Shown here: piece after piece, positions 1-64,000 of the stretch
Position numbering within the stretch: position 1 is the first letter of the stretch
How the letters are laid out: each line of letters opens with the position of its first letter
Assembly (NCBI RefSeq): GCF_045037415.1
Contig: NZ_CP173438.1
Strand: one strand, 5' to 3'
Length of the DNA stretch: 64,000 bases
From: Escherichia coli
Lineage (GTDB): Bacteria; Pseudomonadota; Gammaproteobacteria; Enterobacterales; Enterobacteriaceae
The notes under the pieces: model-generated
What the model saw: the letters and a program-made list of their open reading frames with translations, nothing else
Databases searched by the model: none
What the model was told of the DNA's origin: nothing
Translations under genes and position numbers: made by a program

Positions 1-245
1 AACGGCAGCAACGTTTCAATCGGATGGTTACCGGTCGAGAACAGTTTTCCGTTATCGGTCGGCAAATAACGTTCGTCCGCGGCGATCACCAGAATTTTAT
101 GTTTACCGCGATACGGTTTTGGATAGTCCACGCCATCAAGATCAGAGACGGGACTCGTATATTGGCTAAGCGAATATTCTGAAGGGAAGAACGCATTATC
201 TTCAGCAATATCGACCTGCGGGTTTTTACTTGTTTGAACAGTCAT
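1..245 (-). CDS. hchA: Hsp31 glyoxalase/chaperone HchA, 5' part only (gene continues beyond window start)
   Basis: Minus-strand ORF with ATG at 243-245; N-terminus [38 protein letters not shown] recognised as HchA. Confidence 0.85.
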
Positions 246-837
246 AGTGTATTCCTTATTGTTGCTTAGTTAGGGTAGTCACTATATTTGCGACTGAGCT
301 GGTCGCTATTTTTAACCAGGCTGAAAAATTGAGTCAATATATCGAAAGCGGTAGTTGGCGGGCATAAGTATGTAATGATGATGCTGCACTGGTGTTGAAT
401 ATTATTCACGCCAAACTTTCCTTATTGAGTAACGTCGTCGCAAGTGGCCTCAATGATTTTAGACCATTATCAGAGGTTTGGGGGCGATGGGGAGAGATTT
501 AGTGCTGTGGAATGTTGTGGTACTGATGAATATTTATATCCCGGATTGGTAGGGAAAAAGTTTTTTTCATGCACTATTTTTGCAAATATTTCTATATGGG
601 AAGCGGTTTTGTTGCGGATTAATTCATAAAGAAATGCATTTGGGTGTTGGCTGGAAGAGACGCTGGTAGATTTTATTGAGCCAGGAGGGGCGGGGTAATG
701 TGCTGTATCGATATGCTTTGGCAATTGCGTGTGCCGCAGATGGAGATGAAATGCCAATAAAAAAGCCTGAGTTCGATGAGGGACGAACTCAGGCTGGTGT
801 TATGTTTTACAGTAACACGCCTCGGCGCGTTGGCTGA

Positions 838-1953
838 TTAGAACTGGTAGACGATACCAACTGCAAACTGGTCATCAGCTGCTGCGCCAGTAATGGCGGC
901 GTCATCTTTATCCAGCATGTTGAATTTGTATGCAGTATAAACGTTCATGTTCTTATTGAAGTAGTACCAGGTACCAACTTCAATGTAGTTCACACGGTCA
1001 GCGTCAACATATCTATGTCCAGGTACACCTTTGATATCTTTACCTTTAGAGTACACATAACCTAAGGACGGACGCAGACCAAAGTCGAATTGGTACTGAA
1101 CAACCGCTTCAAAGTTCTGGGTTTCATTGATAAGTTGATCACGCATTATTGTATTGCCTTCTTGATCGGCAACACCTGTATCAATAGAACCCGGAGTCAT
1201 ATTACGAGTTTCACCGTACATTACAGCTGCGTAGACATTGTTCGCGTCATACTTTGCAGCCAATGACCACAGTTCAGCATTTGAACCGTTTCCATCGGCA
1301 ACTTGATCGTTGGTGCGATCAGATTTGCTATATGCACCAACGATACCAAAACCATTGATGTTATAGTCTACAGACAACGCATAGCCGTCACCATTTTGTT
1401 TCTTAGTGCTACGGTTGCTGTTTTTGCCTTGGTACTGAATCGCAAAATCAAGACCATCAACCAGGCCAAAGAAATCAGAGTTACGGTAGGTTGCAACACC
1501 GTTGGTACGACCGTTCATGAAGTTGTCAGCGGAAGCCCAGGAATCGCCACCCCATTCAACTAACATATCGGTATAAGCTGCGGCATCATAAGCAACACCG
1601 TAGTTACGGCCATAGTCAAATGATCCTAACTCGTTATATTTCAAACCGGCGAAGGTTAAACGGGTTTTTTCTTGGTTTTCACCTTCAGGCTTGCTGGCGT
1701 CGAGGTTGTATTCAAACTGACCGAAACCAGTCAGTTCGCTGGTGATTTGGGTTTCACCTTTAACACCGAAACGAGCATAGGAGGTATCTTCGTTTTCGCT
1801 GTTATTATCATCAGTATTTGACCAGATGCGTTCGCCAACCATCTTGCCGTAAAAATCAACTTTATTGCCATTTTTATTATAAATTTCAGCCGCATTTGCT
1901 GCGCCAGCAACTAATAACGCCGGGACCAGCATTGCCAGAACTTTTCTTTTCAT
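838..1953 (-). CDS. yedS: OmpC/OmpF-family outer membrane porin, intact
   Basis: Signal peptide [21 protein letters not shown], porin-like beta-strand sequence and C-terminal ...AVGIVYQF; sits between hchA and yedR. ORF track start 2022 trimmed to the MKRK ATG. Confidence 0.85.
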
Positions 1954-2262
1954 TATGTATTCCCTTGTGATTATAATCTTCATGAATATATCAATAAGTG
2001 CTGTTATCCAAAAAAAGCACATTTGGATACTATTCTATGAAGTTCATTTTATTTTAAAGATTACATGTAACAAATGTATTTAAAAGATTTCAAAATGTTT
2101 CTAATCTATTTAATATAATTCATAGTTATGAATTCTGAATATAAATATTCACGAATATTATGGATATATATCAATATGTTATGAGTTGATCGAAAAAATA
2201 GGGAGTATCAATGATTGTTGCGCTAAACGGCTGGTGTGATCTCGCGCACATTAATGAAGGCA

Positions 2263-2288
2263 TAAAAAAAAGCCGGCATCATGCCGGC
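2263..2288 (-). terminator. Rho-independent terminator (minus strand)
   Basis: GCCGGCATGATGCCGGC hairpin followed by an 8-nt U-run when read on the minus strand; no protein gene lies upstream of it. Confidence 0.55.
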
Positions 2289-2360
2289 CCAAAAAATATA
2301 AACAAGACGATAAAAGGCTAATAACGGAGGCATGATGACACAGAAAAATAAAAAGGTATA
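2263..2360 (-). ncRNA. Candidate small RNA ending at the orphan terminator (position matches the RseX locus between yedS and yedR)
   Basis: Orphan minus-strand terminator in the yedS-yedR intergenic region; 5' end not determinable from sequence. Confidence 0.3.
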
Positions 2361-2500
2361 ATTGTAATCAGTACCAATATATTGATTGAATGAATTAATA
2401 AAGCCGAAATCAAAGATAAATAACATCGTTCAAATCGATTTTTCCTGTATTCACCGCCGTTGCGCAAAATTTATCTATTTGTTCAAAAAATGATTGAGTC

Positions 2501-2884
2501 TTGACTGGCTCATCCAATGTGGAAAAATGTGACTTTTATCACATAATAGTTCTAAGTCTGAATTTTCCGGGTTATCTCAAAATGGAATACGGTTCGACAA
2601 AGATGGAAGAGAGACTCTCTCGCAGCCCTGGCGGCAAATTGGCTTTGTGGGCTTTCTATACATGGTGTGGCTATTTCGTCTGGGCAATGGCGCGATACAT
2701 CTGGGTGATGAGCCGGATCCCCGATGCCCCCGTGTCGGGATTTGAAAGTGATTTAGGATCTACCGCGGGGAAGTGGTTAGGAGCATTGGTCGGATTTCTG
2801 TTTATGGCCCTGGTTGGTGCCTTGTTAGGCGGCATTGCATGGTACACCCGACCTCGTCCCGCACGTTGCAGACGCTATGAATAA
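2501..2884 (+). CDS. yedR: Inner membrane protein YedR
   Basis: Two hydrophobic segments; conserved position before yedJ-dcm. True start may be the internal MEYGST methionine near 2582. Confidence 0.7.
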   Translation: MTGSSNVEKCDFYHIIVLSLNFPGYLKMEYGSTKMEERLSRSPGGKLALWAFYTWCGYFVWAMARYIWVMSRIPDAPVSGFESDLGSTAGKWLGALVGFLFMALVGALLGGIAWYTRPRPARCRRYE

Positions 2885-2923
2885 AAACTGCTAAGGTTGC
2901 GACTCTTTGGCAACGGAGCGCGT

Positions 2924-3619
2924 ATGGAGTTACAACACTGGCAGGCACAGTTCGATAACTGGTTGAAAAACCATCATCAACATCAGGACGCGGCGCATGA
3001 CTTGTGTCATTTTCGCCGTGTCTGGGCTACGGCACAGAAACTGGCGGCAGATGACGATGTCGATATGCTGGTGATTTTAACCGCCTGTTATTTTCACGAT
3101 ATCGTGACCCTGGCGAAAAATCATCCGCAACGGCAGCGTTCTTCAATCCTGGCGGCAGAAGAGACGCGTCGCCTGCTCCGTGAAGAGTTCGCGCAATTTC
3201 CGGCGGAGAAAATTGAGGCCGTTTGTCATGCCATTGCCGCTCACAGTTTCAGCGCGCAAATCGCCCCCTTAACAACGGAAGCTAAAATCGTCCAGGATGC
3301 GGATCGGCTGGAAGCCCTGGGGGCGATTGGCCTGGCGCGCGTATTTGCCGTTTCAGGGGCATTGGGCTTGGCGCTGTTTGATGGCGAAGATCCGTTCGCA
3401 CAGCATCGCCCGCTTGATGATAAACGCTACGCGCTGGATCATTTCCAGACAAAGTTACTGAAATTACCGCAAACCATGCAAACCGCAAGAGGCAAGCAGC
3501 TGGCACAGCACAACGCGCAATTTTTAGTCGAGTTTATGGCGAAGCTCGGTGCCGAACTGGCGGGGGAGAATGAAGGTATCGATCACAAGGTGATAGATGC
3601 GTTTTCACCCGCTGGCTGA
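2924..3619 (+). CDS. yedJ: HD-domain phosphohydrolase YedJ
   Basis: HD motif (CYFHDI); start set at [10 protein letters not shown]. Confidence 0.85.
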
Positions 3620-3685
3620 GCGCGTGGCCCTAAACGGCAGTAATTATGTTAACCTGTCGGCCATCTCAGATGGCCGGTTAAATCT

Positions 3686-5104
3686 ATGCAGGAAAATATA
3701 TCAGTAACCGATTCATACAGCACCGGGAATGCCGCACAGGCAATGCTGGAGAAACTGCTGCAAATTTATGATGTTAAAACGCTGGTGGCGCAGCTTAATG
3801 GTGTGGGTGAGAATCACTGGAGCGCGGCAATTTTAAAACGTGCGCTGGCGAATGACTCGGCATGGCACCGTTTAAGTGAGAAAGAGTTTGCCCATCTGCA
3901 AACGTTGTTACCCAAACCACCGGAACATCATCCGCATTATGCGTTTCGCTTTATCGATCTATTTGCCGGAATTGGCGGCATCCGTCGCGGTTTTGAATCG
4001 ATTGGCGGACAGTGCGTGTTTACCAGCGAATGGAACAAACATGCTGTACGCACTTATAAAGCCAACCATTATTGCGACCCGGCGACGCATCATTTTAATG
4101 AAGATATCCGCGACATCACCCTCAGTCATCAAGAAGGCGTGAGTGATGAGGCGGCGGCGGAACATATTCGTCAACACATTCCTGAACACGATGTTTTACT
4201 GGCCGGTTTCCCTTGTCAGCCATTTTCGCTGGCTGGCGTATCGAAAAAGAACTCGCTCGGGCGGGCGCACGGTTTTGCCTGCGATACCCAGGGTACGCTG
4301 TTCTTTGATGTGGTGCGCATTATCGACGCGCGTCGTCCGGCGATGTTTGTGCTCGAAAATGTCAAAAACCTGAAGAGTCACGATAAGGGAAAAACGTTCC
4401 GCATCATCATGCAGACGCTGGACGAACTGGGCTATGACGTTGCCGACGCAGCAGATAACGGGCCGGACGATCCGAAAATCATCGACGGTAAACATTTCCT
4501 GCCGCAGCACCGTGAACGCATCGTGCTGGTGGGTTTTCGTCGCGATCTGAATCTGAAAGCCGATTTTACTCTGCGTGATATCAGCGAATGTTTCCCTGCA
4601 CAGCGAGTGACGCTGGCGCAGCTGCTGGACCCGATGGTTGAGGCGAAATATATCCTGACGCCGGTGCTGTGGAAGTACCTCTATCGATATGCGAAAAAAC
4701 ATCAGGCGCGCGGTAACGGCTTCGGTTATGGAATGGTTTATCCGAACAATCCGCAAAGCGTCACCCGTACGCTGTCTGCTCGTTATTACAAGGATGGCGC
4801 GGAAATTTTAATCGACCGCGGCTGGGATATGGCCACGGGTGAGAAAGACTTTGACGATCCGCTGAATCAGCAACATCGTCCACGTCGGTTAACACCTCGT
4901 GAATGCGCGCGCTTAATGGGTTTTGAAGCGCCGGGAGAAGCGAAATTCCGCATTCCGGTTTCGGACACTCAGGCCTATCGCCAGTTCGGTAACTCGGTGG
5001 TCGTGCCGGTCTTTGCCGCGGTGGCAAAACTGCTTGAGCCAAAAATCAAACAGGCGGTGGCGTTGCGTCAGCAAGAGGCACAACATGGTCGACGTTCACG
5101 ATAA
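3686..5104 (+). CDS. dcm: DNA-cytosine C5 methyltransferase Dcm
   Basis: C5-MTase motifs [11 protein letters not shown] and PCQPFS (catalytic Cys), ENV motif; 472 aa. Confidence 0.95.
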
Positions 5105-5555
5105 GGCCACCCGCAGCAAAAATATGCGCGCGATTGCCACGCGTGATACGGCGATTGAGAAGCGCCTCGCCAGTTTGTTAACCGGGCAGGGCCTTGCGTT
5201 TCGCGTTCAGGACGCCAGTCTGCCCGGACGCCCGGATTTTGTCGTTGATGAATATCGCTGCGTGATATTTACCCACGGCTGCTTCTGGCATCATCATCAC
5301 TGCTATCTGTTTAAAGTGCCTGCGACTCGAACCGAGTTCTGGCTGGAGAAGATAGGTAAAAATGTTGAACGCGATCGCCGCGATATCAGTCGCTTGCAGG
5401 AACTCGGCTGGCGCGTACTGATTGTCTGGGAGTGTGCGTTACGTGGGCGCGAGAAGCTTACGGATGCGGCGCTTACCGAGCGTCTGGAAGAGTGGATCTG
5501 CGGCGAAGGTGCCAGCGCGCAGATCGACACGCAGGGGATTCATTTACTCGCTTGA
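5085..5555 (+). CDS. vsr: Very short patch repair endonuclease Vsr
   Basis: [28 protein letters not shown]...; overlaps the dcm 3' end in another frame, the known dcm-vsr arrangement. Confidence 0.95.
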
Positions 5556-6464
5556 TGCATCCTGAATAACTGGCGCGACAACGGGTTTGGCCGGGAAGAG
5601 ATATTTTCCCAACGTGACCAGTACCACCGCGAAGACAATTACGCCGAGCGCCAGCCATTCAATCTTCGACAGCGTTTCGCCACCCAGTCCCGTACCCAGC
5701 AAGACCGCGACCACCGGGTTAACGTAGGCGTAGCTGGTGGCGAGAGCCGGACTGACGTTGCGGATTAAATACATATAAGCGTTAATGGCGATAATCGAAC
5801 CAAACAGCGCCAGATAGCCGACCGCAAGGAAGCCTGAAAGGGAAGGGAGCGCCGTCAGTTTTTCACCCGCAATCATCGACGCAATCATTAACACCACGCC
5901 AGCCGCCAGCATCTCAATCGCACCCGCCATCATCCCTACAGGTAAGGTAATGCGCGAGCCATAAACCGAGCCAAACGCCCAGCTAATCGAGCCGATTAAA
6001 ATCAGAATCGCGCCCCATGGATTGCCGCTTAAGTTTCCACCGCTATTGAGCATGATGATTCCGGCAAGCCCAATGGCGATACCCACCCATTCCAGTTTGC
6101 GCGTTTTAATGCCAAACAGGCGGCTGAAGCACAGGGTAAAAAGGGGCACGGTTGCAACCACTACGGCGGCGATGCCGGAAGGAACATTTTGATGTTCGGC
6201 AACCGTCACCATGCCATTACCGACAGCCAGCAATAACAGGCCAATCAGCGCGGCATTGAGCAGCGGACGTAGCGGGGGAAGTTTGTGTCCGCGCAGTAGC
6301 AAAAATGCCAGCAATAAAATACCGGCTGCCAGGAATCGAACGCCCGCCATCATTAACGGAGGCCAGCTTTCCACGCCAATCCGAATGACAAAATAGGTTG
6401 AGCCCCAAATGATATACAACGCAAACAGCGCGCCAAAAAGCGGTAACAACTGGCGGAAACGCAT
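5544..6464 (-). CDS. yedA: EamA/DMT-family transporter YedA
   Basis: About ten hydrophobic helices, 306 aa, conserved position after vsr. Confidence 0.9.
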   Translation of the reverse strand: MRFRQLLPLFGALFALYIIWGSTYFVIRIGVESWPPLMMAGVRFLAAGILLLAFLLLRGHKLPPLRPLLNAALIGLLLLAVGNGMVTVAEHQNVPSGIAAVVVATVPLFTLCFSRLFGIKTRKLEWVGIAIGLAGIIMLNSGGNLSGNPWGAILILIGSISWAFGSVYGSRITLPVGMMAGAIEMLAAGVVLMIASMIAGEKLTALPSLSGFLAVGYLALFGSIIAINAYMYLIRNVSPALATSYAYVNPVVAVLLGTGLGGETLSKIEWLALGVIVFAVVLVTLGKYLFPAKPVVAPVIQDASSE

Positions 6465-6636
6465 AATCCCTCACGGCTGAAATAAAAAGGTGGTTCATAG
6501 TAAACGTGAAAATCATTCTGCTGGCGAGAGATATAATTGCACTTGATTGTTAAATAAATGTTGACCTGTGAAGCAAGTATCAGAGCTGCCGTTTTTGCTT
6601 CATACTTACACCCTTCAACAATAAAAATGAGAGGGA

Positions 6637-7554
6637 ATGCTTTTGGCCGGGAGTAGTTTACTGACGTTGCTCGATGATATCGCCACACTGCTGGACGATA
6701 TCTCCGTGATGGGCAAACTGGCGGCGAAGAAAACCGCCGGTGTATTAGGGGATGACTTATCGCTCAATGCGCAACAAGTTTCAGGCGTGCGGGCCAACCG
6801 GGAACTTCCCGTGGTCTGGGGCGTGGCGAAAGGTTCGCTGATCAATAAAGTGATTCTGGTGCCGCTGGCGCTGATCATCAGTGCGTTTATCCCGTGGGCG
6901 ATTACGCCACTGTTGATGATTGGCGGCGCGTTTCTCTGCTTTGAAGGGGTAGAGAAAGTGCTGCATATGCTGGAGGCGCGTAAACATAAAGAAGATCCGG
7001 CGCAGAGTCAGCAGCGTCTGGAGAAGCTGGCGGCGCAGGATCCGCTGAAGTTTGAAAAGGACAAAATAAAAGGGGCGATTCGTACCGATTTTATATTGTC
7101 TGCGGAAATCGTCGCCATCACGCTGGGGATTGTGGCAGAAGCGCCGTTGCTTAATCAGGTGCTGGTGCTTTCAGGCATCGCGCTGGTAGTGACCGTGGGC
7201 GTCTACGGTCTGGTAGGGGTTATCGTTAAGATTGATGACCTGGGGTATTGGCTGGCGGAAAAATCCAGCGCGCTGATGCAGGCATTAGGTAAAGGGTTAT
7301 TGATCATTGCGCCCTGGTTGATGAAAGCGTTATCGATTGTCGGCACGCTGGCGATGTTCCTCGTCGGCGGCGGGATTGTGGTACATGGTATTGCGCCGTT
7401 GCATCACGCCATTGAACATTTCGCCGGGCAGCAAAGTGCAGTGGTGGCGATGATATTACCGACTGTTTTAAATCTGATTCTTGGATTTATCATCGGCGGC
7501 ATCGTGGTGCTGGGAGTGAAAGCCGTAGCGAAAATGCGCGGTCAGGCACATTAA
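6637..7554 (+). CDS. yedI: Inner membrane protein YedI
   Basis: 305-aa membrane protein in conserved context. Confidence 0.85.
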
Positions 7555-7632
7555 TACTCGCACAGGCTATTATGCAAAATTCGCCATCTTCAACTAAGGT
7601 GAACAAGTTTCACTCGAAAAAAGGAGGCGAGT

Positions 7633-7815
7633 ATGAGCTTTATGGTTAGTGAGGAAGTTACGGTTAAAGAGGGCGGCCCGCGGATGATTGTCACTGGATA
7701 CTCCAGCGGTATGGTTGAGTGTCGTTGGTATGACGGGTACGGGGTCAAGCGGGAAGCTTTTCATGAAACCGAGCTTGTTCCGGGGGAGGGGAGTCGTTCT
7801 GCGGAAGAAGTTTGA
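7633..7815 (+). CDS. yodC: Small protein YodC
   Basis: 60-aa ORF with RBS AAGGAGG upstream. Confidence 0.7.
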   Translation: MSFMVSEEVTVKEGGPRMIVTGYSSGMVECRWYDGYGVKREAFHETELVPGEGSRSAEEV

Positions 7816-7985
7816 AAGGGTATCATTAACACCAGGCCGGATCACATCCGGCCTGGTGTCCCAATGCCTGCAATGAATGATAGTCGCGTCTTATCATGCC
7901 ACCATTATAAAATTATCGCTGTTTTGCGGTACGCTATCGCCGGGTTATGCCAGAATCATAAAAAAGCAGGTTGGGAGTCGTCAGG

Positions 7986-10603
<2,618 letters not shown>

Positions 10604-10687
10604 TCACATTTCTATTCATAAGTAGCGTTAATCATTCATAGCGCGAATATTTTCTTGTCAGCGAAAAAAATTGCAGATAAGGTGATG

Positions 10688-10774
10688 AACACATCAGATT
10701 TCCTGGTGTAACGAATTTTTTAAGTGCTTCTTGCTTAAGCAAGTTTCATCCCGACCCCCTCAGGGTCGGGATTT
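10688..10774 (+). ncRNA. dsrA: DsrA small regulatory RNA
   Basis: AACACATCAGATTTCCTGGTGTAACGAATTTTTTAAGTGCTTCTTGCTTAAGCAAGTTTCATCCCGACCCCCTCAGGGTCGGGATTT recognised as DsrA, including its terminal hairpin and U-run. Confidence 0.85.
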
Positions 10775-10787
10775 TTTTATTGTGCAT

Positions 10788-11015
10788 TCAACGATTCACT
10801 TCAGAGACGCTGAAGTCATGAATATCCAGTTCGAAGGCATCCGCCAATTCACGCCATGTATGATATTCACGTCCATCGACGCTAACGTGTTCAGAATCGT
10901 TCTGGCTGCGATGAACTTCGCTTTCGCTAATTTCATTGATCGCCGCCAGCAGGGCATCGACATCGACGCTGACCTCACGTTTTGCGGTATCGCTGTACTC
11001 TTTTGCGGTTTTCAT
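10788..11015 (-). CDS. yodD: Stress-induced small protein YodD
   Basis: MKTAKEYSDTAKREVSVDVDALLAAINEISESEVHRSQND...; between dsrA and dsrB. Confidence 0.75.
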   Translation of the reverse strand: MKTAKEYSDTAKREVSVDVDALLAAINEISESEVHRSQNDSEHVSVDGREYHTWRELADAFELDIHDFSVSEVNR

Positions 11016-11087
11016 CATCTTTCCTCGCAACCGTTACTCTGTTGTTGCCGCCAGTCGTTAAGTCCGCCTGGCATCTCTTAAGTATAG

Positions 11088-11366
<279 letters not shown>

Positions 11367-11409
11367 TCTTATTCAGCCTGACTGGTGGGAAACCACCAGT
11401 CAGAATGTG

Positions 11410-12033
11410 TTAGCGCATGTTGACAAAAATACCATTAGTCACATTATCCGTCAGTCGGACGACATGGTAGATAACCTGTTTATTATGCGTTTTGATCTTA
11501 CGTTTAATATTACCTTTATGCGATGAAACGGTCTTGGCTTTGATATTCATTTGGTCGGAGATTTGAATGGTTCCCTGACCTGCCATCCACATTCGCAACA
11601 TACTCGATTCGGTTCGGCTCAATGATAAAGTCGGCATATTTAAAAACGAGGTTATCGTTGTATCTTTTTTCAGAATATCGCCAAGGATATCGTCGAGAGA
11701 TTCCGGTTTAATCGATTTAGAGCTGATCAATAAATTTTTTCTGACCAATAGATATTCATCAAAATGAACATTGGCAATTGCCATAAAAACGATAAATAAC
11801 GTATTGGGATGTTGATTAATGATGTGCTTGATGCGCTGACTGTTAGAAGCATCGTGGATGAAACAGTCCTCATTAATAAACACCACTGAAGGGCGCTGTG
11901 AATCACAAGCTATGGCAAGGTCATCAACGGTTTCAATGTCGTTGATTTCTCTTTTTTTAACCCCTCTACTCAACAGATACCCGGTTAAACCTAGTCGGGT
12001 GTAACTACATAAATCCATAATAATCGTTGACAT
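11410..12033 (-). CDS. rcsA: Colanic acid capsule regulator RcsA (LuxR-type HTH)
   Basis: 207 aa, [31 protein letters not shown]..., C-terminal LuxR HTH. Confidence 0.95.
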
Positions 12034-12322
12034 GGCATACCCTCACTCAATGCGTAACGATAATTCCCCTTACCTGAATATTTCATCATGACTAAACGGA
12101 ACAACATGGGTCACCTAATGCGCCACTCTCGCAATTTTTCAGGCGGACTTACTATCCCGTAAAGTGTTGTATAATTTGCCTGGAATTGTCTTAAAGTAAA
12201 GTAAATGTTGCGATATGTGAGTGAGCTTAAAACAAATATTTCGCTACAGGAGTATCCTGGAAGATGTTCGCAGATATTATTTTTCGGATAATCCTTAGGG
12301 TAGCATGATAAACGTTACGGAA

Positions 12323-13108
12323 TTATATTAATGGTAATTCACTAATAATATCAGCCAGCAAATTAAAAATTTCACTGAATAAATGTTCGCAAAAAGGCGC
12401 AATTAACGGCATTAATGCCGCCATTAAAGAGATGCCGACAGTCAGAGTTAATGGAAATCCAATAACAAAAATGGATAATTGCGGGGCCATACGATTCAGT
12501 AAACCTAATGCCAGATTCAGGGTCAGCAACAGAGTAATGAGCGGTAACGCCAGCATCAGCCCGTTAAGGAAAATCAAACTCCCTGCTTTGGTGAGTGCCA
12601 GAAACGCATTGCTGTTCAACGGTTCGCTACCAATCGGCAGGGTGTGAAAGGTATCGACCAGCAGTGAAATCAACCATAAATGACCGTTAAATGTCAGGAA
12701 CAGCAGTAATGCCAGCATATCCATGATGCGCGCTAAAACGGGCATATTGAGATGGCTGCCAGGATCGACAAATGTCGCAAATGACAGCCCCATTTGCAGA
12801 CCGATAATTTCGCCAGCGGTTCGCACAGCGGCAAAGGCAAATTGCATGGTAAAACCAAGCGCAATGCCGATCAGGATCTGCTGCACGGCCAGCCACAGAG
12901 CAAAGAACGAAAAAACAGGAACATCGTTGGCAGGTAATGATGGGGCAATGGCGAACGTGATCATCATTGCCAGACCCAGTTTTACCCGTTTCGGCACGCT
13001 GCGTTCGCTCAGAATTGGCGCGGTAGAAATGAGCGCCAGCACGCGCAGTAACGGCCAGAAGTACAGGCTTAACCAGGAAAGCCATTGATCGCTTGTTACC
13101 TGCATCAT
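12323..13108 (-). CDS. fliR: Flagellar export apparatus protein FliR
   Basis: 261-aa polytopic membrane protein, last gene of the fliL operon. Confidence 0.95.
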
Positions 13109-13116
13109 TGTACGGC

Positions 13117-13386
13117 CTACCCGATGATATACGGCAGGTTAGTGAACAAGGTGCGGACGTAATCCAGCAACAGATTGAGCATCCACGGTCCGGCAATAAT
13201 AATGGCGATAAATACGGCGATGATTTTTGGAATAAACGACAGCGTCATTTCGTTGATCTGCGTGGCGGCCTGCAAAATACTGATGATAAGACCCGTGACC
13301 AGCGCCACCAGCAACAGTGGGGCAGCCAGTGCCAGCGCGACTTTCATCGCTTCAGTCCCCATCATCATGACCGATTCAGGTGTCAT
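13117..13386 (-). CDS. fliQ: Flagellar export apparatus protein FliQ
   Basis: 89-aa two-TM protein. Confidence 0.95.
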
Positions 13387-13395
13387 TTTGCCTCT

Positions 13396-14133
13396 CTAGC
13401 TGTAAAAGCTCTGCGCCAGCGAACCGACCAGCAATTGCCAGCCATCCACCAGTACAAACAGCATCAGTTTAAAGGGCAGAGCAATGGTGGCTGGGGGAAC
13501 CATCATCATCCCCAATGCCATCAACACGCTGGCAATCACCAGGTCGATAATCAAAAAAGGGATGAAAATCGTGAAGCCTATCTGAAATGCGGTTTTCAAC
13601 TCGCTGGTCACGTAGGCCGGGAGCAAAATGCGCATCGGCACAGCTTCAGGCCCCTGCAACGGGCCGGTATTCGCCAGTCTGGCAAACAACCCTAAATCCG
13701 CCTCGCGGGTCTGACGCAGCATAAACTCACGCAGCGGCTGCGCCCCTTTTTCCAGCGCCTCCTGCATTGAGATTTTCTCTTCGCTGAATGGCTGGTACGC
13801 ATCGACATAAATTTTGTCGATCACTGGCGACATAATAAAAAAGGTCAAAAACAGTGCCAGTCCCAGCAATACCTGGTTAGGTGGCGCGGAGGGCGTTCCC
13901 AGCGCGTTACGCAATAAACCAAAAACAATAATGATGCGGGTGAAACTGGTCATCATCAGTAAAATCGCTGGAATGAACGTCAACGAGGTGATGAACACCA
14001 GCGTCTGCACCGGGAGCGACCAGCTTTGTCCACCGCCAGGTAGCGGCTGGCTGGTGATACCCGGCAGTTGCGCGAAGGCGAGGGGCGTAATCAGCCAGAG
14101 AAGGACCGGTGCGACAGAAAACAAACGACGCAT
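13396..14133 (-). CDS. fliP: Flagellar export apparatus protein FliP
   Basis: 245 aa with signal peptide and conserved FliP sequence. Confidence 0.95.
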
Positions 14134-14501
14134 CAGGATCTCCCGCCACGCTTAAGCAAATTTTTCATGACCGACTGAAAATCGGTCTGCGGTATCTCCT
14201 CCGTTGGTGCTGAAGGGGGAAGTTTATGTAGCAGATTGATTTGCCCTGCGGTAACGCCGAGCACCAGCCGTGCATCTTCCACATCGACCACCACGACCCG
14301 TTCACGCGCGCCCAGCGAAGCACTGGCGCTAATTTTCAGACCGTTAACGCCAGTGCGTTTAGGGGCAAATCCCAGCCGTTTTACCAGCCAGGCGGCAGCG
14401 AGGATCAGGGCAATAATGGCGATGAGTGCGCCGCTCACCTGCAGCAGTGGCGCAGCAGAAACCGGCGCGGAAGATTGCACAGTAGCATGGTTATTCATCA
14501 C
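14133..14501 (-). CDS. fliO: Flagellar protein FliO
   Basis: 122-aa single-TM protein between fliN and fliP. Confidence 0.9.
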
Positions 14502-14914
14502 TAACGGCTCAGGCGGCGCATCCGCTCGGACGGGGTAATGATATCGGTGATCCGCACGCCATATTTATCGGCAACAACCACCACTTCGCCCTGGGCGATT
14601 AAATAACCGTTGATCAGAATATCCAGCGGTTCGCCCGCCAGACCGTCCAGCGCCACGACTGATCCTTGCGTCAGACGCAACAGCTCTTTGATGGTCATCC
14701 GCGTACGGCCCAGCTCGACGGTCAGCTTGACCGGAATATCCATAATCAGGTCGATATCCTGCAACGTTCCGCTGACATCTCCGCCGCCAAATTGCTGGAA
14801 CATTGCGTCGGCAGCGCTTTTTCCGCTGGTTGATTTTTGCTCGCTCAACGCTTCAGCCCACATATCGTCCATTGCGCCGTTGTTGTCATCGGCCGGATTA
14901 TTCATGTCACTCAT
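14501..14914 (-). CDS. fliN: Flagellar motor switch protein FliN
   Basis: 137 aa, C-terminal SpoA-type domain. Confidence 0.95.
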   Translation of the reverse strand: MSDMNNPADDNNGAMDDMWAEALSEQKSTSGKSAADAMFQQFGGGDVSGTLQDIDLIMDIPVKLTVELGRTRMTIKELLRLTQGSVVALDGLAGEPLDILINGYLIAQGEVVVVADKYGVRITDIITPSERMRRLSR

Positions 14915-15915
14915 TTGGGCTGTTCCTCGTTCAGAGAATTTAAAATCGGGTTAATCAAATGTTCTATCCGTAACGCATACTGACCGTTGAGAGTGCCGTA
15001 CTGACTGGTCAGAACCGGGACGCCGTCAACATGGGCGATGATGCGATCGGGTTTTTCTATCGGCAGGACGTCGCCGGGTTTCAGTTTTAAAATCTGCGAC
15101 AGGCGTAGCGAGATATCGGCAAAGTTGGCCACCAGTTCCAGCTGTGAATGCTGCACCTGGCGCACCAGGTTATCGCGCCAGTTCTGATCTTCATTACGCG
15201 AGTTTTCCAGCGGCGGGTTAACCAACAATTCCCGTAGCGGCTCGATCATGCTGAATGGCAGGCAGATATTAAATTCGCCGGTCAGGTTGCCAATCTCCAC
15301 ATGGAACGGCGTGTTAACCACAATGTCGTTCGGCGAGGTGGTGATATTGGTAAATTTCACCTGCATTTCCGAACGCACGTACTCAACTTCCAGCGGATTA
15401 ATCGCTTTCCAGGCGTCGCTATAGCCTTCAAGCGCCAGCTTTAACATGCGGTTGATGACGCGCTGTTCGGTATGAGTAAACTCGCGACCTTCCACTTTGG
15501 TCGGGAAGCGTCCATCGCCGCCAAACAGGTTATCCACGGCGATAAACACCAGGCTCGGCGAGAACACCACCAGCCCTGTGCCGCGCAGCGGTTTAAGGTG
15601 GATAAGGTTCAGGTTGGTCGGCACCGGCAAGTTGCGGGCAAATTCATGGTACGGCTGAATGCGGATGGCCCCGACGGTAATGTCCGGGCTACGGCGCAGC
15701 AGGTTGAACAGCCCCATACGAAAATGGCGGGCAAAGCGCTCATTAATGATTTCCAGCGCCTGCAAACGTTCGCGCACAACCCGTCGTTGGGTATTCGGAT
15801 CGTACGGACGAATGTCACTTTCGCCGCTAACACTGGCTGTCGGTTCGTCTTTGACTTCGCTGTCACCATTCAACAGCGCATCAATTTCAGCTTGAGAAAG
15901 AATACTATCGCCCAT
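14911..15915 (-). CDS. fliM: Flagellar motor switch protein FliM
   Basis: 334 aa starting MGDSILSQAEIDALL; the longer ORF in the track is an upstream extension. Confidence 0.95.
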   Translation of the reverse strand: MGDSILSQAEIDALLNGDSEVKDEPTASVSGESDIRPYDPNTQRRVVRERLQALEIINERFARHFRMGLFNLLRRSPDITVGAIRIQPYHEFARNLPVPTNLNLIHLKPLRGTGLVVFSPSLVFIAVDNLFGGDGRFPTKVEGREFTHTEQRVINRMLKLALEGYSDAWKAINPLEVEYVRSEMQVKFTNITTSPNDIVVNTPFHVEIGNLTGEFNICLPFSMIEPLRELLVNPPLENSRNEDQNWRDNLVRQVQHSQLELVANFADISLRLSQILKLKPGDVLPIEKPDRIIAHVDGVPVLTSQYGTLNGQYALRIEHLINPILNSLNEEQPK

Positions 15916-15919
15916 GTCG

Positions 15920-16384
15920 TTATCGCAGAATAAAAGCGGTATACAGCACGTCGGTGACATCCTGTTTCGGTTGCCCGGCAACAAGCGGGGTGGAAAGTGT
16001 GGTTTTAATCTCGGCAATCAGGTTTTTCTTGCCTTCTTCTGTCGCCAGTACGGCAGCATCCTGACGTGAAAACAGTAACAGCAAGCGACTACGGACTTCC
16101 GGCAAATACTCACTCAGCCGCGAGCGGGTTGCTTCATCTTTCAGTCGCAGGGTTATGCCGATATAAAGCACGCGATCCGCATCGCCCAAATTGACCGTAA
16201 AGGTATCCAGCGCATAGAAGACCGGGGAGGGCACGACGCGTTGCTGCGCTTTGTCGTCAGCGGCAACCTGATGCGAATGCCAGTAGCTGTAACCTGCGCT
16301 GGCACAGGCCGCGAGGGTAATGAATACCAGAATCGGGATCCAAAGCGATCGCTTGCTTTTCTTGCTTATCGCGTAATCAGTCAT
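15920..16384 (-). CDS. fliL: Flagellar basal-body-associated protein FliL
   Basis: 154 aa, single N-terminal TM. Confidence 0.95.
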
Positions 16385-16488
16385 GTGTTGCGGTCTTCCT
16401 GTGTCGCTACTGCTTATCGGCTAATTATCCTGCGTCTTGAGCGCAACAAAGCGGGGAAAAGACGCGGATTACGGTGCTACCTCTGACG

Positions 16489-17616
16489 TTAGGCGAAAAT
16501 ATCAACGCCGCTGTTGCCTGTTACACGCCCTTGTAAAGAGACGGGAACCGGAAGCGTATCGTCGTCTTCCCCCGTCAGAGGTTCATGGTTTGCTGTGCGT
16601 TGGCTTTGCTGTTGCTGGGAAGCGGCCTGCTGCTGACCACTAAAGCTTTCGCCACTAATGTTGCTTTGCCCTAACTGAATGCCACTTTCGGCCAGCTGCG
16701 TACGCAGTACCGGCAGCGCTGCTTCCAGGGCTGCGCGTACGTGCTGATGCGGTGAAATCATCTGGATCTGCGCCTGGTTATCATCCACTTTGAGGGAAAT
16801 TTGCACTTCACCTAAATCCTGTGGGTGCAGACGCAACTCTGCACTTTGTTGCCCCTGGCGGGTGAACAGCGAAATATGCTGGCTTAATGATTGTTGCCAT
16901 TCGTGAGAACCCAGCGGTGCACTCAAAACAGGCGCGGCGACGGTGGGCAGTGGCTGTGTCTGGTGTGGAGTGATTAGCGGGCTGGCGGCAGCAGTCACCG
17001 GCGAAGGTGTGCTGATGACTTCCGCTTTACTCTGGGCTTCTGCTACCAGCGGTGTTAATGGCTGAGCTGGTGTGCCGGGGGCGTCATCAGGCTGTGCTGT
17101 TGTGAGTTGCGCAGAAGTCAGTTTTGTGAAAAGCGTTGGTTTCTCTGCCGGTAACACGGTTGACGGTGCATCAGTCACTTTGGGCGTATTGTCAAAACCC
17201 GGCAACATCGCAAAAAGGGCGCTCAGGCTTGCGGTGACGTCTTCATTAAGATCATCCGCTTTTTCGTCTTTTGTCGTATTTTTGTCAGCCACCGCAGCCA
17301 ACGTCATCGTCTGAGCGGTGGTTAACGGTGTTGATGTGGATTGTTCGTCGTTGATGACAGGCAGTGTTTCATCCACGGGGATCAGTAAATCCGCTTGTTG
17401 CGCGTCGGAAACAATATCGCTGATCAGCGGCTCGCCTTTTGTCGTGGGCTTATCTGTTGCCACCAGCAACTGGGGGGCCGCTTTGTCGGTAGTTGTCTCG
17501 CCTGCTAATGCTTCGCTCAACAACGCGAGAAAATCTTGTGCAGCATCGCTGGCTTTGCCGCCAGGCAATGTGGTGGTGTCAACGTCGGCGGTAATTAAGG
17601 GCGCTAAGCGAATCAT
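16489..17616 (-). CDS. fliK: Flagellar hook-length control protein FliK
   Basis: 375 aa, Pro/Thr/Gln-rich. Confidence 0.95.
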
Positions 17617-18056
17617 TCAGGTTTCCTCATGGCGGCGCGCTGGGCGAACTCATCCATCTTTTTCTGATCGAGGCGGTTTTCTGCAAGCAGTGCCGCCGTG
17701 GATTGCCGTTCCTGCAGTGTCTGCCAGGCCTGCAAACGTTGTTTCTTTTCTCGCCAGCTGTTCAGGGCAATGTCAACTTTCTGCGTCCACTGATTAAGTT
17801 GCTGGCGATGCTGAGTAATGGCTTTTTCCAGCGTCTGGATAAACTGCTGATAGTTGATCCAGCGGTTGCTGGTCATCCCGGCACTCATATCGCTATTGAG
17901 GTTATTGCGATATTCATTCTGATAATCGATCAGCATTTTGAGCTGTTCTTCCGCCTGCTGACATCCGCGACGCATTTCACCCAGCAGGCGCGCGGCATCC
18001 TCTACCTCTTTTTCTGCCAGATCTTTCAGGGTCGCCAGCGCGCCATGTTCTGCCAT
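17613..18056 (-). CDS. fliJ: Flagellar export chaperone FliJ
   Basis: 147-aa coiled-coil protein. Confidence 0.95.
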
Positions 18057-18074
18057 CTGCCGTTATCTCCTGGG

Positions 18075-19447
18075 TTATGACACTGTCGGGAAAATACGCT
18101 CCAGCCCCTGGAGAGACGCTTCCCAGTCCGCGCGTTCAAAAATGCCTTGTTGCAAATAGCCCTCCAGCTGCGGCCACAGGGCGATGGCTTTGTCGAGCAT
18201 CGGATCGCTGCCTTTGGCATACGCGCCGACGCTAACCAGATCTCGGTTACGCTGAAAACTCGACAACAGCTGTTTGAAGGTGCGCACTCGTGCGTAATGT
18301 TGCTCACTGATCAACGCCGTCATTGCGCGGCTGATCGACGCTTCAATATCGATAGCCGGATAGTGCCCGGCTTCCGCCAGTCGGCGAGACAGCACAATGT
18401 GACCGTCGAGGATGGCCCGCGCGGAGTCGGCAATGGGGTCCTGCTGGTCATCGCCCTCGGTGAGCACGGTATAAAACGCGGTAATCGAGCCGCCGCCGCT
18501 AATGCCATTTCCGGCACGCTCGACCAGTGCCGGTAATTTGGCAAACACCGACGGTGGATAACCTTTAGTAGCAGGTGGTTCGCCAATCGCCAGCGCAATT
18601 TCACGCTGGGCCATCGCGTAGCGGGTGAGGGAGTCCATAATCAGCAACACATGCTGACCACGATCGCGAAAATCTTCGGCAATGCGCGTGGCATAGGCGG
18701 CACCTTGCATTCGCAGGAGCGGAGAAACATCCGCCGGAGCGGCAATCACCACTGAGCGTGCACGTCCTTCGGCACCGAGGATATTCTCAATAAAATCTTT
18801 TACTTCGCGCCCACGTTCACCAATCAAACCCACGACAATGACATCGGCGCGGGTGTAACGTGCCATCATCCCCAACAGCACACTTTTACCAACGCCGGAC
18901 CCGGCAAACAGCCCCATACGCTGCCCGCGCCCGACGGTAAGCAGGGCATTGATTGGGCGCACGCCGGTGTCCAGCACATGTTCAATCGGTGTACGTTGCA
19001 ATGGGTTAAATGGCGGGGTAATCAGCGCACCGGTTTCCGTCGTATCGGGGGAGGGGAGGCCATCGAGCGGTTTACCGCTGCCGTCCAGAACACGACCTAA
19101 TAACGCCGGACCGAGCGGCAACTGCTTGCCGCTTTGCAGCCCTTCTGCCGAAATGTTTTTGGCATATACACGCGCGCCGGGCAGGACACCTTCCACTTCC
19201 TCCAGCGGCATTAAAAACAGCCGTTGACCGTTAAAGCCGACGACTTCGCTTTCTACTTCGTGCGTTTTGCTGCCGTTCTGGCGCTCAATGACACAGGTTG
19301 CGCCGAGCGGCAATTGTAATCCGGTGGCTTCCAGCACCAGCCCGGTAGCGCGGGTTAATCGCCCGTAGCGACGTACCGCAGGCAACTGCGCCATTTTGGC
19401 TTCAAAGTTATCTAGCGTGGTTAGCCAGCGAGTCAGGCGCGTGGTCA

Positions 19448-19448
<1 letters not shown>
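18075..19448 (-). CDS. fliI: Flagellum-specific ATPase FliI
   Basis: 457 aa, Walker A GSGVGKS. Confidence 0.97.
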
Positions 19449-22773
<3,325 letters not shown>

Positions 22774-22987
22774 CGCGCACCTCGTGGCTGATTATGGACG
22801 GCGTTATTGGCAAAGTGGAACAAGACTCACTCCCGGGTCAGCAAACTCGAAAAATTGACGCTCCCATTATTTGTGCTTTCGTTTTTTTCTATCCGCCAAT
22901 AAACCCGTTTTTTTGTTGCTATTTAGCGCCTTTGTCTTATTGACTTACTGGTAGGCTTTGCTATCAGAAATTATCCGGGAGACGAAA

Positions 22988-23302
22988 ATGTCAGCGATAC
23001 AGGGGATTGAAGGGGTTATCAGCCAGTTACAGGCTACGGCGATGAGTGCGCGTGCGCAGGAATCACTGCCGCAACCGACCATTAGTTTTGCCGGGCAGCT
23101 GCACGCCGCGCTCGATCGCATAAGCGATACACAAACAGCCGCCCGCACGCAGGCAGAAAAATTCACCCTCGGTGAACCCGGCGTGGCGCTAAACGATGTG
23201 ATGACCGATATGCAAAAAGCCTCAGTTTCTATGCAAATGGGGATTCAGGTGCGTAATAAGCTGGTGGCGGCGTATCAGGAAGTGATGTCCATGCAGGTGT
23301 AG
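22988..23302 (+). CDS. fliE: Flagellar hook-basal body protein FliE
   Basis: 104 aa starting [18 protein letters not shown]; divergent from fliF. Confidence 0.95.
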
Positions 23303-23645
23303 GTTGTGTAACCTGTTGACTATGCTTGTTTAATTATATCCGATCCCACAGCGTGGGGCATGGATGGGCAAACTCACTCAATTTCTGGTTTAAAATGGAT
23401 ACCTGATCCTGGTTGTTTTCTGCCATCCACGATCCGTAAACGCGATAACATGTTTTGTCTTCGCTTTGCTCCCAGGAAGAGTGAACTCTTTCGTTAGCCT
23501 GGGGTTCCTTCTGATCATTATTGTTCCTGCCTTTATCTCTTGCCACGCCAGAGCCCCCTGGATACACATACACCAGGATGAAAACAGTGAGTTGTGTTCA
23601 AACTGTAGTACAATTCTCTCCAGTATGAACAGGAAAGAATATGCT

Positions 23646-23978
23646 ATGAACCCTTATATTTATCTTGGTGGCGCAATACTTGCAGAGGTCATTGGTACAA
23701 CCTTAATGAAGTTTTCAGAGGGGTTTACACGGTTATGGCCCTCTGTTGGCACAATTATTTGCTATTGTGCATCATTCTGGTTATTAGCTCAGACGCTGGC
23801 TTATATACCTACAGGGATTGCTTATGCTATCTGGTCAGGAGTCGGTATCGTTCTGATTAGTTTGCTTTCCTGGGGATTTTTTGGTCAACGACTGGACCTG
23901 CCAGCTATCATAGGCATGATGTTGATTTGTGCCGGTGTGTTAGTCATTAACTTGTTGTCACGAAGTGCACCGCATTAA
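23646..23978 (+). CDS. emrE: Small multidrug resistance (SMR) efflux protein EmrE
   Basis: 110 aa, four TM helices, MNPYIYLGGAILAEVIGTTLMKFSEGF...; essential Glu in TM1. Confidence 0.9.
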   Translation: MNPYIYLGGAILAEVIGTTLMKFSEGFTRLWPSVGTIICYCASFWLLAQTLAYIPTGIAYAIWSGVGIVLISLLSWGFFGQRLDLPAIIGMMLICAGVLVINLLSRSAPH

Positions 23979-24146
23979 AAAATAATTATCCTTGAGATAA
24001 CAGGAATCTGATTTGTGCATATTATGGCTAATGTTCGGGGCACCTTTATAATTATGATTGCATTTGCGCGATCATTGCGCCTTTATGCATAATGAGATCA
24101 AGGCACATCAAATAAAATAACGATAGGTCACAACAATGAGGTTTTT

Positions 24147-24698
24147 ATGAAAAAACTTATCGTTTCAAGTGTATTGGCATTCATAACATTTTCTGCGCAG
24201 GCCGCAGCATTTCAGGTCACTAGTAATGAAATAAAAACAGGAGAGCAACTTACAACGTCTCATGTATTTTCTGGATTTGGGTGTGAAGGTGGTAATACAT
24301 CGCCCTCATTAACCTGGTCTGGTGCTCCTGAAGGCACCAAAAGCTTTGCCGTAACTGTGTATGATCCAGATGCTCCTACAGGCAGTGGATGGTGGCACTG
24401 GACTGTTGCTAATATTCCAGCAACTGTAACATATTTGCCCGCTGATGCAGGAAGACGTGATGGTACAAAACTTCCGACTGGTGCTGTTCAAGGCCGAAAT
24501 GATTTTGGTTATGCAGGATTTGGTGGAGCATGTCCTCCCAAAGGAGATAAACCCCATCATTACCAGTTTAAAGTATGGGCTCTAAAAACTGATAAAATTC
24601 CTGTGGATTCTAATTCCAGCGGAGCGTTAGTTGGTTATATGCTTAATGCCAATAAAATTGCAACCGCTGAGATAACACCAGTTTATGAGATAAAGTAG
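24147..24698 (+). CDS. ybcL: Periplasmic PEBP/RKIP-family protein YbcL
   Basis: Signal peptide MKKLIVSSVLAFITFSAQA; PEBP-like motifs (DPDAP, GWWHW). Confidence 0.85.
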   Translation: MKKLIVSSVLAFITFSAQAAAFQVTSNEIKTGEQLTTSHVFSGFGCEGGNTSPSLTWSGAPEGTKSFAVTVYDPDAPTGSGWWHWTVANIPATVTYLPADAGRRDGTKLPTGAVQGRNDFGYAGFGGACPPKGDKPHHYQFKVWALKTDKIPVDSNSSGALVGYMLNANKIATAEITPVYEIK

Positions 24699-24707
24699 GG
24701 TAAGAGT

Positions 24708-25505
24708 ATGCTGGCAAAAGATAAGACTAACCTAAAGATTGAAGAAATACGGATGCATAAACATCATGAGATTCACAGGGTTAAGCCTCTTATGCCAGCT
24801 TTATGTCGTATCCGTCAGGGAAAAAAAGTTATCAATTGGGAGACGCATAGTCTAACTGTTGATAATAATCAGATAATATTATTTCCCTGTGGATATGAAT
24901 TTTATATTGCGAATTATCCAGAAGCAGGTCTTTATCTTGCAGAAATGCTTTGTTATCCCATTGATCTAATTGAAAAGTTTCAAAAATTTTATGCGATAAC
25001 TGATCAAATTCGTAACACGACAGGTTTCTGCTTACCTCAGAACCCCGAGTTAATATATTGTTGGGAGCAACTAAAAACATCTATTTCCCGAGGCTTCTCA
25101 ACGCAAATTCAGGAACACTTAGCAATGGGCGTTCTACTTTCATTAGGAGCACATCATGTTAATTGTTTACTTTTATCAGATAGTAAACAATCATTAATAA
25201 GTCGTTGTTATAACCTAATGCTATCCGAACCTGGAACAAAATGGACAGCAAACAAGGTAGCGAGATATCTCTACATTTCTGTTTCCACATTGCATCGCCG
25301 TCTGGCAAGCGAGGGAGTAAGTTTTCAAAGTATATTGGACGACGTGAGGTTAAATAATGCGTTGTCTGCTATACAAACGACAGTAAAACCCATCAGCGAG
25401 ATTGCCAGGGAAAATGGTTACAAGTGTCCTTCTCGTTTTACTGAAAGGTTCCATAATCGTTTTAAGATAACACCAAGAGAGCTAAGAAAAGCGTCCAGAG
25501 AGTAA
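24708..25505 (+). CDS. ybcM: AraC-family transcriptional regulator YbcM
   Basis: C-terminal AraC-type HTH; follows ybcL as in the DLP12 prophage. Confidence 0.8.
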
Positions 25506-25829
25506 AAGTATTTTATGAAGGAGCAACAGCATCGATTTTTATTTTGGAAAATAAATACGGCATACTCAACCTATTGGAGTCTGAACAATCCGGTGACTTC
25601 TGCGCTAATCGGGGACGTTTCTAAGCACATATAATTGATACTATCTTCCTCCATCACAATTTCAGAAATGCACGTGTGATTTTTTTGCATCCGGCGTTTG
25701 GACTATGTGGAGCTCAAGAGTGGGAAAGTTACAAGAGGTTGAGGGGATAATTAAAGGGATGCTTATGACATTAGATATCCGGTTAGGTACGGATATCGTT
25801 GTTATTAAATCTAGTTGATACGTTAAGAT

Positions 25830-26186
25830 GCAGCTACTGACAAAATAGCCAGGACTCCACAAAACGCCTTTGTCGTAATACCTGACTGCAATATCTGGTC
25901 GATCTCGTCGCAGTAACCTACTCGATACGCCTTTGAGGCTGTTTACCAGACTGGATATCGCCAGTTTGGGAGGATAGTTAATTAACAAATGGACGTGATC
26001 TGGTCCGCCATCCATTTCAACCCGTTCAGCTTCAAAATCAGCACATACATTTGAAAAGTAAGTGCGTAGTTTTTCTGTCGCGTCATGGTCAAAAATCTGA
26101 CGTCGGTATTTAGTAACGAAGACCAGGTGAACATGCTTCAGGAAAACACAATGCCTTCCGCGTCGGATATCGGTTTCTTTTTTCAT
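25830..26186 (-). pseudogene. tnpA: IS200/IS605 Y1 transposase TnpA, C-terminal region apparently replaced
   Basis: MKKETDIRRGRHCVFLKHVHLVFVTKYRRQIF...HVHLL (HuH motif) ...GYFVSSC; the ORF then continues into unrelated sequence, so the C-terminal catalytic-Tyr region seems missing. Confidence 0.6.
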
Positions 26187-26208
26187 AGGCCAAAGTATGA
26201 TTTGGCCC

Positions 26209-26493
26209 ATGAAACGACTACAGGCATTCAAATTCCGGTTAAGACCAGGTGGTCAACAGGAGCGTGGAATGAGGCGCTTCGCAGGCGCATGTCGTTTCGT
26301 TTTCAATCGTGCTCTGGCGCTTCAGAATGAGAATCATGAGGCCGGTAATAAATACATCCCTTACGGGAAAATGGCTTCCTGGTTGGTTGAGTGGAAAAAT
26401 GCCACTGAAACGCAATGGCTTAAAGATTCGCCCTCACAGCCATTGCAACAGTCACTGAAAGACCCTGAGCGGGCTTACAAAAACTTCTTCCGG
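26209..26493 (+). pseudogene. tnpB: TnpB (IS605 OrfB), N-terminal ~95-aa fragment only
   Basis: MKRLQAFKFRLRPGGQQERGMRRFAGACRFVFNRALA... typical TnpB N-terminus; RuvC-like and Zn-finger regions absent. Confidence 0.65.
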
Positions 26494-26917
26494 CTTCGTC
26501 ACCACGCTCAAACGGTGTGCTACCTATCGCGGCTATAAAAACAGCTTGTCCATCAGCACGATAGATAAAATAAGGCTGCTTTTTGTCGCCTTCTTTTTTC
26601 CACTCAAACCAGCCATCGGCAAAACAGATTGCCCGACCATGTTGCCAGAGCGGTTTAAACATGTGACTGGTTGCGGCAGTTTCTACGCGGGCGTTAATCA
26701 GCGGCGGTTTATCCCACCATCCGGGAGCATATCCCCAGAAAACCGGATCCAGATGAAGGTGTTCATCACGTTCACTGAGCAGAAGGACTTTGGTTCCCGG
26801 CGCGACGTTGTATCTGCCAATAGGTTCGGGATCGTAGGGAATATCGCGTTCAATATCTTCCGCGAGAAACGCGAGGTAATCTTCACGCGTTTGGGATTGG
26901 GCAAAGCGTCCACACAT
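26491..26917 (-). pseudogene. yedK: SRAP-domain protein YedK (abasic-site processing), 3'-truncated at the IS junction
   Basis: N-terminus MCGRFAQSQTREDYLAFLAEDIERDIPYDPEPIGRYNVAPG... with catalytic Cys2; homology ends after about 142 residues, then a short unrelated tail. Confidence 0.7.
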
Positions 26918-27025
26918 AGAAACCTCCTGAGAGCACACTGAAAAGAATAGGAGAGAGGGCGGGTAAAATCTATGTGATAGAGAGGTAACGATGTTCCCGC
27001 TGTGGGCCACAGCGGGAATGAGGGA

Positions 27026-27259
27026 TTACTTCTGAATTAAATAACGAATGGTCGGCCCGTCTTGCTGAATATCCAGCACCGTATAGCCGTGATTACGCGC
27101 ATCCAGTGGAATATTATTGATCGACTGCGGACAGTCGCTCACCACTTCCAGGATCTCCCCTTTTTTTAACTGCGGCATCGCCTCAAGGGTTGCGACTGCC
27201 GGATAAGGGCAGGGTTCACCCACCATATCAAGACGGTAATCAGGAACGATATTTTTCAT
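27026..27259 (-). CDS. yedF: TusA-like sulfurtransferase YedF
   Basis: 77 aa, CPxP motif (GEPCPYP). Confidence 0.9.
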   Translation of the reverse strand: MKNIVPDYRLDMVGEPCPYPAVATLEAMPQLKKGEILEVVSDCPQSINNIPLDARNHGYTVLDIQQDGPTIRYLIQK

Positions 27260-28461
27260 GCGATCTCCTTAGCAGTCTGCGGTGCCGCACGGCGGAAGAA
27301 GCGTTTTTCCCAGCCAATAATCAACATTAGAGCAGCAAACAACAGCAAATATGTCACCAGCAGGCCGCCCATCGGGCCAAAGGTTTTCAGCAGGTTGATT
27401 TTGTCCCAGTCGGTGGCCAGCGCCGGAGCGAAATCATCCCAGTAGTACGCCAGAATCGTTGAGCCGATCACGTTGCCCAGACCGACCCACCAGTAGTGCA
27501 CCTGGCCTTCTACCGCGCGGTACATCCAGCCGGTTTCGCAGCCGCCTGCCAGCACGATGCCAAAACCAAACAGTAAACCACCAATTACCGCGTTTGGTCC
27601 CGCCCACATGATTTTGGGTTCAACGCCTAACTGTACGTAACTGAAGATCCCGATGGCACTTACCGCCATACCGATAATGATTGCTTTCGCCATATGGGTA
27701 CGTCCGGTGATCCACATATCGCGGAACGCCGAAGTAAAGCAGATTTGCGCACGTTCAATCAGTAAACCAAAGCCGACGCCAAACAGCATTGCCAGCCCCA
27801 GTTTGGGCTGGTTCATCGCCGTCAGCAGCGCCCAGCCCAGCATGCCGAAAAAGACCAGCATCCCGAGACGAAAACGACGCCGCGCCTGATCCGGTTTTTG
27901 CGTCAACGGTGAGGCAGCAGAAACTTTCTGCATTTTCACGGGAATACGGAAGATGGGCAGAAGGGTAAAGCGCGCGCCAAACCATGAACCAATGGCAGTG
28001 GCGATGGCAAAGAACCAGGCGTGCAGCGAGAACTGTGGAATTCCGGTAAAGAACGCCGCCAGGTTACAGCCCATTGCCAGACGTGCGCCAAAACCGGCGA
28101 TAATACCGCCAATGATGGCCTGCATAATGCGGATACGGCTGCGCGGCATGCGCAGTTTGACATTGTTGGCCCACAGCGCTGCGGCAAAACAGCCGCCAAA
28201 CATACCGAGGATCATCATTCCGTCGATGCGGGTTAATGGCGATCCTTCCAGATGGATAATTTTAAAATAACCCCACTCTTCAGCATGGACGCCGAACAAC
28301 TGCAGGAGCTGACCGCCCCAACGGGTAAATTCACCCGTGACTGCCCAAAAGGTGCCAGTGATGCCAAAATAGTAAGTGGAGAGAATACCCGCCGCGATGA
28401 CCGCGGGGATGGGCGCCCAGAATTTAATCAACCAGGCGTGTTTGAATTGCTGCCATGACAT
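27256..28461 (-). CDS. yedE: Inner membrane selenium/sulfur-compound transporter YedE
   Basis: 401-aa polytopic membrane protein overlapping yedF. Confidence 0.9.
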   Translation of the reverse strand: MSWQQFKHAWLIKFWAPIPAVIAAGILSTYYFGITGTFWAVTGEFTRWGGQLLQLFGVHAEEWGYFKIIHLEGSPLTRIDGMMILGMFGGCFAAALWANNVKLRMPRSRIRIMQAIIGGIIAGFGARLAMGCNLAAFFTGIPQFSLHAWFFAIATAIGSWFGARFTLLPIFRIPVKMQKVSAASPLTQKPDQARRRFRLGMLVFFGMLGWALLTAMNQPKLGLAMLFGVGFGLLIERAQICFTSAFRDMWITGRTHMAKAIIIGMAVSAIGIFSYVQLGVEPKIMWAGPNAVIGGLLFGFGIVLAGGCETGWMYRAVEGQVHYWWVGLGNVIGSTILAYYWDDFAPALATDWDKINLLKTFGPMGGLLVTYLLLFAALMLIIGWEKRFFRRAAPQTAKEIA

Positions 28462-28644
28462 GAATGTAGCCTCTGAACTCAGAAGGTTTGAAACAAGAGT
28501 CGCGAATCATACACCATGCAAATTTATTTTCGGGGTAATAATTCACAAAAATAATGGTTAGATCAAATTTCTCTCTGAACCTGGAAAGGCTGGCGACATC
28601 AGGGCTTTAATGCCACAATCCTCTTTTCTTCTCATGCAGGACGA

Positions 28645-29061
28645 ATGATGAAAAAACTCGCAATTGCAGGTGCGCTCATGTTGCTGGCGGGCTGTGCCGA
28701 AGTCGAAAACTATAACAATGTCGTGAAAACCCCCGCGCCGGACTGGCTGACGGGTTACTGGCAGACCAAAGGGCCGCAACGTGCGTTGGTCAGTCCGGAA
28801 GCGATAGGCAGCCTCATTGTCACTAAAGAGGGCGATACCCTGGATTGCCGTCAGTGGCAGCGGGTGATTGCCGTGCCGGGTAAGTTGACATTGATGTCTG
28901 ATGATCTCACTAACGTTACCGTAAAACGTGAGCTGTACGAGGTTGAGCGTGACGGTAACACCATTGAGTACGATGGTATGACGATGGAGCGTGTGGATCG
29001 CCCGACGGCAGAGTGTGCCGCCGCGCTGGATAAAGCGCCGTTACCGACGCCACTGCCGTAA
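28645..29061 (+). CDS. yedD: Lipoprotein YedD
   Basis: Lipobox LLAGC, 138 aa. Confidence 0.85.
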   Translation: MMKKLAIAGALMLLAGCAEVENYNNVVKTPAPDWLTGYWQTKGPQRALVSPEAIGSLIVTKEGDTLDCRQWQRVIAVPGKLTLMSDDLTNVTVKRELYEVERDGNTIEYDGMTMERVDRPTAECAAALDKAPLPTPLP

Positions 29062-29094
29062 TGAAATCTCCCCGGCTTGCCGCCGGGGATGGAT

Positions 29095-41413: not shown

Positions 41414-43242
41414 GTGATCAGTTTGACGCAAAAGCGTTTTTAAAAACCGTAACCAGCCAGCCAGGCGTTTATCGCATGTATGATGCTGGTGGTACGGTTA
41501 TCTATGTCGGCAAAGCGAAAGACCTGAAAAAACGGCTTTCCAGCTATTTCCGTAGCAACCTCGCTTCGCGCAAAACCGAAGCGCTGGTCGCCCAGATCCA
41601 GCAAATTGATGTAACGGTTACTCATACAGAAACCGAAGCGCTGTTACTGGAACACAACTACATCAAACTTTATCAGCCGCGTTACAACGTTTTGCTACGC
41701 GATGATAAATCATATCCTTTTATCTTCCTGAGTGGCGATACCCACCCGCGTCTGGCGATGCATCGTGGAGCGAAGCATGCCAAAGGTGAATATTTCGGCC
41801 CGTTCCCGAATGGCTATGCCGTACGTGAAACACTGGCGCTACTGCAAAAGATTTTCCCCATTCGCCAGTGCGAAAACAGTGTTTATCGCAACCGCTCGCG
41901 TCCGTGTCTGCAATATCAGATAGGGCGCTGTCTGGGGCCGTGCGTTGAAGGACTGGTGAGTGAAGAAGAATACGCTCAGCAGGTCGAGTATGTGCGCCTG
42001 TTTTTGTCTGGCAAAGATGATCAGGTGCTTACGCAACTCATTAGTCGTATGGAAACTGCCAGCCAGAATCTGGAGTTTGAAGAAGCGGCGCGGATTCGCG
42101 ACCAAATTCAGGCGGTGCGACGTGTCACCGAAAAACAGTTTGTTTCCAATACCGGCGACGACCTTGACGTTATTGGAGTGGCGTTCGATGCGGGTATGGC
42201 TTGTGTCCACGTATTGTTCATTCGTCAGGGCAAAGTGCTCGGCAGCCGCAGCTATTTCCCGAAAGTGCCTGGCGGTACGGAACTGAGCGAGGTGGTGGAA
42301 ACCTTCGTAGGTCAGTTCTATTTACAAGGCAGCCAGATGCGCACCTTACCGGGTGAGATCCTGCTCGATTTTAATCTTAGCGATAAAACGCTGCTCGCCG
42401 ATTCCCTTTCAGAACTGGCGGGACGCAAGATTAATGTTCAAACCAAACCTCGTGGCGATAGAGCGCGTTATCTGAAACTCGCGCGTACCAATGCGGCGAC
42501 GGCCTTAACCAGCAAACTTTCGCAGCAATCTACCGTTCACCAGCGGCTGACCGCGCTTGCCAGCGTGTTGAAATTGCCGGAAGTGAAGCGGATGGAGTGC
42601 TTTGACATCAGCCATACCATGGGTGAACAAACCGTCGCTTCCTGTGTGGTGTTTGATGCCAACGGCCCGCTGCGTGCGGAGTATCGGCGCTATAACATTA
42701 CTGGCATCACGCCGGGCGATGATTACGCGGCGATGAATCAGGTGCTGCGTCGGCGTTATGGTAAAGCTATCGACGACAGTAAGATCCCGGATGTGATCCT
42801 TATTGACGGCGGCAAAGGCCAGCTTGCGCAGGCGAAAAATGTTTTCGCCGAACTGGATGTCTCATGGGATAAAAATCATCCGCTGCTACTTGGCGTTGCC
42901 AAAGGAGCAGATCGTAAGGCTGGGCTGGAAACGCTGTTCTTTGAGCCGGAAGGTGAGGGATTTAGTTTGCCGCCAGATTCTCCCGCGCTGCATGTTATCC
43001 AGCATATTCGCGATGAATCACACGATCACGCGATTGGCGGGCACCGTAAAAAACGGGCGAAGGTCAAAAATACCAGTTCCCTGGAAACCATTGAAGGCGT
43101 CGGGCCAAAACGTCGGCAAATGTTGTTGAAATATATGGGCGGTTTGCAAGGTTTACGTAACGCCAGCGTCGAGGAAATTGCAAAAGTGCCGGGTATTTCG
43201 CAAGGTCTGGCAGAAAAGATCTTCTGGTCGTTGAAACATTGA
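41410..43242 (+). CDS. uvrC: Excinuclease ABC subunit C UvrC
   Basis: 610 aa, N-terminal GIY-YIG ([24 protein letters not shown]). Confidence 0.97.
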
Positions 43243-43298
43243 TGTCTCTGTAGCAACATAGGGGTAATCTTACTGACAACAGATAGTTACCCGTCATT

Positions 43299-43847
43299 AT
43301 GCAATTTAATATCCCTACGTTGCTTACACTGTTCCGTGTCATCCTTATCCCATTCTTTGTATTGGTCTTTTATTTGCCTGTCACCTGGTCGCCGTTTGCC
43401 GCCGCGCTCATTTTCTGCGTCGCGGCGGTGACTGACTGGTTCGATGGTTTTCTGGCACGCCGCTGGAATCAGAGTACCCGGTTTGGTGCTTTCCTTGACC
43501 CTGTCGCAGATAAAGTTCTCGTGGCTATCGCCATGGTGCTGGTAACCGAGCATTACCACAGCTGGTGGGTGACCTTACCGGCAGCAACGATGATCGCCCG
43601 TGAAATTATTATTTCTGCGCTACGCGAATGGATGGCGGAGTTGGGTAAACGCAGTAGCGTGGCTGTCTCCTGGATTGGAAAAGTGAAAACCACTGCCCAG
43701 ATGGTGGCGTTGGCATGGCTGCTGTGGCGTCCGAATATTTGGGTTGAGTACGCCGGTATTGCACTTTTCTTTGTGGCTGCGGTACTGACTCTGTGGTCAA
43801 TGTTGCAATATTTGAGCGCTGCGCGTGCAGATTTGCTTGATCAGTGA
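43299..43847 (+). CDS. pgsA: CDP-diacylglycerol--glycerol-3-phosphate 3-phosphatidyltransferase PgsA
   Basis: 182 aa, CDP-alcohol phosphatidyltransferase motif. Confidence 0.95.
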
Positions 43848-43998
43848 TCGTTTCGGCGCAATTTTCAGCAAACGATCAAAAGTGGTGAAAAATATCGTTG
43901 ACTCATCGCGCCAGGTAAGTAGAATGCAACGCATCGAACGGCGGCACTGATTGCCAGACGATAATAAAATCAAGTGATTAACTGATTGCTTGATGAAT

Positions 43999-44074
<76 letters not shown>

Positions 44075-44127
44075 GTTTAAAAGGCATCGGCGTCAGCGGA
44101 TGTCTGGCTGAAAGGCCTGAAGAATTT

Positions 44128-44201
44128 GGCGCGTTAACAAAGCGGTTATGTAGCGGATTGCAAATCCGTCTAGTCCGGTTCGACTCCGGAACGCGCCTCC
44201 A
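44128..44201 (+). tRNA. cysT: tRNA-Cys (anticodon GCA)
   Basis: GGCGCGTTAACAAAGCGGTTATGTAGCGGATTGCAAATCCGTCTAGTCCGGTTCGACTCCGGAACGCGCCTCCA. Confidence 0.95.
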
Positions 44202-44213
44202 CTTTTTTCCCGA

Positions 44214-44300
44214 GCCCGGATGGTGGAATCGGTAGACACAAGGGATTTAAAATCCCTCGGCGTTCGCGCTGTGCGGGTTCAAGTCCCGCTCCGGGTACCA
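44214..44300 (+). tRNA. leuZ: tRNA-Leu (anticodon TAA), long variable arm
   Basis: GCCCGGATGGTGGAATCGGTAGACACAAGGGATTTAAAATCCCTCGGCGTTCGCGCTGTGCGGGTTCAAGTCCCGCTCCGGGTACCA. Confidence 0.95.
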
Positions 44301-44343
44301 TGGGAAAGATAAGAATAAAATCAAAGCAATAAGCAGTGTCGTG

Positions 44344-44368
44344 AAACCACCTTCGGGTGGTTTTTTTG
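44344..44368 (+). terminator. Rho-independent terminator after the tRNA cluster
   Basis: AACCACC-TTCG-GGTGGTT hairpin followed by a T-run. Confidence 0.8.
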
Positions 44369-44430
44369 TATCTTCTTTCTCATTTCCGAAGATGCGTCCG
44401 AAGATGATTTTTCTCTGGACGCATCATCAT

Positions 44431-45447
44431 TCATTTTCTCTGGCCACCAACTACGGGCACTACTTTAACTTTCCGGTCATATGCTGCTGTCTGTCGCGGG
44501 TTCTTATGCCCGGAAATTGCTTGCTTCTCTTCCAGGCTGCCTTCCAGATCAGAGATACCTTTTGCTTTCAGATCATGAAATGTGAAGTCTATTTGCAGAT
44601 GAGGATATTTTTCCTGTGCTGCCGCTTTGACATCACGCCAACGAGAGTTAAAACCATCACGGGTATACTTGCCACCGGTAGTTTGATGAATCACAAACAG
44701 GCTACTGATTCCCGTTTTTAATGGCAGAGAACGAGCCAGAGCTATCGCTTTCTGCAGACGAGGCGACCAGGCTTTGATTTGCTTAACGCCGGTTTTTCCC
44801 TGACGAATGTAGATCCCGGAATCGAACAGCTGGTCTTTCTGCAATGAAAGTACATCACTCTGTCTGGCCACGCATAAGTAGGCAATCTCCATTGCTACGC
44901 GAACAACATCAGGAGACACTTCATAAACGGCCTGATATTCTTCATCCGTAATATAACGTTCGCGAGCTTTCTCTTTAAACTGTTTAACTCCCTGACAAGG
45001 ATTCCTCTGAACATAACCTCGTTCATAACCCCAACGGAATACCCGGGACATAAAGCTTTTTTCCCTGTTTGCCTGAGTTCGGCTTGATAAACCGCGTTGA
45101 TCCATATAGCGCCGAATATGTTCAGGTTTGATTTTATCCGGGTCGATCTTCCCGAAGACAGGCAGAACTTTTCCGGAATATTTTGTGTAGTCTTTCCGGG
45201 TTTCGACTGCCAAATCCATAAAATCAGGGGAGGTCATGAATTGTTCCGTGAGCGCCTGAAAAGTATTTCTTTCTTTTTCGTCACCGACCGCTTTTTCATA
45301 TGCCAGCCATACGGCTGATCGTGGTGCATCCAATGCGCACAGGCGTATCGCTTTGTTATCTTTATTCCTGAATTCGTAGGCCGCTTTGCCCTGGTAAACA
45401 CGAGGCGGCATCCAGTTATCTGCTGGGTTCTTTCTCTTTCCGGCCAT
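44431..45447 (-). CDS. int: Phage tyrosine integrase (lambda Int family)
   Basis: C-terminal catalytic region ...HDLKAKGISD...ISGHKNPRQTAAYDRK...; N-terminus MAGKRKNPADNWMPPRVY resembles the lambda Int arm-binding start; start codon ambiguous (45447 or 45477). Confidence 0.85.
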   Translation of the reverse strand: MAGKRKNPADNWMPPRVYQGKAAYEFRNKDNKAIRLCALDAPRSAVWLAYEKAVGDEKERNTFQALTEQFMTSPDFMDLAVETRKDYTKYSGKVLPVFGKIDPDKIKPEHIRRYMDQRGLSSRTQANREKSFMSRVFRWGYERGYVQRNPCQGVKQFKEKARERYITDEEYQAVYEVSPDVVRVAMEIAYLCVARQSDVLSLQKDQLFDSGIYIRQGKTGVKQIKAWSPRLQKAIALARSLPLKTGISSLFVIHQTTGGKYTRDGFNSRWRDVKAAAQEKYPHLQIDFTFHDLKAKGISDLEGSLEEKQAISGHKNPRQTAAYDRKVKVVPVVGGQRK

Positions 45448-45679
45448 TAAATATTGCTCCAAAATCAGGTTCATCATCTTTTCGCGTCGTCACCTCCTGT
45501 AAATTGCGAAATTTTATTGGGTTCATGAAATGGCCCCAGGTTGTTTTTGGGTGTCCGTCAGCCCTTTCCATGAAGAAAATTCCAGCCCGGCGAAGAGCCT
45601 CACATTGCTTTGATTTAAGTGGGCTTCCCGTCAGCTCGACCATTTCTTCTCTGGTGATTATGTCGTGATCGCTTTTCAT
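45416..45679 (-). CDS. xis: Excisionase-like DNA-binding protein (DUF4224-like)
   Basis: ITREEMVELTG...ALRRAGIFF...GHPK motif pattern; overlaps the integrase 5' end as is typical for xis-int. Confidence 0.55.
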   Translation of the reverse strand: MKSDHDIITREEMVELTGSPLKSKQCEALRRAGIFFMERADGHPKTTWGHFMNPIKFRNLQEVTTRKDDEPDFGAIFNGRKEKEPSR

Positions 45680-45869
45680 GGTCTTTCCTCATTATGTAGC
45701 TTATTGCGTCATCTGCCTTCTGGCAGGCACGGGCAATATCAGACTCGGTCAAAGTCTGTTTCCTGACGCTGGCCGACAGTCGACCAATTTTGATATCAAA
45801 TGCGGAGAGCAGAGTTGCTCCCGGTTGCCATCGCAGCATTGTGATCCTCCGGTGTCTGGTGAATCGCAA
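45615..45869 (-). CDS. Hypothetical small prophage protein (uncertain; overlaps the xis-like ORF in another frame)
   Basis: 84-aa ORF only; no recognisable domain. Confidence 0.25.
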   Translation of the reverse strand: MRFTRHRRITMLRWQPGATLLSAFDIKIGRLSASVRKQTLTESDIARACQKADDAISYIMRKDHEKRSRHNHQRRNGRADGKPT

Positions 45870-45888
45870 TGCTAGCGATGGTGAGTTT

Positions 45889-46071
45889 TTATTTCTGATT
45901 AGGCGTAATCAGTTCTTGTGGGGTGAATGCCGATTTCTCCCGAGTGACCTTAATGTTTTCTGGCAGGTGTAGCCCAAGTTCGCAGCGGCTCCGTGCTTCA
46001 ATAATGCCATTGGTACCATCGGCAAGTACCAGGTGAACCGCGTCACCACGCTTTAATGTGAGTTTAAGCAT
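45889..46071 (-). CDS. Hypothetical small prophage protein
   Basis: 60-aa ORF whose stop abuts the downstream gene's start. Confidence 0.4.
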   Translation of the reverse strand: MLKLTLKRGDAVHLVLADGTNGIIEARSRCELGLHLPENIKVTREKSAFTPQELITPNQK

Positions 46072-46640
46072 TAGCGTATCCTCAGTGACCGTTCGCCGCG
46101 TTCCAGATGTGCGCCTGGTACCGGGTTTAATAACTCGGCTGGTGGTGTTTCTCCACGCGCCAGTATTTCGGCGGCAACCGCCTCCGCAGATTCAATCACT
46201 TCTTTAATGGCTCGCTTGTTTGGTGTAATAACCGTTTCTACATCAACAAGTGACACGCCCTCATACTCATCCGGGATCTTATCTTTGCTATCGATAATTA
46301 CCCGGATAGTCCCCTGTGCATCAGTAAATGTGTTTTTTGCGGTTTTCAGTTTATCCAGGCCAGCAGCTTGCAGGCAGGTGAGCATATGCTTTCGAATTGC
46401 TTTTTCCTTGCCTTCAAAGGACGTCTTACGGGTTGCCAGGCGAGACATTTCTTCAGCGCAGGTATTGGCATTGCCCTGTAAATTACGGCAGATGACCATC
46501 ATGGCGTCCAGTTTGTCTCCCAGTTCTCCTTCCATGCCTTCAAGCGTGTCGGCGATCATCTCTGGCGTCAGTTCATCGGCGGTTTCTAACAGGTCAATCA
46601 GACTGGCATATTCTTTTGCAATAGCGATAGCAGTGCTCAT
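46071..46640 (-). CDS. Hypothetical prophage protein (possibly Gp157-like), immediately downstream of the SSAP gene
   Basis: 189-aa acidic helical protein; stop/start overlap with flanking genes suggests one operon. Confidence 0.55.
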   Translation of the reverse strand: MSTAIAIAKEYASLIDLLETADELTPEMIADTLEGMEGELGDKLDAMMVICRNLQGNANTCAEEMSRLATRKTSFEGKEKAIRKHMLTCLQAAGLDKLKTAKNTFTDAQGTIRVIIDSKDKIPDEYEGVSLVDVETVITPNKRAIKEVIESAEAVAAEILARGETPPAELLNPVPGAHLERGERSLRIR

Positions 46641-48853
46641 GCTGTTTGCTCCTGTGCAGCGGTAAGGGCGGCGAGGCGTTCAGTTTTAATGTCGGTGATA
46701 CGGCGCAGACGTGATCCCAGATACGATGAATATTCTTTATCGCCTTTGGTTTCCGCTGCTTTCCTGTGTACATCCACTTCGCGGGCGATGAGGCCAAATA
46801 CCTTGTTTACTTCGTTGGCGGTTACCGCGGCGGCCAGCGTATTGGCAACGTTGATAAGCTTCTCATCCAGTTCCTTACGCAGACGGGTAGCATCTTCCGC
46901 ATTCTCGCTGGCATTCTTGATATCAAACTCAGCTTTATTCCTCTGGCGGTATTCCGGATTGTCGTACAGGCCCATGAAAATATCGGCGCTGAATCCGAGA
47001 GGGGATAGCGCTTTCTTAACAGCATCCGTCCAGGATTTCTTCGGTGCTTCGCCGTCGCTTGTTGGTCCGTATTTAGTGTCGTAGATATAAGGTGTGCATC
47101 CGTAAGCCTCGGACTCACCGCGTACCCCATTCAATATGTACCAGACTCTCACTTTCATGGTGTGGTGCATTTCACATAGGTACCCGCCAACACCGTCTTG
47201 AATCAGATCCCATTCTATTTTTTCACCAACCTGTTTTTTGCGAACTATTGGTGCGCCTTTATCAAAGCGCTCCTCCAGCACCTCTACCCCCCAGCCAATA
47301 CCAAATGGCCCAAATTCGCGAGTCGCTTTCATCGCTATATAAGTGCCGTTGATGGATGTGCCGCCGCCATTCTGAGAGAAAGCACTGGTGAAGCGCTCAT
47401 CGGTTTTGAATACGTTCTTCCACAATGCCAGGTTATCCGTGTCATCTGAGTCCTTTAACTCCGTTTCGATAGCTGAGATTGCATTCTGCCGCTTGTGCTC
47501 TTCGGCATGGATCCGCTCAACCAGCGCGTCAACGTTCTGCACCAGATCCTTTACCTGCTCGCTAAGTTGTTCTTGTGGAGGAGTCTCTTCTGCCAGGGTA
47601 ATAGCTGCAGGTTCCCTCTGTGATACGGCGTTATTTTCAGGTACGTCATACACATGGCGAGGCGTGACAAACTGCTCACGCAACTGCTGCAAACTACGTT
47701 CTCCAGCATTTGCAGCTTCGCTTTTTTCGCCCTGATTTGAGGGTGTTTCTGACATCATCCCATCAATTGAGAATCGTCCGCCGCCGTGGTTGGTGACTTT
47801 TACATCATCCTTGGGTGCTGCTTCCTTTGGCTTCTCTTCAACAGCATTTGCATCACGCTGCCCGTTAGCTTGCAGCCAGTTGTCGATGTGACTGCGCAGG
47901 GATTGTGGGAAGTGGTACGTGTCTTTTGCGGGGGCGCTCTGAATAACACCGAATACTGATGCGCGGTCATAGGCAAGGATCTGATCCGTTGTGCGCAAGG
48001 CCATTGACCAGCGTTTAAAATCTTCCCTGTCCTGACTGATTATTTCGTCTGCCGCTTTCAGGATGCTGGGGGTGATTTTTTCCGGGGCAACAGGTAACAG
48101 GGCGCAGGCAATTTCACGATCCAGAGTGGCGTGAGTCTGTTTGTAAGGACGTGCGGATGCTGTTTCTGGTTTTACCTCCGGCAGCATTTCATCTCGTTTA
48201 CCGGGATTCTCTACCCATTTTTTTATAAATTTGGAGATAGTCCAACTGGTCGGGTTTTGTTCCTGGGTATCGCAACTTGCCAAAATTGCATGTACCAGAT
48301 TATTCAATCCAGCAATATGCATGTACTCGATGGGCTTACACGCCACCATGGCATCAAGAACGATGCGGTTAAACGCGTCAACCTCATCCTCACTGTCAGT
48401 ATCACTGTTATCGAGCATCTCCAGGTATTCACGCGTCTGCACAAGCAATTCACTGTCGACTTCGTTGGCGTCGTGGCTGAACAGCAGAACGGCGGCGAAT
48501 CGTTCACGAGCCGGCAGTTTCATCAGGTCGCTAACCTGTGAGATATCTGCTGAACTGCAATCTGAATCAACAGGAGTGTTAACTACCCATTTTTCGCCAT
48601 CAAAACTGTGTTCTGTGGCAAACGTCTCATCAAACTCACCGACGCCTGGGCGCGGTTGGCCCGGGGCATCTTCCCAGATTTTAGGTTTGAAATAGTTGTC
48701 GCCGTGGTCAGGGTAGGCTTCCCACAATTTGCCGATGATGATGTTCTCGGCAACTTTTTTGTTAGGGGCGGCGATGGCGATGGCCAGCGCCGGGATCGCG
48801 CCGTTTTTGAGCGCGCCTTTTTTCGCTTCTAACAAGCCGTTAAAAATGGTCAT
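46637..48853 (-). CDS. Large recombination protein: unassigned N-terminal region plus C-terminal Rad52/Sak-like single-strand annealing domain
   Basis: C-terminal FGPFGIGWGVEV ... TDAVKKALSPLGFSADIF pattern typical of Rad52-family SSAPs; acidic low-complexity linker mid-protein; 738 aa. Confidence 0.7.
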   Translation of the reverse strand: MTIFNGLLEAKKGALKNGAIPALAIAIAAPNKKVAENIIIGKLWEAYPDHGDNYFKPKIWEDAPGQPRPGVGEFDETFATEHSFDGEKWVVNTPVDSDCSSADISQVSDLMKLPARERFAAVLLFSHDANEVDSELLVQTREYLEMLDNSDTDSEDEVDAFNRIVLDAMVACKPIEYMHIAGLNNLVHAILASCDTQEQNPTSWTISKFIKKWVENPGKRDEMLPEVKPETASARPYKQTHATLDREIACALLPVAPEKITPSILKAADEIISQDREDFKRWSMALRTTDQILAYDRASVFGVIQSAPAKDTYHFPQSLRSHIDNWLQANGQRDANAVEEKPKEAAPKDDVKVTNHGGGRFSIDGMMSETPSNQGEKSEAANAGERSLQQLREQFVTPRHVYDVPENNAVSQREPAAITLAEETPPQEQLSEQVKDLVQNVDALVERIHAEEHKRQNAISAIETELKDSDDTDNLALWKNVFKTDERFTSAFSQNGGGTSINGTYIAMKATREFGPFGIGWGVEVLEERFDKGAPIVRKKQVGEKIEWDLIQDGVGGYLCEMHHTMKVRVWYILNGVRGESEAYGCTPYIYDTKYGPTSDGEAPKKSWTDAVKKALSPLGFSADIFMGLYDNPEYRQRNKAEFDIKNASENAEDATRLRKELDEKLINVANTLAAAVTANEVNKVFGLIAREVDVHRKAAETKGDKEYSSYLGSRLRRITDIKTERLAALTAAQEQTA

Positions 48854-48883
48854 TGGTCTTTCCTCATTACAGGTCAGTGGTTT

Positions 48884-49204
48884 TTAGTAGGGGAGCTCAT
48901 CGGTATCTGGCGTGTATTCGATGCAAAGTAACTGCTGGATTTTGTCATCGATAGCAGCAATACGCTGTTGGGCGTCGGCGACTGTTTTCTGTTTTTGTTC
49001 ACGCAGTTGCTCGACCTGTAAACCGATGATGTCGATTGGCTCGGGCTGGTTAACGGTAATTTCAATTTCGCGGCTTTCCAGAAGGATGTACCTGTCTGGA
49101 AAATTTTTTGACATATCAACAGTCGCAACAAGCAGCTTTTCGTGGCTGAAAGTTGAAGTTGCATAATGAATAAAGAGTGTTACTGGGATGGTGCGCGCTT
49201 CCAT
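48884..49204 (-). CDS. Hypothetical prophage protein
   Basis: 106-aa ORF with perfect RBS CCAAGGAG before the ATG. Confidence 0.55.
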   Translation of the reverse strand: MEARTIPVTLFIHYATSTFSHEKLLVATVDMSKNFPDRYILLESREIEITVNQPEPIDIIGLQVEQLREQKQKTVADAQQRIAAIDDKIQQLLCIEYTPDTDELPY

Positions 49205-49209
49205 AGCGA

Positions 49210-50214
49210 CTCCTTGGTAATGTATACTCAGAGCCGATCAGCGAATATTGATCAGCTTCCATAGCGTCAGTGTCGTTGGTCTTTCCTCATCACAAGTTTG
49301 GTCACTTGTGATAAATCCGAATGGTTTGGTCGCCGTTCGGGGTAACTGGCCCGCCTTGTGCGGGTCTTTTGCTATCTAAAGGGTGCCGGTTACGTTTCCG
49401 GCGTCGTTATGTTTCCATTACGACCGTACAGGGCTGGTCAGGCCCGGGCTGGTCTTTCCTGTTTTGAGCTGGTCAGGCTCATGGTCAACGCTGGTCAGGC
49501 GTGGTACTTCCTCCGGTCTTTCCCTGGTGTCACGCTGCGGGTTTGGCCTCTCCTGTTGGGGACTCAGGCACAGCGATAAAACCTGGCTGTGTGAAAAAAT
49601 GGCCCATCGTGCGGACTGGGCAAAGACTAAACACAGCAAATTGATGATGGGCGCCCGGAATCGAACCGGGTAACGGGCAGGGAGTTCCCGTTAAACACCT
49701 GTTCACCACAACCGGGAGCGCACTCCGCCATTTCAAAATTTAACGACAAAGCTCAAAGTTGAGTCGATGAAGTGCGCTCTCGTGTTGTAGCCAGGACTCT
49801 TCCCTGGTGGTCACACCGTATCGCCTTGATGGTGAATCAATCGCTCATACCTGGCTGTGGCTTGCACATTCCGGCTACCTGCTATGGAGACAACGCGTTA
49901 AGGCTCCGCTTCCATCCAGACCGCTTCGACACATGTGCCATATGCCGGTGAAGTCTTTCCCTCTGTCACCGTGTTGGCGCCGACGCGCAAAATTTGGTGC
50001 CGTCTTTCCGGCTGTCAGAACGTGTTTCTGAACAACTGCCGCTGGGTAAGCGTTGTTGATGAAAGTGACTTTACAATTTGTATTTGTAATGGTCAATGTG
50101 TTTTTAAAAAATAATTTGTAGTTAGGGGCAAAAAAATATTCACTGTGTAAAGGTGTTTTTGTGTTAGGGGAAAGTTGCATGCCAGCAGCGGCTGGCCTGG
50201 AAATTTGAACTGAA
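49210..50214. repeat. About 1-kb prophage noncoding region rich in short direct/inverted repeats (GCTGGTCAGGC and GGTCTTTCC families)
   Basis: No convincing ORF on either strand; GCTGGTCAGGC at 49433, 49468, 49491; TCTTTCCCTGGTG-like units near 49516, 49797, 49953. Confidence 0.6.
50071..50125. promoter_or_regulatory. Operator-like repeats downstream of the repressor gene (OL-like)
   Basis: TTACAATTTGTATTTGTAAT and ATAATTTGTAGTTA, related to the repeats in the cI/cro intergenic region. Confidence 0.4.
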
Positions 50215-50629
50215 CTATTTTGTCTGGTTTTTGGCTTCAAGTAGTTCTTTTAGCAGTAGATCGAAGTGCTCTCTTTTTTCTTTTAGCTCATTGATTAATT
50301 TATTTTTTTCGCTCTCAGGCAGTCCTCTGAATAGTTGCAGTAGAGCCTGTTCTTGCGGGGTTAGTTCTTGATTGTAATTACCCGGGTGTAGTGTGGATTC
50401 ATCCAAATATTCCCCTTCATTCATGAAGAAAAAATGAACAGGGTATCCGGTCACTTTTGCTAGCTTGTCTAATTTATCTTTTCTTGGAGTTACCCCATTA
50501 CACCATGCCTGAACTGATTGAGCCGTAACCCCAATATGGCGAGCTAACTCAGATTGAGAACCAGCCTAAGTCTTTTAGAATCCGTTGTAGTCGGCTAGCA
50601 AAAGCCATGTTTTTCGTTTTTGTGTTCAT
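50215..50629 (-). pseudogene. cI-like XRE-family HTH repressor, disrupted by a +1 frameshift
   Basis: N-terminal stub MNTKTKNMAFASRLQRILKDLGW then stop; the HTH continues SQSELARHIGVTAQSVQAWCNGVTPRKDKL... in the next frame; deleting one T in TGGTTCTC near 50558-50562 restores a single ORF. Confidence 0.7.
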
Positions 50630-50727
50630 ACCGTAAGGATACAAGGTTTAATTGTAGGGAGCATTGCAAATATAATTTGTAATTACAGTTATTGTTTGTA
50701 ATGATGACGCGGACACAAGGAGTCCAT
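50630..50727. promoter_or_regulatory. Divergent immunity promoter/operator region (OR-like) between cI-like and cro-like genes
   Basis: Perfect 10-bp palindrome TGTAATTACA at 50678-50687 plus TTGCAA and TTTGTAAT repeats; TATAAT-like -10 element. Confidence 0.55.
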
Positions 50728-50958
50728 ATGGATAAACAACTGCAAGACAAAATTCTTTCCGTAATGAGTCAATCCGAGTTAGGGCGGCGATTAGGGAAAA
50801 AACCACAAACGGTAAGCCTCTGGTTCAAAGGACGGGTTCCCGGTGAAGAGGTTTTGCGCACATCTGAAGCTCTTGAATGGCGCGTGACCCCTCATGATCT
50901 TAGACCGGATCTTTACCCAAACCCAGATGACAGCTTGCCTAAAACGGAAGCAGCTTAA
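50728..50958 (+). CDS. Cro-like HTH regulator (YdaS-like)
   Basis: MDKQLQDKILSVMSQSELGRRLGKKPQTVSLWFKGRVP HTH; AAGGAG RBS; divergent from the repressor. Confidence 0.7.
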   Translation: MDKQLQDKILSVMSQSELGRRLGKKPQTVSLWFKGRVPGEEVLRTSEALEWRVTPHDLRPDLYPNPDDSLPKTEAA

Positions 50959-51016
50959 CTGTTGGTGAGCCCCAAATCTGATTAAGCGTAATCAATTTTT
51001 AGCGACAGGAGACGCT

Positions 51017-51493
51017 ATGGAAAACCAAGAGGAATTACAAAAAGAGATTTTGACCTGGGCGGCAAGGGCAGGGCAGGAACTCGTCACGATTGAAATCTGC
51101 CGGGCCTGGTTCAGTCAGGGACGCAATGATGAGTTGAGACTACATGAATTTGAGGACGCGGACGGCAACGTGGACTGGAGAGCCATCAACAACAATCGGC
51201 AGAAAATCTTTCGCTGGTTACGTGGCGAGACAACGGCGGCGCGCCGAAAAACTCAGGTGCTGGCCAGTGTGATGAAAGCCGTGCTACCCGCAGAACGGCG
51301 GGCACGTCTGGAGTCGCCGGGCGATCCCGTTTTGCTGGCAACGCTGGCGGCAAAAGAAGGGGTGGAAGCGATTAACGCTGTACATCTCCACTTCGCGCCA
51401 GAGTTAACTATTCAGGAAATTGACGAAGCAATAGCGGCGCTGGTAGCGACGCGAGGAGCAGTGATACGCACTGCGCAAGACCACCATGCATGA
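51017..51493 (+). CDS. Hypothetical early regulatory protein (CII/YdaT-like position)
   Basis: 158-aa ORF with AGGAG RBS following cro-like gene. Confidence 0.5.
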   Translation: MENQEELQKEILTWAARAGQELVTIEICRAWFSQGRNDELRLHEFEDADGNVDWRAINNNRQKIFRWLRGETTAARRKTQVLASVMKAVLPAERRARLESPGDPVLLATLAAKEGVEAINAVHLHFAPELTIQEIDEAIAALVATRGAVIRTAQDHHA

Positions 51494-51532
51494 GCGCCTG
51501 ACCAGCGTTTAACTTATACCGAGGAAAGACCG

Positions 51533-51757
51533 ATGTTAAGACATATTGACCGCATTACCTGGCGTAACGGCTGGCACCTGAATGGACGCCCGGCACATGT
51601 TGCAGAGATCCGCCCCATATTCGATGGCCGCGTCGCAGCTGCACGTTCTGTATGGGAAAAGTACGAAGAAGAAAAAGCGAAACTGCGTGAGCAAAATCTC
51701 TCTGGCGCTGCCTATGAGGCTGGCTGTCGCGTTCTCTCAGAGGCTTTGGGCATATGA
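51533..51757 (+). CDS. Hypothetical small prophage protein
   Basis: 74-aa ORF preceded by the conserved CGCCTGACCAGCG...GAGGAAAGACC motif. Confidence 0.5.
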   Translation: MLRHIDRITWRNGWHLNGRPAHVAEIRPIFDGRVAAARSVWEKYEEEKAKLREQNLSGAAYEAGCRVLSEALGI

Positions 51758-52509
51758 ACATCCTCCCGTTACTTGATAGACCCATAGCCTTCCAGAGAAG
51801 TTTTATCCGTCTTGAAATGGGCGTGACTGCCGCATTGTTTCTGTCGCAGTTGACGTACTGGACAAACAGAACAACTGACGACGGCTGGGTATATAAAACC
51901 CAGGATGAGTGGGAAGAGGAAACAGGGCTTTCACGATACGAGCAGGAGGGCGCGCGCAAAAAACTACGTGGTCTCGGCGTCTTGCTGGAACGTAAACAGG
52001 GCTTGCCTGCCAGGCTGTACTACAAAATCGATAATGATGTGTTGTGCCAGCTACTTACGTCCGCATACAAGGATGCGGAAAAACCACATACAGGTGAGGG
52101 GAAAACCACCAGGCCTGTACGTGGAAAACCAACAAACATTCTTACAGAGAATACTACAGAGATTATTACTGATGGTGAATCGGCTGACGCCGACACCCAA
52201 CAACCTGCCGACCAGAGAATAAATTATCAGGTGATACTCGATACCTATCACGAGATTTTGCCAGAGATGCCACCAGTGAAAATCCTCACTGACGGCAGAA
52301 AAAAACACCTTCGCACTTTCTGGAAAAAATTCAATTTCAATGAGTCCCGTTGGCGGGCCTATCTGGAATTTATCGGTGGCAATTGTCGCTGGATGCTGGA
52401 GGACAGGCCAAATGGCAGGGGAGGATTCTGGCGGCGTAAAAATCTTGATTATCTGATTACCGAACGCTGCTATGTTTCGGTCAAGGAAGAACGCGCAAAT
52501 GATAAATAA
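51754..52509 (+). CDS. Phage replication initiation protein (O-like / replisome organiser)
   Basis: N-terminal winged-helix-like region and conserved phage C-terminus (...GGFWRRKNLDYLI); immediately precedes the helicase. Confidence 0.65.
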   Translation: MNILPLLDRPIAFQRSFIRLEMGVTAALFLSQLTYWTNRTTDDGWVYKTQDEWEEETGLSRYEQEGARKKLRGLGVLLERKQGLPARLYYKIDNDVLCQLLTSAYKDAEKPHTGEGKTTRPVRGKPTNILTENTTEIITDGESADADTQQPADQRINYQVILDTYHEILPEMPPVKILTDGRKKHLRTFWKKFNFNESRWRAYLEFIGGNCRWMLEDRPNGRGGFWRRKNLDYLITERCYVSVKEERANDK

Positions 52510-53914
52510 CGCGATTGCACTGTACAGCGTTGACGCAGAACAGGCTGTTCTGGGCTGTCTGATGCTGAATACCGACCACGACAGAACCAATGCGGTATTT
52601 GCGTTACTGAAACCGGAAACGTTTTATATCAATGCGCATCAGGTTATCTACCGGGAGATCAAAGGATTATTTCAAGCTGATAAACCAACTGACCTGATAA
52701 CACTGACCGAACTGATGGAATCGAAGGGGCTGTATGAGCGCGTGGGGGGATTCGCATACCTGGCTGAAATGAGTAAGGCGGCGATTCCGGCCTCAATGGT
52801 CAACTACGCGAAAATTGTACGTGAAAAAGCCATTCTTCGTTATGCCGTGGAAAAGTTGAATTCTTGTCTGGAGATTATGATCCAGCCTGCAGATATGACT
52901 GCTACTGACAGGATCACCGCCGTTCAGCAAGTGATTGGGCAGGTGGCCGAACATTCCCGTACCGGGCATAAGGGCGGTTTGCGTCCGGCAAGTGAAGTCG
53001 TCGATGACTGGATAGATGACCTTGAGCGCCGTTTCAATGATCCAGCACATGCAGCCGGACTAACGCTCGGAATCGAAAGCCTTGATCGCTTAATGGCACC
53101 AAAGCAGGCGTTAAGAGGTTCATTGGTCGTTATTGGTGCCCGGCCAAAAATGGGCAAGACAGCCGCGTTTAATAAAATTGCGGTGCATTTTGCTCTGAAT
53201 CATCGTTTGCCGACGCTGGTATTTAGCCTGGAAATGACTGACAGAAGTCTCATTGAACGCATGGTTGCGCAGGAAGCAAAGGTCAATTCGGAGATTTTTT
53301 ATCTTGGCCCTAACGATGAATCTGAATTGAGTCTCGCAATAGCAAAGGCGGGGGAGATTGCCGAATCCAACATGATGATTGACAGCACGGCAGGTGTAAC
53401 CCTTGCGCATATTGTCGCTGAATGTCGAAAAGTTAAACGGATGCGTGGCTCGGTTGGCCTGGTGGCAATTGACTATTTGACGCTGATGAAGACCGAATCG
53501 GCAGAGCGTAGGGATATTGCGTATGGCGATATCACAACCGGTTTGAAGAACCTGGCAAAAGAGCTGGATTGTGTTGTGGTCCTGCTGACGCAACTCAACC
53601 GAAAGCTTGAAGAACGTGCCGATAAGCGGCCTAACCCGAGCGACAGTAAAGATACCGGGCAGATCGAACAAGATTGCGATGTCTGGATTGGCCTCTATCG
53701 TGATGCTGTTTATAACGAAAATGCCGACCCAAATCTCATGGAAATGTTGCTACGTCTGAACCGCGAAGGACCATCGGGAACAGCCTATGCCCTGATGAAA
53801 AATGGCTCAGTTATTGATATCAGCGATGAGGAGGTTTATCGCCTTACCAACGACCGCTCAGAAAAAAATAAACGTTATTCCCGTAGCGATAATTCTCGCA
53901 CAAATGAATTTTAA
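52499..53914 (+). CDS. Replicative DNA helicase, DnaB family (phage-encoded)
   Basis: DnaB N-terminal domain (AEQAVLGCLML...), Walker A GARPKMGKTA, RecA-like core. Confidence 0.9.
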   Translation: MINNAIALYSVDAEQAVLGCLMLNTDHDRTNAVFALLKPETFYINAHQVIYREIKGLFQADKPTDLITLTELMESKGLYERVGGFAYLAEMSKAAIPASMVNYAKIVREKAILRYAVEKLNSCLEIMIQPADMTATDRITAVQQVIGQVAEHSRTGHKGGLRPASEVVDDWIDDLERRFNDPAHAAGLTLGIESLDRLMAPKQALRGSLVVIGARPKMGKTAAFNKIAVHFALNHRLPTLVFSLEMTDRSLIERMVAQEAKVNSEIFYLGPNDESELSLAIAKAGEIAESNMMIDSTAGVTLAHIVAECRKVKRMRGSVGLVAIDYLTLMKTESAERRDIAYGDITTGLKNLAKELDCVVVLLTQLNRKLEERADKRPNPSDSKDTGQIEQDCDVWIGLYRDAVYNENADPNLMEMLLRLNREGPSGTAYALMKNGSVIDISDEEVYRLTNDRSEKNKRYSRSDNSRTNEF

Positions 53915-53952
53915 CCACGCCTGACCAGCGTGAAATAACCGAGGAAAGACCA

Positions 53953-54363
53953 ATGACCACCACTCCAGGCAAATTAGAGTACCCGTCGGACAAAGGACAC
54001 ATAGACGACGGTAAAAACTATCTCGACGTCATTTTGTGGAATATGAACGTCGGGCCACGTGCGCGCACTCGCGCGGTTTTTGTGCCAAGACCTAAAGCAG
54101 GCAATTTTTCAACCCCTGCTAAGCCTGCCCGTCAGGCATCCGTAGCCGCAGCGCCAGCAGTGAAACGTAAGGGCAAAACGCACACCGGGATCGCGATTCG
54201 CAGAAATGGTGAGCGGCAAGTGAAACTCCACGAAACAGCGACAACCTGGTGTGCCTCACCGCATGAAACTTACGACAAGATAACCGGGCAGCGCATTGGC
54301 GCGCCTGGTCGCTGCCGCCTGCTGCTGAGTTCCATCACTCCGATAGCAAAGAAAGGGGCGTGA
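53953..54363 (+). CDS. Hypothetical prophage protein
   Basis: 136-aa ORF preceded by the conserved intercistronic motif. Confidence 0.5.
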   Translation: MTTTPGKLEYPSDKGHIDDGKNYLDVILWNMNVGPRARTRAVFVPRPKAGNFSTPAKPARQASVAAAPAVKRKGKTHTGIAIRRNGERQVKLHETATTWCASPHETYDKITGQRIGAPGRCRLLLSSITPIAKKGA

Positions 54364-54364
54364 T

Positions 54365-54601
54365 ATGGCCGGGCAATCAGATTACCTGCCGCCCGGCTTA
54401 CCACACAACCGCGCCAAATGGCCCCAGGAATACCAGCTTAAAGAGCACTACGACATGCGAGCGGCGGCGCTGATCCGCCAACTCTTTGAGAAACGTATTC
54501 CGAGGGGAAGCGTGATTGAGCAAATCGGAATGACGCCAGATACGTACCGGGAATTTTTCAGAGAGCGTCTGAACTACTGGAGAGGGGTGATGGAACAATG
54601 A
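54365..54601 (+). CDS. Hypothetical prophage protein
   Basis: 78-aa ORF, start abuts upstream stop. Confidence 0.45.
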   Translation: MAGQSDYLPPGLPHNRAKWPQEYQLKEHYDMRAAALIRQLFEKRIPRGSVIEQIGMTPDTYREFFRERLNYWRGVMEQ

Positions 54602-54909
54602 AATACAAACGGTGGGTGCGTGCGGAAGTCGTAATCATCAAACAATGTGCGGGCAGCATGACAGTTGAACGTATAGGGCAGCTTATTGGCAGAACCGGTG
54701 CAGCGGTACGCACAAAAGCGCGCGAGCTGAAAATCTGTATGTATCTGCGGGGTAATTATCACCAGTCAGTGAAATACCTCCAGGAAGATATCGAGCTGGC
54801 AAGGGAATTACATCAGTCGGGTATTAATCGCCAGGATATCGCAGAAAAACTCGAAATGCCGATCGGAGCGGTGAATCAGTTTGTTTATTTTGAGCGGAGA
54901 ATTTCATGA
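54598..54909 (+). CDS. Hypothetical prophage protein with HTH-like segments
   Basis: 103-aa ORF; stop/start overlaps on both sides. Confidence 0.45.
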   Translation: MKYKRWVRAEVVIIKQCAGSMTVERIGQLIGRTGAAVRTKARELKICMYLRGNYHQSVKYLQEDIELARELHQSGINRQDIAEKLEMPIGAVNQFVYFERRIS

Positions 54910-55130
54910 AAGAACTTTTTCTTGCATTTGTGCCCCGGTTTATTAATGACCAGATCGCACTGACTGATAATGGTGAACAATATGAAATTGCCTGCAGCAT
55001 GGTGGATGTGAATCCTGGCGAACGGTATGACGCGATGTGTGACCTGAAAATATTTACCTGGCTGGGTTGGGCTATTCCGTGTGGAGAACCAACCAATATT
55101 CGTCCGTTTGAGAGCAGGGAGGCTGTATGA
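54906..55130 (+). CDS. Hypothetical prophage protein
   Basis: 74-aa ORF. Confidence 0.4.
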   Translation: MKELFLAFVPRFINDQIALTDNGEQYEIACSMVDVNPGERYDAMCDLKIFTWLGWAIPCGEPTNIRPFESREAV

Positions 55131-55317
55131 GTGAATTGAAAATACGTCGCAAGGCAATAGCACGCGTTAAAAATCTATTACCAGTGCCTGTCAAATATCG
55201 TTTTTGTGGTGGGAATGTACGGATTGGTACGGATGTATGGTGATTGCGGAGTGACGTAAAACGAATCGTTGTGGGTGTAATATCGTCAATATCATTGGTT
55301 TCCCGGAGGGAAAGGAC

Positions 55318-55539
55318 ATGTTTGGCGATAAACTGGAGTTACCACGGAACGGGCGGATAGTGCTCTATATTTCAGATTACAAAGTAACCCGGGCTGAGGT
55401 GTTGGAACCGGAAAAACATCTGGTCACGTTACCGGACATTATTGAGTTGTATAAGCGGGTCGGATATGTGGACTTGCATCGCGATGATGTTCCCGTTGAG
55501 TGTATGGAATGTGAACACCGGAGGTTTGAAGTTGATTGA
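55318..55539 (+). CDS. Hypothetical prophage protein
   Basis: 73-aa ORF with GGAGG-like RBS. Confidence 0.45.
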   Translation: MFGDKLELPRNGRIVLYISDYKVTRAEVLEPEKHLVTLPDIIELYKRVGYVDLHRDDVPVECMECEHRRFEVD

Positions 55540-55763
55540 ATTGACTTAGAAAAAGTCCGGGGCTATAGTTTCCGCGCAGCCGCAAAATCGGTTGCCGGGA
55601 TTGGCGTCCCGGATATCTAAGTGACGCATAGCCGCGTTAGCGGTTTTTTTATGTGTTAGGCACGGCCACATTCGCATTATGGTGGGCTGTGTGGGGGCTT
55701 CTGTGGAAGCGCCGGGTTCACTTAGCCGGTTACGCCAACCCTGCACAGCTCACCACCAGATGA

Positions 55764-56600
55764 TTGGCGTCGCTGGTGGTGATGAAAAAAACACTAAGTG
55801 AGGCCACTGCGATGACAGTCCAAATATCTGCGGAATCCCTTTCTCCGCTACATCATAACCAACTTCCCGTCATCACTACTGAATTGCTTGCCAGTTTGTA
55901 TGGCACGGAAGTAAATGGTATCCAGCAAAACTTCAAGCGCAACATCGCCAGATTTGTCGTAGGAAAGCATTTTTTTAAGCTGGAAGGTAATGAATTACGC
56001 GACTTCAAAAACAGACTGACAGATAGTCAGTCAGTTGCTAAACATACCCGATCCCTCATTCTCTGGACAGAACGCGGCGCAGCTCGCCATGCCAAAATGC
56101 TGGAAACAGAACAGGCCTGGGAAGTTTTCGAAAAGCTGGAAGATTGTTATTTTAGCCAGCGTCCAGAGAGGCGGAGTACAACTACCGATGACCGTACTCC
56201 CTTGCGTGATGCCGTTAATATACTGGTCGGCAAGAAAGGCATGATGTATCCCGATGCCTACACCATGATTCATCAACGCTTCGCCGTCTCTCACATAGAA
56301 CAACTGTCACAGACGCAAATGTTAGAGGCGATTGAATACATCCACTGCCTGCTACTCGATGAAAATCACCCAACCATTCCAGATTTTTCTTTTATCACCA
56401 CTATCAAAAATGGAAAAGTGACCGGGATGCGCCATGTTGCCAAAGGCGAACATCTGATGACCTTTGACGCTTTCAAAGAGATCGCTGAGCGGGCAGGGTA
56501 TCTGGTGATCCACAGCGACAATCTGCGAAGTATGACACTGGATAAATTGATGGTAATGGGGAAAAAGTCGGCTATATCCGTTGCTAATTCAGCATTTTGA
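55764..56600 (+). CDS. ORF6N/KilA-N-domain protein (antirepressor-like)
   Basis: N-terminal ...LPVITTELLASLYGTEVNGIQQNFKRNIARFVVGKHFFKLEGNELRDF... pattern; start codon uncertain. Confidence 0.6.
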   Translation: MASLVVMKKTLSEATAMTVQISAESLSPLHHNQLPVITTELLASLYGTEVNGIQQNFKRNIARFVVGKHFFKLEGNELRDFKNRLTDSQSVAKHTRSLILWTERGAARHAKMLETEQAWEVFEKLEDCYFSQRPERRSTTTDDRTPLRDAVNILVGKKGMMYPDAYTMIHQRFAVSHIEQLSQTQMLEAIEYIHCLLLDENHPTIPDFSFITTIKNGKVTGMRHVAKGEHLMTFDAFKEIAERAGYLVIHSDNLRSMTLDKLMVMGKKSAISVANSAF

Positions 56601-56628
56601 CAGGTTGTTTGGGGCGGAAATACTCTAT

Positions 56629-56696
56629 TTGCGCTTAAAAAGGTATTTGACCACGACCAGCACGAGACCGAATACCTCTGTCAAAGTACCGCCCAT
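56629..56696. repeat. Direct repeat copy 1 (68 bp): 3'-end remnant of a membrane-protein gene
   Basis: 63 of 68 positions identical to 60051-60118; minus strand encodes a 23-codon remnant MGGTLTEVFGLVLVVVKYLFKRK preceded by a stop. Confidence 0.85.
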
Positions 56697-56774
56697 ATAA
56701 AACAGTTACATATGCACTTGATGACTAAGCTGGCACCAGGTTAACACCTGGCGCCAGCTTGAAGGAGACTTCAG

Positions 56775-57698
56775 TTATTGGTTTCTGAGGAAAGCGATTC
56801 TTGAAAGGGTCATTTGCGTCTGGCAGTCGACCATTTTCTTGACTTCAGCATCTGTTCCCTGCATTGAAACTTTACCGCACATAGCATCCTTAGTTTTGAT
56901 CCACTGACGCTGAGAAGGCAGCAAATCTTTTTTCTTCGCCGGGGTTAACTTGCTCCAGACGGTACTCAAATCAGAGTCGGCATTCGCAAATGCCATTCGG
57001 GACTGATCAAGGTTGTCAGCTTTTTGCGGCTGAAGTTGTGCCTGTCTCTCTATTTGCTTCTCCGCCTCATACTTAGCCTGTTCTTGCGCCCTGAGTTGCA
57101 CCTGTTGTTCCGCTTCAATTTGACTCTGTTGGGCATCCTTAGCCTGCTGGATTTTCTGCTGCTCAACGATCGGGGTGATAATGGAAAGCGATGTCAGTAA
57201 AGCGGCGCCCACTGATATCGGATTATCAGTAGAGGTTTTTACAAAAACGTTTTTCTGATCGTCGGTCGCCTGCACGGTGTAGGTGATACGTTTTGAAAAG
57301 GCGTTTGCGTTGTTCTCCAAAAACAGGCTTTCCATTTGCTTATCGAGATTACGATTAAAATTCTTTCTGTAAGCATCTGAAAGCTGGACGTACTCGTTCG
57401 CAGATAGAGTCATCGTCACGGTCCCTTCACAAGTTTTCATTGTGCTGCCCGTGTCACTTGATGTTGTGGAGATCTCAGAGATGGCTAGTTTGATCTTGTC
57501 CAGTGTGCTTCGTTTGGTCTGATTAGTGACATCAGGGTATTTATCGACCTGTTCAGAGAGTCCTTCATAAGCAGATTTTTTTAATAAATCCATGAGAGCT
57601 GACTGGGTTATTTCCGAAGAACAACCGATCTCATCTTTTTTGTTATCACAGCCTGTAAGGGCAATGGCGAGTAAGAGTACTGAGTATTTTAATCTCAT
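56775..57698 (-). CDS. Prophage lipoprotein with LprI/DUF1311-like C-terminal region
   Basis: Lipobox LTGC after signal peptide MRLKYSVLLLAIA; Gln-rich coiled-coil middle; C-terminal two-Cys region ...WIKTKDAMCGK...MVDCQTQMTLSRIAFL. Confidence 0.65.
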   Translation of the reverse strand: MRLKYSVLLLAIALTGCDNKKDEIGCSSEITQSALMDLLKKSAYEGLSEQVDKYPDVTNQTKRSTLDKIKLAISEISTTSSDTGSTMKTCEGTVTMTLSANEYVQLSDAYRKNFNRNLDKQMESLFLENNANAFSKRITYTVQATDDQKNVFVKTSTDNPISVGAALLTSLSIITPIVEQQKIQQAKDAQQSQIEAEQQVQLRAQEQAKYEAEKQIERQAQLQPQKADNLDQSRMAFANADSDLSTVWSKLTPAKKKDLLPSQRQWIKTKDAMCGKVSMQGTDAEVKKMVDCQTQMTLSRIAFLRNQ

Positions 57699-58885
57699 GA
57701 ATTCCCTTTAGAGTAAGGATTGGTTTTTAAGACGCGGTCTGTAATCAGTCCCGAGAGCTACAGTAAACAACGCTGAGCACTGAACGCATCACAGGTAAGG
57801 TAAAAGGTGATATCGGCAAAGGCTGTGAAACCTTTAATTCAACAGATGGGAACGGTATGCGCAGGATCCTGTAACGACGCTCCCAAAACCGGAAACCTGT
57901 AAGGCATGTTTTCGCTGCTGAACTTAATATACGAACCTGCACTATCATGAACATATTTTATATCGTTATACCCCGAGTGATTGTGCCCGGCAATGGATAG
58001 TGTCCTGGAGGAACTATTTCTACTGTAAAAGGTAGATATTTAATTTCAGTTTTGAATTATTCCCTGCTGTTAATAACAATGGCTGTATATGGCACCGAGT
58101 AGGCATTTTTTCGCTTACTGAAGGGCAGCTGTGAGCGAGGAACAGACTTTCCCTACTTCGTTGAGAGTACACCTAGTACAATCAAGGCTAAATGATAAAA
58201 ATATACAAAATATCATATTTATGATATATATAATGGCATTAATCTTATTCTTGGATTACGTTGAAAGGGTAATATTATATTTGTGTAACATAGTTTAGAT
58301 AACAATGCCGTTATGGGGGGGGAAAGACATTTCAACATATTAGCTTTGTATCTAACGCTCATGTAGATCTCGATTTTGAACTTAAAGAACAATTATTTTT
58401 TAGAGAGCAAGGTATTTTTGGGGAACAAAAACATAAAGTAATGGAGAGAGGAGAATGTATCAAAAAATCATCGATTTAATTTAGATTGTCCGTATAGTTG
58501 GGGGTAAGTCGAATCGCTGGGCTACATGGAATATTGTGTCAAGTAAAAATATATTTCAATCTTGCAATAACCGATTGTTGAAAATAATGTCAAATCTTAA
58601 TGGTGAATGGGGAGAATATAATAAACATGAGTCGATATTATGCAAATGGATTTAAATATTTTATACCCGAAGACATAGGGTTTCGAGAGTTCGATGAGAC
58701 TACTTTGAATGCTTTCGAATTTGCTGGCTAAAACATATAGGTTATATCTTACATCTGTTTGTAATGGAGCGTAGATGCGACAAGCTACACCATAATAATC
58801 ATATTATGATATATTGTTAAGTTGTTATGGCATTAAATAAAATTATGTCATTTTGTTAACCAAGCAAGAATCAAAGGACTTTTAG

Positions 58886-59584
58886 ATGGGTACGGCATTA
58901 ATTTCAAGCTTTATTAGTGGTGCAATAGCTATAATCTCTATTGCTATATCTACTTATAATCAGAATAGAATAAACAAGCTCAATGAATCACTGGATGTAA
59001 GGAGAAAACATCAGTACTATATTGAACCGTTAATTCGCTCAGCTTCAGACTTACAAAGCCGTATTTATAATATATTAGAATTGGGGTTCATTGAAGAGTT
59101 TTATCATAATGGGAATAAGCGCCAACAAGATTATGTTATCAACAATACTGTTTTTCTTTTTTCCCAGTTTTTTGCATGGACAGAAGCTGCCCGCATAGAC
59201 ATTCAATACCTTAGCCTAGAAAAAAATAAAAAAATGAGGGAGTTTATTAGATTACAGAACAATATTAACTCATTAATCCAAACAGACGTCTTTGGTCAGT
59301 ATTTTATGTTTTTCATAGGAGAGCAGAGAGCTATTGCAGAAAAGATGCTGATATCAACAGATACTGGATTTGATTGCATAGGTTACGGCAGTTTCACAAA
59401 GGAAAATTGCTTTATCAATGAGCCATTTTTTTTAGATTTAAACAATGAAGTGATAAATATGACAAGAGATATCGGAATTTATAAAGAAAGGCTAATCAGA
59501 ATACAGCACGCGTTAATCGATTTAATTAATTTTCTTGATCCTGGCATGATTCGATTTGACGGAAAAAAATATGGAAAAATATAA
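58886..59584 (+). CDS. Hypothetical single-pass membrane protein (232 aa), AT-rich foreign-looking gene
   Basis: N-terminal TM helix MGTALISSFISGAIAIISIAISTY then ~200-aa soluble region with no recognisable motif; AAAGGA RBS. Confidence 0.6.
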   Translation: MGTALISSFISGAIAIISIAISTYNQNRINKLNESLDVRRKHQYYIEPLIRSASDLQSRIYNILELGFIEEFYHNGNKRQQDYVINNTVFLFSQFFAWTEAARIDIQYLSLEKNKKMREFIRLQNNINSLIQTDVFGQYFMFFIGEQRAIAEKMLISTDTGFDCIGYGSFTKENCFINEPFFLDLNNEVINMTRDIGIYKERLIRIQHALIDLINFLDPGMIRFDGKKYGKI

Positions 59585-59769
59585 CCCAGATGATTCGTAT
59601 CAAGGTAAGTTGCTATATGTATCAATTTAATTATGGTTGGGTGAAATTTATGTTAATAGTAGCGGAGGGTTAGTTAAAATATGCTCTCAGTGATTTTTGG
59701 ATAGTTCTTTTATTTATCATTGAAAGTAAATATGTATAGCTTCAAGATTTACAAGTGAATCTGTTTATT

Positions 59770-59801
59770 GACAGTCCGCTTATGGCACAGAGCGGACTGT
59801 C
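59770..59801 (+). terminator. Hairpin, possible terminator of the 232-aa gene
   Basis: Inverted repeat GACAGTCCGC...GCGGACTGTC; weak downstream T-run. Confidence 0.4.
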
Positions 59802-60046
59802 ATATTAAATTTGGCTCCACGCCATAGATGTGTCAGCTCATATCTTATCTAATACACACAATAACTTTCTCATTCTTGGAGAATTATTTTTTTAAGGGTA
59901 GGTGTTGACGTTAGAGCAAAAGAATGGTGATTTTTTTGATGTGTATTACGTTGGAACTGATGGGAATAACTATCTGTTTTCAACGCACTGCTAATTTATC
60001 AAGGCCCTTTGATCAGGGCCTTCGAAAGACTGTTGGACCGAGAGAG

Positions 60047-60652
60047 TTACTTGCGTTTAAAAAGGTATTTTGTCACGACCAGCACGAGGCCGAATACCTC
60101 TGTCAAAGTACCGCCCATGTACAACTGTAGTGTTAAATCCTCAAATTCCAGCTTACCTGCGCCGTCGGCAATAAATACACCATTCATTATCAGAAGTTGG
60201 AAAGCAAGGATAATCAGGAACCATTTCCCGTATCGTTTTTTTAGAGCGATTTCTGCTTCAAAATCTTTGTTGTTGAGTTGTTTGCGCTCATGCTCGGTAT
60301 CAAGTGAATTCACCTGTTTCACAGATGTGAACTCGGTCAAGATTTTACTCTCAGTACGGGTGACTTGTTGAGAGGGTGTAGCAGTTGGAATTCTTTTGCT
60401 AGACGCAGCTACAGCCATTTTGCGAGCTTCGGCAGCTCTTTTTCTGGCTATTCCGCGAATACGGACAGCCGTTTTTTTGGGGGCGTGCGAAACCTTTGGC
60501 TGAGGTGAAGCTTCGTCAGGAGACTGAACCGGAGTTTCATCGTCCTCCGGCTCAACCTCTTCTGCTAACTGACGGTGTAGGTTGAGGGAATCCTTCAGTC
60601 TGCGTGCTACTTCCTGTTTGAAACGGCTGTTAAAATCGTCATCCGATGGCAT
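60047..60652 (-). CDS. Hypothetical membrane protein: charged, disordered N-terminal region plus C-terminal two-TM hairpin
   Basis: WFLIILAFQLLIMNGVFIA and GGTLTEVFGLVLVVTKYLF hydrophobic segments; start 10 nt after the upstream stop. Confidence 0.65.
   Translation of the reverse strand: MPSDDDFNSRFKQEVARRLKDSLNLHRQLAEEVEPEDDETPVQSPDEASPQPKVSHAPKKTAVRIRGIARKRAAEARKMAVAASSKRIPTATPSQQVTRTESKILTEFTSVKQVNSLDTEHERKQLNNKDFEAEIALKKRYGKWFLIILAFQLLIMNGVFIADGAGKLEFEDLTLQLYMGGTLTEVFGLVLVVTKYLFKRK
60051..60118. repeat. Direct repeat copy 2 (68 bp): authentic 3' end of the 201-aa membrane-protein gene
   Basis: Encodes C-terminus ...QLYMGGTLTEVFGLVLVVTKYLFKRK of ORF 60047-60652. Confidence 0.85.
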
Positions 60653-60661
60653 TTTAAAGCG

Positions 60662-61150
60662 TTACCCCAACCTCAAGTTCTTTAAACGATAAGTCATCGC
60701 ATCGTCAGATACGCCAAAATAATGCGCCATTATATAACTTGGTTGACCGTCAGCGTGCAGTTTTCTGACCTCATCTACCGGCATCAGAAGTTCTGCTGCG
60801 AACTTGTTTGCAAAAATTTCATCAGGATGCGTTCCGGCGCTTGCGGTTTCGCCACGTAAATCAACGTACTCATATTCATCGCTATGCGATGCTTGCCGGG
60901 CGATGTAATGCCCCAACTCATGCCCACATGAAAAACGTTGACGAACTTTGTTGTCATCACTGTTTAGAAAGATCGCTGGATCTTGATCTTTTTGTTTAAT
61001 CAGTGCGCCAGAAACTTTCCCAGGAAGATCGGTAATAAAAACATCTAATCCCATGTCGTGAGCAATTTTCGCTGGATCAACAGGGAAACCACGCCCGCAC
61101 CAGAACGTGTCCAGCACTCGCCGGGCGTGCTCTCTTGGGTTGGTAGCCAT
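60662..61150 (-). CDS. ImmA/IrrE-family Zn-metallopeptidase (COG2856-like)
   Basis: HEXXH motif in SCGHELGHYIA; 162 aa; GGAGG RBS. Confidence 0.75.
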   Translation of the reverse strand: MATNPREHARRVLDTFWCGRGFPVDPAKIAHDMGLDVFITDLPGKVSGALIKQKDQDPAIFLNSDDNKVRQRFSCGHELGHYIARQASHSDEYEYVDLRGETASAGTHPDEIFANKFAAELLMPVDEVRKLHADGQPSYIMAHYFGVSDDAMTYRLKNLRLG

Positions 61151-61526
61151 AGCTCCTCCAGTTACTGCATTACGATTATTGGTTGAAATATAGACAGCAT
61201 GTTCCGTACCACATTCCTGTAAAAGTGCAAATTCTGCACTTCTGGTACGATATTAACTGTTAGTAGTAAAGTCTTCCAGATAAATCACTTTAAAATCTTG
61301 TGAATTGCTTGCTTTTTACGCTGTATTGTGGATGGTTCAATGTTTCCAGTAAAAACATACATGATAATCATGAGTTTAGTGTTTTTTTAGGCGTCTATAT
61401 GTTTCTGGAAAATACAGGTCTAACCTGATCTTATCGTTGAGATTTTTTGTACTCAGTATGCGTGAACGATTCGACCAGGTGACTGTGTACGTGAAGAAGA
61501 CCGCCCTTAATATTTTAAATGTGCAA

Positions 61527-61542
61527 CCCCTCAGAAGAGGGG
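61527..61542 (-). terminator. Hairpin downstream of the 77-aa gene, possible terminator
   Basis: CCCCTC-AGAA-GAGGGG followed on the minus strand by an A/T-rich tract. Confidence 0.4.
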
Positions 61543-61548
61543 CTACTC

Positions 61549-61782
61549 TCACTTCTGCAGTATCTCGCCAATACCTGCCAGATTCTCGTCCATCTTGTCA
61601 CCGTTTTCGATAAGGATGGAGTTGAGCCGATTCAGTTGCATAGCAATTTCAAGTTTGATTAAGGTATCCACCGATACACCAGTTTCTTTTGCTAACTTAG
61701 TAAGAGCCGCAGCTCGATTGGCTAAATTAAAATCATCGAACTCATAACGACTTCTGCACGGCTGGTTGCCTAACGTACCCAT
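61549..61782 (-). CDS. Hypothetical small prophage protein
   Basis: 77-aa ORF with GAGGA RBS. Confidence 0.5.
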   Translation of the reverse strand: MGTLGNQPCRSRYEFDDFNLANRAAALTKLAKETGVSVDTLIKLEIAMQLNRLNSILIENGDKMDENLAGIGEILQK

Positions 61783-62025
61783 AGTGATTCCTCATGATAT
61801 AAAGACCCAACAATATAAATTACCAGGCACATCATAAGATAGGGTTCCAGCCCATATTTTCAAATATTTGCAAGTATCACCGTTCAGTCTAAAAAGTTGG
61901 ATGATGATTTAACGAGCCATAACAAAACCCTGCCTCGGAGGTTTTTTCTTTTTTATAGAACTCAGCGGCGTGAAAACGAATAATAAATTGTGCAAATAGT
62001 GCAGTTTTTATTATTCGAGGTAATT

Positions 62026-62667
62026 ATGAAAACCTTCTATGAGGACTGGCCTGAAACTTTCGTTAGCCGGTTAGATATGTTACGGGCGTTGGATGATCGC
62101 GGTTCGACCCGGAGGCTCTATCTTGAACGGACCGGGGCAATATTTGACGCTCTGGCAGAAGAGATACGTACAGTCGTTGCCGGGCATCCTGAAATCGACG
62201 TGAGTGAACTTGATATCGGGCCGCTGTATCGCTATTACAAACGTGGAGAAAAGGGGAATCCGCTGGCTGACTTACTTATTGAGTTGGCTCCACCAACTTG
62301 TGAACGGGTTCGTATATCTCCTGAAGTGTACATAATCCCGTATCTGTTTTTTGCACTGTTGATAGCGCAAGGCGCTGACAACGATGCCCGCGATTTTTTC
62401 AATATGATGATGCGACCGTTAATCATCGCCTACCGTTTCAAACAACTGGCGCGATACCTGGGAACAAAGGGCGGAGGACGACCACAGCACAGATTAAAAA
62501 GCGAAGCCATTGAACTGGCTGATCGTTTTTTTACTGAAAACCCGACAGCGCCATTATCGCGTGGCGTGCAATACATATCCGGTATTTTTGTGGCGAAATA
62601 CTCTGACCCACCTGCAGCGTCGACGATTAGAAAATGGTTAATTCCAATTTACAGGAGTGATAAATAA
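62026..62667 (+). CDS. Hypothetical prophage protein
   Basis: 213 aa from MKTFYEDWPETF with GAGG RBS; no recognisable motif. Confidence 0.55.
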   Translation: MKTFYEDWPETFVSRLDMLRALDDRGSTRRLYLERTGAIFDALAEEIRTVVAGHPEIDVSELDIGPLYRYYKRGEKGNPLADLLIELAPPTCERVRISPEVYIIPYLFFALLIAQGADNDARDFFNMMMRPLIIAYRFKQLARYLGTKGGGRPQHRLKSEAIELADRFFTENPTAPLSRGVQYISGIFVAKYSDPPAASTIRKWLIPIYRSDK

Positions 62668-62818
62668 TGACCATAAACGGTTTAATCCCCTATAAAACCG
62701 TTTAATAAAATTCACGACGTGAATATAATTGTTCATTATTCCCTCATTGTATTTGGCGTTATGACAAATGCCATAAAATACTGTATAAATATACAGGTTG
62801 TGGCATTGGGGGGAAGAC

Positions 62819-62998
62819 ATGAATATTCAAGAATCTATAGGCGAACTACCGGAAACATGCCGGGCTGTTATCAAGCGTAAGGACGGACACATCGTTGGTG
62901 TGCGTGTTCTGACCGATGATGAGCGGATTGCCAGCCTGATGGCGTTTCTCGAGTTGGCAGAAATAGCTGGATATACTATTACACCCCCTGACGCGTAA
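62819..62998 (+). CDS. Hypothetical small prophage protein
   Basis: 59 aa from MNIQESIGELPE. Confidence 0.4.
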   Translation: MNIQESIGELPETCRAVIKRKDGHIVGVRVLTDDERIASLMAFLELAEIAGYTITPPDA

Positions 62999-63075
62999 AA
63001 CACGGTATAATATCGGTGCTGGATTGAACACCCGGCATCATTTTCTGAACACTGCCGCGCCACCTGGAGTTAACC

Positions 63076-63672
63076 ATGGCGCAGCATTCATTTATCAGGG
63101 TATCCGGCGGTTCGCTAATACCCGCGACACCAGACACGCAACGCTGGTTGACTGAACGAGTCAAACCAGGTGCTGTTGTGTATGCAGATTTCAAACAGGC
63201 GCGTAATCCCGCGTTTCATCGTAAATTTTTCTCACTTCTCAACCTGGGCTTTGATTACTGGCATCCGTCCGGAGGGGCTATTTCTCCTGCGGAGCGCGAA
63301 CTGGTTCACGGCTACGTTAAGTTACTGGCGTATTACGGTGGACACGGTGATGTCATGGCAGAGCTGGCTGATCAGTATCTTCTCGATGAGTCGGAAAAGC
63401 GCGCGGGGAGTATCAGTGCGGTGAAGTCGTTCGAGGCGTTTCGCGCATGGGCGATTATGGAAGCTGGGTTTTATGACGTTCATCAGATGCCAGACGGCAG
63501 TTTGATGCGCGTACCTCGTTCAATCTCGTTTGCAGCGATGGACGATCTTGAGTTCGGTCAACTGTATTCAGCCGTTTTAGATGTGCTGTGGAATTATATT
63601 TTGTTCCGCACATTTGCCTCTCAGGAGGCCGCTGAAAATGCCGCCGCGCAGCTGCTGGATTACACATCATGA
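63076..63672 (+). CDS. Conserved lambdoid-phage protein of unknown function
   Basis: 198-aa ORF with GGAG RBS. Confidence 0.55.
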   Translation: MAQHSFIRVSGGSLIPATPDTQRWLTERVKPGAVVYADFKQARNPAFHRKFFSLLNLGFDYWHPSGGAISPAERELVHGYVKLLAYYGGHGDVMAELADQYLLDESEKRAGSISAVKSFEAFRAWAIMEAGFYDVHQMPDGSLMRVPRSISFAAMDDLEFGQLYSAVLDVLWNYILFRTFASQEAAENAAAQLLDYTS

Positions 63673-63962
63673 AAAAAATCGACCTGAGAAAAGCTGCACG
63701 CAGTCGCGCTTGTACTGTGCGTATCCCCGGTGTGTGCAATCACAATCCTGAAACCAGCGTACTGGCTCATTATCGTCTCGCCGGAACGTGCGGCACAGCC
63801 ATCAAACCTCACGATATGCAGGGCGCTATCGCCTGCAGTGCGTGTCACGATGCCATCGACGGACGTACAAAAACGGATTACGAGCACGACTCATTGTTGT
63901 TGATGCACGCTGAGGGAGTTTTCAGAACACTGGCTATCTGGCGCGATGAGGAGTTTATCTGA
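63669..63962 (+). CDS. Cys-rich lambdoid-phage protein (putative Zn-binding)
   Basis: Paired cysteines at CTVRIPGVC and CSACHD; start overlaps upstream stop. Confidence 0.5.
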   Translation: MKKIDLRKAARSRACTVRIPGVCNHNPETSVLAHYRLAGTCGTAIKPHDMQGAIACSACHDAIDGRTKTDYEHDSLLLMHAEGVFRTLAIWRDEEFI

Positions 63963-64000
63963 TGAGTAACGAGTATTTATTGGAATATACCCGCATAAAA

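Follow-up and report, generated by a model that had tools for sequence, protein, structure and literature searches.

The best-described relatives of the porin treated here are the general porins of the enterobacterial outer membrane. By sequence and by fold the closest proteins of solved structure are OmpK35 of Klebsiella pneumoniae (PDB 5o77 and 9hn1) and Omp35 of Enterobacter aerogenes (PDB 5o78), and many ESBL-producing Klebsiella strains have lost OmpK35 (PMC4048246). Escherichia coli K-12 OmpF, encoded at the asnS-aspC locus, is a member of the same family with the same fold. By chromosomal position the counterpart is the K-12 gene yedS (b4496, NC_000913.3 2034051-2035243), which is annotated as a pseudogene. 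A functional YedS has nevertheless been published from a clinical isolate in work on carbapenem resistance (Warner et al. 2013, Antimicrob Agents Chemother 57:1935, as that work is cited in PMC4048246). Below we describe an intact gene at the yedS position of another E. coli chromosome and compare its product with each of these proteins.

The stretch of DNA analyzed (the window) is 64 kb in length and is 99.994% identical to, and collinear with, a segment of the chromosome of ST131 strain JJ1887 (NZ_CP014316.1 2067752-2131751, reverse complement), from which it differs by two mismatches and two gaps. Positions 700-2250 of the window are 100% identical to many ST131 genomes. The porin gene occupies 838..1953 on the minus strand (371 codons plus stop, with the ATG at 1953-1951 and the TAA at 840-838). 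Its neighbors are hchA (1-243, minus strand) and, in tandem and directly upstream, the gene of the Hfq-binding small RNA RseX (2265..2354, minus strand; Rfam RF01401, 93.8 bits), which has its own terminator (2290->2270). The gene order hchA, porin, rseX, drpB, yedJ, dcm, vsr is that of K-12. An initial annotation made from the nucleotide sequence had described an intact 371-residue ORF in a non-K-12 background, and both statements held: coordinates and length were exact, and the match to JJ1887 places the DNA in ST131. Translation of the minus strand gave a single stop, the terminal TAA at 838-840, and neither translation nor alignment revealed an internal stop or a frameshift in 838-1953 of the window copy. 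The gene is already annotated and common (about 900 of the 5,426 complete genomes). In identical genomes the RefSeq coding sequence WP_000824383.1, the "porin" of ST131 genomes, is the same 1116 nucleotides.

The ATG at 1953 was taken as the start codon because it lies 6 nt downstream of a Shine-Dalgarno sequence, AAGGGAA (1960..1966, minus strand), because it opens a signal peptide common to the homologues and because the RefSeq coding sequence has the same length. A longer ORF beginning at an ATG at 2022 was rejected, as its 23 added residues have no homologue. The signal peptide (codons 1-21; 1891..1953, minus strand) aligns with the known cleavage site of OmpF, OmpC, and PhoE, with cleavage before AEIYNK. 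Within the mature protein, alignment places the loop-3 constriction motif VEWGGD at residues 132-137 (1543..1560, minus strand) and an extended surface loop at residues 254-275 (1129..1194, minus strand). By alignment to OmpF the latter is loop 6; it is longer by about 14 residues than in the closest E. coli sub-class, a protein of 357 residues. The coding sequence is followed, 43 nt past the stop codon, by an intrinsic terminator (755..795, minus strand) in which a 12-bp stem with seven G-C pairs (hairpin 795->764) precedes TTTTTT.

The window protein matches the Pfam family Porin_1 (PF00267) at 397.2 bits (cut-off 23.7; E 9e-119), the match extending over residues 27-371 and over the entire profile (positions 1-337 of 337). 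A search of the PDB sequences gave end-to-end matches to OmpK35 (491 bits, E 2.5e-146) and to OmpF (399 bits). An AlphaFold2 model built with 33 homologues was of moderate confidence (pLDDT 72, pTM 0.70, with loop 3 below 50) and is a beta-barrel, for which the top Foldseek matches were OmpK35 and E. aerogenes Omp35 (TM 0.80/0.88); OmpK35, Omp35, and OmpF were all retrieved at E 1e-38 to 1e-39 with TM values of 0.77-0.89. The OmpF constriction is lined by the basic residues K16, R42, R82, and R132 and by the loop-3 acidic residues D113, E117, and D121, and in the alignment all seven are kept. The C-terminal phenylalanine is likewise conserved, the protein ending in YQF. By these family and structure comparisons the product of the window gene is a general diffusion porin of the OmpF/OmpC/PhoE family. 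From what is known of that family, the precursor would be exported by Sec and cleaved after ANA, and BAM would insert the mature protein by way of its C-terminal phenylalanine. The product would then be a trimer of 16-stranded, water-filled channels narrowed by loop 3, through which small hydrophilic solutes, including beta-lactams, would pass the outer membrane.

Within the family the protein is not readily assigned to any of the named subfamilies, as it reached none of the NCBIfam equivalog cut-offs. The best-scoring model was that for OmpF (NF007446), at 450.7 bits against a cut-off of 583, followed by those for the OmpC subfamily (NF007841; 416.6 against 484) and PhoE (415.8 against 599). 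Identity to OmpF, OmpC, PhoE, and OmpN is 57-60%. OmpF, at 59-60%, shares the fold and the constriction residues but is encoded at another locus.

Expression of the gene is probably low and conditional. We infer this from two features of its surroundings, the AT-rich upstream region and the H-NS silencing of the neighboring rseX gene. The intergenic region in which a promoter is expected (1954..2264, minus strand; 311 nt) is only 26.7% G+C, and a promoter scan upstream of the porin gene gave five sigma-70-like matches at 9 of 12 positions where 6.2 were expected, none standing above chance. The rseX gene is repressed by H-NS in K-12 (PMC8313858). On the account attributed to Warner and colleagues in 2013, YedS expression reportedly depends on MarA acting through MicF. 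When nucleotides 1-33 of MicF were set against the shared yedS translation-initiation region, the predicted energy was -7.7 kcal/mol (z +1.2); the value for ompF, the positive control, was -27.1 kcal/mol (z -4.5). Hence, pairing was predicted for the positive control but no direct MicF duplex was predicted at the yedS translation-initiation region, and the reported control by MicF is therefore not explained by pairing at that site here.

The gene has also been lost from several genomes. In NZ_CP184097.1 (strain AZ 186) and NZ_CM190155.1 (strain 20409) the match over about 900-1850 is split by an annotated IS1 transposase of about 776 bp, although both genomes are otherwise 100% identical here, and thus some ST131 genomes carry IS1 inside the porin gene. 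The O157:H7 strain F6321 (locus L008, 735-1921 and 2572-2819) has an allele of the K-12 type with a frameshift of its own that is independent of the K-12 lesions; in this strain drpB, beside the porin gene, is also annotated as frameshifted. These insertions, together with the losses in K-12 and O157:H7, indicate that the porin gene is dispensable. It could then be argued that the reading frame is intact but that the gene is cryptic, silenced by H-NS as other quiescent porins are and idle in normal growth, so that its intactness would reflect the recent ancestry of ST131 rather than selection. The G+C-poor upstream region with no convincing promoter match, the repression of the adjacent rseX, and the losses by nonsense mutation, frameshift, and IS1 in several lineages are all as such an explanation would have them. 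We nonetheless consider it doubtful. Genes of the same class are intact in five genera at the same site with the pore-lining residues kept, and intact genes of every class found at the site are widespread. Moreover, the YedS published from a clinical isolate, as cited in PMC4048246, was functional, and the proteome of a wild STEC strain contained a porin with "50% homology" to K-12 YedS (PMC9731836). This last observation suggests that classes of yedS other than that of K-12 may be expressed in wild strains.

The nearest relatives of the window protein outside E. coli are porins of Escherichia fergusonii (85% identical), Citrobacter (78%), Enterobacter hormaechei (77%), and Klebsiella oxytoca (about 70%). 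All are encoded in the same context, yedA-vsr-dcm-yedJ-(drpB)-porin, and share with the window protein the VEWGGD motif and the same or nearly the same signal peptide, with clade support of 88-99%. They differ in being the orthologues of their own species, and databases call them "porin" or "outer membrane pore protein F"; we found no experimental characterization of these dcm-adjacent porins in the searchable literature. In a neighbor-joining tree of mature sequences (200 bootstraps) the VEWGGD clade, composed of the window protein, the dcm-adjacent porins, and OmpK35, had 98% support. Judged by synteny and by this tree, the window allele is a member of a conserved dcm-adjacent porin lineage of the enterobacteria, not a recent import.

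Recent horizontal transfer of an OmpK35/OmpF-type gene from Klebsiella or Enterobacter might have been thought to account for the G+C content of the coding sequence (43.6%, against 49% for the window) and for the finding that the best match of solved structure is a K. pneumoniae protein. Such an origin is very improbable, however. OmpK35 shares the VEWGGD motif and the pore charges, but its identity to the window protein is only about 63-65%, its signal peptide is of the OmpF type and its gene lies at the pncB-asnS/aspC (ompF) locus. The window protein, by contrast, is a product of the dcm-yedJ-drpB locus, and its loop 6 is the longer of the two. Its closest relatives instead come from this same position in E. 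coli and E. fergusonii (85-92% identical), and the flanks are native E. coli DNA with no mobile element beside the porin gene. Among the best 120 matches no gene more than 95% identical was found outside Escherichia.

Comparison with K-12 yedS gave a divided picture. The initial annotation had given yedS as disrupted in the laboratory strain and had proposed alignment to the K-12 fragments as a check. When this was done the lesions were found in the K-12 copy and no frameshift was found in the window copy. Relative to the intact allele of its own class in strain MRSN346355, codon 162 of K-12 yedS has become a nonsense codon (CAG->TAG), and a 1-nt deletion follows about 175 nt further on. The two genes share their position between hchA and rseX-drpB, and in 60-nt windows starting at 2131 down to 1953 (about 2131-1894) they are 97-100% identical, the start codon and signal peptide being identical throughout. 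Beyond the signal peptide the resemblance is that of two general porins. K-12 YedS, when repaired (397 residues), is 54% (BLASTP) or 60% (MAFFT) identical to the window protein, the same level as that seen with OmpF, OmpC, PhoE, and OmpN. Identity of the repaired protein to OmpN is 72%, its top match in the PDB is OmpK37 (494 bits) and, at 543.6 bits, it passes the NCBIfam OmpC-subfamily cut-off. Its loop-3 motif is PEFGGD, as in OmpF, OmpC, PhoE, and OmpN, whereas VEWGGD is found in the window protein, its E. coli relatives of classes A and B (defined below), and OmpK35. The neighbor-joining tree contains a split with 100% support, on one side of which are the window allele with its E. coli relatives, the dcm-adjacent porins of other genera, and OmpK35, and on the other OmpF, PhoE, OmpC, OmpN, and K-12 YedS with its relatives. 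This is the deepest division among the E. coli porins in the tree, and it separates the window protein from K-12 YedS.

The notion that the window gene is simply the wild-type, orthologous allele of K-12 yedS, separated from it by a few mutations and the two K-12 lesions, agrees with the shared position, the identical upstream region, 5' UTR and signal peptide, and the nearly identical 3' flank, but on the identity figures and the tree it is already refuted, since the intact K-12-class proteins that do exist (393-397 residues) are 90-92% identical to K-12 YedS and unlike the 371-residue window protein, which differs from that class in motif, NCBIfam behavior, and branch. As compared here, then, the window gene is a match to K-12 yedS by position and not as an orthologous mature protein. 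The statement that yedS reads through in this chromosome consequently stands in that an intact gene occupies the locus, but not in that the protein encoded is the one that K-12 has lost. The intact gene had also been offered as a mark of a non-K-12 strain. Although the background was correctly recognized, the marker is a weak one: exact 61-mers over the two lesions were found in 357 and 371 complete genomes out of 5,426 (about 360), the carriers sampled were nearly all laboratory K-12 derivatives (e.g., MG1655, DH10B, C600, BW25113, and MC4100), and intact classes are normal elsewhere. Intactness as such only confirms a non-K-12 (here ST131) chromosome.

The locus was matched in 4,890 of the 5,426 complete E. 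coli genomes, and the porins encoded there sort into classes. Class A, annotated "porin", consists of the window type of 371 residues and the sub-class of 357 residues, which is 90-92% identical to it, and was found in 1,626 of the 5,426 genomes; the mature region of the window type itself, at 95% identity or above, is present in 902. Class B proteins have 352 residues and the VEWGGD motif and are 67-68% identical to the window protein. Class C is the K-12 type (393-397 residues), present in 1,662 genomes and annotated "porin OmpC"; other database names for its members are "outer membrane protein yedS", "S1", and "N". Class D proteins have 387 residues and the motif PVFGGD. Intact class C proteins are very common in E. 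coli, Shigella, and Escherichia albertii, and among the 120 matches listed in the homologous-protein search no class C relative was found outside Escherichia and Shigella. With intact and disrupted copies of each class judged on a sample of genomes, an intact gene at the yedS position is the rule and K-12 the exception.

The differences between classes are confined to one segment of the gene. In 60-nt windows the sequence is 88-100% identical to every other allele from rseX to about codon 22, a stretch that contains the signal peptide, which is identical in all allele classes of the locus. Identity is again 88-100% from the last seven or so codons through the terminator towards hchA. Between these conserved arms, over the segment encoding the mature porin (860..1890, minus strand, with approximate boundaries), nucleotide identity drops to 10-80%. 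Strains MS1170 and MRSN346355 illustrate the pattern well. Their flanks are about 100% identical to the window, and the HchA protein accession of JJ1887 recurs in MS1170 and its DrpB accession in both strains, whereas their porins are only 68% and 60% identical, respectively, to the window protein. Such near-identical flanks with a divergent porin between them argue that the mature segment was replaced by recombination. The segment would be swapped by homologous recombination between the two arms, one comprising the promoter, the 5' UTR, and the signal peptide and the other the last codons and the terminator.

We conclude, with a probability of roughly 85%, that the window gene is an intact allele encoding an OmpK35-like porin, that the K-12 pseudogene represents a separate class resembling OmpN and OmpC and that the segment distinguishing them has been swapped by recombination. 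A broader interpretation, which we offer tentatively and with slightly less than even confidence, is that the yedS site is a cassette-like hypervariable porin locus at which at least four deep classes belonging to two ancient clades, one OmpK35-like with VEWGGD and the other OmpN-like with PEFGGD, share a promoter, 5' UTR, and signal peptide and are exchanged through recombination between the conserved arms, possibly under balancing selection. If there is such selection, its agents could be phages, colicins, antibodies, or antibiotics. We found no description of allele dimorphism or cassette exchange at the yedS position in the searchable literature, which is thin on subscription journals.

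Another possible source of the classes, an ancestral tandem pair of porin genes, was considered and rejected. In E. fergusonii (locus L019) a second porin gene of 369 codons (5663-6772) and a TrkH-family gene (7231-8688) lie between the dcm-adjacent porin gene and hchA. The signal peptide of this second porin is unrelated, its identity to every class is only 53-65% (63% to the class C protein of MRSN346355), and in the tree it lies on the side of OmpC and OmpN but joins none of the allele classes. A separate observation concerns OmpK35. Its gene occupies the ompF slot and its signal peptide is OmpF-like, whereas in its mature part it groups with the VEWGGD porins encoded next to dcm and not with E. 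coli OmpF. This arrangement may point to a more general exchange of mature domains between porin loci.

Several other features of the window may be recorded. Between fliE and yedF (about 23646-26917) the JJ1887 annotation gives emrE, ybcL, and ybcM, which in K-12 are genes of the DLP12 prophage, and the same stretch contains an IS200/IS605 tnpA gene (25662-26186) and a truncated gene for an SOS-response-associated peptidase (26492-26917). The fliC gene (about 33114-34163) encodes, by the same annotation, a short flagellin of 349 residues, presumably the H4 flagellin that an O25b:H4 ST131 strain should have. The gene is a classic case of conserved ends around a variable middle, as in the porin gene. 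A prophage beginning at about 44431 adjoins a tRNA-Gly/Cys/Leu cluster (about 43999-44300) and runs past the end of the window at 64000; it encodes an integrase (about 44431-45447), a replicative helicase, a YdaT-family toxin, and an antiterminator Q.

The name yedS thus denotes a chromosomal slot rather than a single protein. It follows that results obtained with one yedS allele, whether the clinical YedS linked to carbapenem resistance or the K-12 pseudogene, are not transferable to ST131 unless the allele class is checked. The ST131 porin could act as a variable surface antigen or as a phage receptor. If the cassette interpretation is correct, ST131 and other B2 strains carry an additional channel of the OmpF class that is ignored by models of permeability based on K-12. 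As OmpK35 is the porin lost from many ESBL-producing Klebsiella, its OmpK35-like counterpart in ST131 could matter for drug entry when both OmpF and OmpC have been lost.

Follow-up and report, generated by a model that had tools for sequence, protein, structure and literature searches.

Introduction

The small RNAs MicA, RybB, MicC, MicF and OmrA/OmrB are Hfq-dependent molecules of ∼ 70–110 nt that end in an intrinsic terminator with a U-tail and act on omp mRNAs, which they repress through base pairing at the ribosome-binding site or close to it. RseX is like them in each of these respects, and it shares its ompA target with MicA and its ompC target with MicC (PMC1804206), although none of these RNAs has a sequence relationship to RseX. 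Moreover, their expression is under the control of sigma-E or EnvZ/OmpR and they are easy to detect, whereas RseX has no known stress-responsive promoter, is silenced by H-NS/StpA and, as judged by an exact-pattern scan of one genome per species, is confined to Escherichia.

RseX was recovered as a suppressor that, in multicopy, relieves the essentiality of RseP and, in the later accounts through which that work is cited here, represses ompA and ompC, for which it depends on Hfq (Douchin et al., 2006, via PMC8313858 and PMC7648144). The native RNA is undetectable in wild-type K-12 and appears once H-NS (with StpA) is removed, when species of ∼ 91 nt and ∼ 75 nt are seen; RseX also binds and represses fimB and ihfB (PMC8313858). 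In K-12 the 3′ end of the RNA alone (RseX+52) represses fepA, an activity that needs exposed terminator-loop nucleotides, Hfq and RNase E and that involves no detectable pairing (PMC11979758). SdsR and ArrS resemble the K-12 RseX 3′ end in this, since they too display terminator-loop-dependent fepA repression with no detectable pairing (PMC11979758).

Here, a stretch of 64,000 nucleotides of Escherichia coli DNA (the window) was analysed around a terminator-like element that an earlier note, made from the sequence alone, had tentatively linked to RseX. Compared with K-12 RseX (b4603; RF01401), the RNA encoded in the window is alike in locus, relative strand, 91-nt length, terminator and central core; it differs in a G21C substitution that is predicted to abolish a weak 5′ hairpin and to add a 9-nt complement to the terminator apex.

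Results

The orphan terminator belongs to rseX

A terminator scan of positions 1900..2700 returned a single terminator-like site, which lies on the minus strand (shuffles of the region give 0.4 ± 0.8). The site, read on the minus strand from 2290 to 2270 as GGGCCGGCAUGAUGCCGGCUU, is a 9-bp hairpin in which six of the nine pairs are G-C and which is closed by a 3-nt loop. It is followed directly on the same strand by TTTTTTTT, and the run of eight U residues ends at 2264. When the isolated hairpin (2292 to 2262) was folded, a free energy of −14.6 kcal/mol (z = −3.55) was obtained, and none of 200 dinucleotide shuffles reached this stability. Read on the plus strand, the hairpin leads into CCAAAAAA, which has no T-run, and the rseX terminator therefore works in one direction only. 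The description of an orphan minus-strand terminator in the yedS–yedR gap, as given in the earlier note, is thus borne out. All seven pairs of the terminator core are invariant among nine Escherichia sequences. The U8 tail, by analogy with Hfq-bound small RNAs in general and with the RseX literature (PMC8313858, PMC11979758), is expected to be the binding site for the proximal face of Hfq. The U-rich stretch immediately upstream of the hairpin (Table 1), which is conserved across the Escherichia alignment except for a 1-nt length variation in its U-run, is probably part of the same Hfq-binding module.

No protein gene feeds this terminator, as had been proposed, and the next gene upstream of it, drpB (yedR), has the opposite strand. 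Two open reading frames do cross the hairpin, one of 67 aa on the minus strand (2223..2426) and one of 36 aa on the plus strand (2211..2321), and PGAP labels the counterpart of the plus-strand frame a ‘hypothetical protein’ in one genome at least (ECZP248). The chance that the region codes for a small protein is nevertheless vanishingly small. Neither frame has a Pfam match, and the 67-aa frame has no ATG in K-12; in many other alleles 1-nt indels in T-runs shift or truncate it, the length variation falling in homopolymer runs. With no Pfam match and a reading frame that is not conserved across homologues, the coding readings were rejected, and the ‘hypothetical protein’ call across the rseX terminator is probably an annotation artefact.

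The RNA that the terminator serves was identified with Rfam. Model RF01401 (rseX) matched the minus strand from 2354 to 2265 over model positions 1–94 of 94, with a score of 93.8 bits against a gathering score of 50 bits. In the curated record for E. coli K-12 MG1655 the ncRNA gene rseX (b4603) occupies 2033649..2033739; its neighbours are drpB and the yedS pseudogene, and it shares the strand of the latter. The window locus has the same arrangement in reverse orientation, with rseX divergent from drpB and on the same strand as the porin gene. The earlier note, which could match the position but did not recognise the sequence, had proposed aligning the region with the annotated gene; this alignment gave 88 of 91 identical positions on the right strand. 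The three substitutions relative to K-12 b4603 are A9U, G21C and U26C, and from nt 27 to nt 91 the window RNA is the K-12 sequence, including the terminator, its loop, the U-tail and the U-rich stretch. An annotated rseX elsewhere or on the other strand would have spoken against RseX as the source; the K-12 neighbours and the relative strand agree with the window locus. The interval 2263..2420 singled out at the outset holds the entire small RNA gene together with its promoter region.

The orphan terminator thus closes a known gene, rseX. The feature as a whole is almost certainly rseX, in which a probable, weak sigma-70 promoter would drive a 91-nt small RNA that, as in K-12, would be Hfq-dependent, trans-acting and normally silenced by H-NS/StpA. 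The identity, position, strand and terminator of the gene are observed directly in the window, as are its conservation and its in silico pairing described below. The locus looks orphan because PGAP-annotated genomes list nothing, or a spurious small CDS, there. Indeed, of the 4876 complete E. coli genomes that bear rseX, nearly all have nothing annotated there by NCBI PGAP, with an occasional spurious ‘hypothetical protein’.

Table 1. Coordinates of rseX, its elements and its neighbours in the window; nt numbers count from the annotated 5′ end of the RNA.
Feature	Window position	Strand	Remarks
hchA	start codon at 245	-	
Porin_1 gene, yedS position, full-length	838..1953	-	371 aa; Pfam 397 bits
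rseX gene	2264..2354	-	91-nt sRNA; nt 1 = 2354, nt 91 = 2264
U8 tail	2264..2271	-	RNA nt 84-91; part of terminator; from the sequence itself
Intrinsic terminator hairpin	2270..2290	-	RNA nt 65-85; core GCCGGCA-UGA-UGCCGGC plus two G.U pairs
U-rich single-stranded stretch UUGUUUAUAUUUUUU	2291..2305	-	nt 50-64; immediately upstream of terminator
Predicted target-pairing core GUUAUUAGCCUUUUAUCGUCUU	2304..2325	-	nt 30-51; from local duplexes and conservation
nt 18-26 CAUCAUGCC	2329..2337	-	perfect 9-nt complement of nt 70-78; holds derived G21C (window 2334)
Probable rseX -10, TACAAT	2361..2366	-	5/6 matches; positions -12 to -7 from annotated 5′ end
Weak -35-like element, TTCAAT	2385..2390	-	3/6 matches; 18-bp spacer; inferred, read from the sequence
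drpB (yedR)	2582..2884	+	
yedJ	2924..3619	+	

The setting of rseX

The flanking genes correspond to those named in the earlier note: a Porin_1 gene stands at the yedS position and yedR is drpB (Table 1). In the window map yedJ is followed by dcm and vsr, and seven other Escherichia loci share the gene order dcm-yedJ-drpB-rseX-porin-hchA. In this comparison the matches to yedJ and to an hchA fragment serve as markers of homologous DNA and of gene order, and not as measures of protein identity. Between the porin gene and drpB lies an intergenic island of 628 bp with 30% G+C. The G+C fraction is 0.21–0.37 over positions 1900–2600, rises to ∼ 0.5–0.58 beyond ∼ 2600 on the drpB side and is ∼ 0.4–0.48 across the porin gene. 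The low G+C content of the island (0.21–0.37) is typical of H-NS-bound DNA and so fits silencing by H-NS.

The porin gene at the yedS position is intact in the window, and yedS of K-12 is a pseudogene. At the protein level the window porin is 47–57% identical to the K-12 yedS remnant and 50–64% identical to porins at the same locus in other Escherichia, whereas DrpB is 94–98% identical; the porin slot beside rseX is therefore hypervariable.

Elsewhere in the window, a DsrA small RNA gene was located at 10688..10774 on the plus strand (Rfam RF00014, 102.5 bits, full model); we take DsrA to be an expected neighbour in this part of the E. coli chromosome. A cluster of tRNA-Gly(GCC), tRNA-Cys(GCA) and tRNA-Leu(UAA) genes (43999..44300, plus strand) has a phage-type integrase gene (44431..45477, minus strand) ∼ 130 bp downstream, which suggests a prophage or island integrated beside the tRNA-Leu gene. 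A further prophage-like block on the plus strand (52472..56600) opens with a DnaB-type helicase gene (52472..53914). Rfam matches in this block were isrK at 55576..55650 (80.4 bits), c4 target a1/b1 at 55563..55615 and C4 antisense RNA at 55675..55760 (75.2 bits). Directly after the C4 antisense RNA match comes an ORF6N-domain (antirepressor-like) gene at 55764..56600. The layout of the block resembles the c4-ant immunity module of phages P1 and P7.

Distribution and conservation of rseX

Of 5426 complete E. coli genomes, 4876 carry the 91-nt rseX sequence, with a median of one copy per genome, and ∼ 10% of the genomes are without it. The exact window allele is present in 501 of the 4876 rseX-bearing genomes (∼ 10%). 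When one genome from each of 100,044 species was scanned with an exact 18-base pattern, rseX was found in Escherichia only (E. coli lineages, E. whittamii, Escherichia sp. E1V33 and MOD1-EC7003), a result to be read with the proviso that diverged homologues in other genera, Salmonella for example, could escape an exact-match pattern. Nine matches to the pattern outside Escherichia (in Paenibacillus, Photobacterium and assorted MAGs) were without wider BLAST similarity and were set aside as chance matches; Rfam gave no rseX match for the three of the nine to which it was applied. In E. coli and the sister Escherichia lineages, full-model matches to RF01401 score 89.6–97.3 bits.

In the Escherichia alignment, conservation is far higher in the RseX RNA than in the DNA that lies upstream of the promoter, and the excess of conservation over the flanks across Escherichia species speaks for purifying selection on rseX in general. 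Variation within the RNA is concentrated at nt 6–10 and nt 24–32. The terminator is invariant, and so is the core at nt 30–51 across the sampled Escherichia alleles, bar two changes in one strain. A covariation test of the Rfam structure showed 98.4% of cells paired and no compensatory changes, with shuffles performing equally, the sequences being too similar to one another.

The rseX promoter and a promoter-like site on the opposite strand

A promoter ∼ 90 nt upstream of the terminator had been foreseen in the earlier note, and this was upheld in part. The hexamer TACAAT stands at the right distance, and within it T-12, A-8 and T-7 do not vary, A-11 being retained by seven of the eight sequences that cover it. 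On the other hand, the −35-like element is weak, and a consensus promoter scan made no call at the rseX promoter. For K-12 rseX, a sigma-70 promoter with 5′-RACE support is reported at second hand (PMC8313858, citing Chen 2002 and Douchin 2006). A re-analysis of transcription start sites places rseX among the genes with a start shifted downstream, apparently by ∼ 29 bp (PMC7967276). The annotated 5′ end is disputed, both through this shift and through the short form of ∼ 75 nt on northern blots.

Opposite rseX, on the plus strand, lies a sigma-70-like site, ATGACA-16 bp-TATAAT (2335..2362), with 11 of 12 consensus matches. It is the only promoter match of at least 11/12 on either strand of the 64-kb window; when the AT-rich island is shuffled, 5.7% of the shuffles yield a match as good. 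Across all 15 of the Escherichia loci that cover the site, neither hexamer varies and the spacing stays at 16 bp, and the sequence of the spacer varies. The −35 hexamer falls within rseX (+15..+20), and the −10 hexamer (2357..2362) overlaps the rseX −10 by 2 bp. As read from the sequence, the site predicts a divergent start near 2369 toward drpB. It was ruled out as the drpB promoter, which has been mapped to a different stretch, bounded by the old GTG-1 (window 2519) and ATG-22 (window 2582) (PMC7648144). The site could be a promoter in competition with rseX, either a second one or a cryptic one, and the conservation of the RseX 5′ end could in part be due to it.

Predicted pairing with ompA and ompC

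Pairing was searched in local 16-nt windows against positions −40..+20 of the targets, with mononucleotide-shuffle controls and with the ompA and ompC sequences of K-12, a strain other than that of the window. In this in silico search, nt 37–51 of RseX paired with ompA −23..−7 at −17.5 kcal/mol (2% of shuffles as good) and nt 30–44 paired with ompC −15..+1 at −16.6 kcal/mol (1% of shuffles as good). The ompA-pairing segment lies outside the three substitutions and is identical in the K-12 and window alleles. The ompC-pairing nt 30–44 of K-12 is likewise unchanged in the window allele, although the top ompC duplex of this allele is formed by nt 25–40 (−16.9 kcal/mol) and includes U26C. The Hfq dependence, the targets and the H-NS silencing of RseX come from the K-12 literature, and we infer that they are the same in the window strain despite A9U, G21C and U26C.

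Two other pairing calculations were discarded. Whole-length RNAduplex runs of RseX against the ompA, ompC and porin 5′ UTRs gave loop-ridden duplexes at shuffle level (z −0.4 to −1.1) and were replaced by the local search. For the neighbouring porin gene's translation-initiation region, pairing reached −8.1 to −9.3 kcal/mol, values that 73–97% of shuffles match or better.

The G21C allele and its predicted fold

In K-12, the segment CAUGAUGC at nt 18–25 is a direct repeat of nt 72–79, the terminator apex, and is a near-palindrome. Because this apex repeat is near-palindromic, the single change G21C makes nt 18–26 (Table 1) a perfect complement of nt 70–78, GGCAUGAUG (window 2277..2285), which comprises the end of the terminator 5′ arm, the loop and the first two bases of the 3′ arm. 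In partition-function calculations the mean terminator-pair probability was 0.95 for the K-12 allele and 0.03 for the window allele, as an equilibrium prediction made without co-transcriptional kinetics or Hfq and with an energy difference of 2.8 kcal/mol. The nearest allele, which has U9 and C26 together with G21 (CH4790 and 2024CK-00616), gave 0.95. The predicted loss of the terminator in the window allele was robust to four energy-parameter sets and to temperatures of 25, 37 and 42°C. Moreover, nascent prefixes of 76–80 nt of this allele are already predicted to form the alternative helix, and the predicted helix vanishes when the RNA starts near nt 30.

Of the 16 other alleles examined, 14 retain G21, and for each of these 14 the terminator is predicted at ∼ 0.95 with no competing helix. 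The exceptions, SK1144 and FDAARGOS_1251, carry G21C, and the SK1144 sequence is that of the window across the whole aligned stretch, with 100% identity over 411 bp. In the 5′ hairpin of the Rfam consensus, six of seven pairs are kept in the window allele and G21C introduces one C.U mismatch; the minimum free energy of the segment is 0 in the window allele, compared with −1.7 to −2.7 kcal/mol in other alleles. The 5′ hairpin is a weak predicted element and is not regarded here as defining RseX. If the competing helix forms as modelled, 3′-end formation or activity of the window RseX may differ, and the predicted G21C fold is treated here as an unexplained feature of the allele rather than as a finding.

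Two known systems offer a comparison for this fold. In contrast to the situation in SdsR and ArrS, the loop residues U74-G75-A76 of the window allele are predicted to be paired with nt 20–22; if they are, the fepA activity could be masked in the full-length RNA. As in attenuators of the trp-leader type, an upstream segment of the window allele can pair with the terminator 5′ arm and loop before the 3′ arm; unlike them, the window rseX is without a leader peptide, a ligand-binding domain or a protein-binding motif. The likeness is one of predicted structure only, and among the alleles sampled the helix is confined to the G21C family. It is held to be improbable that the 5′ part of RseX acts as a built-in anti-terminator or terminator-loop mask in the G21C allele, and hence as a natural allelic switch of the 3′ module. 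Were this so, termination at 2264 could be lowered, with possible read-through toward the intact porin gene; alternatively, control of fepA through the loop could be off in the full-length RNA and still active in 5′-shortened forms.

The predicted helix also bears on whether the 91-nt RNA might be mainly the terminated leader (attenuator) by-product of the yedS-type porin gene 310 nt downstream, with transcription from the rseX promoter passing a regulated terminator to enter the porin gene, a reading under which a role in trans would still be possible. The 5′ segment of the window allele is predicted to out-compete the terminator, already in the 76–80-nt prefixes, and the porin gene that such a leader would serve is intact in this strain. 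In addition, every Escherichia locus examined has rseX and the porin gene side by side on one strand, despite replacement or high divergence of the porin itself (50–64% identity), and in RNA-seq of an hns mutant RseX ‘and surrounding areas’ rise together (PMC8313858). However, the alternative helix occurs only in G21C alleles, the 14 others of 16 retaining the terminator at ∼ 0.95, and an attenuating fold is thus not conserved. K-12 retains rseX beside a yedS pseudogene, and the 310-nt spacer (∼ 20–30% G+C) has promoter-like sites of its own (2139..2112 and 2073..2046). Plasmid-borne RseX acts in trans without the porin gene (PMC8313858, PMC11979758), and the pairing of RseX with the porin translation-initiation region is not above chance. 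Taken together, these points make a porin leader decidedly unlikely, and a trans-acting RseX is the reading that is retained.

A different view of G21C is that it is neutral or degenerative and that rseX of the window strain is a decaying relic, H-NS-silent, with its 5′ hairpin lost, its RNA misfolded and no selected function. The substitution does strike a position that is invariant in 14 of 16 other alleles, rseX is absent from ∼ 10% of complete E. coli genomes, and it is listed among the small RNA genes repeatedly lost in E. coli and Shigella lineages (PMC3318445). That native RseX is undetectable in wild-type K-12 points the same way. However, the pairing core, the U-rich stretch and the terminator are intact, and an exact allele shared by 501 genomes is not a private lesion. 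The far greater conservation of RseX than of its flanks across Escherichia species also argues against it. A relic is therefore regarded as unlikely.

Discussion

In the mechanism proposed for this locus, a weak sigma-70 promoter (TACAAT, 2366..2361) would start the primary transcript at ∼ 2354 on the minus strand, and the intrinsic terminator (2290..2264) would end it after 91 nt. The single-stranded central core would pair with the Shine–Dalgarno regions of the ompA and ompC mRNAs and other segments of RseX would pair with fimB and ihfB, and such pairing would block translation and lower mRNA levels. The terminator stem–loop and the U-tail would double as the Hfq-binding module and, as reported for K-12, the terminator loop would also be required for the Hfq- and RNase E-dependent repression of fepA. 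The gene occupies an island of 30% G+C and is subject in K-12 to silencing by H-NS/StpA, so that it would normally be unexpressed. If the sigma-70-like site on the opposite strand does compete with rseX, it may contribute to this well-known silence.

RseX, its targets, its Hfq dependence and its silencing by H-NS are all published, and no new biology is established here. The two points at the level of the allele, namely the effect of G21C and the promoter-like site on the opposite strand, would refine the picture of one minor small RNA and would carry no general principle. Overall, by flagging the orphan terminator, a scan of this kind brings to light a genuine regulator that has been studied by experiment and that is overlooked in routine annotation.

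Follow-up and report, generated by a model that had tools for sequence, protein, structure and literature searches.

The emrE–ybcL–ybcM block between fliE and a truncated yedK in Escherichia coli: a probable remnant of a lambda-like prophage

How did emrE, ybcL and ybcM, a trio with counterparts in the defective prophage DLP12, come to stand in the flagellar region of Escherichia coli, and how did the neighbouring yedK lose its 3′ end? The window (the whole stretch of 64,000 nucleotides that was analysed) is by its sequence E. coli ST131-like; positions 22800 to 27500 (4.7 kb) are 100% identical to ST131 genomes, for example JJ1887. After fliE come the three intact genes, then a fragment of the insertion sequence IS609, then the cut yedK (Table 1). 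The GC content of the island is 40%, against 54% in the flanks. The original prediction had described the trio as DLP12-like and had set it beside fliE, next to an IS200/IS605 remnant. RefSeq coordinates agree with that placement for all the elements, nucleotide identity to DLP12 emrE, ybcL and ybcM is 90–92%, and the neighbouring element can be named more exactly as IS609. The arrangement is a common, previously annotated E. coli allele; in the literature searched, no paper on the fliE–yedK locus was found. Two loci served for comparison, L008 for the state with a porin gene (P) and L007 for the state with IS609 and intact yedK (Q), and genome counts were taken over 5426 complete genomes.

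Table 1. Features of the fliE–yedK locus in the window
Feature	Position	Strand	Basis or remark
fliE	22988–23302	+	RefSeq annotation
attL core	23283–23302	+	Final 20 nt of fliE including TAG stop, TGATGTCCATGCAGGTGTAG
attL phage arm and lambdoid integrase 3′-terminal fragment	23303–23449	−	K-12 'intG'-type remnant
Second, more diverged integrase-derived fragment	23445–23554	−	Restricted to emrE-island states
Final 9 nt of ren and ren–emrE spacer	23570–23645	+	DLP12 homology
emrE	23646–23978	+	RefSeq annotation; intact, SMR efflux gene, 110 aa
ybcL	24147–24698	+	RefSeq annotation; intact, periplasmic PEBP/Raf-kinase-inhibitor-like, 183 aa
ybcM	24708–25505	+	RefSeq annotation; intact, AraC-type regulator, 265 aa
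Lambdoid nin region start, 3′ of ybcM	25506–25712	+	Continuous with DLP12 homology ending at 25712
tnpA as annotated	25662–26186	−	RefSeq annotation, 174 aa
Q antiterminator (quuD-like) 3′ end and a few bases more	25722–25826	+	
nmpC-like porin signal-peptide coding remnant, 11 nt	25827–25837	−	Comparison with L008 and L007
IS609 internal fragment	25838–26491	.	Both ends missing; alignment with K-12 and MB20 IS609
Native tnpA part	25838–26186	−	Within IS609 fragment
tnpB-type 'HTH domain' pseudogene	26209–26499	+	RefSeq annotation
tnpB codons 1–94	26209–26491	+	Within IS609 fragment
SRAP pseudogene (yedK)	26492–26917	−	RefSeq annotation, flagged incomplete
yedF	27026–27259	−	RefSeq annotation

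The truncated yedK and tnpB meet at 26491/26492, where a deletion of 1111 bp has left 142 of the 222 yedK codons and 94 codons of tnpB. A single deletion at about 26491, taking the 3′ end of yedK and all but about 95 codons of tnpB, was what the original prediction had proposed; base-level comparison with strain MB20 (L007), in which tnpB and yedK are intact, located it exactly, and realignment found both genes to be truly truncated. Exact microhomology at the junction amounts to 1 nt and the sequence is a plain fusion of the two flanks. It is not an assembly artefact, because the same junction is present in 1110 complete genomes. A deletion of 668 bp between perfect 8-bp direct repeats (GCAGCTAC, the window's repeat being at 25830–25837) removed the 3′ end of tnpA, the native sequence of which stops at this junction. 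An older deletion, of 1223 bp, removed the porin gene and has its junction at 25826/25827; L008 has the porin and L007 lacks it with the same junction. All deletion junctions were base-mapped against L007 and L008. Loss of the porin via the GCAGCTAC repeat was also considered and was ruled out by base-level inspection.

The surviving 654 bp of IS609 are 94.9–95.6% identical to the K-12 and MB20 copies; of these three, the window's copy has diverged furthest and has 26 substitutions unique to it in 663 nt. The ends of the element and its TTAT target were set from an alignment of the empty site with the K-12 and MB20 copies. In state Q the element runs from CCG, directly after TTAT, to GTCAA; both of these ends are missing from the window. 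TnpA matches the Y1_Tnp profile over positions 2–106 of 121 and retains the HUH motif (HVH); the catalytic tyrosine of Y1 TnpA proteins lies in the C-terminal segment. RefSeq presents the 174-residue TnpA as intact, but it is truncated and fused to a stretch encoded by non-IS sequence. TnpB keeps only its N-terminal HTH_OrfB_IS605 domain (94 of 402 codons), the RuvC-like nuclease and zinc-ribbon parts being gone. In the IS200/IS605 family the guide RNA is encoded in the region lost here; an Rfam scan of L007, which has an intact IS609 and an island at 97.5% identity, returned nothing at E ≤ 0.01, neither an IS609 guide RNA nor any other curated RNA family. Judged from its sequence, the fragment would be immobile, since it has no ends and has lost the TnpA C-terminal segment, the TnpB nuclease part and the guide-RNA region.

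The 668-bp and 1111-bp deletions each end inside IS609 on one side, as might be expected had the enzymes of the element made them, by TnpA excision or by TnpB cleavage and repair; the other candidates are slippage during replication and illegitimate recombination. TnpB is an RNA-guided nuclease, and the repair of its breaks could in principle leave deletions. We nevertheless regard such an origin as very unlikely. TnpA excision in the IS200/IS605 family is precise at the element ends, whereas here both ends were lost and an internal fragment was left. The TTAT target and the TCAA end coincide with neither junction, and tnpA of the K-12 and MB20 copies carries an internal stop. The perfect 8-bp repeats at the 668-bp deletion are moreover the signature of slipped mispairing.

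At the other end of the island, the 20-mer that closes fliE (TGATGTCCATGCAGGTGTAG) recurs unchanged in phage IdasGreatGrand, in its attP region, and the similarity continues through the attP and the 3′ end of int of this phage (23283–23449, 97.6% identity over 167 bp). The encoded integrase C-terminus, on the minus strand, begins 25 nt past fliE and reads towards attL. It is a fragment only (44 residues, 86% identical to the IdasGreatGrand integrase C-terminus) and was identified solely by tblastn against phage integrases; it has no Pfam match and no similarity to IntD of DLP12. The second integrase-derived piece, at 23445–23554, matches the interior of the IdasGreatGrand integrase gene at 74% nucleotide identity (E 7e-16). 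The stretch up to 23449 is common to all states of the locus, and the island states part from K-12 and the minimal states at 23449/23450. Only one copy of the att core, attL, is found in the window. Its partner attR, a 19/20 copy of the core, sits 17 nt from the yedK stop at position 4779 of L008 (P) and 3546 of L007 (Q), and falls within the segment lost by the 668-bp deletion. When states P and Q are compared with K-12, homology picks up again exactly past the 20-nt core. An empty attB, searched for with a synthetic fliE-3′/yedK-3′ junction, was not seen; the best matches all fell into two pieces with 617 bp between them, the minimal state with the integrase fragment retained.

Between these borders the window aligns with DLP12 in three blocks, in the same order and with 83–92% identity. 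The homology begins at 23570 (91.6%), 9 nt ahead of the DLP12 ren stop, and lambda-like phages have the same junction of ren with emrE; sequenced temperate lambdoid phages carry ren–emrE or ybcL–ybcM at matching map positions. Positions 25489–25722 have counterparts in lambdoid phages, phage 82 among them, where they lie upstream of ninB/orf33. The Q remnant is 83% identical to the final ~100 nt of DLP12 quuD and 84% identical to the Q genes of phages ev243, 2G7b, ev207 and ev017; in DLP12 itself, 1782 bp (ybcN to the 5′ part of quuD) separate the nin-start and Q blocks. In the porin state the DLP12 homology extends across Q and on into the nmpC-like porin with 85% identity. Genes for replication, lysis or structural proteins were found between fliE and yedK in none of the states examined; the spacer is therefore a remnant and not a prophage. 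The combined evidence makes it very probable that the fliE–yedK spacer is what later deletions have left of a lambda-like prophage related to DLP12.

The identical order and orientation of the three genes in DLP12 could also suggest that recombination or transposition brought the trio, or a copy of it, into the flagellar region from DLP12 at argU. The original prediction spoke of DLP12 cargo; the homology stands, but the block is not relocated DLP12 cargo and belongs to another lambdoid prophage, likewise decayed, which has an attL, an integrase fragment and a Q-gene remnant of its own. Transfer from DLP12 is highly improbable. The block is only 90–92% identical to DLP12, is without the ylcJ–ybcK segment (2083 bp) and has at its borders this separate attL, the Q remnant and an integrase fragment that is not IntD. 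No DLP12-type copy occurs in ST131 genomes, the records of which have emrE–ybcL–ybcM at one place only (nucleotide search, megablast sensitivity). The block adjoining fliE is, furthermore, found in 2619 genomes.

The decay of a lambda-like prophage can be followed in strains that keep earlier states. In addition to the 2619 of 5426 genomes in which emrE adjoins fliE, we counted an uninterrupted porin-upstream/attR/yedK arrangement in 456, IS609 abutting intact yedK in 1103 and the window's yedK/tnpB junction in 1110. These three state counts total 2669, against 2619–2630 island-bearing genomes, so the classes overlap or are imperfectly defined. The window's tnpA junction is present in 1105 of the 5426, the yedK 3′ end (243 bp) is absent from 1173, and yedK is intact in 4250. 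Sequence comparison orders the states from the porin state (UTI89) through IS609 with intact yedK to the window allele, which is derived and not ancestral, given that some strains still have the sequences deleted here; such strains are what the synteny comparison suggested in the original prediction brought to light. That the truncated yedK/tnpB arrangement is instead ancestral and the longer alleles secondary has next to no probability, for although the allele is frequent (1110 of 5426, in flank-identity classes from 100% to about 98.9%), the full tnpB, the IS609 ends and the yedK 3′ end cannot regenerate from the deleted state, 4250 genomes have intact yedK and the junction is a simple two-flank fusion. 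By its flanks the window is nearest to porin-state strains of B2 (99.3%), yet it shares the porin-deletion junction with a strain of 97.5% identity; with this mismatch a simple vertical order requires old polymorphism or recombination between lineages.

We propose that a prophage integrated into the final 20 nt of fliE, the attL core and the integrase fragment being what remains of that step. Internal deletions would then have removed nearly all phage genes, as the collinearity suggests, while accessory genes survived: emrE after ren, ybcL–ybcM before nin and, at first, a porin gene of nmpC type behind Q. The later steps are shown by comparison with strains that keep intermediate states. The porin gene was lost by the 1223-bp deletion, before or after IS609 entered at TTAT within the yedK stop codon, an insertion that made yedK just one codon longer. 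The 668-bp deletion at the GCAGCTAC repeats took attR, the left end of IS609 and the tnpA 3′ end; before or after it, the 1111-bp deletion took the 3′ part of tnpB, the right end of IS609 and the last 80 yedK codons. In the window only attL survives, and we infer attR, the porin and both IS609 ends from other strains. The 668-bp tnpA deletion, the older porin deletion and the prophage nature of the whole spacer were absent from the original prediction.

Past the junction the yedK frame stays open for another 24 codons, read from tnpB in antisense, up to a stop at 26420, which would give a fusion of 166 residues. Its product covers positions 1–138 of 214 of the SRAP profile (Pfam) and aligns with residues 1–143 of solved YedK structures, with about 95% identity over them; compared with PDB 6KCQ, the MCGRF start and Cys2, Asn75 and Glu105 are present. 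The final 80 residues of YedK are gone, His160 among them, and 24 unrelated residues stand in their place. His160 takes part in YedK catalysis (PMC9436759). Truncated YedK is most likely inactive, since His160 and a third of the fold are lost. About one in five of the complete E. coli genomes sequenced carries the yedK/tnpB deletion allele. It is possible, though unlikely, that these carriers, ST131 included, are naturally YedK-null and that their abasic-site damage tolerance or mutation spectrum could change measurably; if so, they would be without an SRAP protein shielding abasic sites in single-stranded DNA. A yedK pseudogene in a large, clinically important group including ST131 is relevant for studies of SRAP/HMCES-type abasic-site protection in E. 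coli.

EmrE has a full-length four-helix SMR domain (PF00893, positions 2–93 of 93, E 2e-35), and the membrane-embedded Glu14 is seen in the translation MNPYIYLGGAILAEV... The gene of this model multidrug transporter is not specific to DLP12; about half of complete E. coli genomes have it in a second decayed prophage, at the fliE stop. YbcM contains an AraC-type HTH (PF12833, E 1.5e-16). YbcL has, behind a signal peptide, the full PEBP domain (PF01161, positions 6–135 of 135, E 2e-42) and is 99% identical to UTI89 YbcL and 97% to that of K-12. Precursor residue 99, which is residue 78 of the mature protein (V78T in literature numbering), is Ala in the window, Thr in UTI89 and Val in K-12. UTI89 YbcL is the suppressor of neutrophil migration studied by Lau and Hunstad (review PMC4810123), and this UPEC protein is encoded at the fliE–yedK locus, not in DLP12. 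As a weaker variant of the YedK-null idea, the Ala of the window's YbcL could alter the reported neutrophil-suppressing activity of the UPEC protein. Understanding of how the EmrE, YbcL, IS609 and YedK systems work is unchanged by these findings.

Among known systems, the islands of UPEC UTI89 and APEC IMT5155 have the same site and the same trio and are 99.3% identical to the window, but there IS609 is absent, yedK is intact and attR is still present, as is the nmpC-like porin under the annotation ompC. The K-12 copy of IS609, between ydcL and ydcO, likewise has divergent tnpA and tnpB, whereas in the window 308 of 402 tnpB codons are missing, together with the 3′ end of tnpA and the two ends of the element. 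IdasGreatGrand (PP925829), a sequenced temperate lambdoid phage with a complete genome of 47.9 kb as opposed to the remnant here, is the sequenced phage nearest to the one integrated at fliE; beyond attP–integrase, the only similarity found to it is a 186-bp nin-region match at 75% identity. DLP12 and the window's remnant share int (−), ren, emrE, ybcL, ybcM, the nin region, Q and an nmpC-type porin (−) in the same order and orientation, and both are defective prophages retaining accessory genes. DLP12, however, sits at argU (tRNA-Arg) and not at the fliE 3′ end, and its integrase is unrelated to the window's. The window lacks ylcJ–ybcK, the nin genes and the lysis genes and is far more reduced, with about 2.5 kb of prophage-derived sequence; its porin and attR are also gone.

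Many ST131 chromosomes, those of JJ1887 and O25b:H4 strains among them, match window positions 22800-27500 at 100% identity. Gene coordinates were transferred from the JJ1887 RefSeq annotation to window positions (table), and both RefSeq and Pfam concur with the coordinates and gene calls of the original prediction. The Pfam matches are full length for EmrE, YbcL and YbcM. The TnpA match ends at profile position 106 of 121, the N-terminal HTH domain alone remains of TnpB, and 138 of 214 SRAP positions are covered in YedK. Judged by sequence, emrE, ybcL and ybcM are intact and, at megablast sensitivity, single-copy in ST131.

Features of the fliE–yedK locus in window coordinates, with annotation source or DNA identity to the K-12 prophage DLP12
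Feature	Position	Strand	Source or identity
fliE	22988-23302	+	RefSeq (JJ1887)
emrE	23646-23978	+	RefSeq (JJ1887)
ybcL	24147-24698	+	RefSeq (JJ1887)
ybcM	24708-25505	+	RefSeq (JJ1887)
tnpA	25662-26186	-	RefSeq (JJ1887)
tnpB-type pseudogene	26209-26499	+	RefSeq (JJ1887)
SRAP pseudogene	26492-26917	-	RefSeq (JJ1887)
yedF	27026-27259	-	RefSeq (JJ1887)
ren 3′ end + emrE	23570-23987		91.6% to DLP12
ybcL–ybcM + nin region start	23992-25712		89.7% to DLP12
quuD 3′ end	25722-25820		83% to DLP12

The emrE–ybcL–ybcM block (the island) is collinear with DLP12, a cryptic lambdoid prophage. In state P (UTI89, IMT5155), where the island comes with an nmpC-like porin and yedK is intact, DLP12 homology runs on at 85-88% through the sequence that follows Q and into the porin. 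DLP12 differs in having 1782 bp (ybcN to quuD) that the fliE island is without and, between emrE and ybcL, a further 2083 bp holding ylcJ and ybcK, a serine recombinase gene (K-12 locus L012, 8758-10840), where the window has 4 nt only (23988-23991). Either ren–emrE or ybcL–ybcM also occurs at matching positions in sequenced temperate lambdoid phages. The GC content is 40% in the island and 54% in its flanks. We considered a displaced piece of DLP12 and rejected it: the integrase described below is unrelated to IntD, the identity is only about 90%, and no DLP12-type copy turned up in ST131 genomes by nucleotide search.

Directly downstream of fliE lies a minus-strand fragment, annotated "integrase" by RefSeq in the minimal and MB20 states, with 86% protein identity to the integrase C-terminus of the temperate lambdoid Escherichia phage IdasGreatGrand; positions 23283-23449 share 97.6% DNA identity with the attP-int 3′ region of this phage. 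Because the phage-shared sequence extends into fliE, we assign the final 20 nt of the gene (TGATGTCCATGCAGGTGTAG) as the putative attachment core. A 19/20 copy sits at a distance of 17 nt from the stop codon of yedK in state P and in the state with IS609 and intact yedK (state Q; MB20), and in K-12-type alleles homology to state P picks up exactly past the core. A search of complete genomes found no unoccupied site and the integrase fragment is common to nearly all genomes, so the initial integration event probably happened long ago. The fliE site may have been used repeatedly. We note that an 11-nt stretch, ACTATGCTTGT (23319-23329, phage arm of attL), is present in the window and IdasGreatGrand and absent from K-12, minimal-state and MB20 alleles, which hints at lineages with scars of different integration events, or at segment exchange.

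MB20 (L002/L007) carries the same island with intact yedK and a full-length tnpB bearing an internal stop. Base-level comparison places the yedK/tnpB junction at 26491/26492 (slashes mark breakpoints): the window reads ...CTTACAAAAACTTCTTCC/GGCTTCGTCACC..., MB20 tnpB ...CTTCTTCC/AGAATC... and the MB20 yedK strand ...AAAAATCCTTC/GGCTTCGTC..., bearing out the predicted truncation of both genes at one junction. The microhomology is 1 nt exact, within an imperfect 11/13 match. The 1111-bp deletion cost IS609 870 bp and yedK its final 243 nt (80 codons and the stop), leaving 94 codons of tnpB and 142 of yedK. The identical junction recurs in 1110 of 5426 complete genomes, and the yedK 3′ end is absent in 1173 and in no genome present twice. 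The deletion is therefore real, and neither a rearrangement nor an assembly error.

Two further losses had been overlooked. The repeat GCAGCTAC occurs once in the window (25830-25837) and twice in MB20, 668 bp apart; deletion between the copies took the IS609 left end and the tnpA 3′ end, and this junction is found in 1105 of the 5426 genomes. The annotated "intact" 174-aa transposase WP_001347174.1 is thus a TnpA cut short at the C-terminus and continued by about 55 unrelated residues that the Q-remnant region encodes. Just left of the repeat, a 1223-bp deletion of the porin gene has its scar at 25826/25827, and 11 nt of signal-peptide coding region are all that remain of the gene there. The scar is also present in MB20, and the porin, lost earlier than the 668 bp, is kept in UTI89 and APEC IMT5155 (RefSeq name ompC). 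A 19-20-bp unit of the Q-remnant region, GTTGTTATTAAATCTAGTT, is present three times in MB20 (L007 2960-3020) and once in the window (25795-25816) and IMT5155.

In state Q, IS609 (boundaries TTAT/CCG...GTCAA/) is inserted within the yedK stop codon (T/CA), adding one Cys codon. The window fragment is without ends, its TnpA keeps the HUH motif but has unrelated sequence in place of the C-terminal segment, and its TnpB is without the nuclease part, so mobility is not expected. With 26 substitutions of its own over 663 nt, the fragment has diverged further than either of the other two copies in the comparison. At the right end the MB20 copy (L007 5200-5231) is about 98 bp shorter than the K-12 copy (L015 2580-2700), apparently by deletion between GTGGAG repeats; many IS609-at-yedK strains have the longer form, where a 200-bp query extends over 300 bp. 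ST131 chromosomes hold a further IS609 tnpB copy, annotated insQ, outside the window region (e.g. NZ_CP107147.1 near 2410544), hence the second genomic "place" for window queries.

Four kinds of spacer are found among complete genomes: minimal, with an integrase fragment only; K-12-like, with yedL and a DUF5503/effector-like pseudogene; state P; and the island with IS609. Among the 5426 genomes emrE is contiguous with fliE in 2619, and the three-gene block itself is unbroken in 2630; the P-type right junction occurs in 456, the Q junction in 1103, the window-type junction in 1110 and the minimal state in about 822, all being fractions of a database that over-samples clinical lineages such as ST131, not of the species. 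"Place" counts vary with the tool's joining rules, and the P, Q and window-type counts together slightly exceed the island total. Since deletions are irreversible, the alleles order as P to Q to window state, with porin deletion and IS609 insertion, and likewise the 668-bp and 1111-bp deletions, in either order. B2 porin-state strains are the closest to the window in its flanks (99.3%), but its porin-deletion scar is shared with a 97.5%-identical strain; old polymorphism or inter-lineage recombination must therefore be involved.

The truncated YedK keeps Cys2, Asn75 and Glu105; His160, which contributes roughly tenfold to cross-linking rates (PMC9436759), is missing with 36% of the protein. 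Without its C-terminal third the protein probably no longer folds.

The well-studied YbcL of UTI89 is encoded at the same locus as the window copy. Across the YbcL copies compared, codon 99 (24441-24443) is the sole position with three variants: the window and MB20 have Ala, UTI89 has Thr and K-12 DLP12 has Val. With a signal peptide of 21 aa it would be residue 78 of the mature protein, and a V78T difference is reported to decide whether YbcL suppresses neutrophil migration.

The facts of the original prediction on this locus were right. The oddity it implied, prophage cargo "in the flagellar region", vanishes: the whole spacer is the scar of a prophage, and nearly every E. coli carries it in one form or another. 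Our literature search found no paper that treats the locus as what is left of a prophage with its attachment site in fliE. All components are of known kinds, annotated already in hundreds of RefSeq genomes, both pseudogenes included, and our reading draws them together neatly but describes no new kind of system.

Follow-up and report, generated by a model that had tools for sequence, protein, structure and literature searches.

An internal remnant of IS609 between two deletion junctions at the yedK locus of Escherichia coli

How does an insertion sequence come to lie beside yedK in Escherichia coli with part of each of its genes missing, and is anything that remains of it still at work? The locus sits within a 64-kb stretch of E. 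coli chromosomal DNA, which we analyzed as a whole and call the window. What occupies window 25830..26493 is very likely an inert piece from the interior of the insertion sequence IS609, left behind by two deletions of a full copy at yedK. This is ordinary insertion-sequence decay, genomic debris of a kind already known and already annotated. Its modest interest lies in what the decay has done to a neighboring gene and to the databases, and in the lineage marker that it provides.

What is left of IS609

Among the catalogued insertion sequences of E. coli, IS609 is represented in K-12 by a tnpA pseudogene and insQ between ydcL and ydcO. BLASTN comparison of window 25300-27100 with the full IS609 copy of E. 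coli O157:H7 SS17 (L002) gave a single, ungapped match of 664 bp at 95.8% identity, occupying 25830..26493 of the window and 3001..3664 of L002 and making the fragment a nucleotide-level homolog of the reference element. Against the K-12 copy, nucleotide identity is 95.0%. All that the fragment keeps is element positions 117-780 of ~1747 bp, and DNA and protein searches of the 64-kb window found no further IS609 similarity beyond chance 13-22-mers. The initial annotation, made from the letters alone, had recognized an IS200/IS605 remnant here; the coordinates it gave are the exact limits of the BLASTN match, and the element can now be named as IS609.

Full IS609 is ~1747 bp long and, as seen in the O157 copy (L002), carries tnpA (143 aa, minus strand) and tnpB (402 aa, plus strand). 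In the fragment the genes stand in this order too, their divergent starts again 7 bp apart. On the minus strand, 25830..26201 is the tnpA remnant (IS609 codons 1-124 of 143, from BLASTN, translation and tblastn). The spacer, 26202..26208, comes from IS609 by alignment to the full element, and 26209..26493 on the plus strand is the tnpB remnant (codons 1-95 of 402, from Pfam, translation and alignment). What the fragment does not have, set against IS609, is the left end (LE), the right end (RE), the catalytic tyrosine of TnpA and 307 of the 402 residues of TnpB.

The window's TnpA tracks that of IS609 as far as ...WSPGYFVSSC (C124), after which the minus-strand translation reads ILTYQLDL... in place of GGAPISAIRQYIEQQQTPG. 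The initial annotation had put the loss of family likeness after ...GYFVSSC, ahead of the catalytic Tyr, and this is where the break falls. Residues 1-124 are covered at 91% identity by tblastn, and Pfam Y1_Tnp matches profile positions 2-106 of 121 only. A Y1 HUH transposase has both an HUH motif and a catalytic tyrosine. The motif is kept (HVH, residues 69-71), but the C-terminal 19 residues are gone and Tyr135 with them. In IS608 TnpA the catalytic residue is Tyr127. Tyr135 of full-length IS609 TnpA aligns with it (structure 2A6M, E = 7e-19). At the other end of the gene, the original ATG has mutated to ATC, so that the frame first offers another ATG at 26186.

The plus-strand frame of TnpB holds IS609 residues 1-95 of 402, the N-terminal stub that had been proposed, and Pfam finds HTH_OrfB_IS605 only. 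Because the alignment of full-length IS609 TnpB with its ISDra2 counterpart (8H1J/8EXA; residues 3-376, E = 1e-53) runs from end to end, a stub that keeps residues 1-95 is without everything from RuvC onward; neither the RuvC fold nor the zinc ribbon (OrfB_Zn_ribbon) is present. RefSeq labels the stub a pseudogene. In ISDra2 and IS608 the guide RNA spans the 3' end of tnpB and RE, and we place that of IS609 by analogy. The 3' 969 bp of IS609 are deleted in the window, and the guide (omega/re) RNA region is missing with them.

The ends of IS609 were defined from three independent full-length insertions, in O157 (TetR-family gene), in K-12 (ydcL/ydcO) and at the yedK locus (E-93 and 13E0780), together with the empty site of NCTC9022. 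The LE hairpin of the full element is CCCCGTCCTTCAGGGCGGGG; the RE hairpin is CACGTCCTTCAGGGCGTG, followed by ...GGATGTCAA. Neither has a match anywhere in the 64-kb window with up to three mismatches allowed, which is the search for terminal hairpins that the initial annotation had proposed. The fragment falls short of the left end by 116 bp and of the right end by 969 bp, both element–host boundaries are deleted, and the subterminal hairpins of a functional IS200/IS605 element are absent. Judged from its sequence, the fragment should be able neither to excise nor to insert, whether autonomously or with a transposase supplied in trans, the latter because both terminal hairpins are gone. The earlier view that the element is unlikely to be mobile therefore stands. 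With catalytic Tyr, LE and RE hairpins, TnpB nuclease domains and guide-RNA region all lost, this is an IS609-derived remnant, short of a working IS200/IS605 element in each of these respects.

The pentanucleotide TTATC lies immediately 5' of LE at all three independent insertions (L002 2880-2884, L003 2880-2884 and L004 5873-5877) and is found at the empty site (L005 7094-7098). Going by three sites only, it is probably the target motif of IS609 and hence the expected target-adjacent motif of its TnpB. With its HUH motif, its Tyr, its subterminal hairpins and its insertion 3' of a fixed short motif (TTATC), full IS609 resembles IS608 of Helicobacter pylori and ISDra2 of Deinococcus radiodurans. 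The window fragment, in contrast, is without every component needed for peel-and-paste transposition and for RNA-guided cleavage by TnpB.

Nor is the K-12 copy of IS609 active, but it keeps both ends and a full-length tnpB (insQ), all of which the window copy lacks. In mutation-accumulation lines this single copy is reported never to have moved (PMC5009759), an immobility consistent with the internal stop in K-12 tnpA. That same stop (GR*LRR) occurs at two loci: between ydcL and ydcO in K-12 DH1 (L003 2947-3372) and at yedK (L004 5940-6365, L006 5980-6405). Neither the window remnant nor the O157 copy shares it; both read a sense codon at this position. The presence of the stop at two loci suggests that a defective copy transposed with help in trans or that gene conversion took place between copies.

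Two deletion junctions and the history of the locus

Three states of the locus can be compared. In state A, that of NCTC9022 (L005), ybcM is followed by a spacer, an ompC-like porin gene and an intact yedK, without IS609; the porin gene occupies L005 5502-6584. In state B, that of E-93 (L004) and 13E0780 (L006), the porin has been lost through a 1222-bp deletion, a full IS609 follows TTATC at the stop codon of an intact yedK. The window is state C. It has the porin-deletion junction of state B, ...ACGTTAA|GATGCAGCTAC, at 25826|25827, common to the full-IS609 genomes L004 and L006, and eleven bases on it jumps into tnpA. Comparison with L004, L005 and L006 identifies those 11 bp (25827..25837, minus strand) as a relic of the 5' end of the ompC-like porin gene.

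Comparison with L004 places the left deletion junction at GCAGCTAC (25830..25837). This is an 8-bp perfect repeat within a 22-bp imperfect repeat, and it is present in both the 5' relic of the porin gene and the 3' region of tnpA. What is missing relative to L004 comes to 669 bp, made up of 553 bp of spacer and 116 bp of IS609 including LE. The right junction, placed in the same way, lies at a CGG microhomology (26491..26493) that adjoins an imperfect 11-bp repeat (AAAACTTCTTC / AAAACTCCTTC). Here IS609 ...AAAAACTTCTTCC is joined to yedK GGCTTCG..., and 1211 bp are missing relative to L004 (a size set by exact string matching): 969 bp of IS609 including RE and 242 bp of the 3' end of yedK. When the 669 and 1211 bp are cut out of the L004 sequence in silico, the result recreates window 25506-26917, in register and with no gaps, over 1412 bp at 96.5% identity. 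The anatomy of the fragment, its junctions and its sequence relationships are seen directly.

The history that we reconstruct from them would begin with an ancestral locus reading ybcM, spacer, ompC-like porin, yedK. Next would come the loss of the porin gene (1222 bp) and the arrival of a full IS609 3' of the TTATC that lies at the stop codon of yedK. A 669-bp deletion between the two copies of GCAGCTAC would have cost the element its left end, hairpin included, and tnpA its final 19 codons, among them that of the catalytic Tyr. With a 1211-bp deletion at CGG would have gone tnpB codons 96-402, the hairpin-bearing right end and the final 80 codons of yedK. Replication slippage and illegitimate recombination typically leave junctions at short repeats. 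Either may have been the mechanism of the deletions, and the order of events given here is likewise our reading of the junctions. The old insertion followed by deletion that the initial annotation had proposed is borne out and becomes two separate deletions, of 669 and 1211 bp, at a short repeat and a microhomology.

Two qualifications belong here. Because the window no longer has the right end of the element, we equate the original insertion point here with that of state B on grounds of parsimony and of the shared porin junction. And the IS609 of state B has the internal stop in tnpA, which is absent from the window remnant, so the state-B genomes that we sampled are cousins of the window's lineage and not its direct ancestors.

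That difference in the stop codon is one reason to ask whether the fragment might have arrived already truncated, by recombination or horizontal transfer together with the emrE–ybcL–ybcM island, and be unrelated to the full copy at yedK. Divergence is another: the remnant stands ~4-5% from all sampled full-length copies, against 1.4-2.7% among those copies. Yet the porin-deletion junction is common to the window and the state-B genomes, the orientation and register are the same, and the window is recovered gap-free from L004 by two simple deletions. The extra divergence also fits a raised rate that extends into the adjacent yedK pseudogene. We therefore regard arrival in a truncated form as very improbable, and return to two deletions of a full copy at yedK.

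Distribution and decay of the scar

The scar is widespread. Of 5426 complete E. coli genomes, junction-spanning queries found 1116 with the left junction and 1110 with the right, ST131-type strains among them; the full IS609–yedK junction of state B is present in 668 complete E. coli genomes. These junction-specific queries were used in place of a coverage-based count (2071 genomes), which overestimates, nearby pieces being joined and state-B genomes also reaching 80% coverage. Many ST131/O25b:H4-type genomes, SK1144 for example, match window 25500-26700 at 100% identity. AVS0717 (L007), from a more distant lineage, has both junctions identical to those of the window. The two junctions offer a clean, stable lineage marker, which about 1110 of the 5426 genomes carry.

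Between the window and L007 the remnant has diverged by 2.4% and the yedK relic by 2.6%, against 0.7% for yedF–yedE. The remnant diverges about 3.5-fold faster than neighboring yedF–yedE, which points to neutral decay. Most codon changes in the remnant are non-synonymous; relative to O157, for instance, the truncated tnpA shows 11 non-synonymous and six synonymous changes. A consensus scan of 25450-27100 gave no match to a sigma-70-like promoter. The same kind of scan found four terminator-like sites over this interval against 1.7 expected, a count that is not informative. An Rfam scan of 23000-28500 (E ≤ 1) found nothing in the element and one noise-level match, to Ysr206 at 23933-24199, scoring 18 against a gathering score of 124 bits. 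The non-synonymous bias, the change of ATG to ATC, the missing promoter match and the empty Rfam result for the element all fit a scar that is old, passed down vertically and decaying neutrally.

Could the truncated TnpA, its HUH kept and its Tyr lost, or the TnpB stub, or both, have been retained for a function? In this family TnpA is a dimer with composite active sites, known from the IS608 structures, in which the HUH of one subunit pairs with the Tyr of the other. A dominant-negative TnpA partner can accordingly be imagined, as can a regulator that binds DNA hairpins. Both sampled lineages have kept the frame open, and about 20% of complete genomes still carry the remnant. Against this, substitutions are mostly non-synonymous and accumulate about 3.5-fold faster than in the neighbors, the tnpA start codon has been lost, and the promoter scan came up empty; vertical inheritance of a neutral scar is enough to explain the persistence. 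We consider a retained function exceedingly unlikely, and neutral decay remains our reading. There are two more adventurous ideas, and as a pair we give them little credence, though somewhat more. Either the chimeric TnpA' (174-189 aa), which keeps HUH but has its Tyr-bearing helix replaced, might be expressed and poison the TnpA dimers of other IS609 copies, or the linked loss of YedK might have a DNA-repair phenotype that helped the haplotype to spread.

A chimeric reading frame, a shortened yedK and their surroundings

Beyond C124 the tnpA' frame stays open, giving 174-189 aa. The tail of this chimeric ORF (25662..25829, minus strand) is not IS DNA. By comparison with L005 it is read-through into a 324-bp spacer downstream of ybcM, of which 25662-25829 is a part, and this spacer DNA is 98-100% identical in genomes such as NCTC9022 (L005) that have no IS609 at the locus. 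Because the tail matches non-IS spacer in IS609-free genomes, the C terminus of TnpA has been replaced and is not merely divergent. The initial annotation had named a divergent and intact C terminus as the finding that would overturn it; the alignment, once run, traced the tail to the spacer downstream of ybcM.

RefSeq nonetheless lists the chimeric ORF, 25662..26186 on the minus strand, as an intact tnpA of 174 aa (WP_001347174.1, 'IS200/IS605 family transposase'). The counterpart in AVS0717 (L007) has 179 aa (WP_032143406.1). The last ~50 residues of WP_001347174.1 are translated non-IS spacer, and the catalytic Tyr is absent. That the ORF encodes an intact transposase with a divergent C terminus, as the non-pseudo RefSeq/PGAP entry, an open frame of 174-189 aa and a chance Tyr four residues past the break (ILTYQ) might encourage one to think, is scarcely credible, given that the DNA after codon 124 is that of the spacer, that Y1_Tnp ends at profile position 106 of 121, that the segment with the counterpart of IS608 Tyr127 is missing and that both ends on which a transposase would act are absent. 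Alignment of the tail at the DNA level rules it out. The RefSeq call of an intact tnpA is an annotation artifact, propagated across about 1100 genomes, and WP_001347174.1 calls for correction: it is a chimeric, Tyr-less ORF presented as an intact transposase.

The second casualty is yedK. YedK is a SRAP protein that crosslinks to abasic sites. In the window, 26492..26917 on the minus strand is a yedK pseudogene holding codons 1-142 of 222, as judged by Pfam, translation and RefSeq. The 1211-bp right deletion removed codons 143-222, the C-terminal 80 residues, which include His160 of the intact protein. The SRAP domain is incomplete, with Pfam SRAP covering profile positions 1-138 of 214, and RefSeq labels the gene a pseudogene ("missing C-terminus"). 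The relic in AVS0717 (L007) has gained an internal stop. Our literature search on the pseudogenization of yedK in E. coli lineages returned nothing relevant. With yedK a pseudogene in about a fifth of the complete E. coli genomes, the loss is relevant for studies of SRAP/HMCES-type abasic-site repair in such strains.

The neighborhood has a history of its own. In SK1144 the gene order is fliE, emrE, ybcL, ybcM, tnpA, [tnpB pseudogene], [yedK pseudogene], yedF and yedE. The emrE–ybcL–ybcM block lies between fliE and yedK, at about 23646-25505 of the window (ybcL 24147-24698, ybcM 24708-25505). In K-12 the same three genes belong to the DLP12 prophage, and the locus that the block occupies here carries the intG relic in that strain. 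The block looks like a lambdoid prophage relic. In the spacer downstream of ybcM, a consensus scan picked out an inverted repeat with an 8-bp stem (GATATCCG...CGGATATC) and a T-rich tail at window 25774-25797 on the plus strand, which could be the terminator of ybcM.

What the first reader, a model, noticed from the sequence alone, without database searches (positions are those of the whole stretch)
44214..45679. Prophage integrated at the tRNA-Leu 3' end; attL expected to overlap the tRNA
The integrase gene ends 130 bp after the tRNA. Lambdoid phages integrating into tRNAs duplicate the tRNA 3' segment at the far end of the prophage, which lies outside this window, so attR cannot be verified here.
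Basis: partly seen in the sequence, partly recalled or inferred. Interest (0 to 1): 0.35.

Follow-up and report, generated by a model that had tools for sequence, protein, structure and literature searches.

The report
Prophage inserted in leuZ tRNA gene
A well-known kind of event: a 42.6-kb E. coli ST131 prophage sits in the anticodon loop of the tRNA-Leu gene leuZ and brings its own copy of the gene's second half and terminator, so the tRNA stays intact. The finding is correct but ordinary.

Summary
The window is E. coli ST131-type chromosome, 99.986% identical to JJ1886. tRNA-Leu(UAA), leuZ, lies at 44214-44300. A lambda-family tyrosine integrase gene (44431-45447, minus strand) stops 130 bp after it and is followed by a DUF4224 excisionase.

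Homology to unoccupied E. coli loci breaks at 44369/44370. In full-length copies (JJ1886, isolateI) an exact 125-bp direct repeat, window 44245-44369, recurs 42.6 kb away next to yecA.

- **Extent of the repeat.** It starts at the anticodon loop (TTTAAAA) and covers the last 56 nt of the tRNA plus 69 nt that include the operon terminator.
- **Relatives.** Free phages mEp390 (attP annotated), Fostie and ZF40 have integrases 63-64% identical and the same attP layout.
- **Crossover.** SNPs in a mEp390-like remnant (strain MB20) place the crossover within about 30 bp that contain the anticodon loop.
- **Arm sites.** Arm-type repeats (TCCGAAGATG, two copies) lie at 44385-44406.
- **Frequency.** leuZ is a documented prophage site, and about 7.5% of complete E. 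coli genomes carry this prophage.

This is ordinary and already known in kind. Side notes: the integrase clade has Lys in place of catalytic Arg II, and the ST131 copy has a frameshifted tail gene D.

The parts
43898..43925 (+). Promoter-like site (TTGACT-16-TAGAAT) upstream of the glyW-cysT-leuZ tRNA cluster
   Evidence: Consensus scan, 10 of 12 matches. Context only.
43999..44201 (+). tRNA-Gly(GCC) 43999-44074 and tRNA-Cys(GCA) 44128-44201, upstream members of the tRNA cluster
   Evidence: ARAGORN and Rfam RF00005.
44214..44300 (+). tRNA-Leu(UAA) = leuZ. It is intact. The anticodon TAA is at 44248-44250, the anticodon stem at 44241-44245 and 44253-44257, and the loop TTTAAAA at 44246-44252.
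   Evidence: ARAGORN, Rfam at 57.7 bits. Identical to leuZ of the unoccupied strain EC22.
44245..44369 (+). attL identity block. This 125 bp is repeated exactly at attR in full-length copies. It starts at the anticodon loop and covers the tRNA 3' 56 nt plus a 69-nt spacer with the terminator.
   Evidence: the repeat finder on isolateI gives two 125-nt copies at 100% identity, 42,612 bp apart. JJ1886 gives the same result.
44244..44273 (+). Inferred strand-exchange interval. It contains the 7-nt anticodon loop at 44246-44252, the most likely overlap region.
   Evidence: In MB20, which carries a mEp390-type Int 63% identical, attL has the phage alleles at every polymorphic position from 44274 rightwards and attR has the host alleles. 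Left of 44244 the pattern is reversed. Four diverged attP sequences and an unrelated 520873-like phage all lose homology at the same loop edge.
44343..44369 (+). Intrinsic terminator of the tRNA operon (hairpin plus T-run). It forms the right end of the att identity block.
   Evidence: Terminator scan. The sequence break with unoccupied loci is at 44369/44370.
44385..44406 (+). Two direct copies of TCCGAAGATG (44385-44394 and 44397-44406). These are candidate P' arm-type integrase binding sites.
   Evidence: Exact tandem copies. mEp390, Fostie and ZF40 each have their own tandem 8-10-mers at the same place. P-arm copies lie at matching positions, -114 (+) and about -50 (-), in both this phage and mEp390. 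Binding itself is inferred.
44391..44425 (.). 9-bp inverted repeat, GATGCGTCC (44391-44399) and GGACGCATC (44417-44425), overlapping the arm sites and lying just 3' of the int stop codon. Function unknown.
   Evidence: k-mer analysis and direct reading.
44431..45447 (-). int, a 338-aa lambda-family tyrosine integrase. Catalytic residues are R195, K218, H291, K294 (at the Arg II position), H314 and Y323.
   Evidence: Pfam PF00589 and PF22022. PHROG_1 integrase at 2e-51. Alignment to lambda Int 1z19/1z1b. Alignment with four relatives. The start at 45447 agrees with the RefSeq annotation and with the relatives; an in-frame ATG at 45477 is probably not used.
45416..45679 (-). xis, an 87-aa DUF4224 excisionase (recombination directionality factor). 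It overlaps the int start by 32 nt.
   Evidence: Pfam PF13986 at 1e-14. PHROG_1266 excisionase at 5e-35.
44370..64000 (.). Left 19.6 kb of the prophage: int-xis, early genes, immunity region, replication genes, cargo genes and the start of the Q region. The remaining ~23 kb (lysis, head, contractile tail, attR) lies beyond the window end.
   Evidence: 99.986% identical to JJ1886. Gene content from the RefSeq annotation of isolateI and JJ1886 and from PHROGs.

Best explanation
The region is attL of a 42.6-kb temperate phage genome. The phage has lambda-like regulation and head genes and a P2-like tail, and it is integrated into leuZ, the tRNA-Leu(UAA) gene of an E. coli ST131-type chromosome.

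The phage attP carries a 125-bp copy of the host sequence. [quoted passage not shown]

The phage's lambda-family tyrosine integrase most likely bound arm-type repeats flanking this block. These are TCCGAAGATG (two copies) on the int side and degenerate copies at about -114 and -52 on the other side. It then exchanged strands at or next to the 7-nt anticodon loop (TTTAAAA), whose flanking stem (AGGGA/TCCCT) provides the inverted core sites.

Integration therefore left:
- at attL, an intact hybrid leuZ made of 31-32 host nucleotides plus about 56 phage-supplied nucleotides and a phage-supplied terminator, all identical in sequence to the original;
- at attR, next to yecA, the displaced host 3' half and terminator.

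Excision would need Int plus the adjacent DUF4224 excisionase.

Shown directly: the tRNA, int, xis, the junction, the 125-bp repeat in full-length copies, the shared attP layout in relatives, and the crossover interval in one relative. Inferred: the exact cleavage positions, arm-site binding, host-factor use, and present-day activity.
For: - **tRNA and genes:**
- **Junction:** homology to 5,000+ unoccupied genomes stops at query position 1070-1074, which is window 44369-44373. The empty locus EC22 runs leuZ-terminator-yecA.
- **att repeat:** exact 125-bp direct repeats flank 42.6 kb of phage genes in isolateI and JJ1886. The window is 99.986% identical to JJ1886 over 21.3 kb.
- **Shared attP layout:** mEp390 (GenBank-annotated attP), Fostie and ZF40 have the order int, tandem arm repeats, terminator, tRNA-Leu 3' half. 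In all of them homology ends at the anticodon loop. Their integrases are 63-64% identical to this one.
- **Crossover mapping:** in MB20 the phage and host alleles are partitioned between attL and attR, which maps the crossover to window-equivalent 44244-44273.
- **Arm sites:** positions are concordant between this phage and mEp390.
- **Site specificity of the clade:** every IMG/VR relative (64-100% Int identity) in which a complete tRNA could be called, 17 of the 34 longer-flank loci scanned, has tRNA-Leu(UAA) about 133-145 bp past int, usually followed by tRNA-Cys and tRNA-Gly; the 17 without a call are either cut before the tRNA's end, with too little flank to hold a whole tRNA, or full-flank loci of which only L015-L017 were examined.
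- **Tandem arrays:** arrays with a 520873-like prophage share the same loop boundary.
- **Literature:** leuZ is listed as a prophage or integrative-element site in E. coli (PMC8767318, PMC7067040, PMC4313913).
Against: - attR of this particular genome is not in the window. It is inferred from near-identical genomes.
- attL and attR are identical in this prophage, so its own crossover point cannot be read from sequence. The mapping comes from a 63%-identical relative.
- The P-arm sites carry 2-3 mismatches to the P' motif and are supported only by their positions.
- No contiguous attP (circular or free phage form) of this exact phage was found in IMG/VR or in the phage collection.
- The integrase has Lys at the Arg II position.
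- The ST131 copy has a frameshift in tail gene D, so present-day mobility and virion production are uncertain.
Confidence: 0.9

Rival explanations
1. The element is the same, but strand exchange occurs elsewhere in the 125-bp identity block. Candidates are the T-loop or 3' end of the tRNA or the terminator.
For: attL and attR are 100% identical over 125 bp in this prophage, so the sequence alone does not fix the crossover. Many other integrases use the T-loop or 3' end of tRNA genes (general knowledge).
Against: In the MB20 relative every polymorphism from the T-stem rightwards segregates as phage type in attL and host type in attR. That excludes a crossover at the T-loop, 3' end or terminator for that integrase. 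Five independent attP/P-arm sequences lose homology exactly at the 5' edge of the anticodon loop. The symmetric anticodon stem is the only good inverted repeat at that boundary.
Confidence: 0.06
2. The element is a defective (cryptic) prophage fixed in the ST131 lineage. It is no longer an inducible phage and is kept for its cargo genes. Its att/int/xis module is a relic.
For: The sequence is near-identical in about 400 complete genomes, most of them human ST131-type isolates, which suggests vertical inheritance. There is a +1 frameshift in the P2 gpD-like tail gene relative to the GF131 variant. No free-phage record or circular attP of this exact phage was found.
Against: int, xis, both att repeats and the arm repeats are intact, and all structural modules are present. 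Lineages that carry the prophage also include diverged variants at the same site (GF131, RM10042). Tandem arrays exist, which shows recent mobility of the family. This reading concerns present activity and does not contradict how the element got there.
Confidence: 0.4
3. The element is not a phage. It is a tRNA-associated genomic island or phage satellite that merely carries an integrase.
For: leuZ also hosts non-phage integrative elements in some E. coli lineages (PMC7067040, PMC4313913).
Against: Full-length copies encode terminase, portal, capsid, a complete contractile tail, lysis genes, Q, replication genes and an immunity region. Free phages with the same int/attP module exist.
Confidence: 0.01

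Closest known systems
Enterobacteria phage mEp390 (JQ182729), Escherichia phage Fostie and Pectobacterium phage ZF40: int/xis/attP modules
   Same: The gene order is the same: xis, int, tandem arm repeats, terminator, tRNA-Leu(UAA) 3' half, ending at the anticodon loop. The integrases are 63-64% identical and share the TFHDLKAKG active-site motif. The mEp390 attP is annotated in GenBank at exactly this block.
   Different: The arm-repeat sequences differ: TTCGCCAT, TTCATAATA and TCCTAATAT versus TCCGAAGATG. Their attP tRNA halves carry SNPs relative to E. coli leuZ, whereas this phage's copy is identical. The rest of each genome is unrelated: mEp390 is a siphovirus-type lambdoid (Hendrixvirinae), while this phage has a contractile tail.
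Lambda Int/Xis/attP, the heterobivalent tyrosine integrase paradigm
   Same: Both have a catalytic domain homologous to lambda Int (1z19/1z1b, E about 1e-9). Both have an adjacent small excisionase and an att site with repeated arm motifs on both sides of the core.
   Different: Lambda uses a 15-bp core between gal and bio, not a tRNA gene. Here the identity block is 125 bp and restores a tRNA gene and its terminator. Arg II (lambda R311) is Lys here. Lambda's N-terminal arm-binding Pfam domain was not detected.
Phages that integrate in tRNA anticodon loops, e.g. P22 at thrW and HP1 at a tRNA-Leu gene (recalled from the literature on tRNA integration-site sublocations, not re-checked here)
   Same: The crossover lies at the 7-nt anticodon loop with the stem as inverted core sites. 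The phage carries the tRNA 3' portion, so the gene is reconstituted at the int-proximal junction.
   Different: The integrase lineage and the target tRNA or host differ. Membership in those integrase subfamilies was not tested.
Escherichia phage 520873 (Xuanwuvirus, Peduoviridae) prophage
   Same: It uses the same leuZ site with the same homology boundary at the anticodon loop. It is found in tandem with the ST131-type prophage in three IMG/VR contigs.
   Different: It is an unrelated phage. Its integrase was not examined.

Membership tests
Tyrosine recombinase / phage integrase (Pfam PF00589) | Catalytic domain scores above the Pfam gathering threshold | tested here: met
   PF00589 scores 34.9 bits against a cutoff of 27.1. 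PF22022 (Phage_int_M) scores 31.4 against 27. PHROG_1 integrase gives 2.4e-51.
Tyrosine recombinase / phage integrase (Pfam PF00589) | [quoted passage not shown] | tested here: inconclusive
   R195, K218, H291, H314 and Y323 are aligned and invariant. The Arg II position (lambda R311) is K294 in this protein and in all relatives checked. Lys occurs at Arg II in 0.5% of natural tyrosine recombinases, and Cre R292K is active (PMC2943603). The substitution is therefore rare but does not exclude membership.
Heterobivalent (lambda-type) integrase system | Arm-type binding sites on both sides of the core, distinct from the core sites | tested here: met
   Two exact TCCGAAGATG copies lie in the P' arm. 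Degenerate copies lie at -114 (+) and -52 (-) in the P arm, at the same positions as the mEp390 TTCGCCAT copies (-114 +, -49 -). Analogous repeats occur in Fostie and ZF40. Binding itself is not testable with these tools.
Heterobivalent (lambda-type) integrase system | N-terminal arm-binding domain | tested here: inconclusive
   No Pfam family matched residues 1-73. Only PHROG_22903, of unknown function, covers residues 1-102. No structure prediction was run.
Heterobivalent (lambda-type) integrase system | Adjacent recombination directionality factor (excisionase) | tested here: met
   A DUF4224 / PHROG_1266 excisionase gene overlaps the int start.
tRNA anticodon-loop integration site | The attP/attB identity block starts at the anticodon loop and runs through the tRNA 3' end, with an intact tRNA at the int-proximal junction | tested here: met
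   The block is 44245-44369 and the loop is 44246-44252. The tRNA at attL is intact.
tRNA anticodon-loop integration site | A displaced partial tRNA copy at the distal junction (attR) | tested here: met
   Present next to yecA in isolateI and JJ1886. It could not be read for this genome because it lies outside the window.
tRNA anticodon-loop integration site | Strand exchange within the 7-nt loop | not testable with these tools
   The crossover was narrowed to about 30 nt containing the loop in a 63%-identical relative. Exact cleavage sites need biochemistry.
Lambdoid phage | Lambda-like order of immunity (CI/Cro/CII-like), O-like replication, Q antiterminator, lysis and lambda-type head genes | tested here: met
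   PHROG CII-like and O-like hits, a DnaB helicase and an anti-repressor. RefSeq annotation gives Q, holins, terminase, gpW, portal, S49 protease, decoration protein, capsid and FI.
Lambdoid phage | Lambda-type non-contractile tail | tested here: not met
   Full-length copies encode a P2-type baseplate (V, W, J, I), sheath, tube, and X and D proteins. The element is a lambda-head / P2-tail mosaic.

The most novel reading that the evidence does not exclude
The leuZ-specific integrase clade carries Lys in place of the catalytic Arg II: TFHDLKAKG is invariant in all five aligned integrases (this one, mEp390, MB20, Fostie, ZF40), the same motif is encoded at 80 of the 87 integrase-bearing loci fetched (7 have no exact match and were not examined), and no locus encodes Arg there. 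The most novel reading is that this is a functional adaptation rather than a tolerated quirk. In engineered Cre and topoisomerase IB, the same Arg-to-Lys change slows ligation and makes the covalent intermediate accumulate. A natural Lys might therefore tune the cleavage/ligation balance or the directionality of recombination at an essential single-copy tRNA gene. The evidence here shows only conservation, not consequence.
Probability: 0.12. Interest if true: 0.35.

Novelty: already known. Interest (0 to 1): 0.12.

Why it matters
The main value is for annotation. The true prophage boundary is 44369/44370, not the tRNA end. The att site is a 125-bp block that starts in the anticodon loop. The tRNA 3' half and the operon terminator now in use are supplied by the phage.

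In relatives such as MB20, this replacement actually changes the leuZ sequence: a compensatory T-stem pair and the terminator loop differ. Integration at this site can therefore rewrite a tRNA that, as far as I recall, is single-copy in E. coli.

The prophage is a stable marker of the ST131 lineage, found in about 7.5% of complete E. coli genomes. It carries cargo that may merit separate study: a CapP/ImmA-like peptidase module, a P2 hot-spot gene, and an IsrK/C4 anti-repressor switch. None of this alters current understanding of site-specific integration.

Tried and rejected
1. **Free or circular attP.** I searched IMG/VR for a contiguous attP of this exact phage (P arm + 125 bp + P' arm) and found no hits. 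The phage collection holds only computational right-end fragments that include yecA (vB_EcoM-705R4 and similar), not a free genome.
2. **Mapping the crossover for this integrase itself.** I used the single attL/attR difference in the 96%-identical GF131 variant, a C/T in the terminator stem. The T allele is private to that strain, so it is probably a later mutation and is uninformative.
3. **Published name for the ST131 prophage at leuZ.** I looked among the EC958 Phi1-Phi7 prophages. The EC958 papers read here do not state the insertion sites, so no name is given.
4. **NCBIfam.** It gave no hit for Int or Xis.
5. **The inverted repeat at 44391-44425.** I considered it as the int terminator and rejected that, because no T-run follows it on the minus strand (reading).
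6. **The 44-nt CRISPR matches.** I considered that they might indicate a phage-borne repeat-spacer unit and rejected it. Each is an ordinary 32-nt type I-E spacer match with an ATG PAM plus a fortuitous extension into repeat-like sequence.
7. **Technical note.** Several fetched loci were not available to run_python, so some comparisons were done through JJ1886 (L009) rather than isolateI (L002).

Full report
**What is at the coordinates**

ARAGORN finds three tRNA genes: tRNA-Gly(GCC) at 43999-44074, tRNA-Cys(GCA) at 44128-44201 and tRNA-Leu(UAA) at 44214-44300. Rfam confirms all three. They follow uvrY-uvrC-pgsA and are preceded by a promoter-like site at 43898-43925. A strong intrinsic terminator closes the cluster at 44343-44369. 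This is the E. coli glyW-cysT-leuZ operon.

On the minus strand, 130 bp after the tRNA, a 338-aa ORF (44431-45447) ends. It passes the Pfam thresholds for Phage_integrase and Phage_int_M. It matches PHROG_1 'integrase' at 2e-51 and aligns to the catalytic domain of lambda Int structures. An 87-aa DUF4224 / PHROG_1266 excisionase gene (45416-45679) overlaps its start.

**Where the window comes from, and the unoccupied site**

Window 43300-45700 matches 5,425 of 5,426 complete E. coli genomes. Only 428 of them cover the integrase part. In the rest, homology stops at query position 1070-1074, which is window 44369-44373. In an unoccupied strain (EC22) the terminator is followed directly by yecA.

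The 19.6 kb to the right of 44370 is present at 80% coverage or more in 406 genomes, nearly all at about 100% identity. These include JJ1886, O25b:H4 and other ST131 strains. The window is 99.986% identical to JJ1886 over 21.3 kb.

**The far border**

In the full-length copies of isolateI and JJ1886 the element is 42.6 kb. It ends next to yecA with an exact copy of window 44245-44369. The two 125-nt repeats are 100% identical and lie 42,612 and 42,611 bp apart respectively. The window contains only one copy.

The repeat begins at the anticodon loop: stem AGGGA 44241-44245, loop TTTAAAA 44246-44252, anticodon 44248-44250. It runs through the last 56 nt of the tRNA and 69 further nt to the last base of the terminator T-run.

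**Comparative evidence for the mechanism**

Three free phages carry the same module next to integrases that are 63-64% identical:
- mEp390, whose GenBank record annotates this block as attP;
- Fostie;
- Pectobacterium phage ZF40.

In each, homology to tRNA-Leu begins at exactly the same loop edge. To the left of it the sequences are unrelated.

The right end of an unrelated P2-family prophage (phage 520873) abuts the same TTTAAAA. In three IMG/VR contigs that right end is joined through the 125-bp block to the P' arm and int of the ST131-type phage. This indicates tandem prophages at one site.

Among IMG/VR relatives spanning 64-100% Int identity, 34 loci with some sequence beyond int were scanned. 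Seventeen give tRNA-Leu(UAA), starting about 133-145 bp past int and usually followed by tRNA-Cys and tRNA-Gly. Of the seventeen without a tRNA call, ten to eleven stop before the end of the tRNA gene, which would lie at about position 3,734-3,746 of the locus, so a complete tRNA could not have been called there. The remaining six or seven run well past that point yet give no tRNA call. L015-L017 are three of these and were examined (the tandem arrays described above). L061, L070, L071, L083, L090 and probably L051 were not examined.

The most direct evidence comes from strain MB20, which holds a 5.7-kb mEp390-type remnant at leuZ. Its attL carries the phage alleles at every polymorphic position to the right of the loop: T-stem GTGTGGG/CCCAC, the spacer, and the terminator loop. 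Its attR carries the host alleles, identical to the empty site. To the left of the loop the assignment is reversed. The crossover therefore lay within window-equivalent 44244-44273. This ~30-nt interval holds the anticodon loop and excludes the T-loop, the 3' end and the terminator.

**Arm sites**

Just beyond the identity block the window has two exact copies of TCCGAAGATG, at 44385-44394 and 44397-44406. mEp390, Fostie and ZF40 each have their own tandem 8-10-mers at the same place.

In the reconstructed attP of this phage, degenerate copies lie at -114 (direct, 2 mismatches) and -52 (inverted, 3 mismatches) relative to the block start. In mEp390, exact copies of its motif lie at -114 (direct) and -49 (inverted). 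My rough estimate is that such positional agreement arises by chance at about 1e-4. This supports a lambda-style heterobivalent integrase, although binding is inferred.

A 9-bp inverted repeat (44391-44399 and 44417-44425) overlaps these sites. I cannot explain it.

**Most likely mechanism**

Int, probably with host bending proteins, assembles on the attP arms. It pairs the phage copy of the anticodon stem-loop with that of leuZ and exchanges strands in or beside the 7-nt loop.

The intact leuZ now at attL is a hybrid: 31-32 host nucleotides, then a phage-supplied 3' half and terminator. Here these are identical in sequence to the originals, so tRNA function and operon termination are preserved. 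The displaced host 3' half and terminator sit at attR. Excision would need Int plus the DUF4224 protein.

- Shown: the anatomy, the repeat, the family-wide layout, and the crossover interval in a relative.
- Inferred: the exact cleavage sites, protein binding, and present activity.

**Comparison with what is known**

This is the classical tRNA anticodon-loop integration pattern carried out by a lambda-family integrase. leuZ is already listed as a prophage or integrative-element site in E. coli O121, O145 and O78 (PMC8767318, PMC7067040, PMC4313913). The EC958/ST131 prophage complement has been catalogued (PMC3203889, PMC4134206). I could not find which named prophage this one is.

'Lambdoid' is only partly apt. 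The immunity, replication, Q, lysis and head genes are lambda-like, but the tail is a P2-type contractile tail.

**Things noticed**

- **Lys at Arg II.** The integrase has Lys at the Arg II position (TFHDLKAKG). This is invariant in the five aligned relatives. The same motif is encoded at 80 of the 87 integrase-bearing loci fetched; the other 7 have no exact match and were not examined. No locus encodes Arg there. Lys at this position occurs in only 0.5% of tyrosine recombinases. Cre R292K is active but defective in ligation (PMC2943603).
- **Frameshift in gene D.** The JJ1886 copy has a +1 frameshift in the P2 gpD-like tail gene relative to the GF131 variant. The ST131 prophage may therefore be defective for virions.
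- **Other items.** The remaining observations (IsrK/C4, the CapP-like module, CRISPR spacer matches, the P2-EC58-like segment) are listed separately.

**Verdict**

It is an ordinary, already-known kind of feature, present in hundreds of sequenced genomes. Interest is low.

Noticed in passing
window 44566-44568 (codon for K294 of int, minus strand); motif TFHDLKAKG: The integrase has Lys where tyrosine recombinases almost always have the second catalytic Arg (lambda R311). It is invariant in the five aligned integrases. The same motif is encoded at 80 of the 87 integrase-bearing loci fetched; the other 7 have no exact match and were not examined. No locus encodes Arg at that position. The literature reports Lys at this position in only 0.5% of the family, and reports Cre R292K as active but defective in ligation.
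   Followed up: partly
L009 (JJ1886) reverse-complement 42316-43360, outside the window: The P2 gpD-like tail gene of the ST131 prophage has a 1-nt insertion (extra A) relative to the GF131 variant. This truncates the protein from 347 to about 257 aa, so the prophage may be unable to make tails.
   Followed up: partly
L015-L017 (IMG/VR contigs), positions about 3515-3900: In these contigs the same int, P' arm and 125-bp block are followed by the right end of a 520873-like (Xuanwuvirus) prophage instead of the tRNA 5' half. This indicates two different prophages in tandem at leuZ that share one att core.
   Followed up: partly
L008 (strain MB20) 438-6234: A 5.7-kb remnant of a mEp390-type prophage at leuZ carries int, xis, IS1, gtrABC-like O-antigen modification genes and humD. 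Its attL gives leuZ a phage-derived T-stem pair (C-G changed to U-A) and an altered terminator loop.
   Followed up: partly
window 55563-55760 (+), upstream of ORF 55764-56600: Rfam finds isrK (80 bits), C4 antisense RNA (75 bits) and its a1/b1 target just before an anti-repressor gene (PHROG_4792). This is a P1/P7 immI-like or Gifsy IsrK-like antisense switch inside the prophage.
   Followed up: no
window 49484-49515; also about 57663-57706 and 60910-60944: Type I-E CRISPR arrays of other E. coli strains (e.g. XDL) carry spacers that match this prophage. The first protospacer has an ATG PAM and lies in a ~1-kb stretch (49205-50214) with no annotated gene.
   Followed up: partly
window 60047-61150 (-): An ImmA/IrrE-type metallopeptidase (PADLOC capP, 2e-25; also RmrA-like) sits upstream of a 201-aa protein with a C-terminal hydrophobic segment (by reading). 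This is a possible regulated cargo or defence module in the prophage accessory region.
   Followed up: no
window about 58128-59840, including ORF 58886-59584 (+): The segment is 87% identical to the P2-EC58 hot-spot insert ('putative lysogenic protein' flanked by inverted repeats). The protein has a weak PADLOC hit to a DRT accessory protein (RTasTM, 2e-5). It looks like a moron shared between P2-like and this phage.
   Followed up: no
window 56626-56703 and 60048-60125: A 78-81-nt direct repeat (about 89% identity). One copy forms the 3' end of ORF 60047-60652. The other is intergenic and corresponds to a truncated gene in the GF131 variant. It is probably a scar of cargo-gene exchange.
   Followed up: no
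window 44391-44399 and 44417-44425: A 9-bp perfect inverted repeat (GATGCGTCC / GGACGCATC) overlaps the two arm-type repeats, immediately 3' of the int stop codon. It is not followed by a T-run, and its function is unknown.
   Followed up: no

Follow-up and report, generated by a model that had tools for sequence, protein, structure and literature searches.

A repeated start-codon leader in the early region of a temperate phage lineage is probably the target of a phage-encoded antisense sRNA

In the c4 system of phages P1 and P7, and in the related CI RNA of P4, exposed segments of a small RNA pair with sites that cover ribosome-binding sites and lytic functions are shut down; c4 is processed from a transcript shared with its targets, in one operon (icd-ant). 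Citron and Schuster reportedly found in 1990 that the P1 and P7 specificity types differ by matched changes in RNA and target. P22 sar RNA, lambda OOP, CopA and Inc RNA are short, highly structured, cis-encoded antisense RNAs which make their first contacts through loops and act on a single overlapping transcript. Northern blots and primer extension, in Salmonella only, have shown the IsrB RNAs of Gifsy-1 and Gifsy-2 as transcripts of 88 and 94 nt (PMC2330248); their genes occupy the opposite strand in the gap that separates the exonuclease (sbcA) gene from the next leftward early gene (PMC2330248, Table 1). They are expressed in lysogens and associated with ProQ/Hfq, and no targets are reported for them in PMC2330248, PMC7067206 and PMC5391140. 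Finally, the start-associated sequences (SAS) of Cluster K mycobacteriophages are asymmetric blocks with a Shine-Dalgarno core just before the starts of numerous non-structural genes that belong to unrelated families. About half of the blocks have an upstream inverted repeat, and a single copy lies in the opposite orientation without a gene start; their authors did not decide between an RNA and a protein as the binding partner, and report that the arms of the ESAS show no covariation as RNA stems (PMC3203893).

The window analyzed here is a stretch of 64,000 nucleotides from the Escherichia coli contig NZ_CP173438.1. A preliminary description of this DNA had reported a conserved motif before several prophage genes, including the exact 13-mer CGCCTGACCAGCG at three sites. 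All three were recovered, at 51495-51507 (+), 53918-53930 (+) and 49489-49501 (-), and the motif is far above chance in shuffle tests. With up to two mismatches, the 13-mer shows nine sites in the window against 1.4 expected (nine were reached in 0 of 100 shuffles), among them two further minus-strand copies at 49432 and 49467. The Shine-Dalgarno block GAGGAAAGACC is found exactly at two plus-strand and three minus-strand sites (Table 1) and once with one mismatch, at 49451 (-), which makes six sites against 0.65 expected (0 of 100 shuffles). The spacers between 13-mer and block measure 13 and 10 nt, instead of the approximately 14 nt first given. The block had also been placed before two minus-strand genes: it does adjoin the ATG of an exonuclease-like gene, but the copy near 49266 stands before no conserved gene, and in relatives the block at that position is usually without a start codon after it. 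A fifth exact block, absent from the preliminary description, adjoins the ATG of the excisionase gene. All motif copies are confined to an 8-kb early region and oriented with transcription, and wherever an ATG follows a block, the block points the same way as the divergent transcription from PL and PR. On the minus strand, the copies at 49278 and 49432-49501 do not serve as gene leaders.

Table 1. Leader copies, candidate sRNA and PL-leader motif copies in the window, with predicted seed pairing at the four leader genes
Feature	Position	Strand	Description	Seed pairing (kcal/mol; rank of 346 ORF starts)
Excisionase start	45677-45690	-	exact block (45680-45690) + ATG (45679); DUF4224, PHROG 1266	-26.4; 4
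Exonuclease-like gene start	48851-48881	-	exact block (48855-48865) + A + ATG (48853); 738 aa	-35.4; 1
Candidate -10 box of sRNA	49223-49228	+	TATACT	
Candidate antisense sRNA	~49235-49371	+	unannotated, ~100-140 nt; 5' end inferred	
Seed	49278-49288	+	GGUCUUUCCUC; exact block on the minus strand	
SL1	49289-49312	+	loop UUGGUC, 49298-49303	
SL2	49316-49341	+	loop UUGGUC, 49326-49331	
Intrinsic terminator	49348-49366	+	followed by UUUU; terminator scan	
PL-leader motif copies	49432-49524	-	non-coding, upstream of the sRNA gene	
PL-leader hairpin	49432-49444	-	stem GGGC/GCCC, loop CUGACCA	
PL-leader block	49451-49461	-	CAGGAAAGACC	
PL-leader hairpin	49467-49479	-	stem GAGC/GCUC, loop CUGACCA	
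PL-leader hairpin	49489-49501	-	stem ACGC/GCGU, loop CUGACCA	
PL-leader block	49515-49524	-	GGGAAAGACC	
Leader hairpin 1	51493-51509	+	stem AGCGC/GCGUU (one G.U), 7-nt loop CUGACCA; sequence, stem covariation	
74-aa ORF start	51521-51535	+	exact block (51521-51531) + G + ATG; PHROG 2465	-28.8; 3
Leader hairpin 2	53916-53932	+	stem CACGC/GCGUG, loop CUGACCA	
136-aa ORF start	53941-53955	+	exact block + A + ATG; PHROG 5148	-32.0; 2

At the mRNA level, the 13-mer forms the core of a small hairpin whose 4-5 bp stem covaries and whose 7-nt loop, NNGACCN, is conserved; the block joins a GAGG Shine-Dalgarno core to seven further conserved bases and lies 0-1 nt from the ATG in the window and 0-4 nt in most relatives. 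The genes headed by the block are the first of the early modules: the excisionase, the exonuclease, the 74-aa ORF that heads the O-like/DnaB genes and the 136-aa ORF. Leader hairpin 1 lies just 3' of the stop codon of a CII/YdaT-like gene, and the 74-aa ORF behind it overlaps the start of the O-like replication gene, followed by DnaB. Leader hairpin 2 lies just 3' of the DnaB stop codon, and the 136-aa ORF opens a series of small, overlapping genes, one of them theta-subunit-like. Ahead of the exonuclease-like gene, the window has a degenerate loop remnant, CACUGACCUGU, where relatives show a full hairpin (GGCGC-CUGACCA-GCGCC and similar); no hairpin was found upstream of the excisionase block in this phage.

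Among 99 unique leader hairpins, 76% of stem cells are paired compared to 61% in shuffles, and double-sided changes occur in 75 cells where 24 are expected (a level reached in 0 of 500 shuffles); the window itself has five CUGACCA loops, carried by four or five different stems. Since the stems vary together and the loop is constant, the element is read as a folded single strand rather than a duplex DNA site. G.U pairs outnumber A.C pairs only modestly in the leader hairpins, and it is this bias that assigns them to the mRNA strand. Sites for a DNA-binding protein, such as a CII/YdaT-like activator or a replication initiator, or hairpins in single-stranded DNA during replication, would agree with the partly palindromic 13-mer and with the iteron-like cluster of three copies at 49432-49501, and the authors of the ESAS study favored DNA-binding proteins for their inverted repeats (PMC3203893). 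We regard such a DNA-level role as very improbable, given stems that covary around a constant loop, an orientation that strictly follows transcription, the tolerance of G.U pairs and an asymmetric block tied to start codons.

The preliminary description had called for a motif scan of the prophage and its relatives, and had held that absence of the motif before orthologous genes in related phages would count against it. A composite motif scan of IMG/VR found at least 120 stretches carrying the motif, and it is also present in prophages of Escherichia, Citrobacter, Enterobacter and Serratia genomes; BUCT708, Serratia prophages and ZF40 all carry it before orthologous genes, ZF40 as a concerted one-base variant. 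Of 5426 complete E. coli genomes, approximately 450 carry the locus, and most of these are ST131-type strains. The first reading of the motif, as a regulatory or translational element shared by both strands, is borne out by the orientation of the blocks and by conserved bases that exceed the needs of ribosome binding.

On the plus strand, in the interval that separates the PL leader from the first leftward early gene, and oriented against PL, the non-initiating copy of the block is the complement of the seed of a candidate antisense sRNA that carries no annotation in the collections used. Two hairpins, SL1 and SL2, follow the seed, and then an intrinsic terminator that is conserved on this strand in relatives. 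For SL1 and the inner part of SL2, 98.9% of cells are paired (RNAalifold, formal covariation) against 38-56% in slid controls, with double-sided compensatory changes in 10 of 13 pairs (0 of 500 shuffles). SL1, a 9-bp hairpin beside the seed, has ten non-Watson-Crick pairs in the relatives; all ten are A.C on the mRNA strand and none the opposite way, and therefore G.U on the plus strand. Furthermore, the plus-strand fold is more stable than that of the opposite strand in 20 of 22 relatives (p = 1.5e-4). The UUGGUC loops presumably fit the YUNR U-turn motif (compare UUGGCG in Inc RNAs).

This sRNA copy would be transcribed from a promoter whose -10 box reads TATACT or TATAAT in 29 of 29 dereplicated relatives and in ZF40, and TGnTATAAT in short variants; nothing upstream is recognizable as a -35 box, and a consensus promoter scan made no call there. 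The 5' end is placed provisionally; the mapped 5' ends of Gifsy-2 IsrB lie 6-12 nt past TGTAGAAT (PMC2330248). A GATC is conserved in the 5' region, which also has, uniquely in this phage, a duplication of about 22 nt. By inspection, the leftward strand seems the better fit for a small GATC hairpin that lies 5' of the seed. Exactly one such RNA is present in each of 83 related loci, and in four longer loci without it the sequence ends before the expected position. A covariance model built from these RNAs scores the window copy at 99 bits and gives one strong match per phage. The cis copy of the block is conserved as well as the leaders, although it is usually without a start codon.

By sequence comparison, we classify the window sRNA as a divergent member or distant relative of the Salmonella IsrB family. 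The window (49286-49370, +) scores 15.2 bits (E = 1.5) with the isrB model (Rfam RF01386), below the gathering score of 35, while a C-type homologue of the same architecture (L148) reaches 39.3 bits, above it, and Gifsy-2 gives 99.3 bits. Conversely, a model built on RNAs of the window type (R1) retrieved Gifsy-2 IsrB (L169 5953-6081, +) as a weak match of 27.7 bits, with an E-value of about 5e-4 by rough calibration. The genomic context agrees, with the order '<- -> <-': the window sRNA lies between the leftward genes of 106 and 738 aa and the PL leader, and Gifsy-2 IsrB has the same position and orientation, between STM1009 and STM1010. In both, the 3' half consists of a long hairpin, its loop reading GCUUUGGUCGGU, and an intrinsic terminator after it. 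However, Gifsy IsrB has another 5' part, with neither the GGUCUUUCC seed nor the UUGGUC-loop SL1, and Gifsy-2 has no shared leaders. Since canonical Gifsy-2 IsrB lacks this seed and a matching leader set, a function cannot be transferred from IsrB.

The seed is complementary to the leaders, and the four leader genes are the top four of the 346 ORF starts of the window for predicted pairing with it (Table 1). The two also change together between clades. In 75 loci the seed reads GGUCUUUCC and the start-proximal blocks read GGAAAGACC in 304 of 304 cases; in 15 loci, Pectobacterium phage ZF40 and 14 others, the seed reads GGUCUUGCC and the blocks GGCAAGACC in 71 of 71. The association of A-type and C-type is perfect (304/0 and 0/71), and among the 90 loci there are no mixed genomes: all blocks switch from A to C together with the seed. 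In one locus (L129), where the cis copy has CUAGG and the targets have CGAGG, the duplex would be mismatched at its edge. Inside either clade the seed does not vary at all; only one evolutionary event therefore underlies the co-variation, and the same pattern would also be expected from a co-evolving RNA-binding protein or from gene conversion among the copies.

One reading that needs no trans-acting RNA takes the leader as a translation-initiation cassette or mosaic linker, with a GAGG core, a good spacer and a hairpin shielding the 3' end of the upstream message, which is passed on at module boundaries and aids homologous recombination between related phages. Blocks near the ATG at junctions of functional modules, and gene families 3' of a conserved leader that differ between phages, speak for it, and the Cluster K SAS elements have been interpreted similarly. 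Against it stand a non-initiating cis copy that is equally conserved, the switch of all blocks with the seed, and the ordinary, unrelated ribosome-binding sites at other genes of the same operons. The 3' end of 16S rRNA can pair only with the GAGG of the block, so AAAGACC needs another explanation, and we consider this cassette reading quite improbable.

Somewhat less improbable, but still unlikely, is that the leaders are sites for an RNA-binding protein of phage or host: an N-like antiterminator, a translational repressor, or ProQ/Hfq/CsrA alone would recognize the GACC loop and the GGAAAGACC block, and the antisense RNA would act only in cis on the leftward operon or as a competitor for the protein. 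A conserved loop on freely varying stems resembles boxB-type sites, and we take the leader loop to resemble the boxB loops of P22 and phi21; the concerted change from A to C in all copies also fits protein co-evolution, and IsrB is associated with ProQ/Hfq. No N-like or other RNA-binding ORF was found in the early region, the expected partner of a lambda-type nut site. Unlike nut sites, the hairpins lie beside start codons, several per operon, and boxA is not conserved between the two plus-strand copies. Selection at the cis locus acts on the hairpin of the opposite strand, not of the mRNA strand (the 10 to 0 asymmetry of SL1), and a perfectly complementary RNA gene in every leader-bearing phage would be left as a coincidence.

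Judged from sequence, the leader is therefore best read, and probably so, as the target site of a phage-encoded antisense sRNA that pairs over the Shine-Dalgarno and AUG of several early genes. Since the repeated leader is complementary to the exposed 5' part of the sRNA, one RNA probably silences excision, recombination and replication together. The single-stranded 5' part would present the seed, and both hairpins would present a UUGGUC loop; the targets would be the first cistrons of the excision, recombination, replication and following modules, with the block at the start codon and often a small CUGACCA-loop hairpin before it. Loop-loop kissing contacts of 5-6 bp (UGGUC with GACCA) may accompany seed pairing of 14-19 bp over the Shine-Dalgarno and AUG of the leader mRNAs, which would block ribosome entry and silence the modules jointly, perhaps with a role for Hfq or ProQ. 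In the lysogen, the RNA could act in trans to counter leaky early transcription, and possibly incoming phages with the same type of seed. The further copies within the PL leader, an arrangement kept in relatives, are possibly additional binding sites, or decoys titrating the sRNA after induction.

With c4 and P4 CI RNA, this system would share exposed segments that pair with sites covering ribosome-binding sites, and the A-type and C-type classes parallel the P1/P7 specificity types. The resemblance to c4, in complementary sites and matched type changes, is one of mode and not of membership: the window sRNA is separately encoded on the opposite strand, with at least four matching start sites in two divergent operons, it does not resemble c4 in sequence, and the C4 covariance model (RF01695) gave no match at 49.2-49.4 kb. 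The C4 and isrK matches in the window belong to a different locus, at 55563-55760 (C4 at 55675). Like sar, OOP, CopA and Inc RNA, the window sRNA is short, highly structured and cis-encoded; here, copies of the cis target are spread to other genes. SAS/ESAS elements share the architecture of the window leaders, with a start-adjacent block, an upstream repeat and a single reverse-oriented copy, but no complementary RNA is described for them, their host is unrelated, and their consensus GGGATAGGAGCCC, 3-7 bp before starts, is unrelated to the window block.

More tentatively, and as a possibility that we do not favor at present, one IsrB-type RNA could constitute a second, RNA-based immunity layer in this temperate phage lineage of Escherichia, Citrobacter, Enterobacter, Serratia and Pectobacterium, with an anti-Shine-Dalgarno seed, a portable leader cassette that silences modules, two or more orthogonal classes (U/A and G/C) and PL decoys that lift the repression once the prophage is induced; SAS/ESAS could be explained along the same lines. 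For compensatory mutations, nature already supplies orthogonal parts in the two seed/leader classes. If the proposed pairing is true, start-associated sequence cassettes would gain a mechanism open to testing, and the pairing would give a function and a target set to the IsrB family, detected since 2008 with targets unreported in the literature cited here. A multi-target anti-Shine-Dalgarno RNA regulon would then join the few RNA-based phage immunity systems, P1/P7 c4, P4 CI and P22 sar.

The repetition of the leader is real. With up to two mismatches, the 13-mer that forms its core was found at nine sites in the window (1.4 expected), and the 11-nt block beside the start codons, which contains the Shine-Dalgarno (SD) sequence, at six sites with up to one mismatch (0.65 expected); neither count was reached in any of 100 shuffles. 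Every coordinate in the preliminary description was exact, and a fifth exact block was found before the excisionase ATG. The distance between 13-mer and block, put there at about 14 nt, measures 13 and 10 nt, and the gene start placed near 49266 corresponds to a spurious ATG at 49262, produced by a duplication of approximately 22 nt. This duplication lies around 49236-49262, where GACGCTATGGAAGCT is similar to the sequence around the start of the 106-aa gene. A full-text literature search for the motif sequences returned unrelated primer matches only.

Positions 1-44.3 kb of the window are E. coli chromosome (DsrA, RseX and uvrC-pgsA, then tRNA-Gly, -Cys and -Leu), downstream of which a lambdoid prophage is integrated; ST131-type strains (e.g., EC958 and SK1144) are identical or near-identical to the window. 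No convincing ORF was found in the approximately 850 nt beyond the 106-aa gene, toward PL. At about 50559, the CI-like repressor gene shows a 1-bp insertion relative to SK1144 (GAGAACC versus GAGACC) that causes a frameshift in the N-terminal helix-turn-helix part; either the repressor of the window strain is a pseudogene or the insertion is a sequencing error. A substitution at 50123 falls within the operator/promoter region. The same prophage also contains an isrK/C4-antisense/a1b1-target module, giving it a second control region based on RNA, of Gifsy/P1 type.

Features of the prophage early region and its surroundings, with window coordinates
Feature	Position	Orientation	Remark
Integrase		leftward	
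Excisionase	start 45679	leftward	leader gene
Small ORF, then Mu Gam-like gene		leftward	between excisionase and exonuclease-like gene
738-aa exonuclease-like gene	start 48853	leftward	leader gene
106-aa gene	start 49204	leftward	
Candidate antisense sRNA	approx. 49235-49371	+	
Seed	49278-49288	+	block on minus strand (cis copy)
SL1	49289-49312	+	
SL2	49316-49341	+	
PL-leader copies	49432-49524	-	non-coding hairpins and blocks
RprA-like element	49592-49702	-	
Conserved non-coding block	49776-49947		approx. 170 nt
PL-proximal units	approx. 49950-49975; 49998-50022	-	
PL	approx. 50096-50068	leftward	
CI-like repressor gene	50215-50607	-	
Cro-like, then CII/YdaT-like genes		rightward	
74-aa ORF	start 51533	rightward	leader gene; then O-like gene, DnaB
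136-aa ORF	start 53953	rightward	leader gene; then small overlapping genes
isrK/C4-antisense/a1b1-target module	55563-55760	+	upstream of next gene
ORF6N/antirepressor-like gene	55764-56600		

Comparison with related phages indicates that the 13-mer is a hairpin. The composite motif is present in at least 120 IMG/VR stretches, in which the bases on either side of CCUGACCAG change pairwise (GGCG/CGCC, CACG/CGUG, UGCG/CGCA and AGCG/CGUU). Among 99 unique leader hairpins, collected without any filter for pairing, a 5-bp stem with the 7-nt loop NNGACCN was paired in 76% of cells; shuffles gave 61%, and controls with a slid partner 16-55%. Double-sided changes were found in 75 cells against 24 expected, and the observed score was reached by 0 of 500 shuffles. 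In the window alone there are five CUGACCA loops, carried by four or five distinct stems. ARAGORN and Rfam detected no tRNA or known RNA family at the leaders; sub-threshold matches were limited to RprA-like and isrB. A boxA/boxB nut site was rejected: no N-like gene was seen in the early region, boxA-like bases lack conservation, and the sites are too numerous and adjoin start codons.

Within the block, only GAGG is able to pair with the 3' end of 16S rRNA. The AAAGACC part is as invariant as the GAGG part, and its invariance extends to Serratia prophages in which the neighbouring protein is just 54% identical. The block stands 0-1 nt from the ATG in the window; for most relatives the distance is 0-4 nt. 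All blocks followed by an ATG are co-oriented with PL or PR transcription. This conservation argues that the block is more than a ribosome-binding site.

The minus-strand block at 49278-49288 (cis copy) is invariant in relatives, yet usually lacks a start codon after it. It adjoins a 9-bp hairpin whose loop is constant and whose stem is wholly different between phages. All 10 non-Watson-Crick pairs in 24 unique versions of this hairpin are A.C on the leftward strand, and therefore G.U on the plus strand; none was found the opposite way. Read on the plus strand, the region, a candidate gene for an sRNA of approximately 100-140 nt, shows in order TATACT, GATC, the single-stranded seed GGUCUUUCCUC, SL1 and SL2, both with a UUGGUC loop, an A/U-rich stretch and an intrinsic terminator. 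A TATACT or TATAAT box is present upstream in 29 of 29 dereplicated relatives. Conservation at the terminator covers the A-run before the stem (a U-run on the plus strand) and does not extend to the other side. The formal covariation test was limited to SL1 and the inner part of SL2, because RNAalifold mis-paired the 5' region and the terminator on the long alignment, in which two terminator types are offset by one column. Here 98.9% of cells were paired (38-56% in slid controls), with double-sided changes in 10 of 13 pairs, equalled by 0 of 500 shuffles. In 20 of 22 phages, the fold of the plus strand was the more stable of the two strands. Loci were identified with a structural filter, since a loose regular expression also caught the reverse complement of ordinary leaders; 83 loci contain exactly one candidate sRNA, and the four longer loci without one stop short of the expected position. 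Megablast of the region against the phage collection gave no match, the relatives being found by the "distant" and protein search modes, and the transcriptome literature held nothing on ST131 or ZF40 at this locus.

In nearly all relatives, GATC lies just 3' of the -10 box, within a small covarying hairpin (49236-49262, plus strand) that, judged by inspection, is more compatible with the leftward strand. Matches to the non-coding sRNA/PL-leader region were found in two native E. coli type I-E CRISPR spacers. The spacer of strain LS45 corresponds to window 49483-49514, a stretch that includes a PL-leader hairpin and follows an ATG PAM; in strain 2020CK-00188, a duplicated spacer covers the seed and SL1 (window 49273-49305). 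Further coordinates are 1501-1532 in locus L002 and approximately 1500-1533 in L003. E. coli hosts have thus acquired spacers against this conserved RNA locus.

Pairing of the seed region with the four leader genes is predicted to extend over 14-19 bp and to span both SD and AUG. Among the 346 ORF starts of the 64-kb window, these genes occupy the first four ranks by predicted pairing (-35.4, -32.0, -28.8 and -26.4 kcal/mol; next -23.8, median -13.3). Furthermore, the UUGGUC loops are complementary to GACCA in the leader loops. Pectobacterium phage ZF40 shows the same gene order as the window prophage. Its leaders GAGGCAAGACC precede excisionase, gp05, gp13 (the 74-aa orthologue), gp16 (with hairpin) and gp18, the leader before exonuclease gp07 is GAGGCAAGATC, and the same RNA architecture stands at the predicted place with the seed UUGGUCUUGCCUU. 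With seed U (75 loci, A-type), 304 of 304 blocks read A; with seed G (15 loci, C-type, as in ZF40), 71 of 71 read C, and none of the 90 loci is mixed. The switch is one evolutionary event that affected 3-9 sites in each genome. A search of IMG/VR at block positions 6 and 7 gave no additional specificity classes. The 9-nt core does not vary among Serratia and Enterobacter loci; a flank change was matched in two of four targets in L130 but not in L129, so that co-variation there is suggestive only. Three other explanations are weaker: a protein that binds the RNA, a simple initiation cassette serving as a mosaic linker, and sites at the DNA level. They are disfavoured because selection at the cis locus acts on the opposite strand, a non-initiating copy is conserved, the switch is concerted genome-wide and orientation strictly follows transcription.

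The C-type RNA of locus L148 scores 39.3 bits against the Rfam isrB model (RF01386, threshold 35), exactly at the sRNA coordinates; the window copy aligns at 49286-49370 with just 15.2 bits. Conversely, a covariance model built from A-type RNAs matches IsrB of Gifsy-2 with 27.7 bits (E approximately 5e-4). In Gifsy-2, the canonical IsrB (99 bits) is encoded on the opposite strand, flanked by the exonuclease VIII gene and STM1010. Transcription of IsrB has been verified, with products of 88 and 94 nt (PMC2330248). Neither seed nor leader set was found in Gifsy-2. The best description of the window RNA is therefore a putative divergent IsrB-family member with a 5' anti-SD seed, SL1 and a matching leader set. 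A 2025 review of phage sRNAs mentions neither IsrB nor a comparable regulon.

Other elements are found in the PL leader. The RprA-like match reaches 37.4 bits, below the gathering score of 70. Its 3' half, made up of UUGCUGUGUUUAGUCUUUGCCC and a terminator, is close to the RprA 3' domain and conserved in relatives; it forms an intrinsic terminator within the PL leader and follows a tRNA T-arm-like fragment, GGTTCGATTCCGGGCGC. The approximately 170-nt non-coding block, apparently structured and without Rfam match, shows invariant segments, compensatory stems and a long-range GCACAU/AUGUGC pairing. Copies with 70-76% identity occupy unannotated gaps of many otherwise unrelated phages: just downstream of PL in mEp390, between terminase and portal in the epsilon15-like SPN1S, PAT1, Tyrion and phiV10, and also in BUCT708 and the Klebsiella phages SopranoGao and ST512-KPC3phi13.3. 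As its position in both the window and Tyrion is immediately 5' of a leftward operon, the block may act as a leader RNA, possibly put-like, though the functional strand could be either. The PL-proximal units, (C/G)UGACAG-stem-GAAAGA-stem, also occur in mEp390, which lacks the sRNA system, and remain GAAAGA in ZF40 despite its C-type system; they are therefore a separate leader element and not sRNA targets. HK022 put RNA was rejected, as there is no sequence similarity to the HK022 immunity region, and the putRNA paper offers an analogy only, to a different PL-leader element and not to the repeated leaders.

We propose that the sRNA would act in trans: by pairing through its seed, and with help from loop-loop contacts, it would repress translation of the cistron that opens each early module. 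The PL-leader copies may be additional sites or decoys. We infer that the window copy is expressed, as well as where its 5' end lies, which way regulation runs and the part, if any, played by a chaperone. In its working, the proposed system most resembles c4 of P1/P7; in architecture, its nearest counterpart is the start-associated sequences (SAS/ESAS) of Cluster K mycobacteriophages, which also include one reverse-oriented copy (PMC3203893). The preliminary description had read the leader as a shared regulatory or translational element; that reading holds, and the evidence extends it to a specific proposed RNA-RNA regulon.

Follow-up and report, generated by a model that had tools for sequence, protein, structure and literature searches.

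Candidate RNA modules, including an RprA-like 3' domain, in the putative early-left leader of a BUCT708-like Escherichia coli prophage

The gap between the repressor gene and ORF106

The window, the whole 64,000-nucleotide stretch of DNA that was analysed, holds a BUCT708-like prophage sited at leuZ (of the glyW-cysT-leuZ tRNA genes) in an ST131-type E. coli host. It is 99.9% identical to EC958, and the prophage is carried by most of 473 matching genomes at an identity of at least 99%. A 1-kb gap (49210-50214) lies between integrase, excisionase, exonuclease and Gam-like genes on its left and repressor, Cro-like, CII-like, O-like and DnaB-like genes on its right. By its sequence the gap appears to be the untranslated start of the prophage's immediate-early leftward (early-left, PL) transcript, read from the minus strand, with an untranslated leader of ~850 nt. 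All features below are on the minus strand except where the plus strand is named.

At the repressor end, sequence inspection finds the hairpin GCCAGC-CGCU-GCUGGC (50181..50196) right after the repressor stop codon, possibly the end of the repressor transcript. The repressor gene itself has an apparent frameshift at ~50560. The OL operators and the PL promoter follow at 50065..50125; repeat families D6/D7 resemble the OR region (50664-50698), and a promoter scan places the -35 element TTGACC at 50096-50091 and the -10 element TAAAGT at 50073-50068. An earlier note on this DNA had placed an early-left leader here, which is borne out by the match of the OL-like repeats at 50071-50124 to 50664-50698 and by the leftward TTGACC-17-TAAAGT promoter (50096-50068). 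Transcription would start at about 50061, and a TTGACC promoter likewise precedes the leader in relatives. We infer PL, its start and the termination discussed below from sequence alone. The same note's suggestion of regulator binding sites is restricted to the right-hand ~60 bp, because the operator repeats and the PL promoter sit there, and it falls for the rest of the region.

The leader begins with the hairpin AACAACG...CAGUUGUU (50031..50057), which served as the anchor for 41 leader variants and stands at the start of all 41. It ends with a pre-RBS hairpin, whose loop is CUGAUC, and with the Shine-Dalgarno AAGGAG of ORF106 (49205..49262; ATG at 49204); the hairpin arms vary among relatives yet remain complementary on direct reading. 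A GC-rich hairpin with a U tract at 49348..49366, identified by terminator scan and from relatives, has its terminator form on the plus strand only. Its counterpart in compact relatives is a two-way terminator, and the copy here would stop antisense transcripts only.

The region had been described as having no credible ORF, and this stands: none of the nine longest ORFs in or overlapping it has a PHROG match at E<=0.01, one having a marginal match (E 0.017) to a function-unknown family and the other eight none. No RefSeq annotation lies at the region in 447 E. coli genomes, and the alignment with BUCT708 (71% identity) contains many indels whose lengths are not multiples of three. The possibility that this is a decayed gene is contradicted by the relatives and rejected: no ORF of the region has homologs, and no relative has an intact homologous gene at this spot. 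Strain C41 and loci L016 and L025 carry an insert of ~500 bp at one leader point, the first hairpin, with two small ORFs in C41; this insert is unrelated to the window sequence and is not an intact form of it.

The leader is highly mosaic, its length ranging from 351 to 870 nt across the variants. In 33 distinct relatives, whose ORF106 is 52-59% identical, it measures 350-450 nt, and all that these compact leaders retain is the PL-proximal part together with the RprA-like terminator and the 3' part. Since compact relatives do without the inserts, the leader is a cargo site. It seems to be an insertion hot spot that has received RNA modules in the window lineage and small genes in C41.

The pseudoknotted RNA and the RprA-like module

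The largest insert is a pseudoknotted RNA of ~245 nt at 49706..49948, recognized by model R1 and by covariation. Its core helices P1-P5 span 49948-49783 (alignment A2), and the complementary arms 49788-49771 and 49724-49706 form the long stem P6. The full-length model R1 has a single match in the window, this one, at 142 bits (E 4e-43). The window copy contains helices P1, P2, P4 and P5, the UCACC/GGUGU pseudoknot and the invariant GUAGCCGGAAUGUGCAAG joining region; P6 (ACAAC..GAGAGC / GCUCUC..GUUGUGG) is represented by inverted repeat I5 (49713-49724 with 49771-49782). Direct reading of L061, D6, SopranoGao and L104 shows P6 arms that vary and remain complementary. A conserved 'AUGAGAGC' after P5 was considered as a start codon and rejected, since variants have ACGAGAGC, AGGUAAGAGC or CAAAAGAGC at this place and it forms the 5' strand of P6.

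In A2, an alignment of 27 representatives, 98.9% of the cells are paired, with compensatory change at nine pairs and in 61 cells. The covariation score is 0.259 as against 0.116 in shuffles, and slid controls stay at or below 0.081. The earlier note had listed a structured antitermination RNA among its candidates and named a covariance check across homologous prophages; in that check none of 500 shuffles reached the score observed for the 49948-49706 RNA, and covariation together with compensatory stem changes strongly supports the structured-RNA reading. The strand is fixed by the many G-U pairs.

The invariant 15-mer of the structured RNA occurs in more than 100 IMG/VR phage contigs. Among the matches listed, 35 of 106 distinct contexts have a same-strand tRNA-Arg(UCU) downstream of the RNA or a tRNA(CAU) directly before it, and in most of these the tRNA-Arg(UCU) comes directly after P6. 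Elsewhere the RNA either stands as a gene of its own or belongs to a phage tRNA transcript. Carriers include uetakeviruses, P1-like phage-plasmids, Lastavirus and BUCT708-like prophages. The 120 matches listed from a genome-wide 15-mer scan are mostly chance matches in unrelated phyla; filtering leaves nine candidates, mostly Enterobacteriaceae (Citrobacter, Pseudescherichia, Superficieibacter and Pseudocitrobacter). True members, about 160-250 nt in size, were found among Enterobacteriaceae and their phages. The RNA is absent from the compact-leader relatives and is therefore not needed for leader function. No Rfam model matches it at E<=10, and the ROOL and GOLLD models likewise give no match.

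ROOL and GOLLD often adjoin tRNA genes. They are large ornate structured noncoding RNAs (10.1101/2024.12.08.627333), and the window RNA is like them a structured, function-unassigned RNA carried by phages or prophages; it is unlike them in being much smaller (about 160-250 nt) and without an Rfam match. Next to the window RNA is a tRNA-like remnant (49646..49705, from its predicted fold), of which a perfect T-arm, CCCGG-UUCGAUU-CCGGG (49670-49654), is the sole intact tRNA part. ARAGORN finds no tRNA in the region, and the Rfam tRNA-Sec score of 19.3 bits against a threshold of 47 is a chance match. The remnant is missing from BUCT708.

A homolog of the RprA 3' domain, corresponding to its last ~50 nt, follows at 49594..49640 on the evidence of Rfam, rprA identity and a terminator scan. 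It consists of the seed UUUGCUGUGUUUAGUCUUUGCC (49640-49619), a terminator hairpin (49621-49602) and a U6 tract (49599-49594), thus the conserved 3' seed and intrinsic terminator of RprA in the same order. Identity to the rprA gene annotated in about 5,000 E. coli genomes is 84% over 50 nt. The Rfam RprA model (RF00034) scores 37.4 bits (E 0.028 in a 2.5-kb search, 0.0044 in 0.4 kb), below its threshold of 70 because the 5' half of RprA is missing: in place of the 5' domain with its rpoS-pairing region, the upstream sequence is the unrelated tRNA-like remnant. Rfam searches of the region at gathering and permissive thresholds returned this sub-threshold RprA and chance matches (IRES_IGF2, tRNA-Sec). 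In relatives L039-L043 the 22-nt AAUUGCUGUGUGUAGUCUUUGCC is exactly as in RprA, with CAACGAAU also present upstream of it; the seed of the window lineage has one substitution, UGUGUUUAG for UGUGUGUAG. The terminator stem of 5-6 bp and the CA between stem and U tract mean that termination may be weak.

Directly after the U tract lies an anti-seed, CACACAGC (49586..49593), which can, as modelled, pair with the seed in read-through RNA only. It keeps the same register in all 20 distinct pairs of seed and downstream flank examined (duplex energies -7 to -13 kcal/mol), and the pairing also appears in the centroid fold.

Phages carry the module widely. At least 110-120 viral contigs contain the identical 21-mer seed, and among the viral instances listed 113 of 121 are without the chromosomal rprA 5' half (the other 8 have it) and 58 terminator variants with covarying stems are found. 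Hosts of the module include temperate and lytic Enterobacterales phages, N4-like Erwinia phages among them, and in the unrelated temperate phage LLS it also lies in the gap from the repressor to the first early gene. The last 47 nt of RprA (RprAproc) occur naturally in E. coli and are active by themselves (PMC9262595). RprA, RprAproc and the leader module share a homologous seed and terminator domain, with a single-stranded seed, a GC hairpin and a U tail. The leader module differs in having no 5' half that pairs with rpoS and the narP translation-initiation region, in standing under a putative repressor-controlled phage promoter where that of rprA is Rcs-dependent, and in lying within an mRNA leader with an anti-seed after it. 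The Pas sRNA, described in a preprint and compared for overlap, is unrelated.

Repeated hairpins and the intercistronic cassette

The repeats that had first drawn attention to the region are all on the transcribed strand, where they fold into RNA hairpins whose loops are invariant and whose stems covary. The three copies of GCTGGTCAGGC reported within 70 bp were found exactly, at 49433, 49468 and 49490, spanning 68 bp; its reverse complement GCCTGACCAGC has five matches with at most one mismatch in the whole window against 0.97 expected, a number reached in none of 100 shuffles. The several GGTCTTTCC / GTCTTTCC units are likewise present (49279, 49452, 49516, 49953 and 50002, and just outside at 48856) and read GGAAAGAC on the minus strand, which has 11 copies in the window against 1.53 expected and a largest shuffle value of 6. 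The three 'TCTTTCCCTGGTG(G)TCAC-like' units exist at about 49516-49534, 49797-49817 and 49953-49971, but they are not one kind of element: two are UGACA-stem-GAAAGA hairpins, and the third is helix P5 with the pseudoknot strand of the inserted RNA. Pairing of the seed (GUCUUU) with GGAAAGAC was considered as the reason for that motif and rejected. It amounts to only 6-7 bp, it is not kept in relatives with a different seed (L052, L038), and seedless leaders (L057, L017) retain the motifs.

Three hairpins belong to or resemble a class I. Hairpin 1 (UGACA-GCCG-GAAAGA-CGGC-ACC, 49996..50017) is supported by covariation in relatives, hairpin 2 (UGACA-GAGG-GAAAGA-CUUC-ACC, 49947..49968) by repeat family D5 and covariation, and the class I-like hairpin 3 (GUGACA-CCAGG-GAAAGA-CCGG, 49513..49533) is conserved in BUCT708. 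The class I stem has at least 12 different complementary forms among relatives, with the GAAAGA loop and the UGACA 5' flank constant. A hairpin at 49382..49405 (GCCGG-AAACGUAA-CCGGC-ACC) holds the position of the relatives' class I hairpin with a diverged loop. A repeat search also found three CUGACCA-loop hairpins at 49430..49502, with stems ACGC/GCGU, UGAGC/GCUCA and GGGC/GCCC and one GGAAAGACC within the array (49451-49459). Closer to ORF106, at 49278..49312, the hairpin AUCACAAGU-GACCAA-ACUUGUGAU is followed by GAGGAAAGACC without a start codon after it; the stem of its counterpart covaries in relatives (UACAGGG, GCCGGG and others), where the GACCA loop and GGAAAGACC are unchanged, at -53 to -62 relative to the ATG.

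Outside the leader the CUGACCA-loop hairpin, GGAAAGACC and an ATG stand together ahead of the genes at 51496-51535 and 53919-53955, and at least four early genes have their ribosome-binding site from the complete cassette. Start-associated copies of the motif lie at 45681, 48856, 51523 and 53943 in the window and are also found in BUCT708. In the 33 relatives 150 of 181 copies are on the early-left sense strand, and nearly all of the 31 opposite-strand copies fall upstream of the leader, in the stretch of the early-right genes. The array at 49430..49502 is a set of orphan copies of this phage intercistronic cassette. The asymmetric SAS motif of Cluster K mycobacteriophages, found on the sense strand just upstream of several start codons and extended upstream by an inverted repeat (ESAS), is comparable (PMC3203893). 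The phage cassette has the same start-associated layout, a functional analogy only; its sequence (GGAAAGACC and a CUGACCA-loop hairpin) is unrelated, the host clade is another, and the orphan leader copies lack start codons.

These properties bear on what the repeats do. Short direct repeats clustered in a noncoding region could suggest iterons, a replication origin or a partition site, as the earlier note had considered. That idea does not survive: the repeats are 8-11 nt long, strand-specific, irregularly spaced and spread over 13 kb, where they recur at gene starts in both early operons. The regular ~17-22 bp direct repeats by a Rep gene and an AT-rich stretch that mark iteron-type origins were not found among the repeats, the O-like and DnaB-like replication genes are 1.5-4 kb farther right, and partition genes did not turn up. 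Such sites, like a decayed protein gene, are extremely improbable.

The repeats could instead act mainly at the DNA level, as module boundaries (recombination linkers) whose leader copies are scars of gene gain and loss, the leader RNA having no function beyond carrying the RprA-like terminator. The strong mosaicism of the leader (351 to 870 nt), inserts that vary among relatives, such as the ~500 bp at the first hairpin in C41, L016 and L025, and the complete cassettes at gene boundaries agree with this, and cassettes could act as linkers instead of as RNA. The orphan copies, however, keep their order and their distance from the ORF106 start where the flanks have diverged beyond BLAST detection. 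Furthermore, the covarying stems and invariant loops point to selection on the folded strand, not on the duplex sequence, and linkers as the main role are improbable.

Another reading starts from the GGA within GGAAAGAC, a motif that lies both in hairpin loops and over Shine-Dalgarno sites; known CsrA sites have GGA placed in this way, in loops of hairpins and across ribosome-binding sites. A leader with 6-8 such sites would titrate or nucleate a CsrA-type protein, either host CsrA or the phage's own 60-aa ORF60 (45889-46071), which is possibly CsrA-like. ORF60 is conserved among relatives, its sole Pfam match at E<=10 is CsrA (1-45 of 53, i-Evalue 1.6, which is not significant), and hhalign against a small, hand-entered CsrA alignment aligns columns 1-47 at P = 0.0016, with a probability of just 16%. 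No homolog of ORF60 matches CsrA singly, a profile search of PDB sequences with ORF60 finds no CsrA, and its AF2 model has no Foldseek match to CsrA/RsmE, the monomer being a poor test of an interleaved dimer. The conserved motif, at 8-9 nt, is longer than the CsrA consensus and unlike it. The hints of a CsrA identity for ORF60 are weak, and a CsrA-type regulon or sponge is therefore kept as a rival of low probability.

The hairpins might also serve antitermination, the GAAAGA-loop (boxB-like) and CUGACCA-loop hairpins being recognition sites for a phage or host factor, or acting directly on RNA polymerase like HK022 put RNA, so that PL and PR transcripts resist the leader terminators and Rho over the long untranslated stretch. 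In every relative PL is separated from the first gene by one or two terminators, an 850-nt untranslated leader would otherwise lie open to Rho, and the hairpins occur in both early operons. Their invariant purine-rich loops and covarying stems are as in boxB, and like lambda nut boxB they are small purine-loop hairpins that closely follow early promoters and precede terminators; the loops are GAAAGA in the leader, GAAAA and GAAGA in lambda boxB. This reading is fairly unlikely, and it differs from the nut system in several respects. No small arginine-rich N-like protein was seen among the ORFs downstream of PL, ORF106 being acidic and a member of phrog_2479 (function unknown). No clear boxA was found, and several hairpins per operon, many of them coupled directly to start codons, are unlike nut sites.

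A putative terminator-limited PL RNA and its meaning

With good though incomplete confidence the leader is best read as a chain of RNA modules, and its most likely product would be a terminator-limited PL sRNA mimicking processed RprA. PL would fire on induction or infection, and many transcripts would end at the RprA-like terminator. The resulting RNA is predicted to have a 3' end laid out like that of an Hfq-binding sRNA and to mimic processed RprA. In transcripts that read through, the anti-seed after the U tract would sequester the seed, and these transcripts would allow expression of ORF106, the exonuclease and the Gam-like gene.

Such a division of products has precedents. DicF of the Qin prophage is an sRNA from the start of an operon, with a terminator inside the leader and read-through that gives the mRNA. 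In the PR' leader of Stx phage the leader terminator defines the sRNA StxS, and read-through gives the mRNA (PMC7547250). The predicted RNA shares with both that it is a phage sRNA from the first part of an immunity- or antitermination-controlled operon. It is unlike them in having no sequence relation to them, in that its sRNA part is homologous to a core host sRNA, and in the further RNA cargo of its leader.

The RprA-type phage module, the structured RNA and the cassette are not in Rfam, and none was found in the literature accessible to search. We suggest, tentatively, that this leader brings together two phage RNA families not described before. The pseudoknotted RNA may be a new functional class (for example in tRNA processing, self-cleaving, or a decoy against host defence), and Enterobacterales phages may broadly carry an active RprA 3' domain, with which, as soon as infection begins, they would enter the Rcs/RpoS/biofilm sRNA network or sponge partners of RprA. 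Conversely, rprA may itself derive from such a phage leader.

Three testable ideas follow: that phages have copied the active end of a core sRNA of their hosts, that a well-supported, unannotated structured RNA travels with phage tRNA genes, and that a phage punctuates its early operons with a fixed cassette of hairpin and ribosome-binding site. Among extraintestinal pathogenic E. coli, ST131 is the dominant clone. Should the leader release an RprA mimic, induction of the prophage would bring a regulator into the Rcs/RpoS/curli/NarP network, and constitutive expression might then occur in strains with a broken repressor, such as the window strain.

Setting of the region and probable direction of its transcription

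The flagged stretch (49210-50214) is found at 99.9% identity in E. coli ST131 strain EC958 and 415 further complete genomes, where chromosomes are the only replicon type that carries it; it is unannotated in these matching complete E. coli genomes. The EC958 copy lies within a prophage whose insertion site adjoins the glyW-cysT-leuZ tRNA genes. On its left is ORF106, the first early-left gene (minus strand; phrog_2479, function unknown), beyond which the minus strand encodes a 738-aa exonuclease, a Gam-like protein, a 60-aa ORF, an excisionase and an integrase. On its right are a minus-strand helix-turn-helix repressor gene and then Cro-like, CII-like, O-like and DnaB-like genes on the plus strand. 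The nearest sequenced phage, 'Stenotrophomonas' phage BUCT708, has an identical gene order and 71% identity across 85% of the region.

The region is noncoding, its repeats are strand-specific RNA motifs, and its module boundaries are established. The repeats named in the earlier note are all present where it placed them. Read on the minus strand, GTCTTTCC becomes GGAAAGAC, of which the window has 11 copies (1.53 expected; shuffle maximum 6); GCCTGACCAGC occurs 5 times (0.97 expected). A PHROG search of the nine longest ORFs in or overlapping the region gave no meaningful match, and the BUCT708 alignment is interrupted by many frame-shifting indels. Thus, the repeats are real and the earlier view that the region holds no credible ORF is borne out.

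The same operator-like palindromes, TTRCAA-N7-TTGTAA (repeat families D6/D7), occur at 50071-50124 and in the repressor-cro gap (50664-50698). A promoter scan found TTGACC-17-TAAAGT facing left at 50096-50068, and relatives have the identical promoter at the identical position. These sequence features argue that the region is, as had been proposed from its position, the leader of the early-left promoter (PL), transcribed from the minus strand with a start probably at about 50061.

Three other features of the window were observed. The repressor gene (50215-50607, minus strand) has an extra T at ~50560 (GGCTGGTTCTC versus GGCTGGTCTC in EC958), shifting the frame after ~16 codons; either this is a sequencing error, or the prophage is repressor-defective with PL and PR constitutively open. 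The plus-strand segment 55563-55760 matches the Rfam models of isrK (80 bits), C4 antisense RNA (75 bits) and its a1/b1 target (53 bits) directly upstream of a 278-aa ORF (in EC958, the ORF there is annotated as an ORF6N-domain protein); it is a P1 immI-like or Gifsy-1 IsrK-like RNA switch in the same prophage. The chromosomal part contains the host sRNA genes dsrA (10688-10774, 102 bits) and rseX (2265-2354, 94 bits), as expected for this E. coli region.

Leader scaffold, hairpins and ribosome-site cassette

Using ORF106 as anchor, 49 related loci were fetched, with leaders of 351 to 870 nt. In the compact leader, PL is followed by a 5' hairpin and by GAAAGA hairpins (one or two, or a variant form). 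Next come AUUGCUGUGUGUAGUCUU and, behind it, a terminator, after which GGAAAGACC precedes two hairpins, one CUGACCA-type and one GAAAGA. The second terminator, a two-way one, leads to a GACCA-loop hairpin with GGAAAGACC after it, and last to a CUGAUC-loop hairpin, Shine-Dalgarno site and ATG. The window leader is this scaffold with two inserts, 49947-49643 and 49585-49403. The first leader hairpin of E. coli C41 and two other loci (L016, L025) carries another, different insert of ~500 bp; the leader is therefore a site of accessory cargo gain and loss. The C41 insert (3780-4190 of locus L002) contains a 74-aa sense ORF and a convergent, antisense ~64-aa coiled-coil ORF, and may represent a small accessory pair or one of toxin-antitoxin type. 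CRISPR spacers of E. coli LS45 and 2020CK-00188 match the leader at ~49483-49526 and ~49273-49305 (95.5% and 100% identity), so E. coli CRISPR adaptation has sampled it.

All copies of GGAAAGAC in the window lie inside the prophage; those left of the immunity region are on the minus strand, those right of it on the plus strand. At four of them the sequence reads GAGGAAAGACC(A/G)ATG and is a ribosome-binding site, for the excisionase (45681), the exonuclease (48856), a 74-aa ORF (51523) and a 136-aa ORF (53943); two of these have a small CUGACCA-loop hairpin 16 nt upstream. This cassette is also present in BUCT708 and 33 distinct IMG/VR relatives. The early-left sense strand holds 150 of the 181 copies in the 33 relatives, and nearly all 31 opposite-strand copies are upstream of the leader, in early-right gene territory. 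Across the related genomes, 34 different stems carry the CUGACCA loop, and the five in the window all differ (ACGC/GCGU, UGAGC/GCUCA, GGGC/GCCC, UGAGCGC/GCGUUUA and CACGC/GCGUG). A second hairpin, UGACA-stem-GAAAGA-stem-ACC, is confined to leaders and shows at least 12 different complementary stems under an invariant loop. The three GCTGGTCAGGC units of the earlier note are three CUGACCA hairpins; two of its three TCTTTCCCTGGTG(G)TCAC-like units are GAAAGA hairpins, so that group is not all of one type.

Because the loops are invariant, the stems compensatory, the strand specificity strict and G-U pairs present, selection acts on RNA. Iterons, an origin or a partition site, once suggested for these repeats, are therefore excluded, and an origin of the region purely as recombination scars is improbable. 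The cassette would supply translation starts and perhaps also protein binding or RNA stability; it may be a functional counterpart of the Cluster K mycobacteriophage SAS/ESAS elements (PMC3203893), with which it has no sequence homology. That the region belongs instead to a CsrA-type regulon is doubtful. Separately, the 60-aa ORF (45889-46071, minus strand; phrog_2482), which is kept in Salmonella, Citrobacter, Klebsiella and Enterobacter prophages, has a statistically weak CsrA-like pattern, MLxLT..GD...LGxHxPxxxKVTRE (Pfam CsrA i-Evalue 1.6; hhalign P 0.0016); a fold search gave no support for the resemblance.

The inserted structured RNA and the RprA-like module

The segment 49947-49776 matches noncoding gaps of unrelated phages: the uetakeviruses SPN1S, Tyrion and PAT1, Klebsiella phage SopranoGao, and the P1-like D6 and SJ46. 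Its invariant 15-mer, GCCGGAATGTGCAAG, is present in at least 100 IMG/VR contigs. In the structure derived from an alignment of 27 representatives, the P1 hairpin is followed by P2, which holds a variable insert, and by the invariant joining region GUAGCCGGAAUGUGCAAG. P3, which varies, P4 and P5 (loop GAAGAGA) come next, and a long stem, P6, closes the fold; the P4 loop UCACC forms a pseudoknot with a downstream GGUGU. A second pseudoknot may join the P1 loop GGCACAU to AUGUGC; this possible pairing is invariant. In the alignment, 98.9% of cells are paired and nine pairs show compensatory change (61 cells). The covariation score is 0.259 versus 0.116 for shuffles, was reached by none of 500, and was at most 0.081 in slid controls. 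Frequent G-U pairs place the RNA on the window's minus strand. A search of the window with the covariance model gives a single hit (49948-49783, 142 bits); the compact-leader relatives give none. The segment is thus a member of a family supported by covariation, without an Rfam match and resembling none of the curated RNA families.

Among the matches listed, 35 of 106 distinct contexts have a same-strand tRNA beside the structured RNA. It is either a downstream tRNA-Arg(UCU), with its 5' end mostly directly after the P6 3' strand, or a tRNA(CAU) that ends ~14 nt ahead of P1. Other copies, read directly, have their own sigma-70 promoter and terminator-like hairpin, and therefore look like free-standing RNA genes. 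Candidates in bacterial genomes that pass a simple motif filter are mostly from Enterobacteriaceae. The window copy is followed by a tRNA-like remnant that has a perfect T-arm but is recognized neither by ARAGORN nor by the Rfam tRNA models. Further leader modules are common to unrelated phages, in LLS (L302, 1290-1495) and, upstream of the element, in D6 (L004) and two other loci (L007, L009): a long hairpin, ACAAC.GUGAAAGCGCAC...GUGCGCUUCCAGUUGUGGUAAU, that resembles P6 without the core, and GGUGGAGGCACCACCGCCACAAC. Such sharing hints at mobile RNA parts that circulate in a common pool.

The next module is homologous to RprA. The Rfam RprA model matches 49702-49592 (minus strand) at 37.4 bits, below the threshold of 70; with the 5' domain absent and the score under threshold, the module falls outside RF00034 as curated. 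A BLAST search of 49650-49586 against all complete E. coli genomes hit annotated rprA in ~5,000; the match spans 50 nt at 84% identity, with both sequences oriented alike. Five related loci (L039-L043) are closer to E. coli RprA, with an exact AAUUGCUGUGUGUAGUCUUUGCC and an upstream CAACGAAU. The homologous part is the last ~50 nt of RprA; this last part exists naturally as a 47-nt processing product, RprAproc, which is active alone (PMC9262595). The seed and terminator are retained in 36 of 41 leader variants. Outside the BUCT708-like group, the module occurs in N4-like Erwinia phages; in Ea9-2 it immediately follows the stop codon of thymidylate synthase. The E. coli phages LLS, Eeyore, Flotzy and vB_EcoM-606R2 carry it too, and its place in LLS is again the gap that separates the repressor from the first early gene. 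At least 120 IMG/VR contigs contain the exact 21-mer seed. Among the matches listed, 113 of 121 seed instances lack the chromosomal 5' half; the terminator takes 58 forms, whose stems covary, and the upstream context 54. All 20 distinct seed/downstream-flank pairs examined have a short seed complement right after the U tract (CACACAGC in the window), which could pair with the seed in read-through RNA only. In another phage locus (L104), AGAUGCUGUGUGUAGUCUUGG follows the structured RNA ~230 nt past the 15-mer, linking it to an RprA-like seed in a second, different context. The searchable literature, including a 2025 review of phage sRNAs, contained no mention of phage RprA homologs.

A proposed role for the leader

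PL would drive the leader, and the RprA-like terminator would stop a fraction of transcripts, giving a ~465-nt primary RNA with a putative Hfq-type module at its 3' end and possible trimming at the tRNA-like element. In read-through RNA, the seed would be hidden and the recombination genes expressed. Antitermination as the role of the leader is unlikely, though the least so of the alternatives weighed. An sRNA set by the leader terminator would have counterparts. The DicF locus is reportedly of this kind, with its sRNA set by a terminator within a phage operon leader, and the window leader may work alike. So may it in comparison with the StxS locus, which has the same arrangement (PMC7547250). 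In contrast to both, the window's sRNA part is a homolog of a core host sRNA. The region, a variant of a known locus type, holds two apparently undescribed RNA families.
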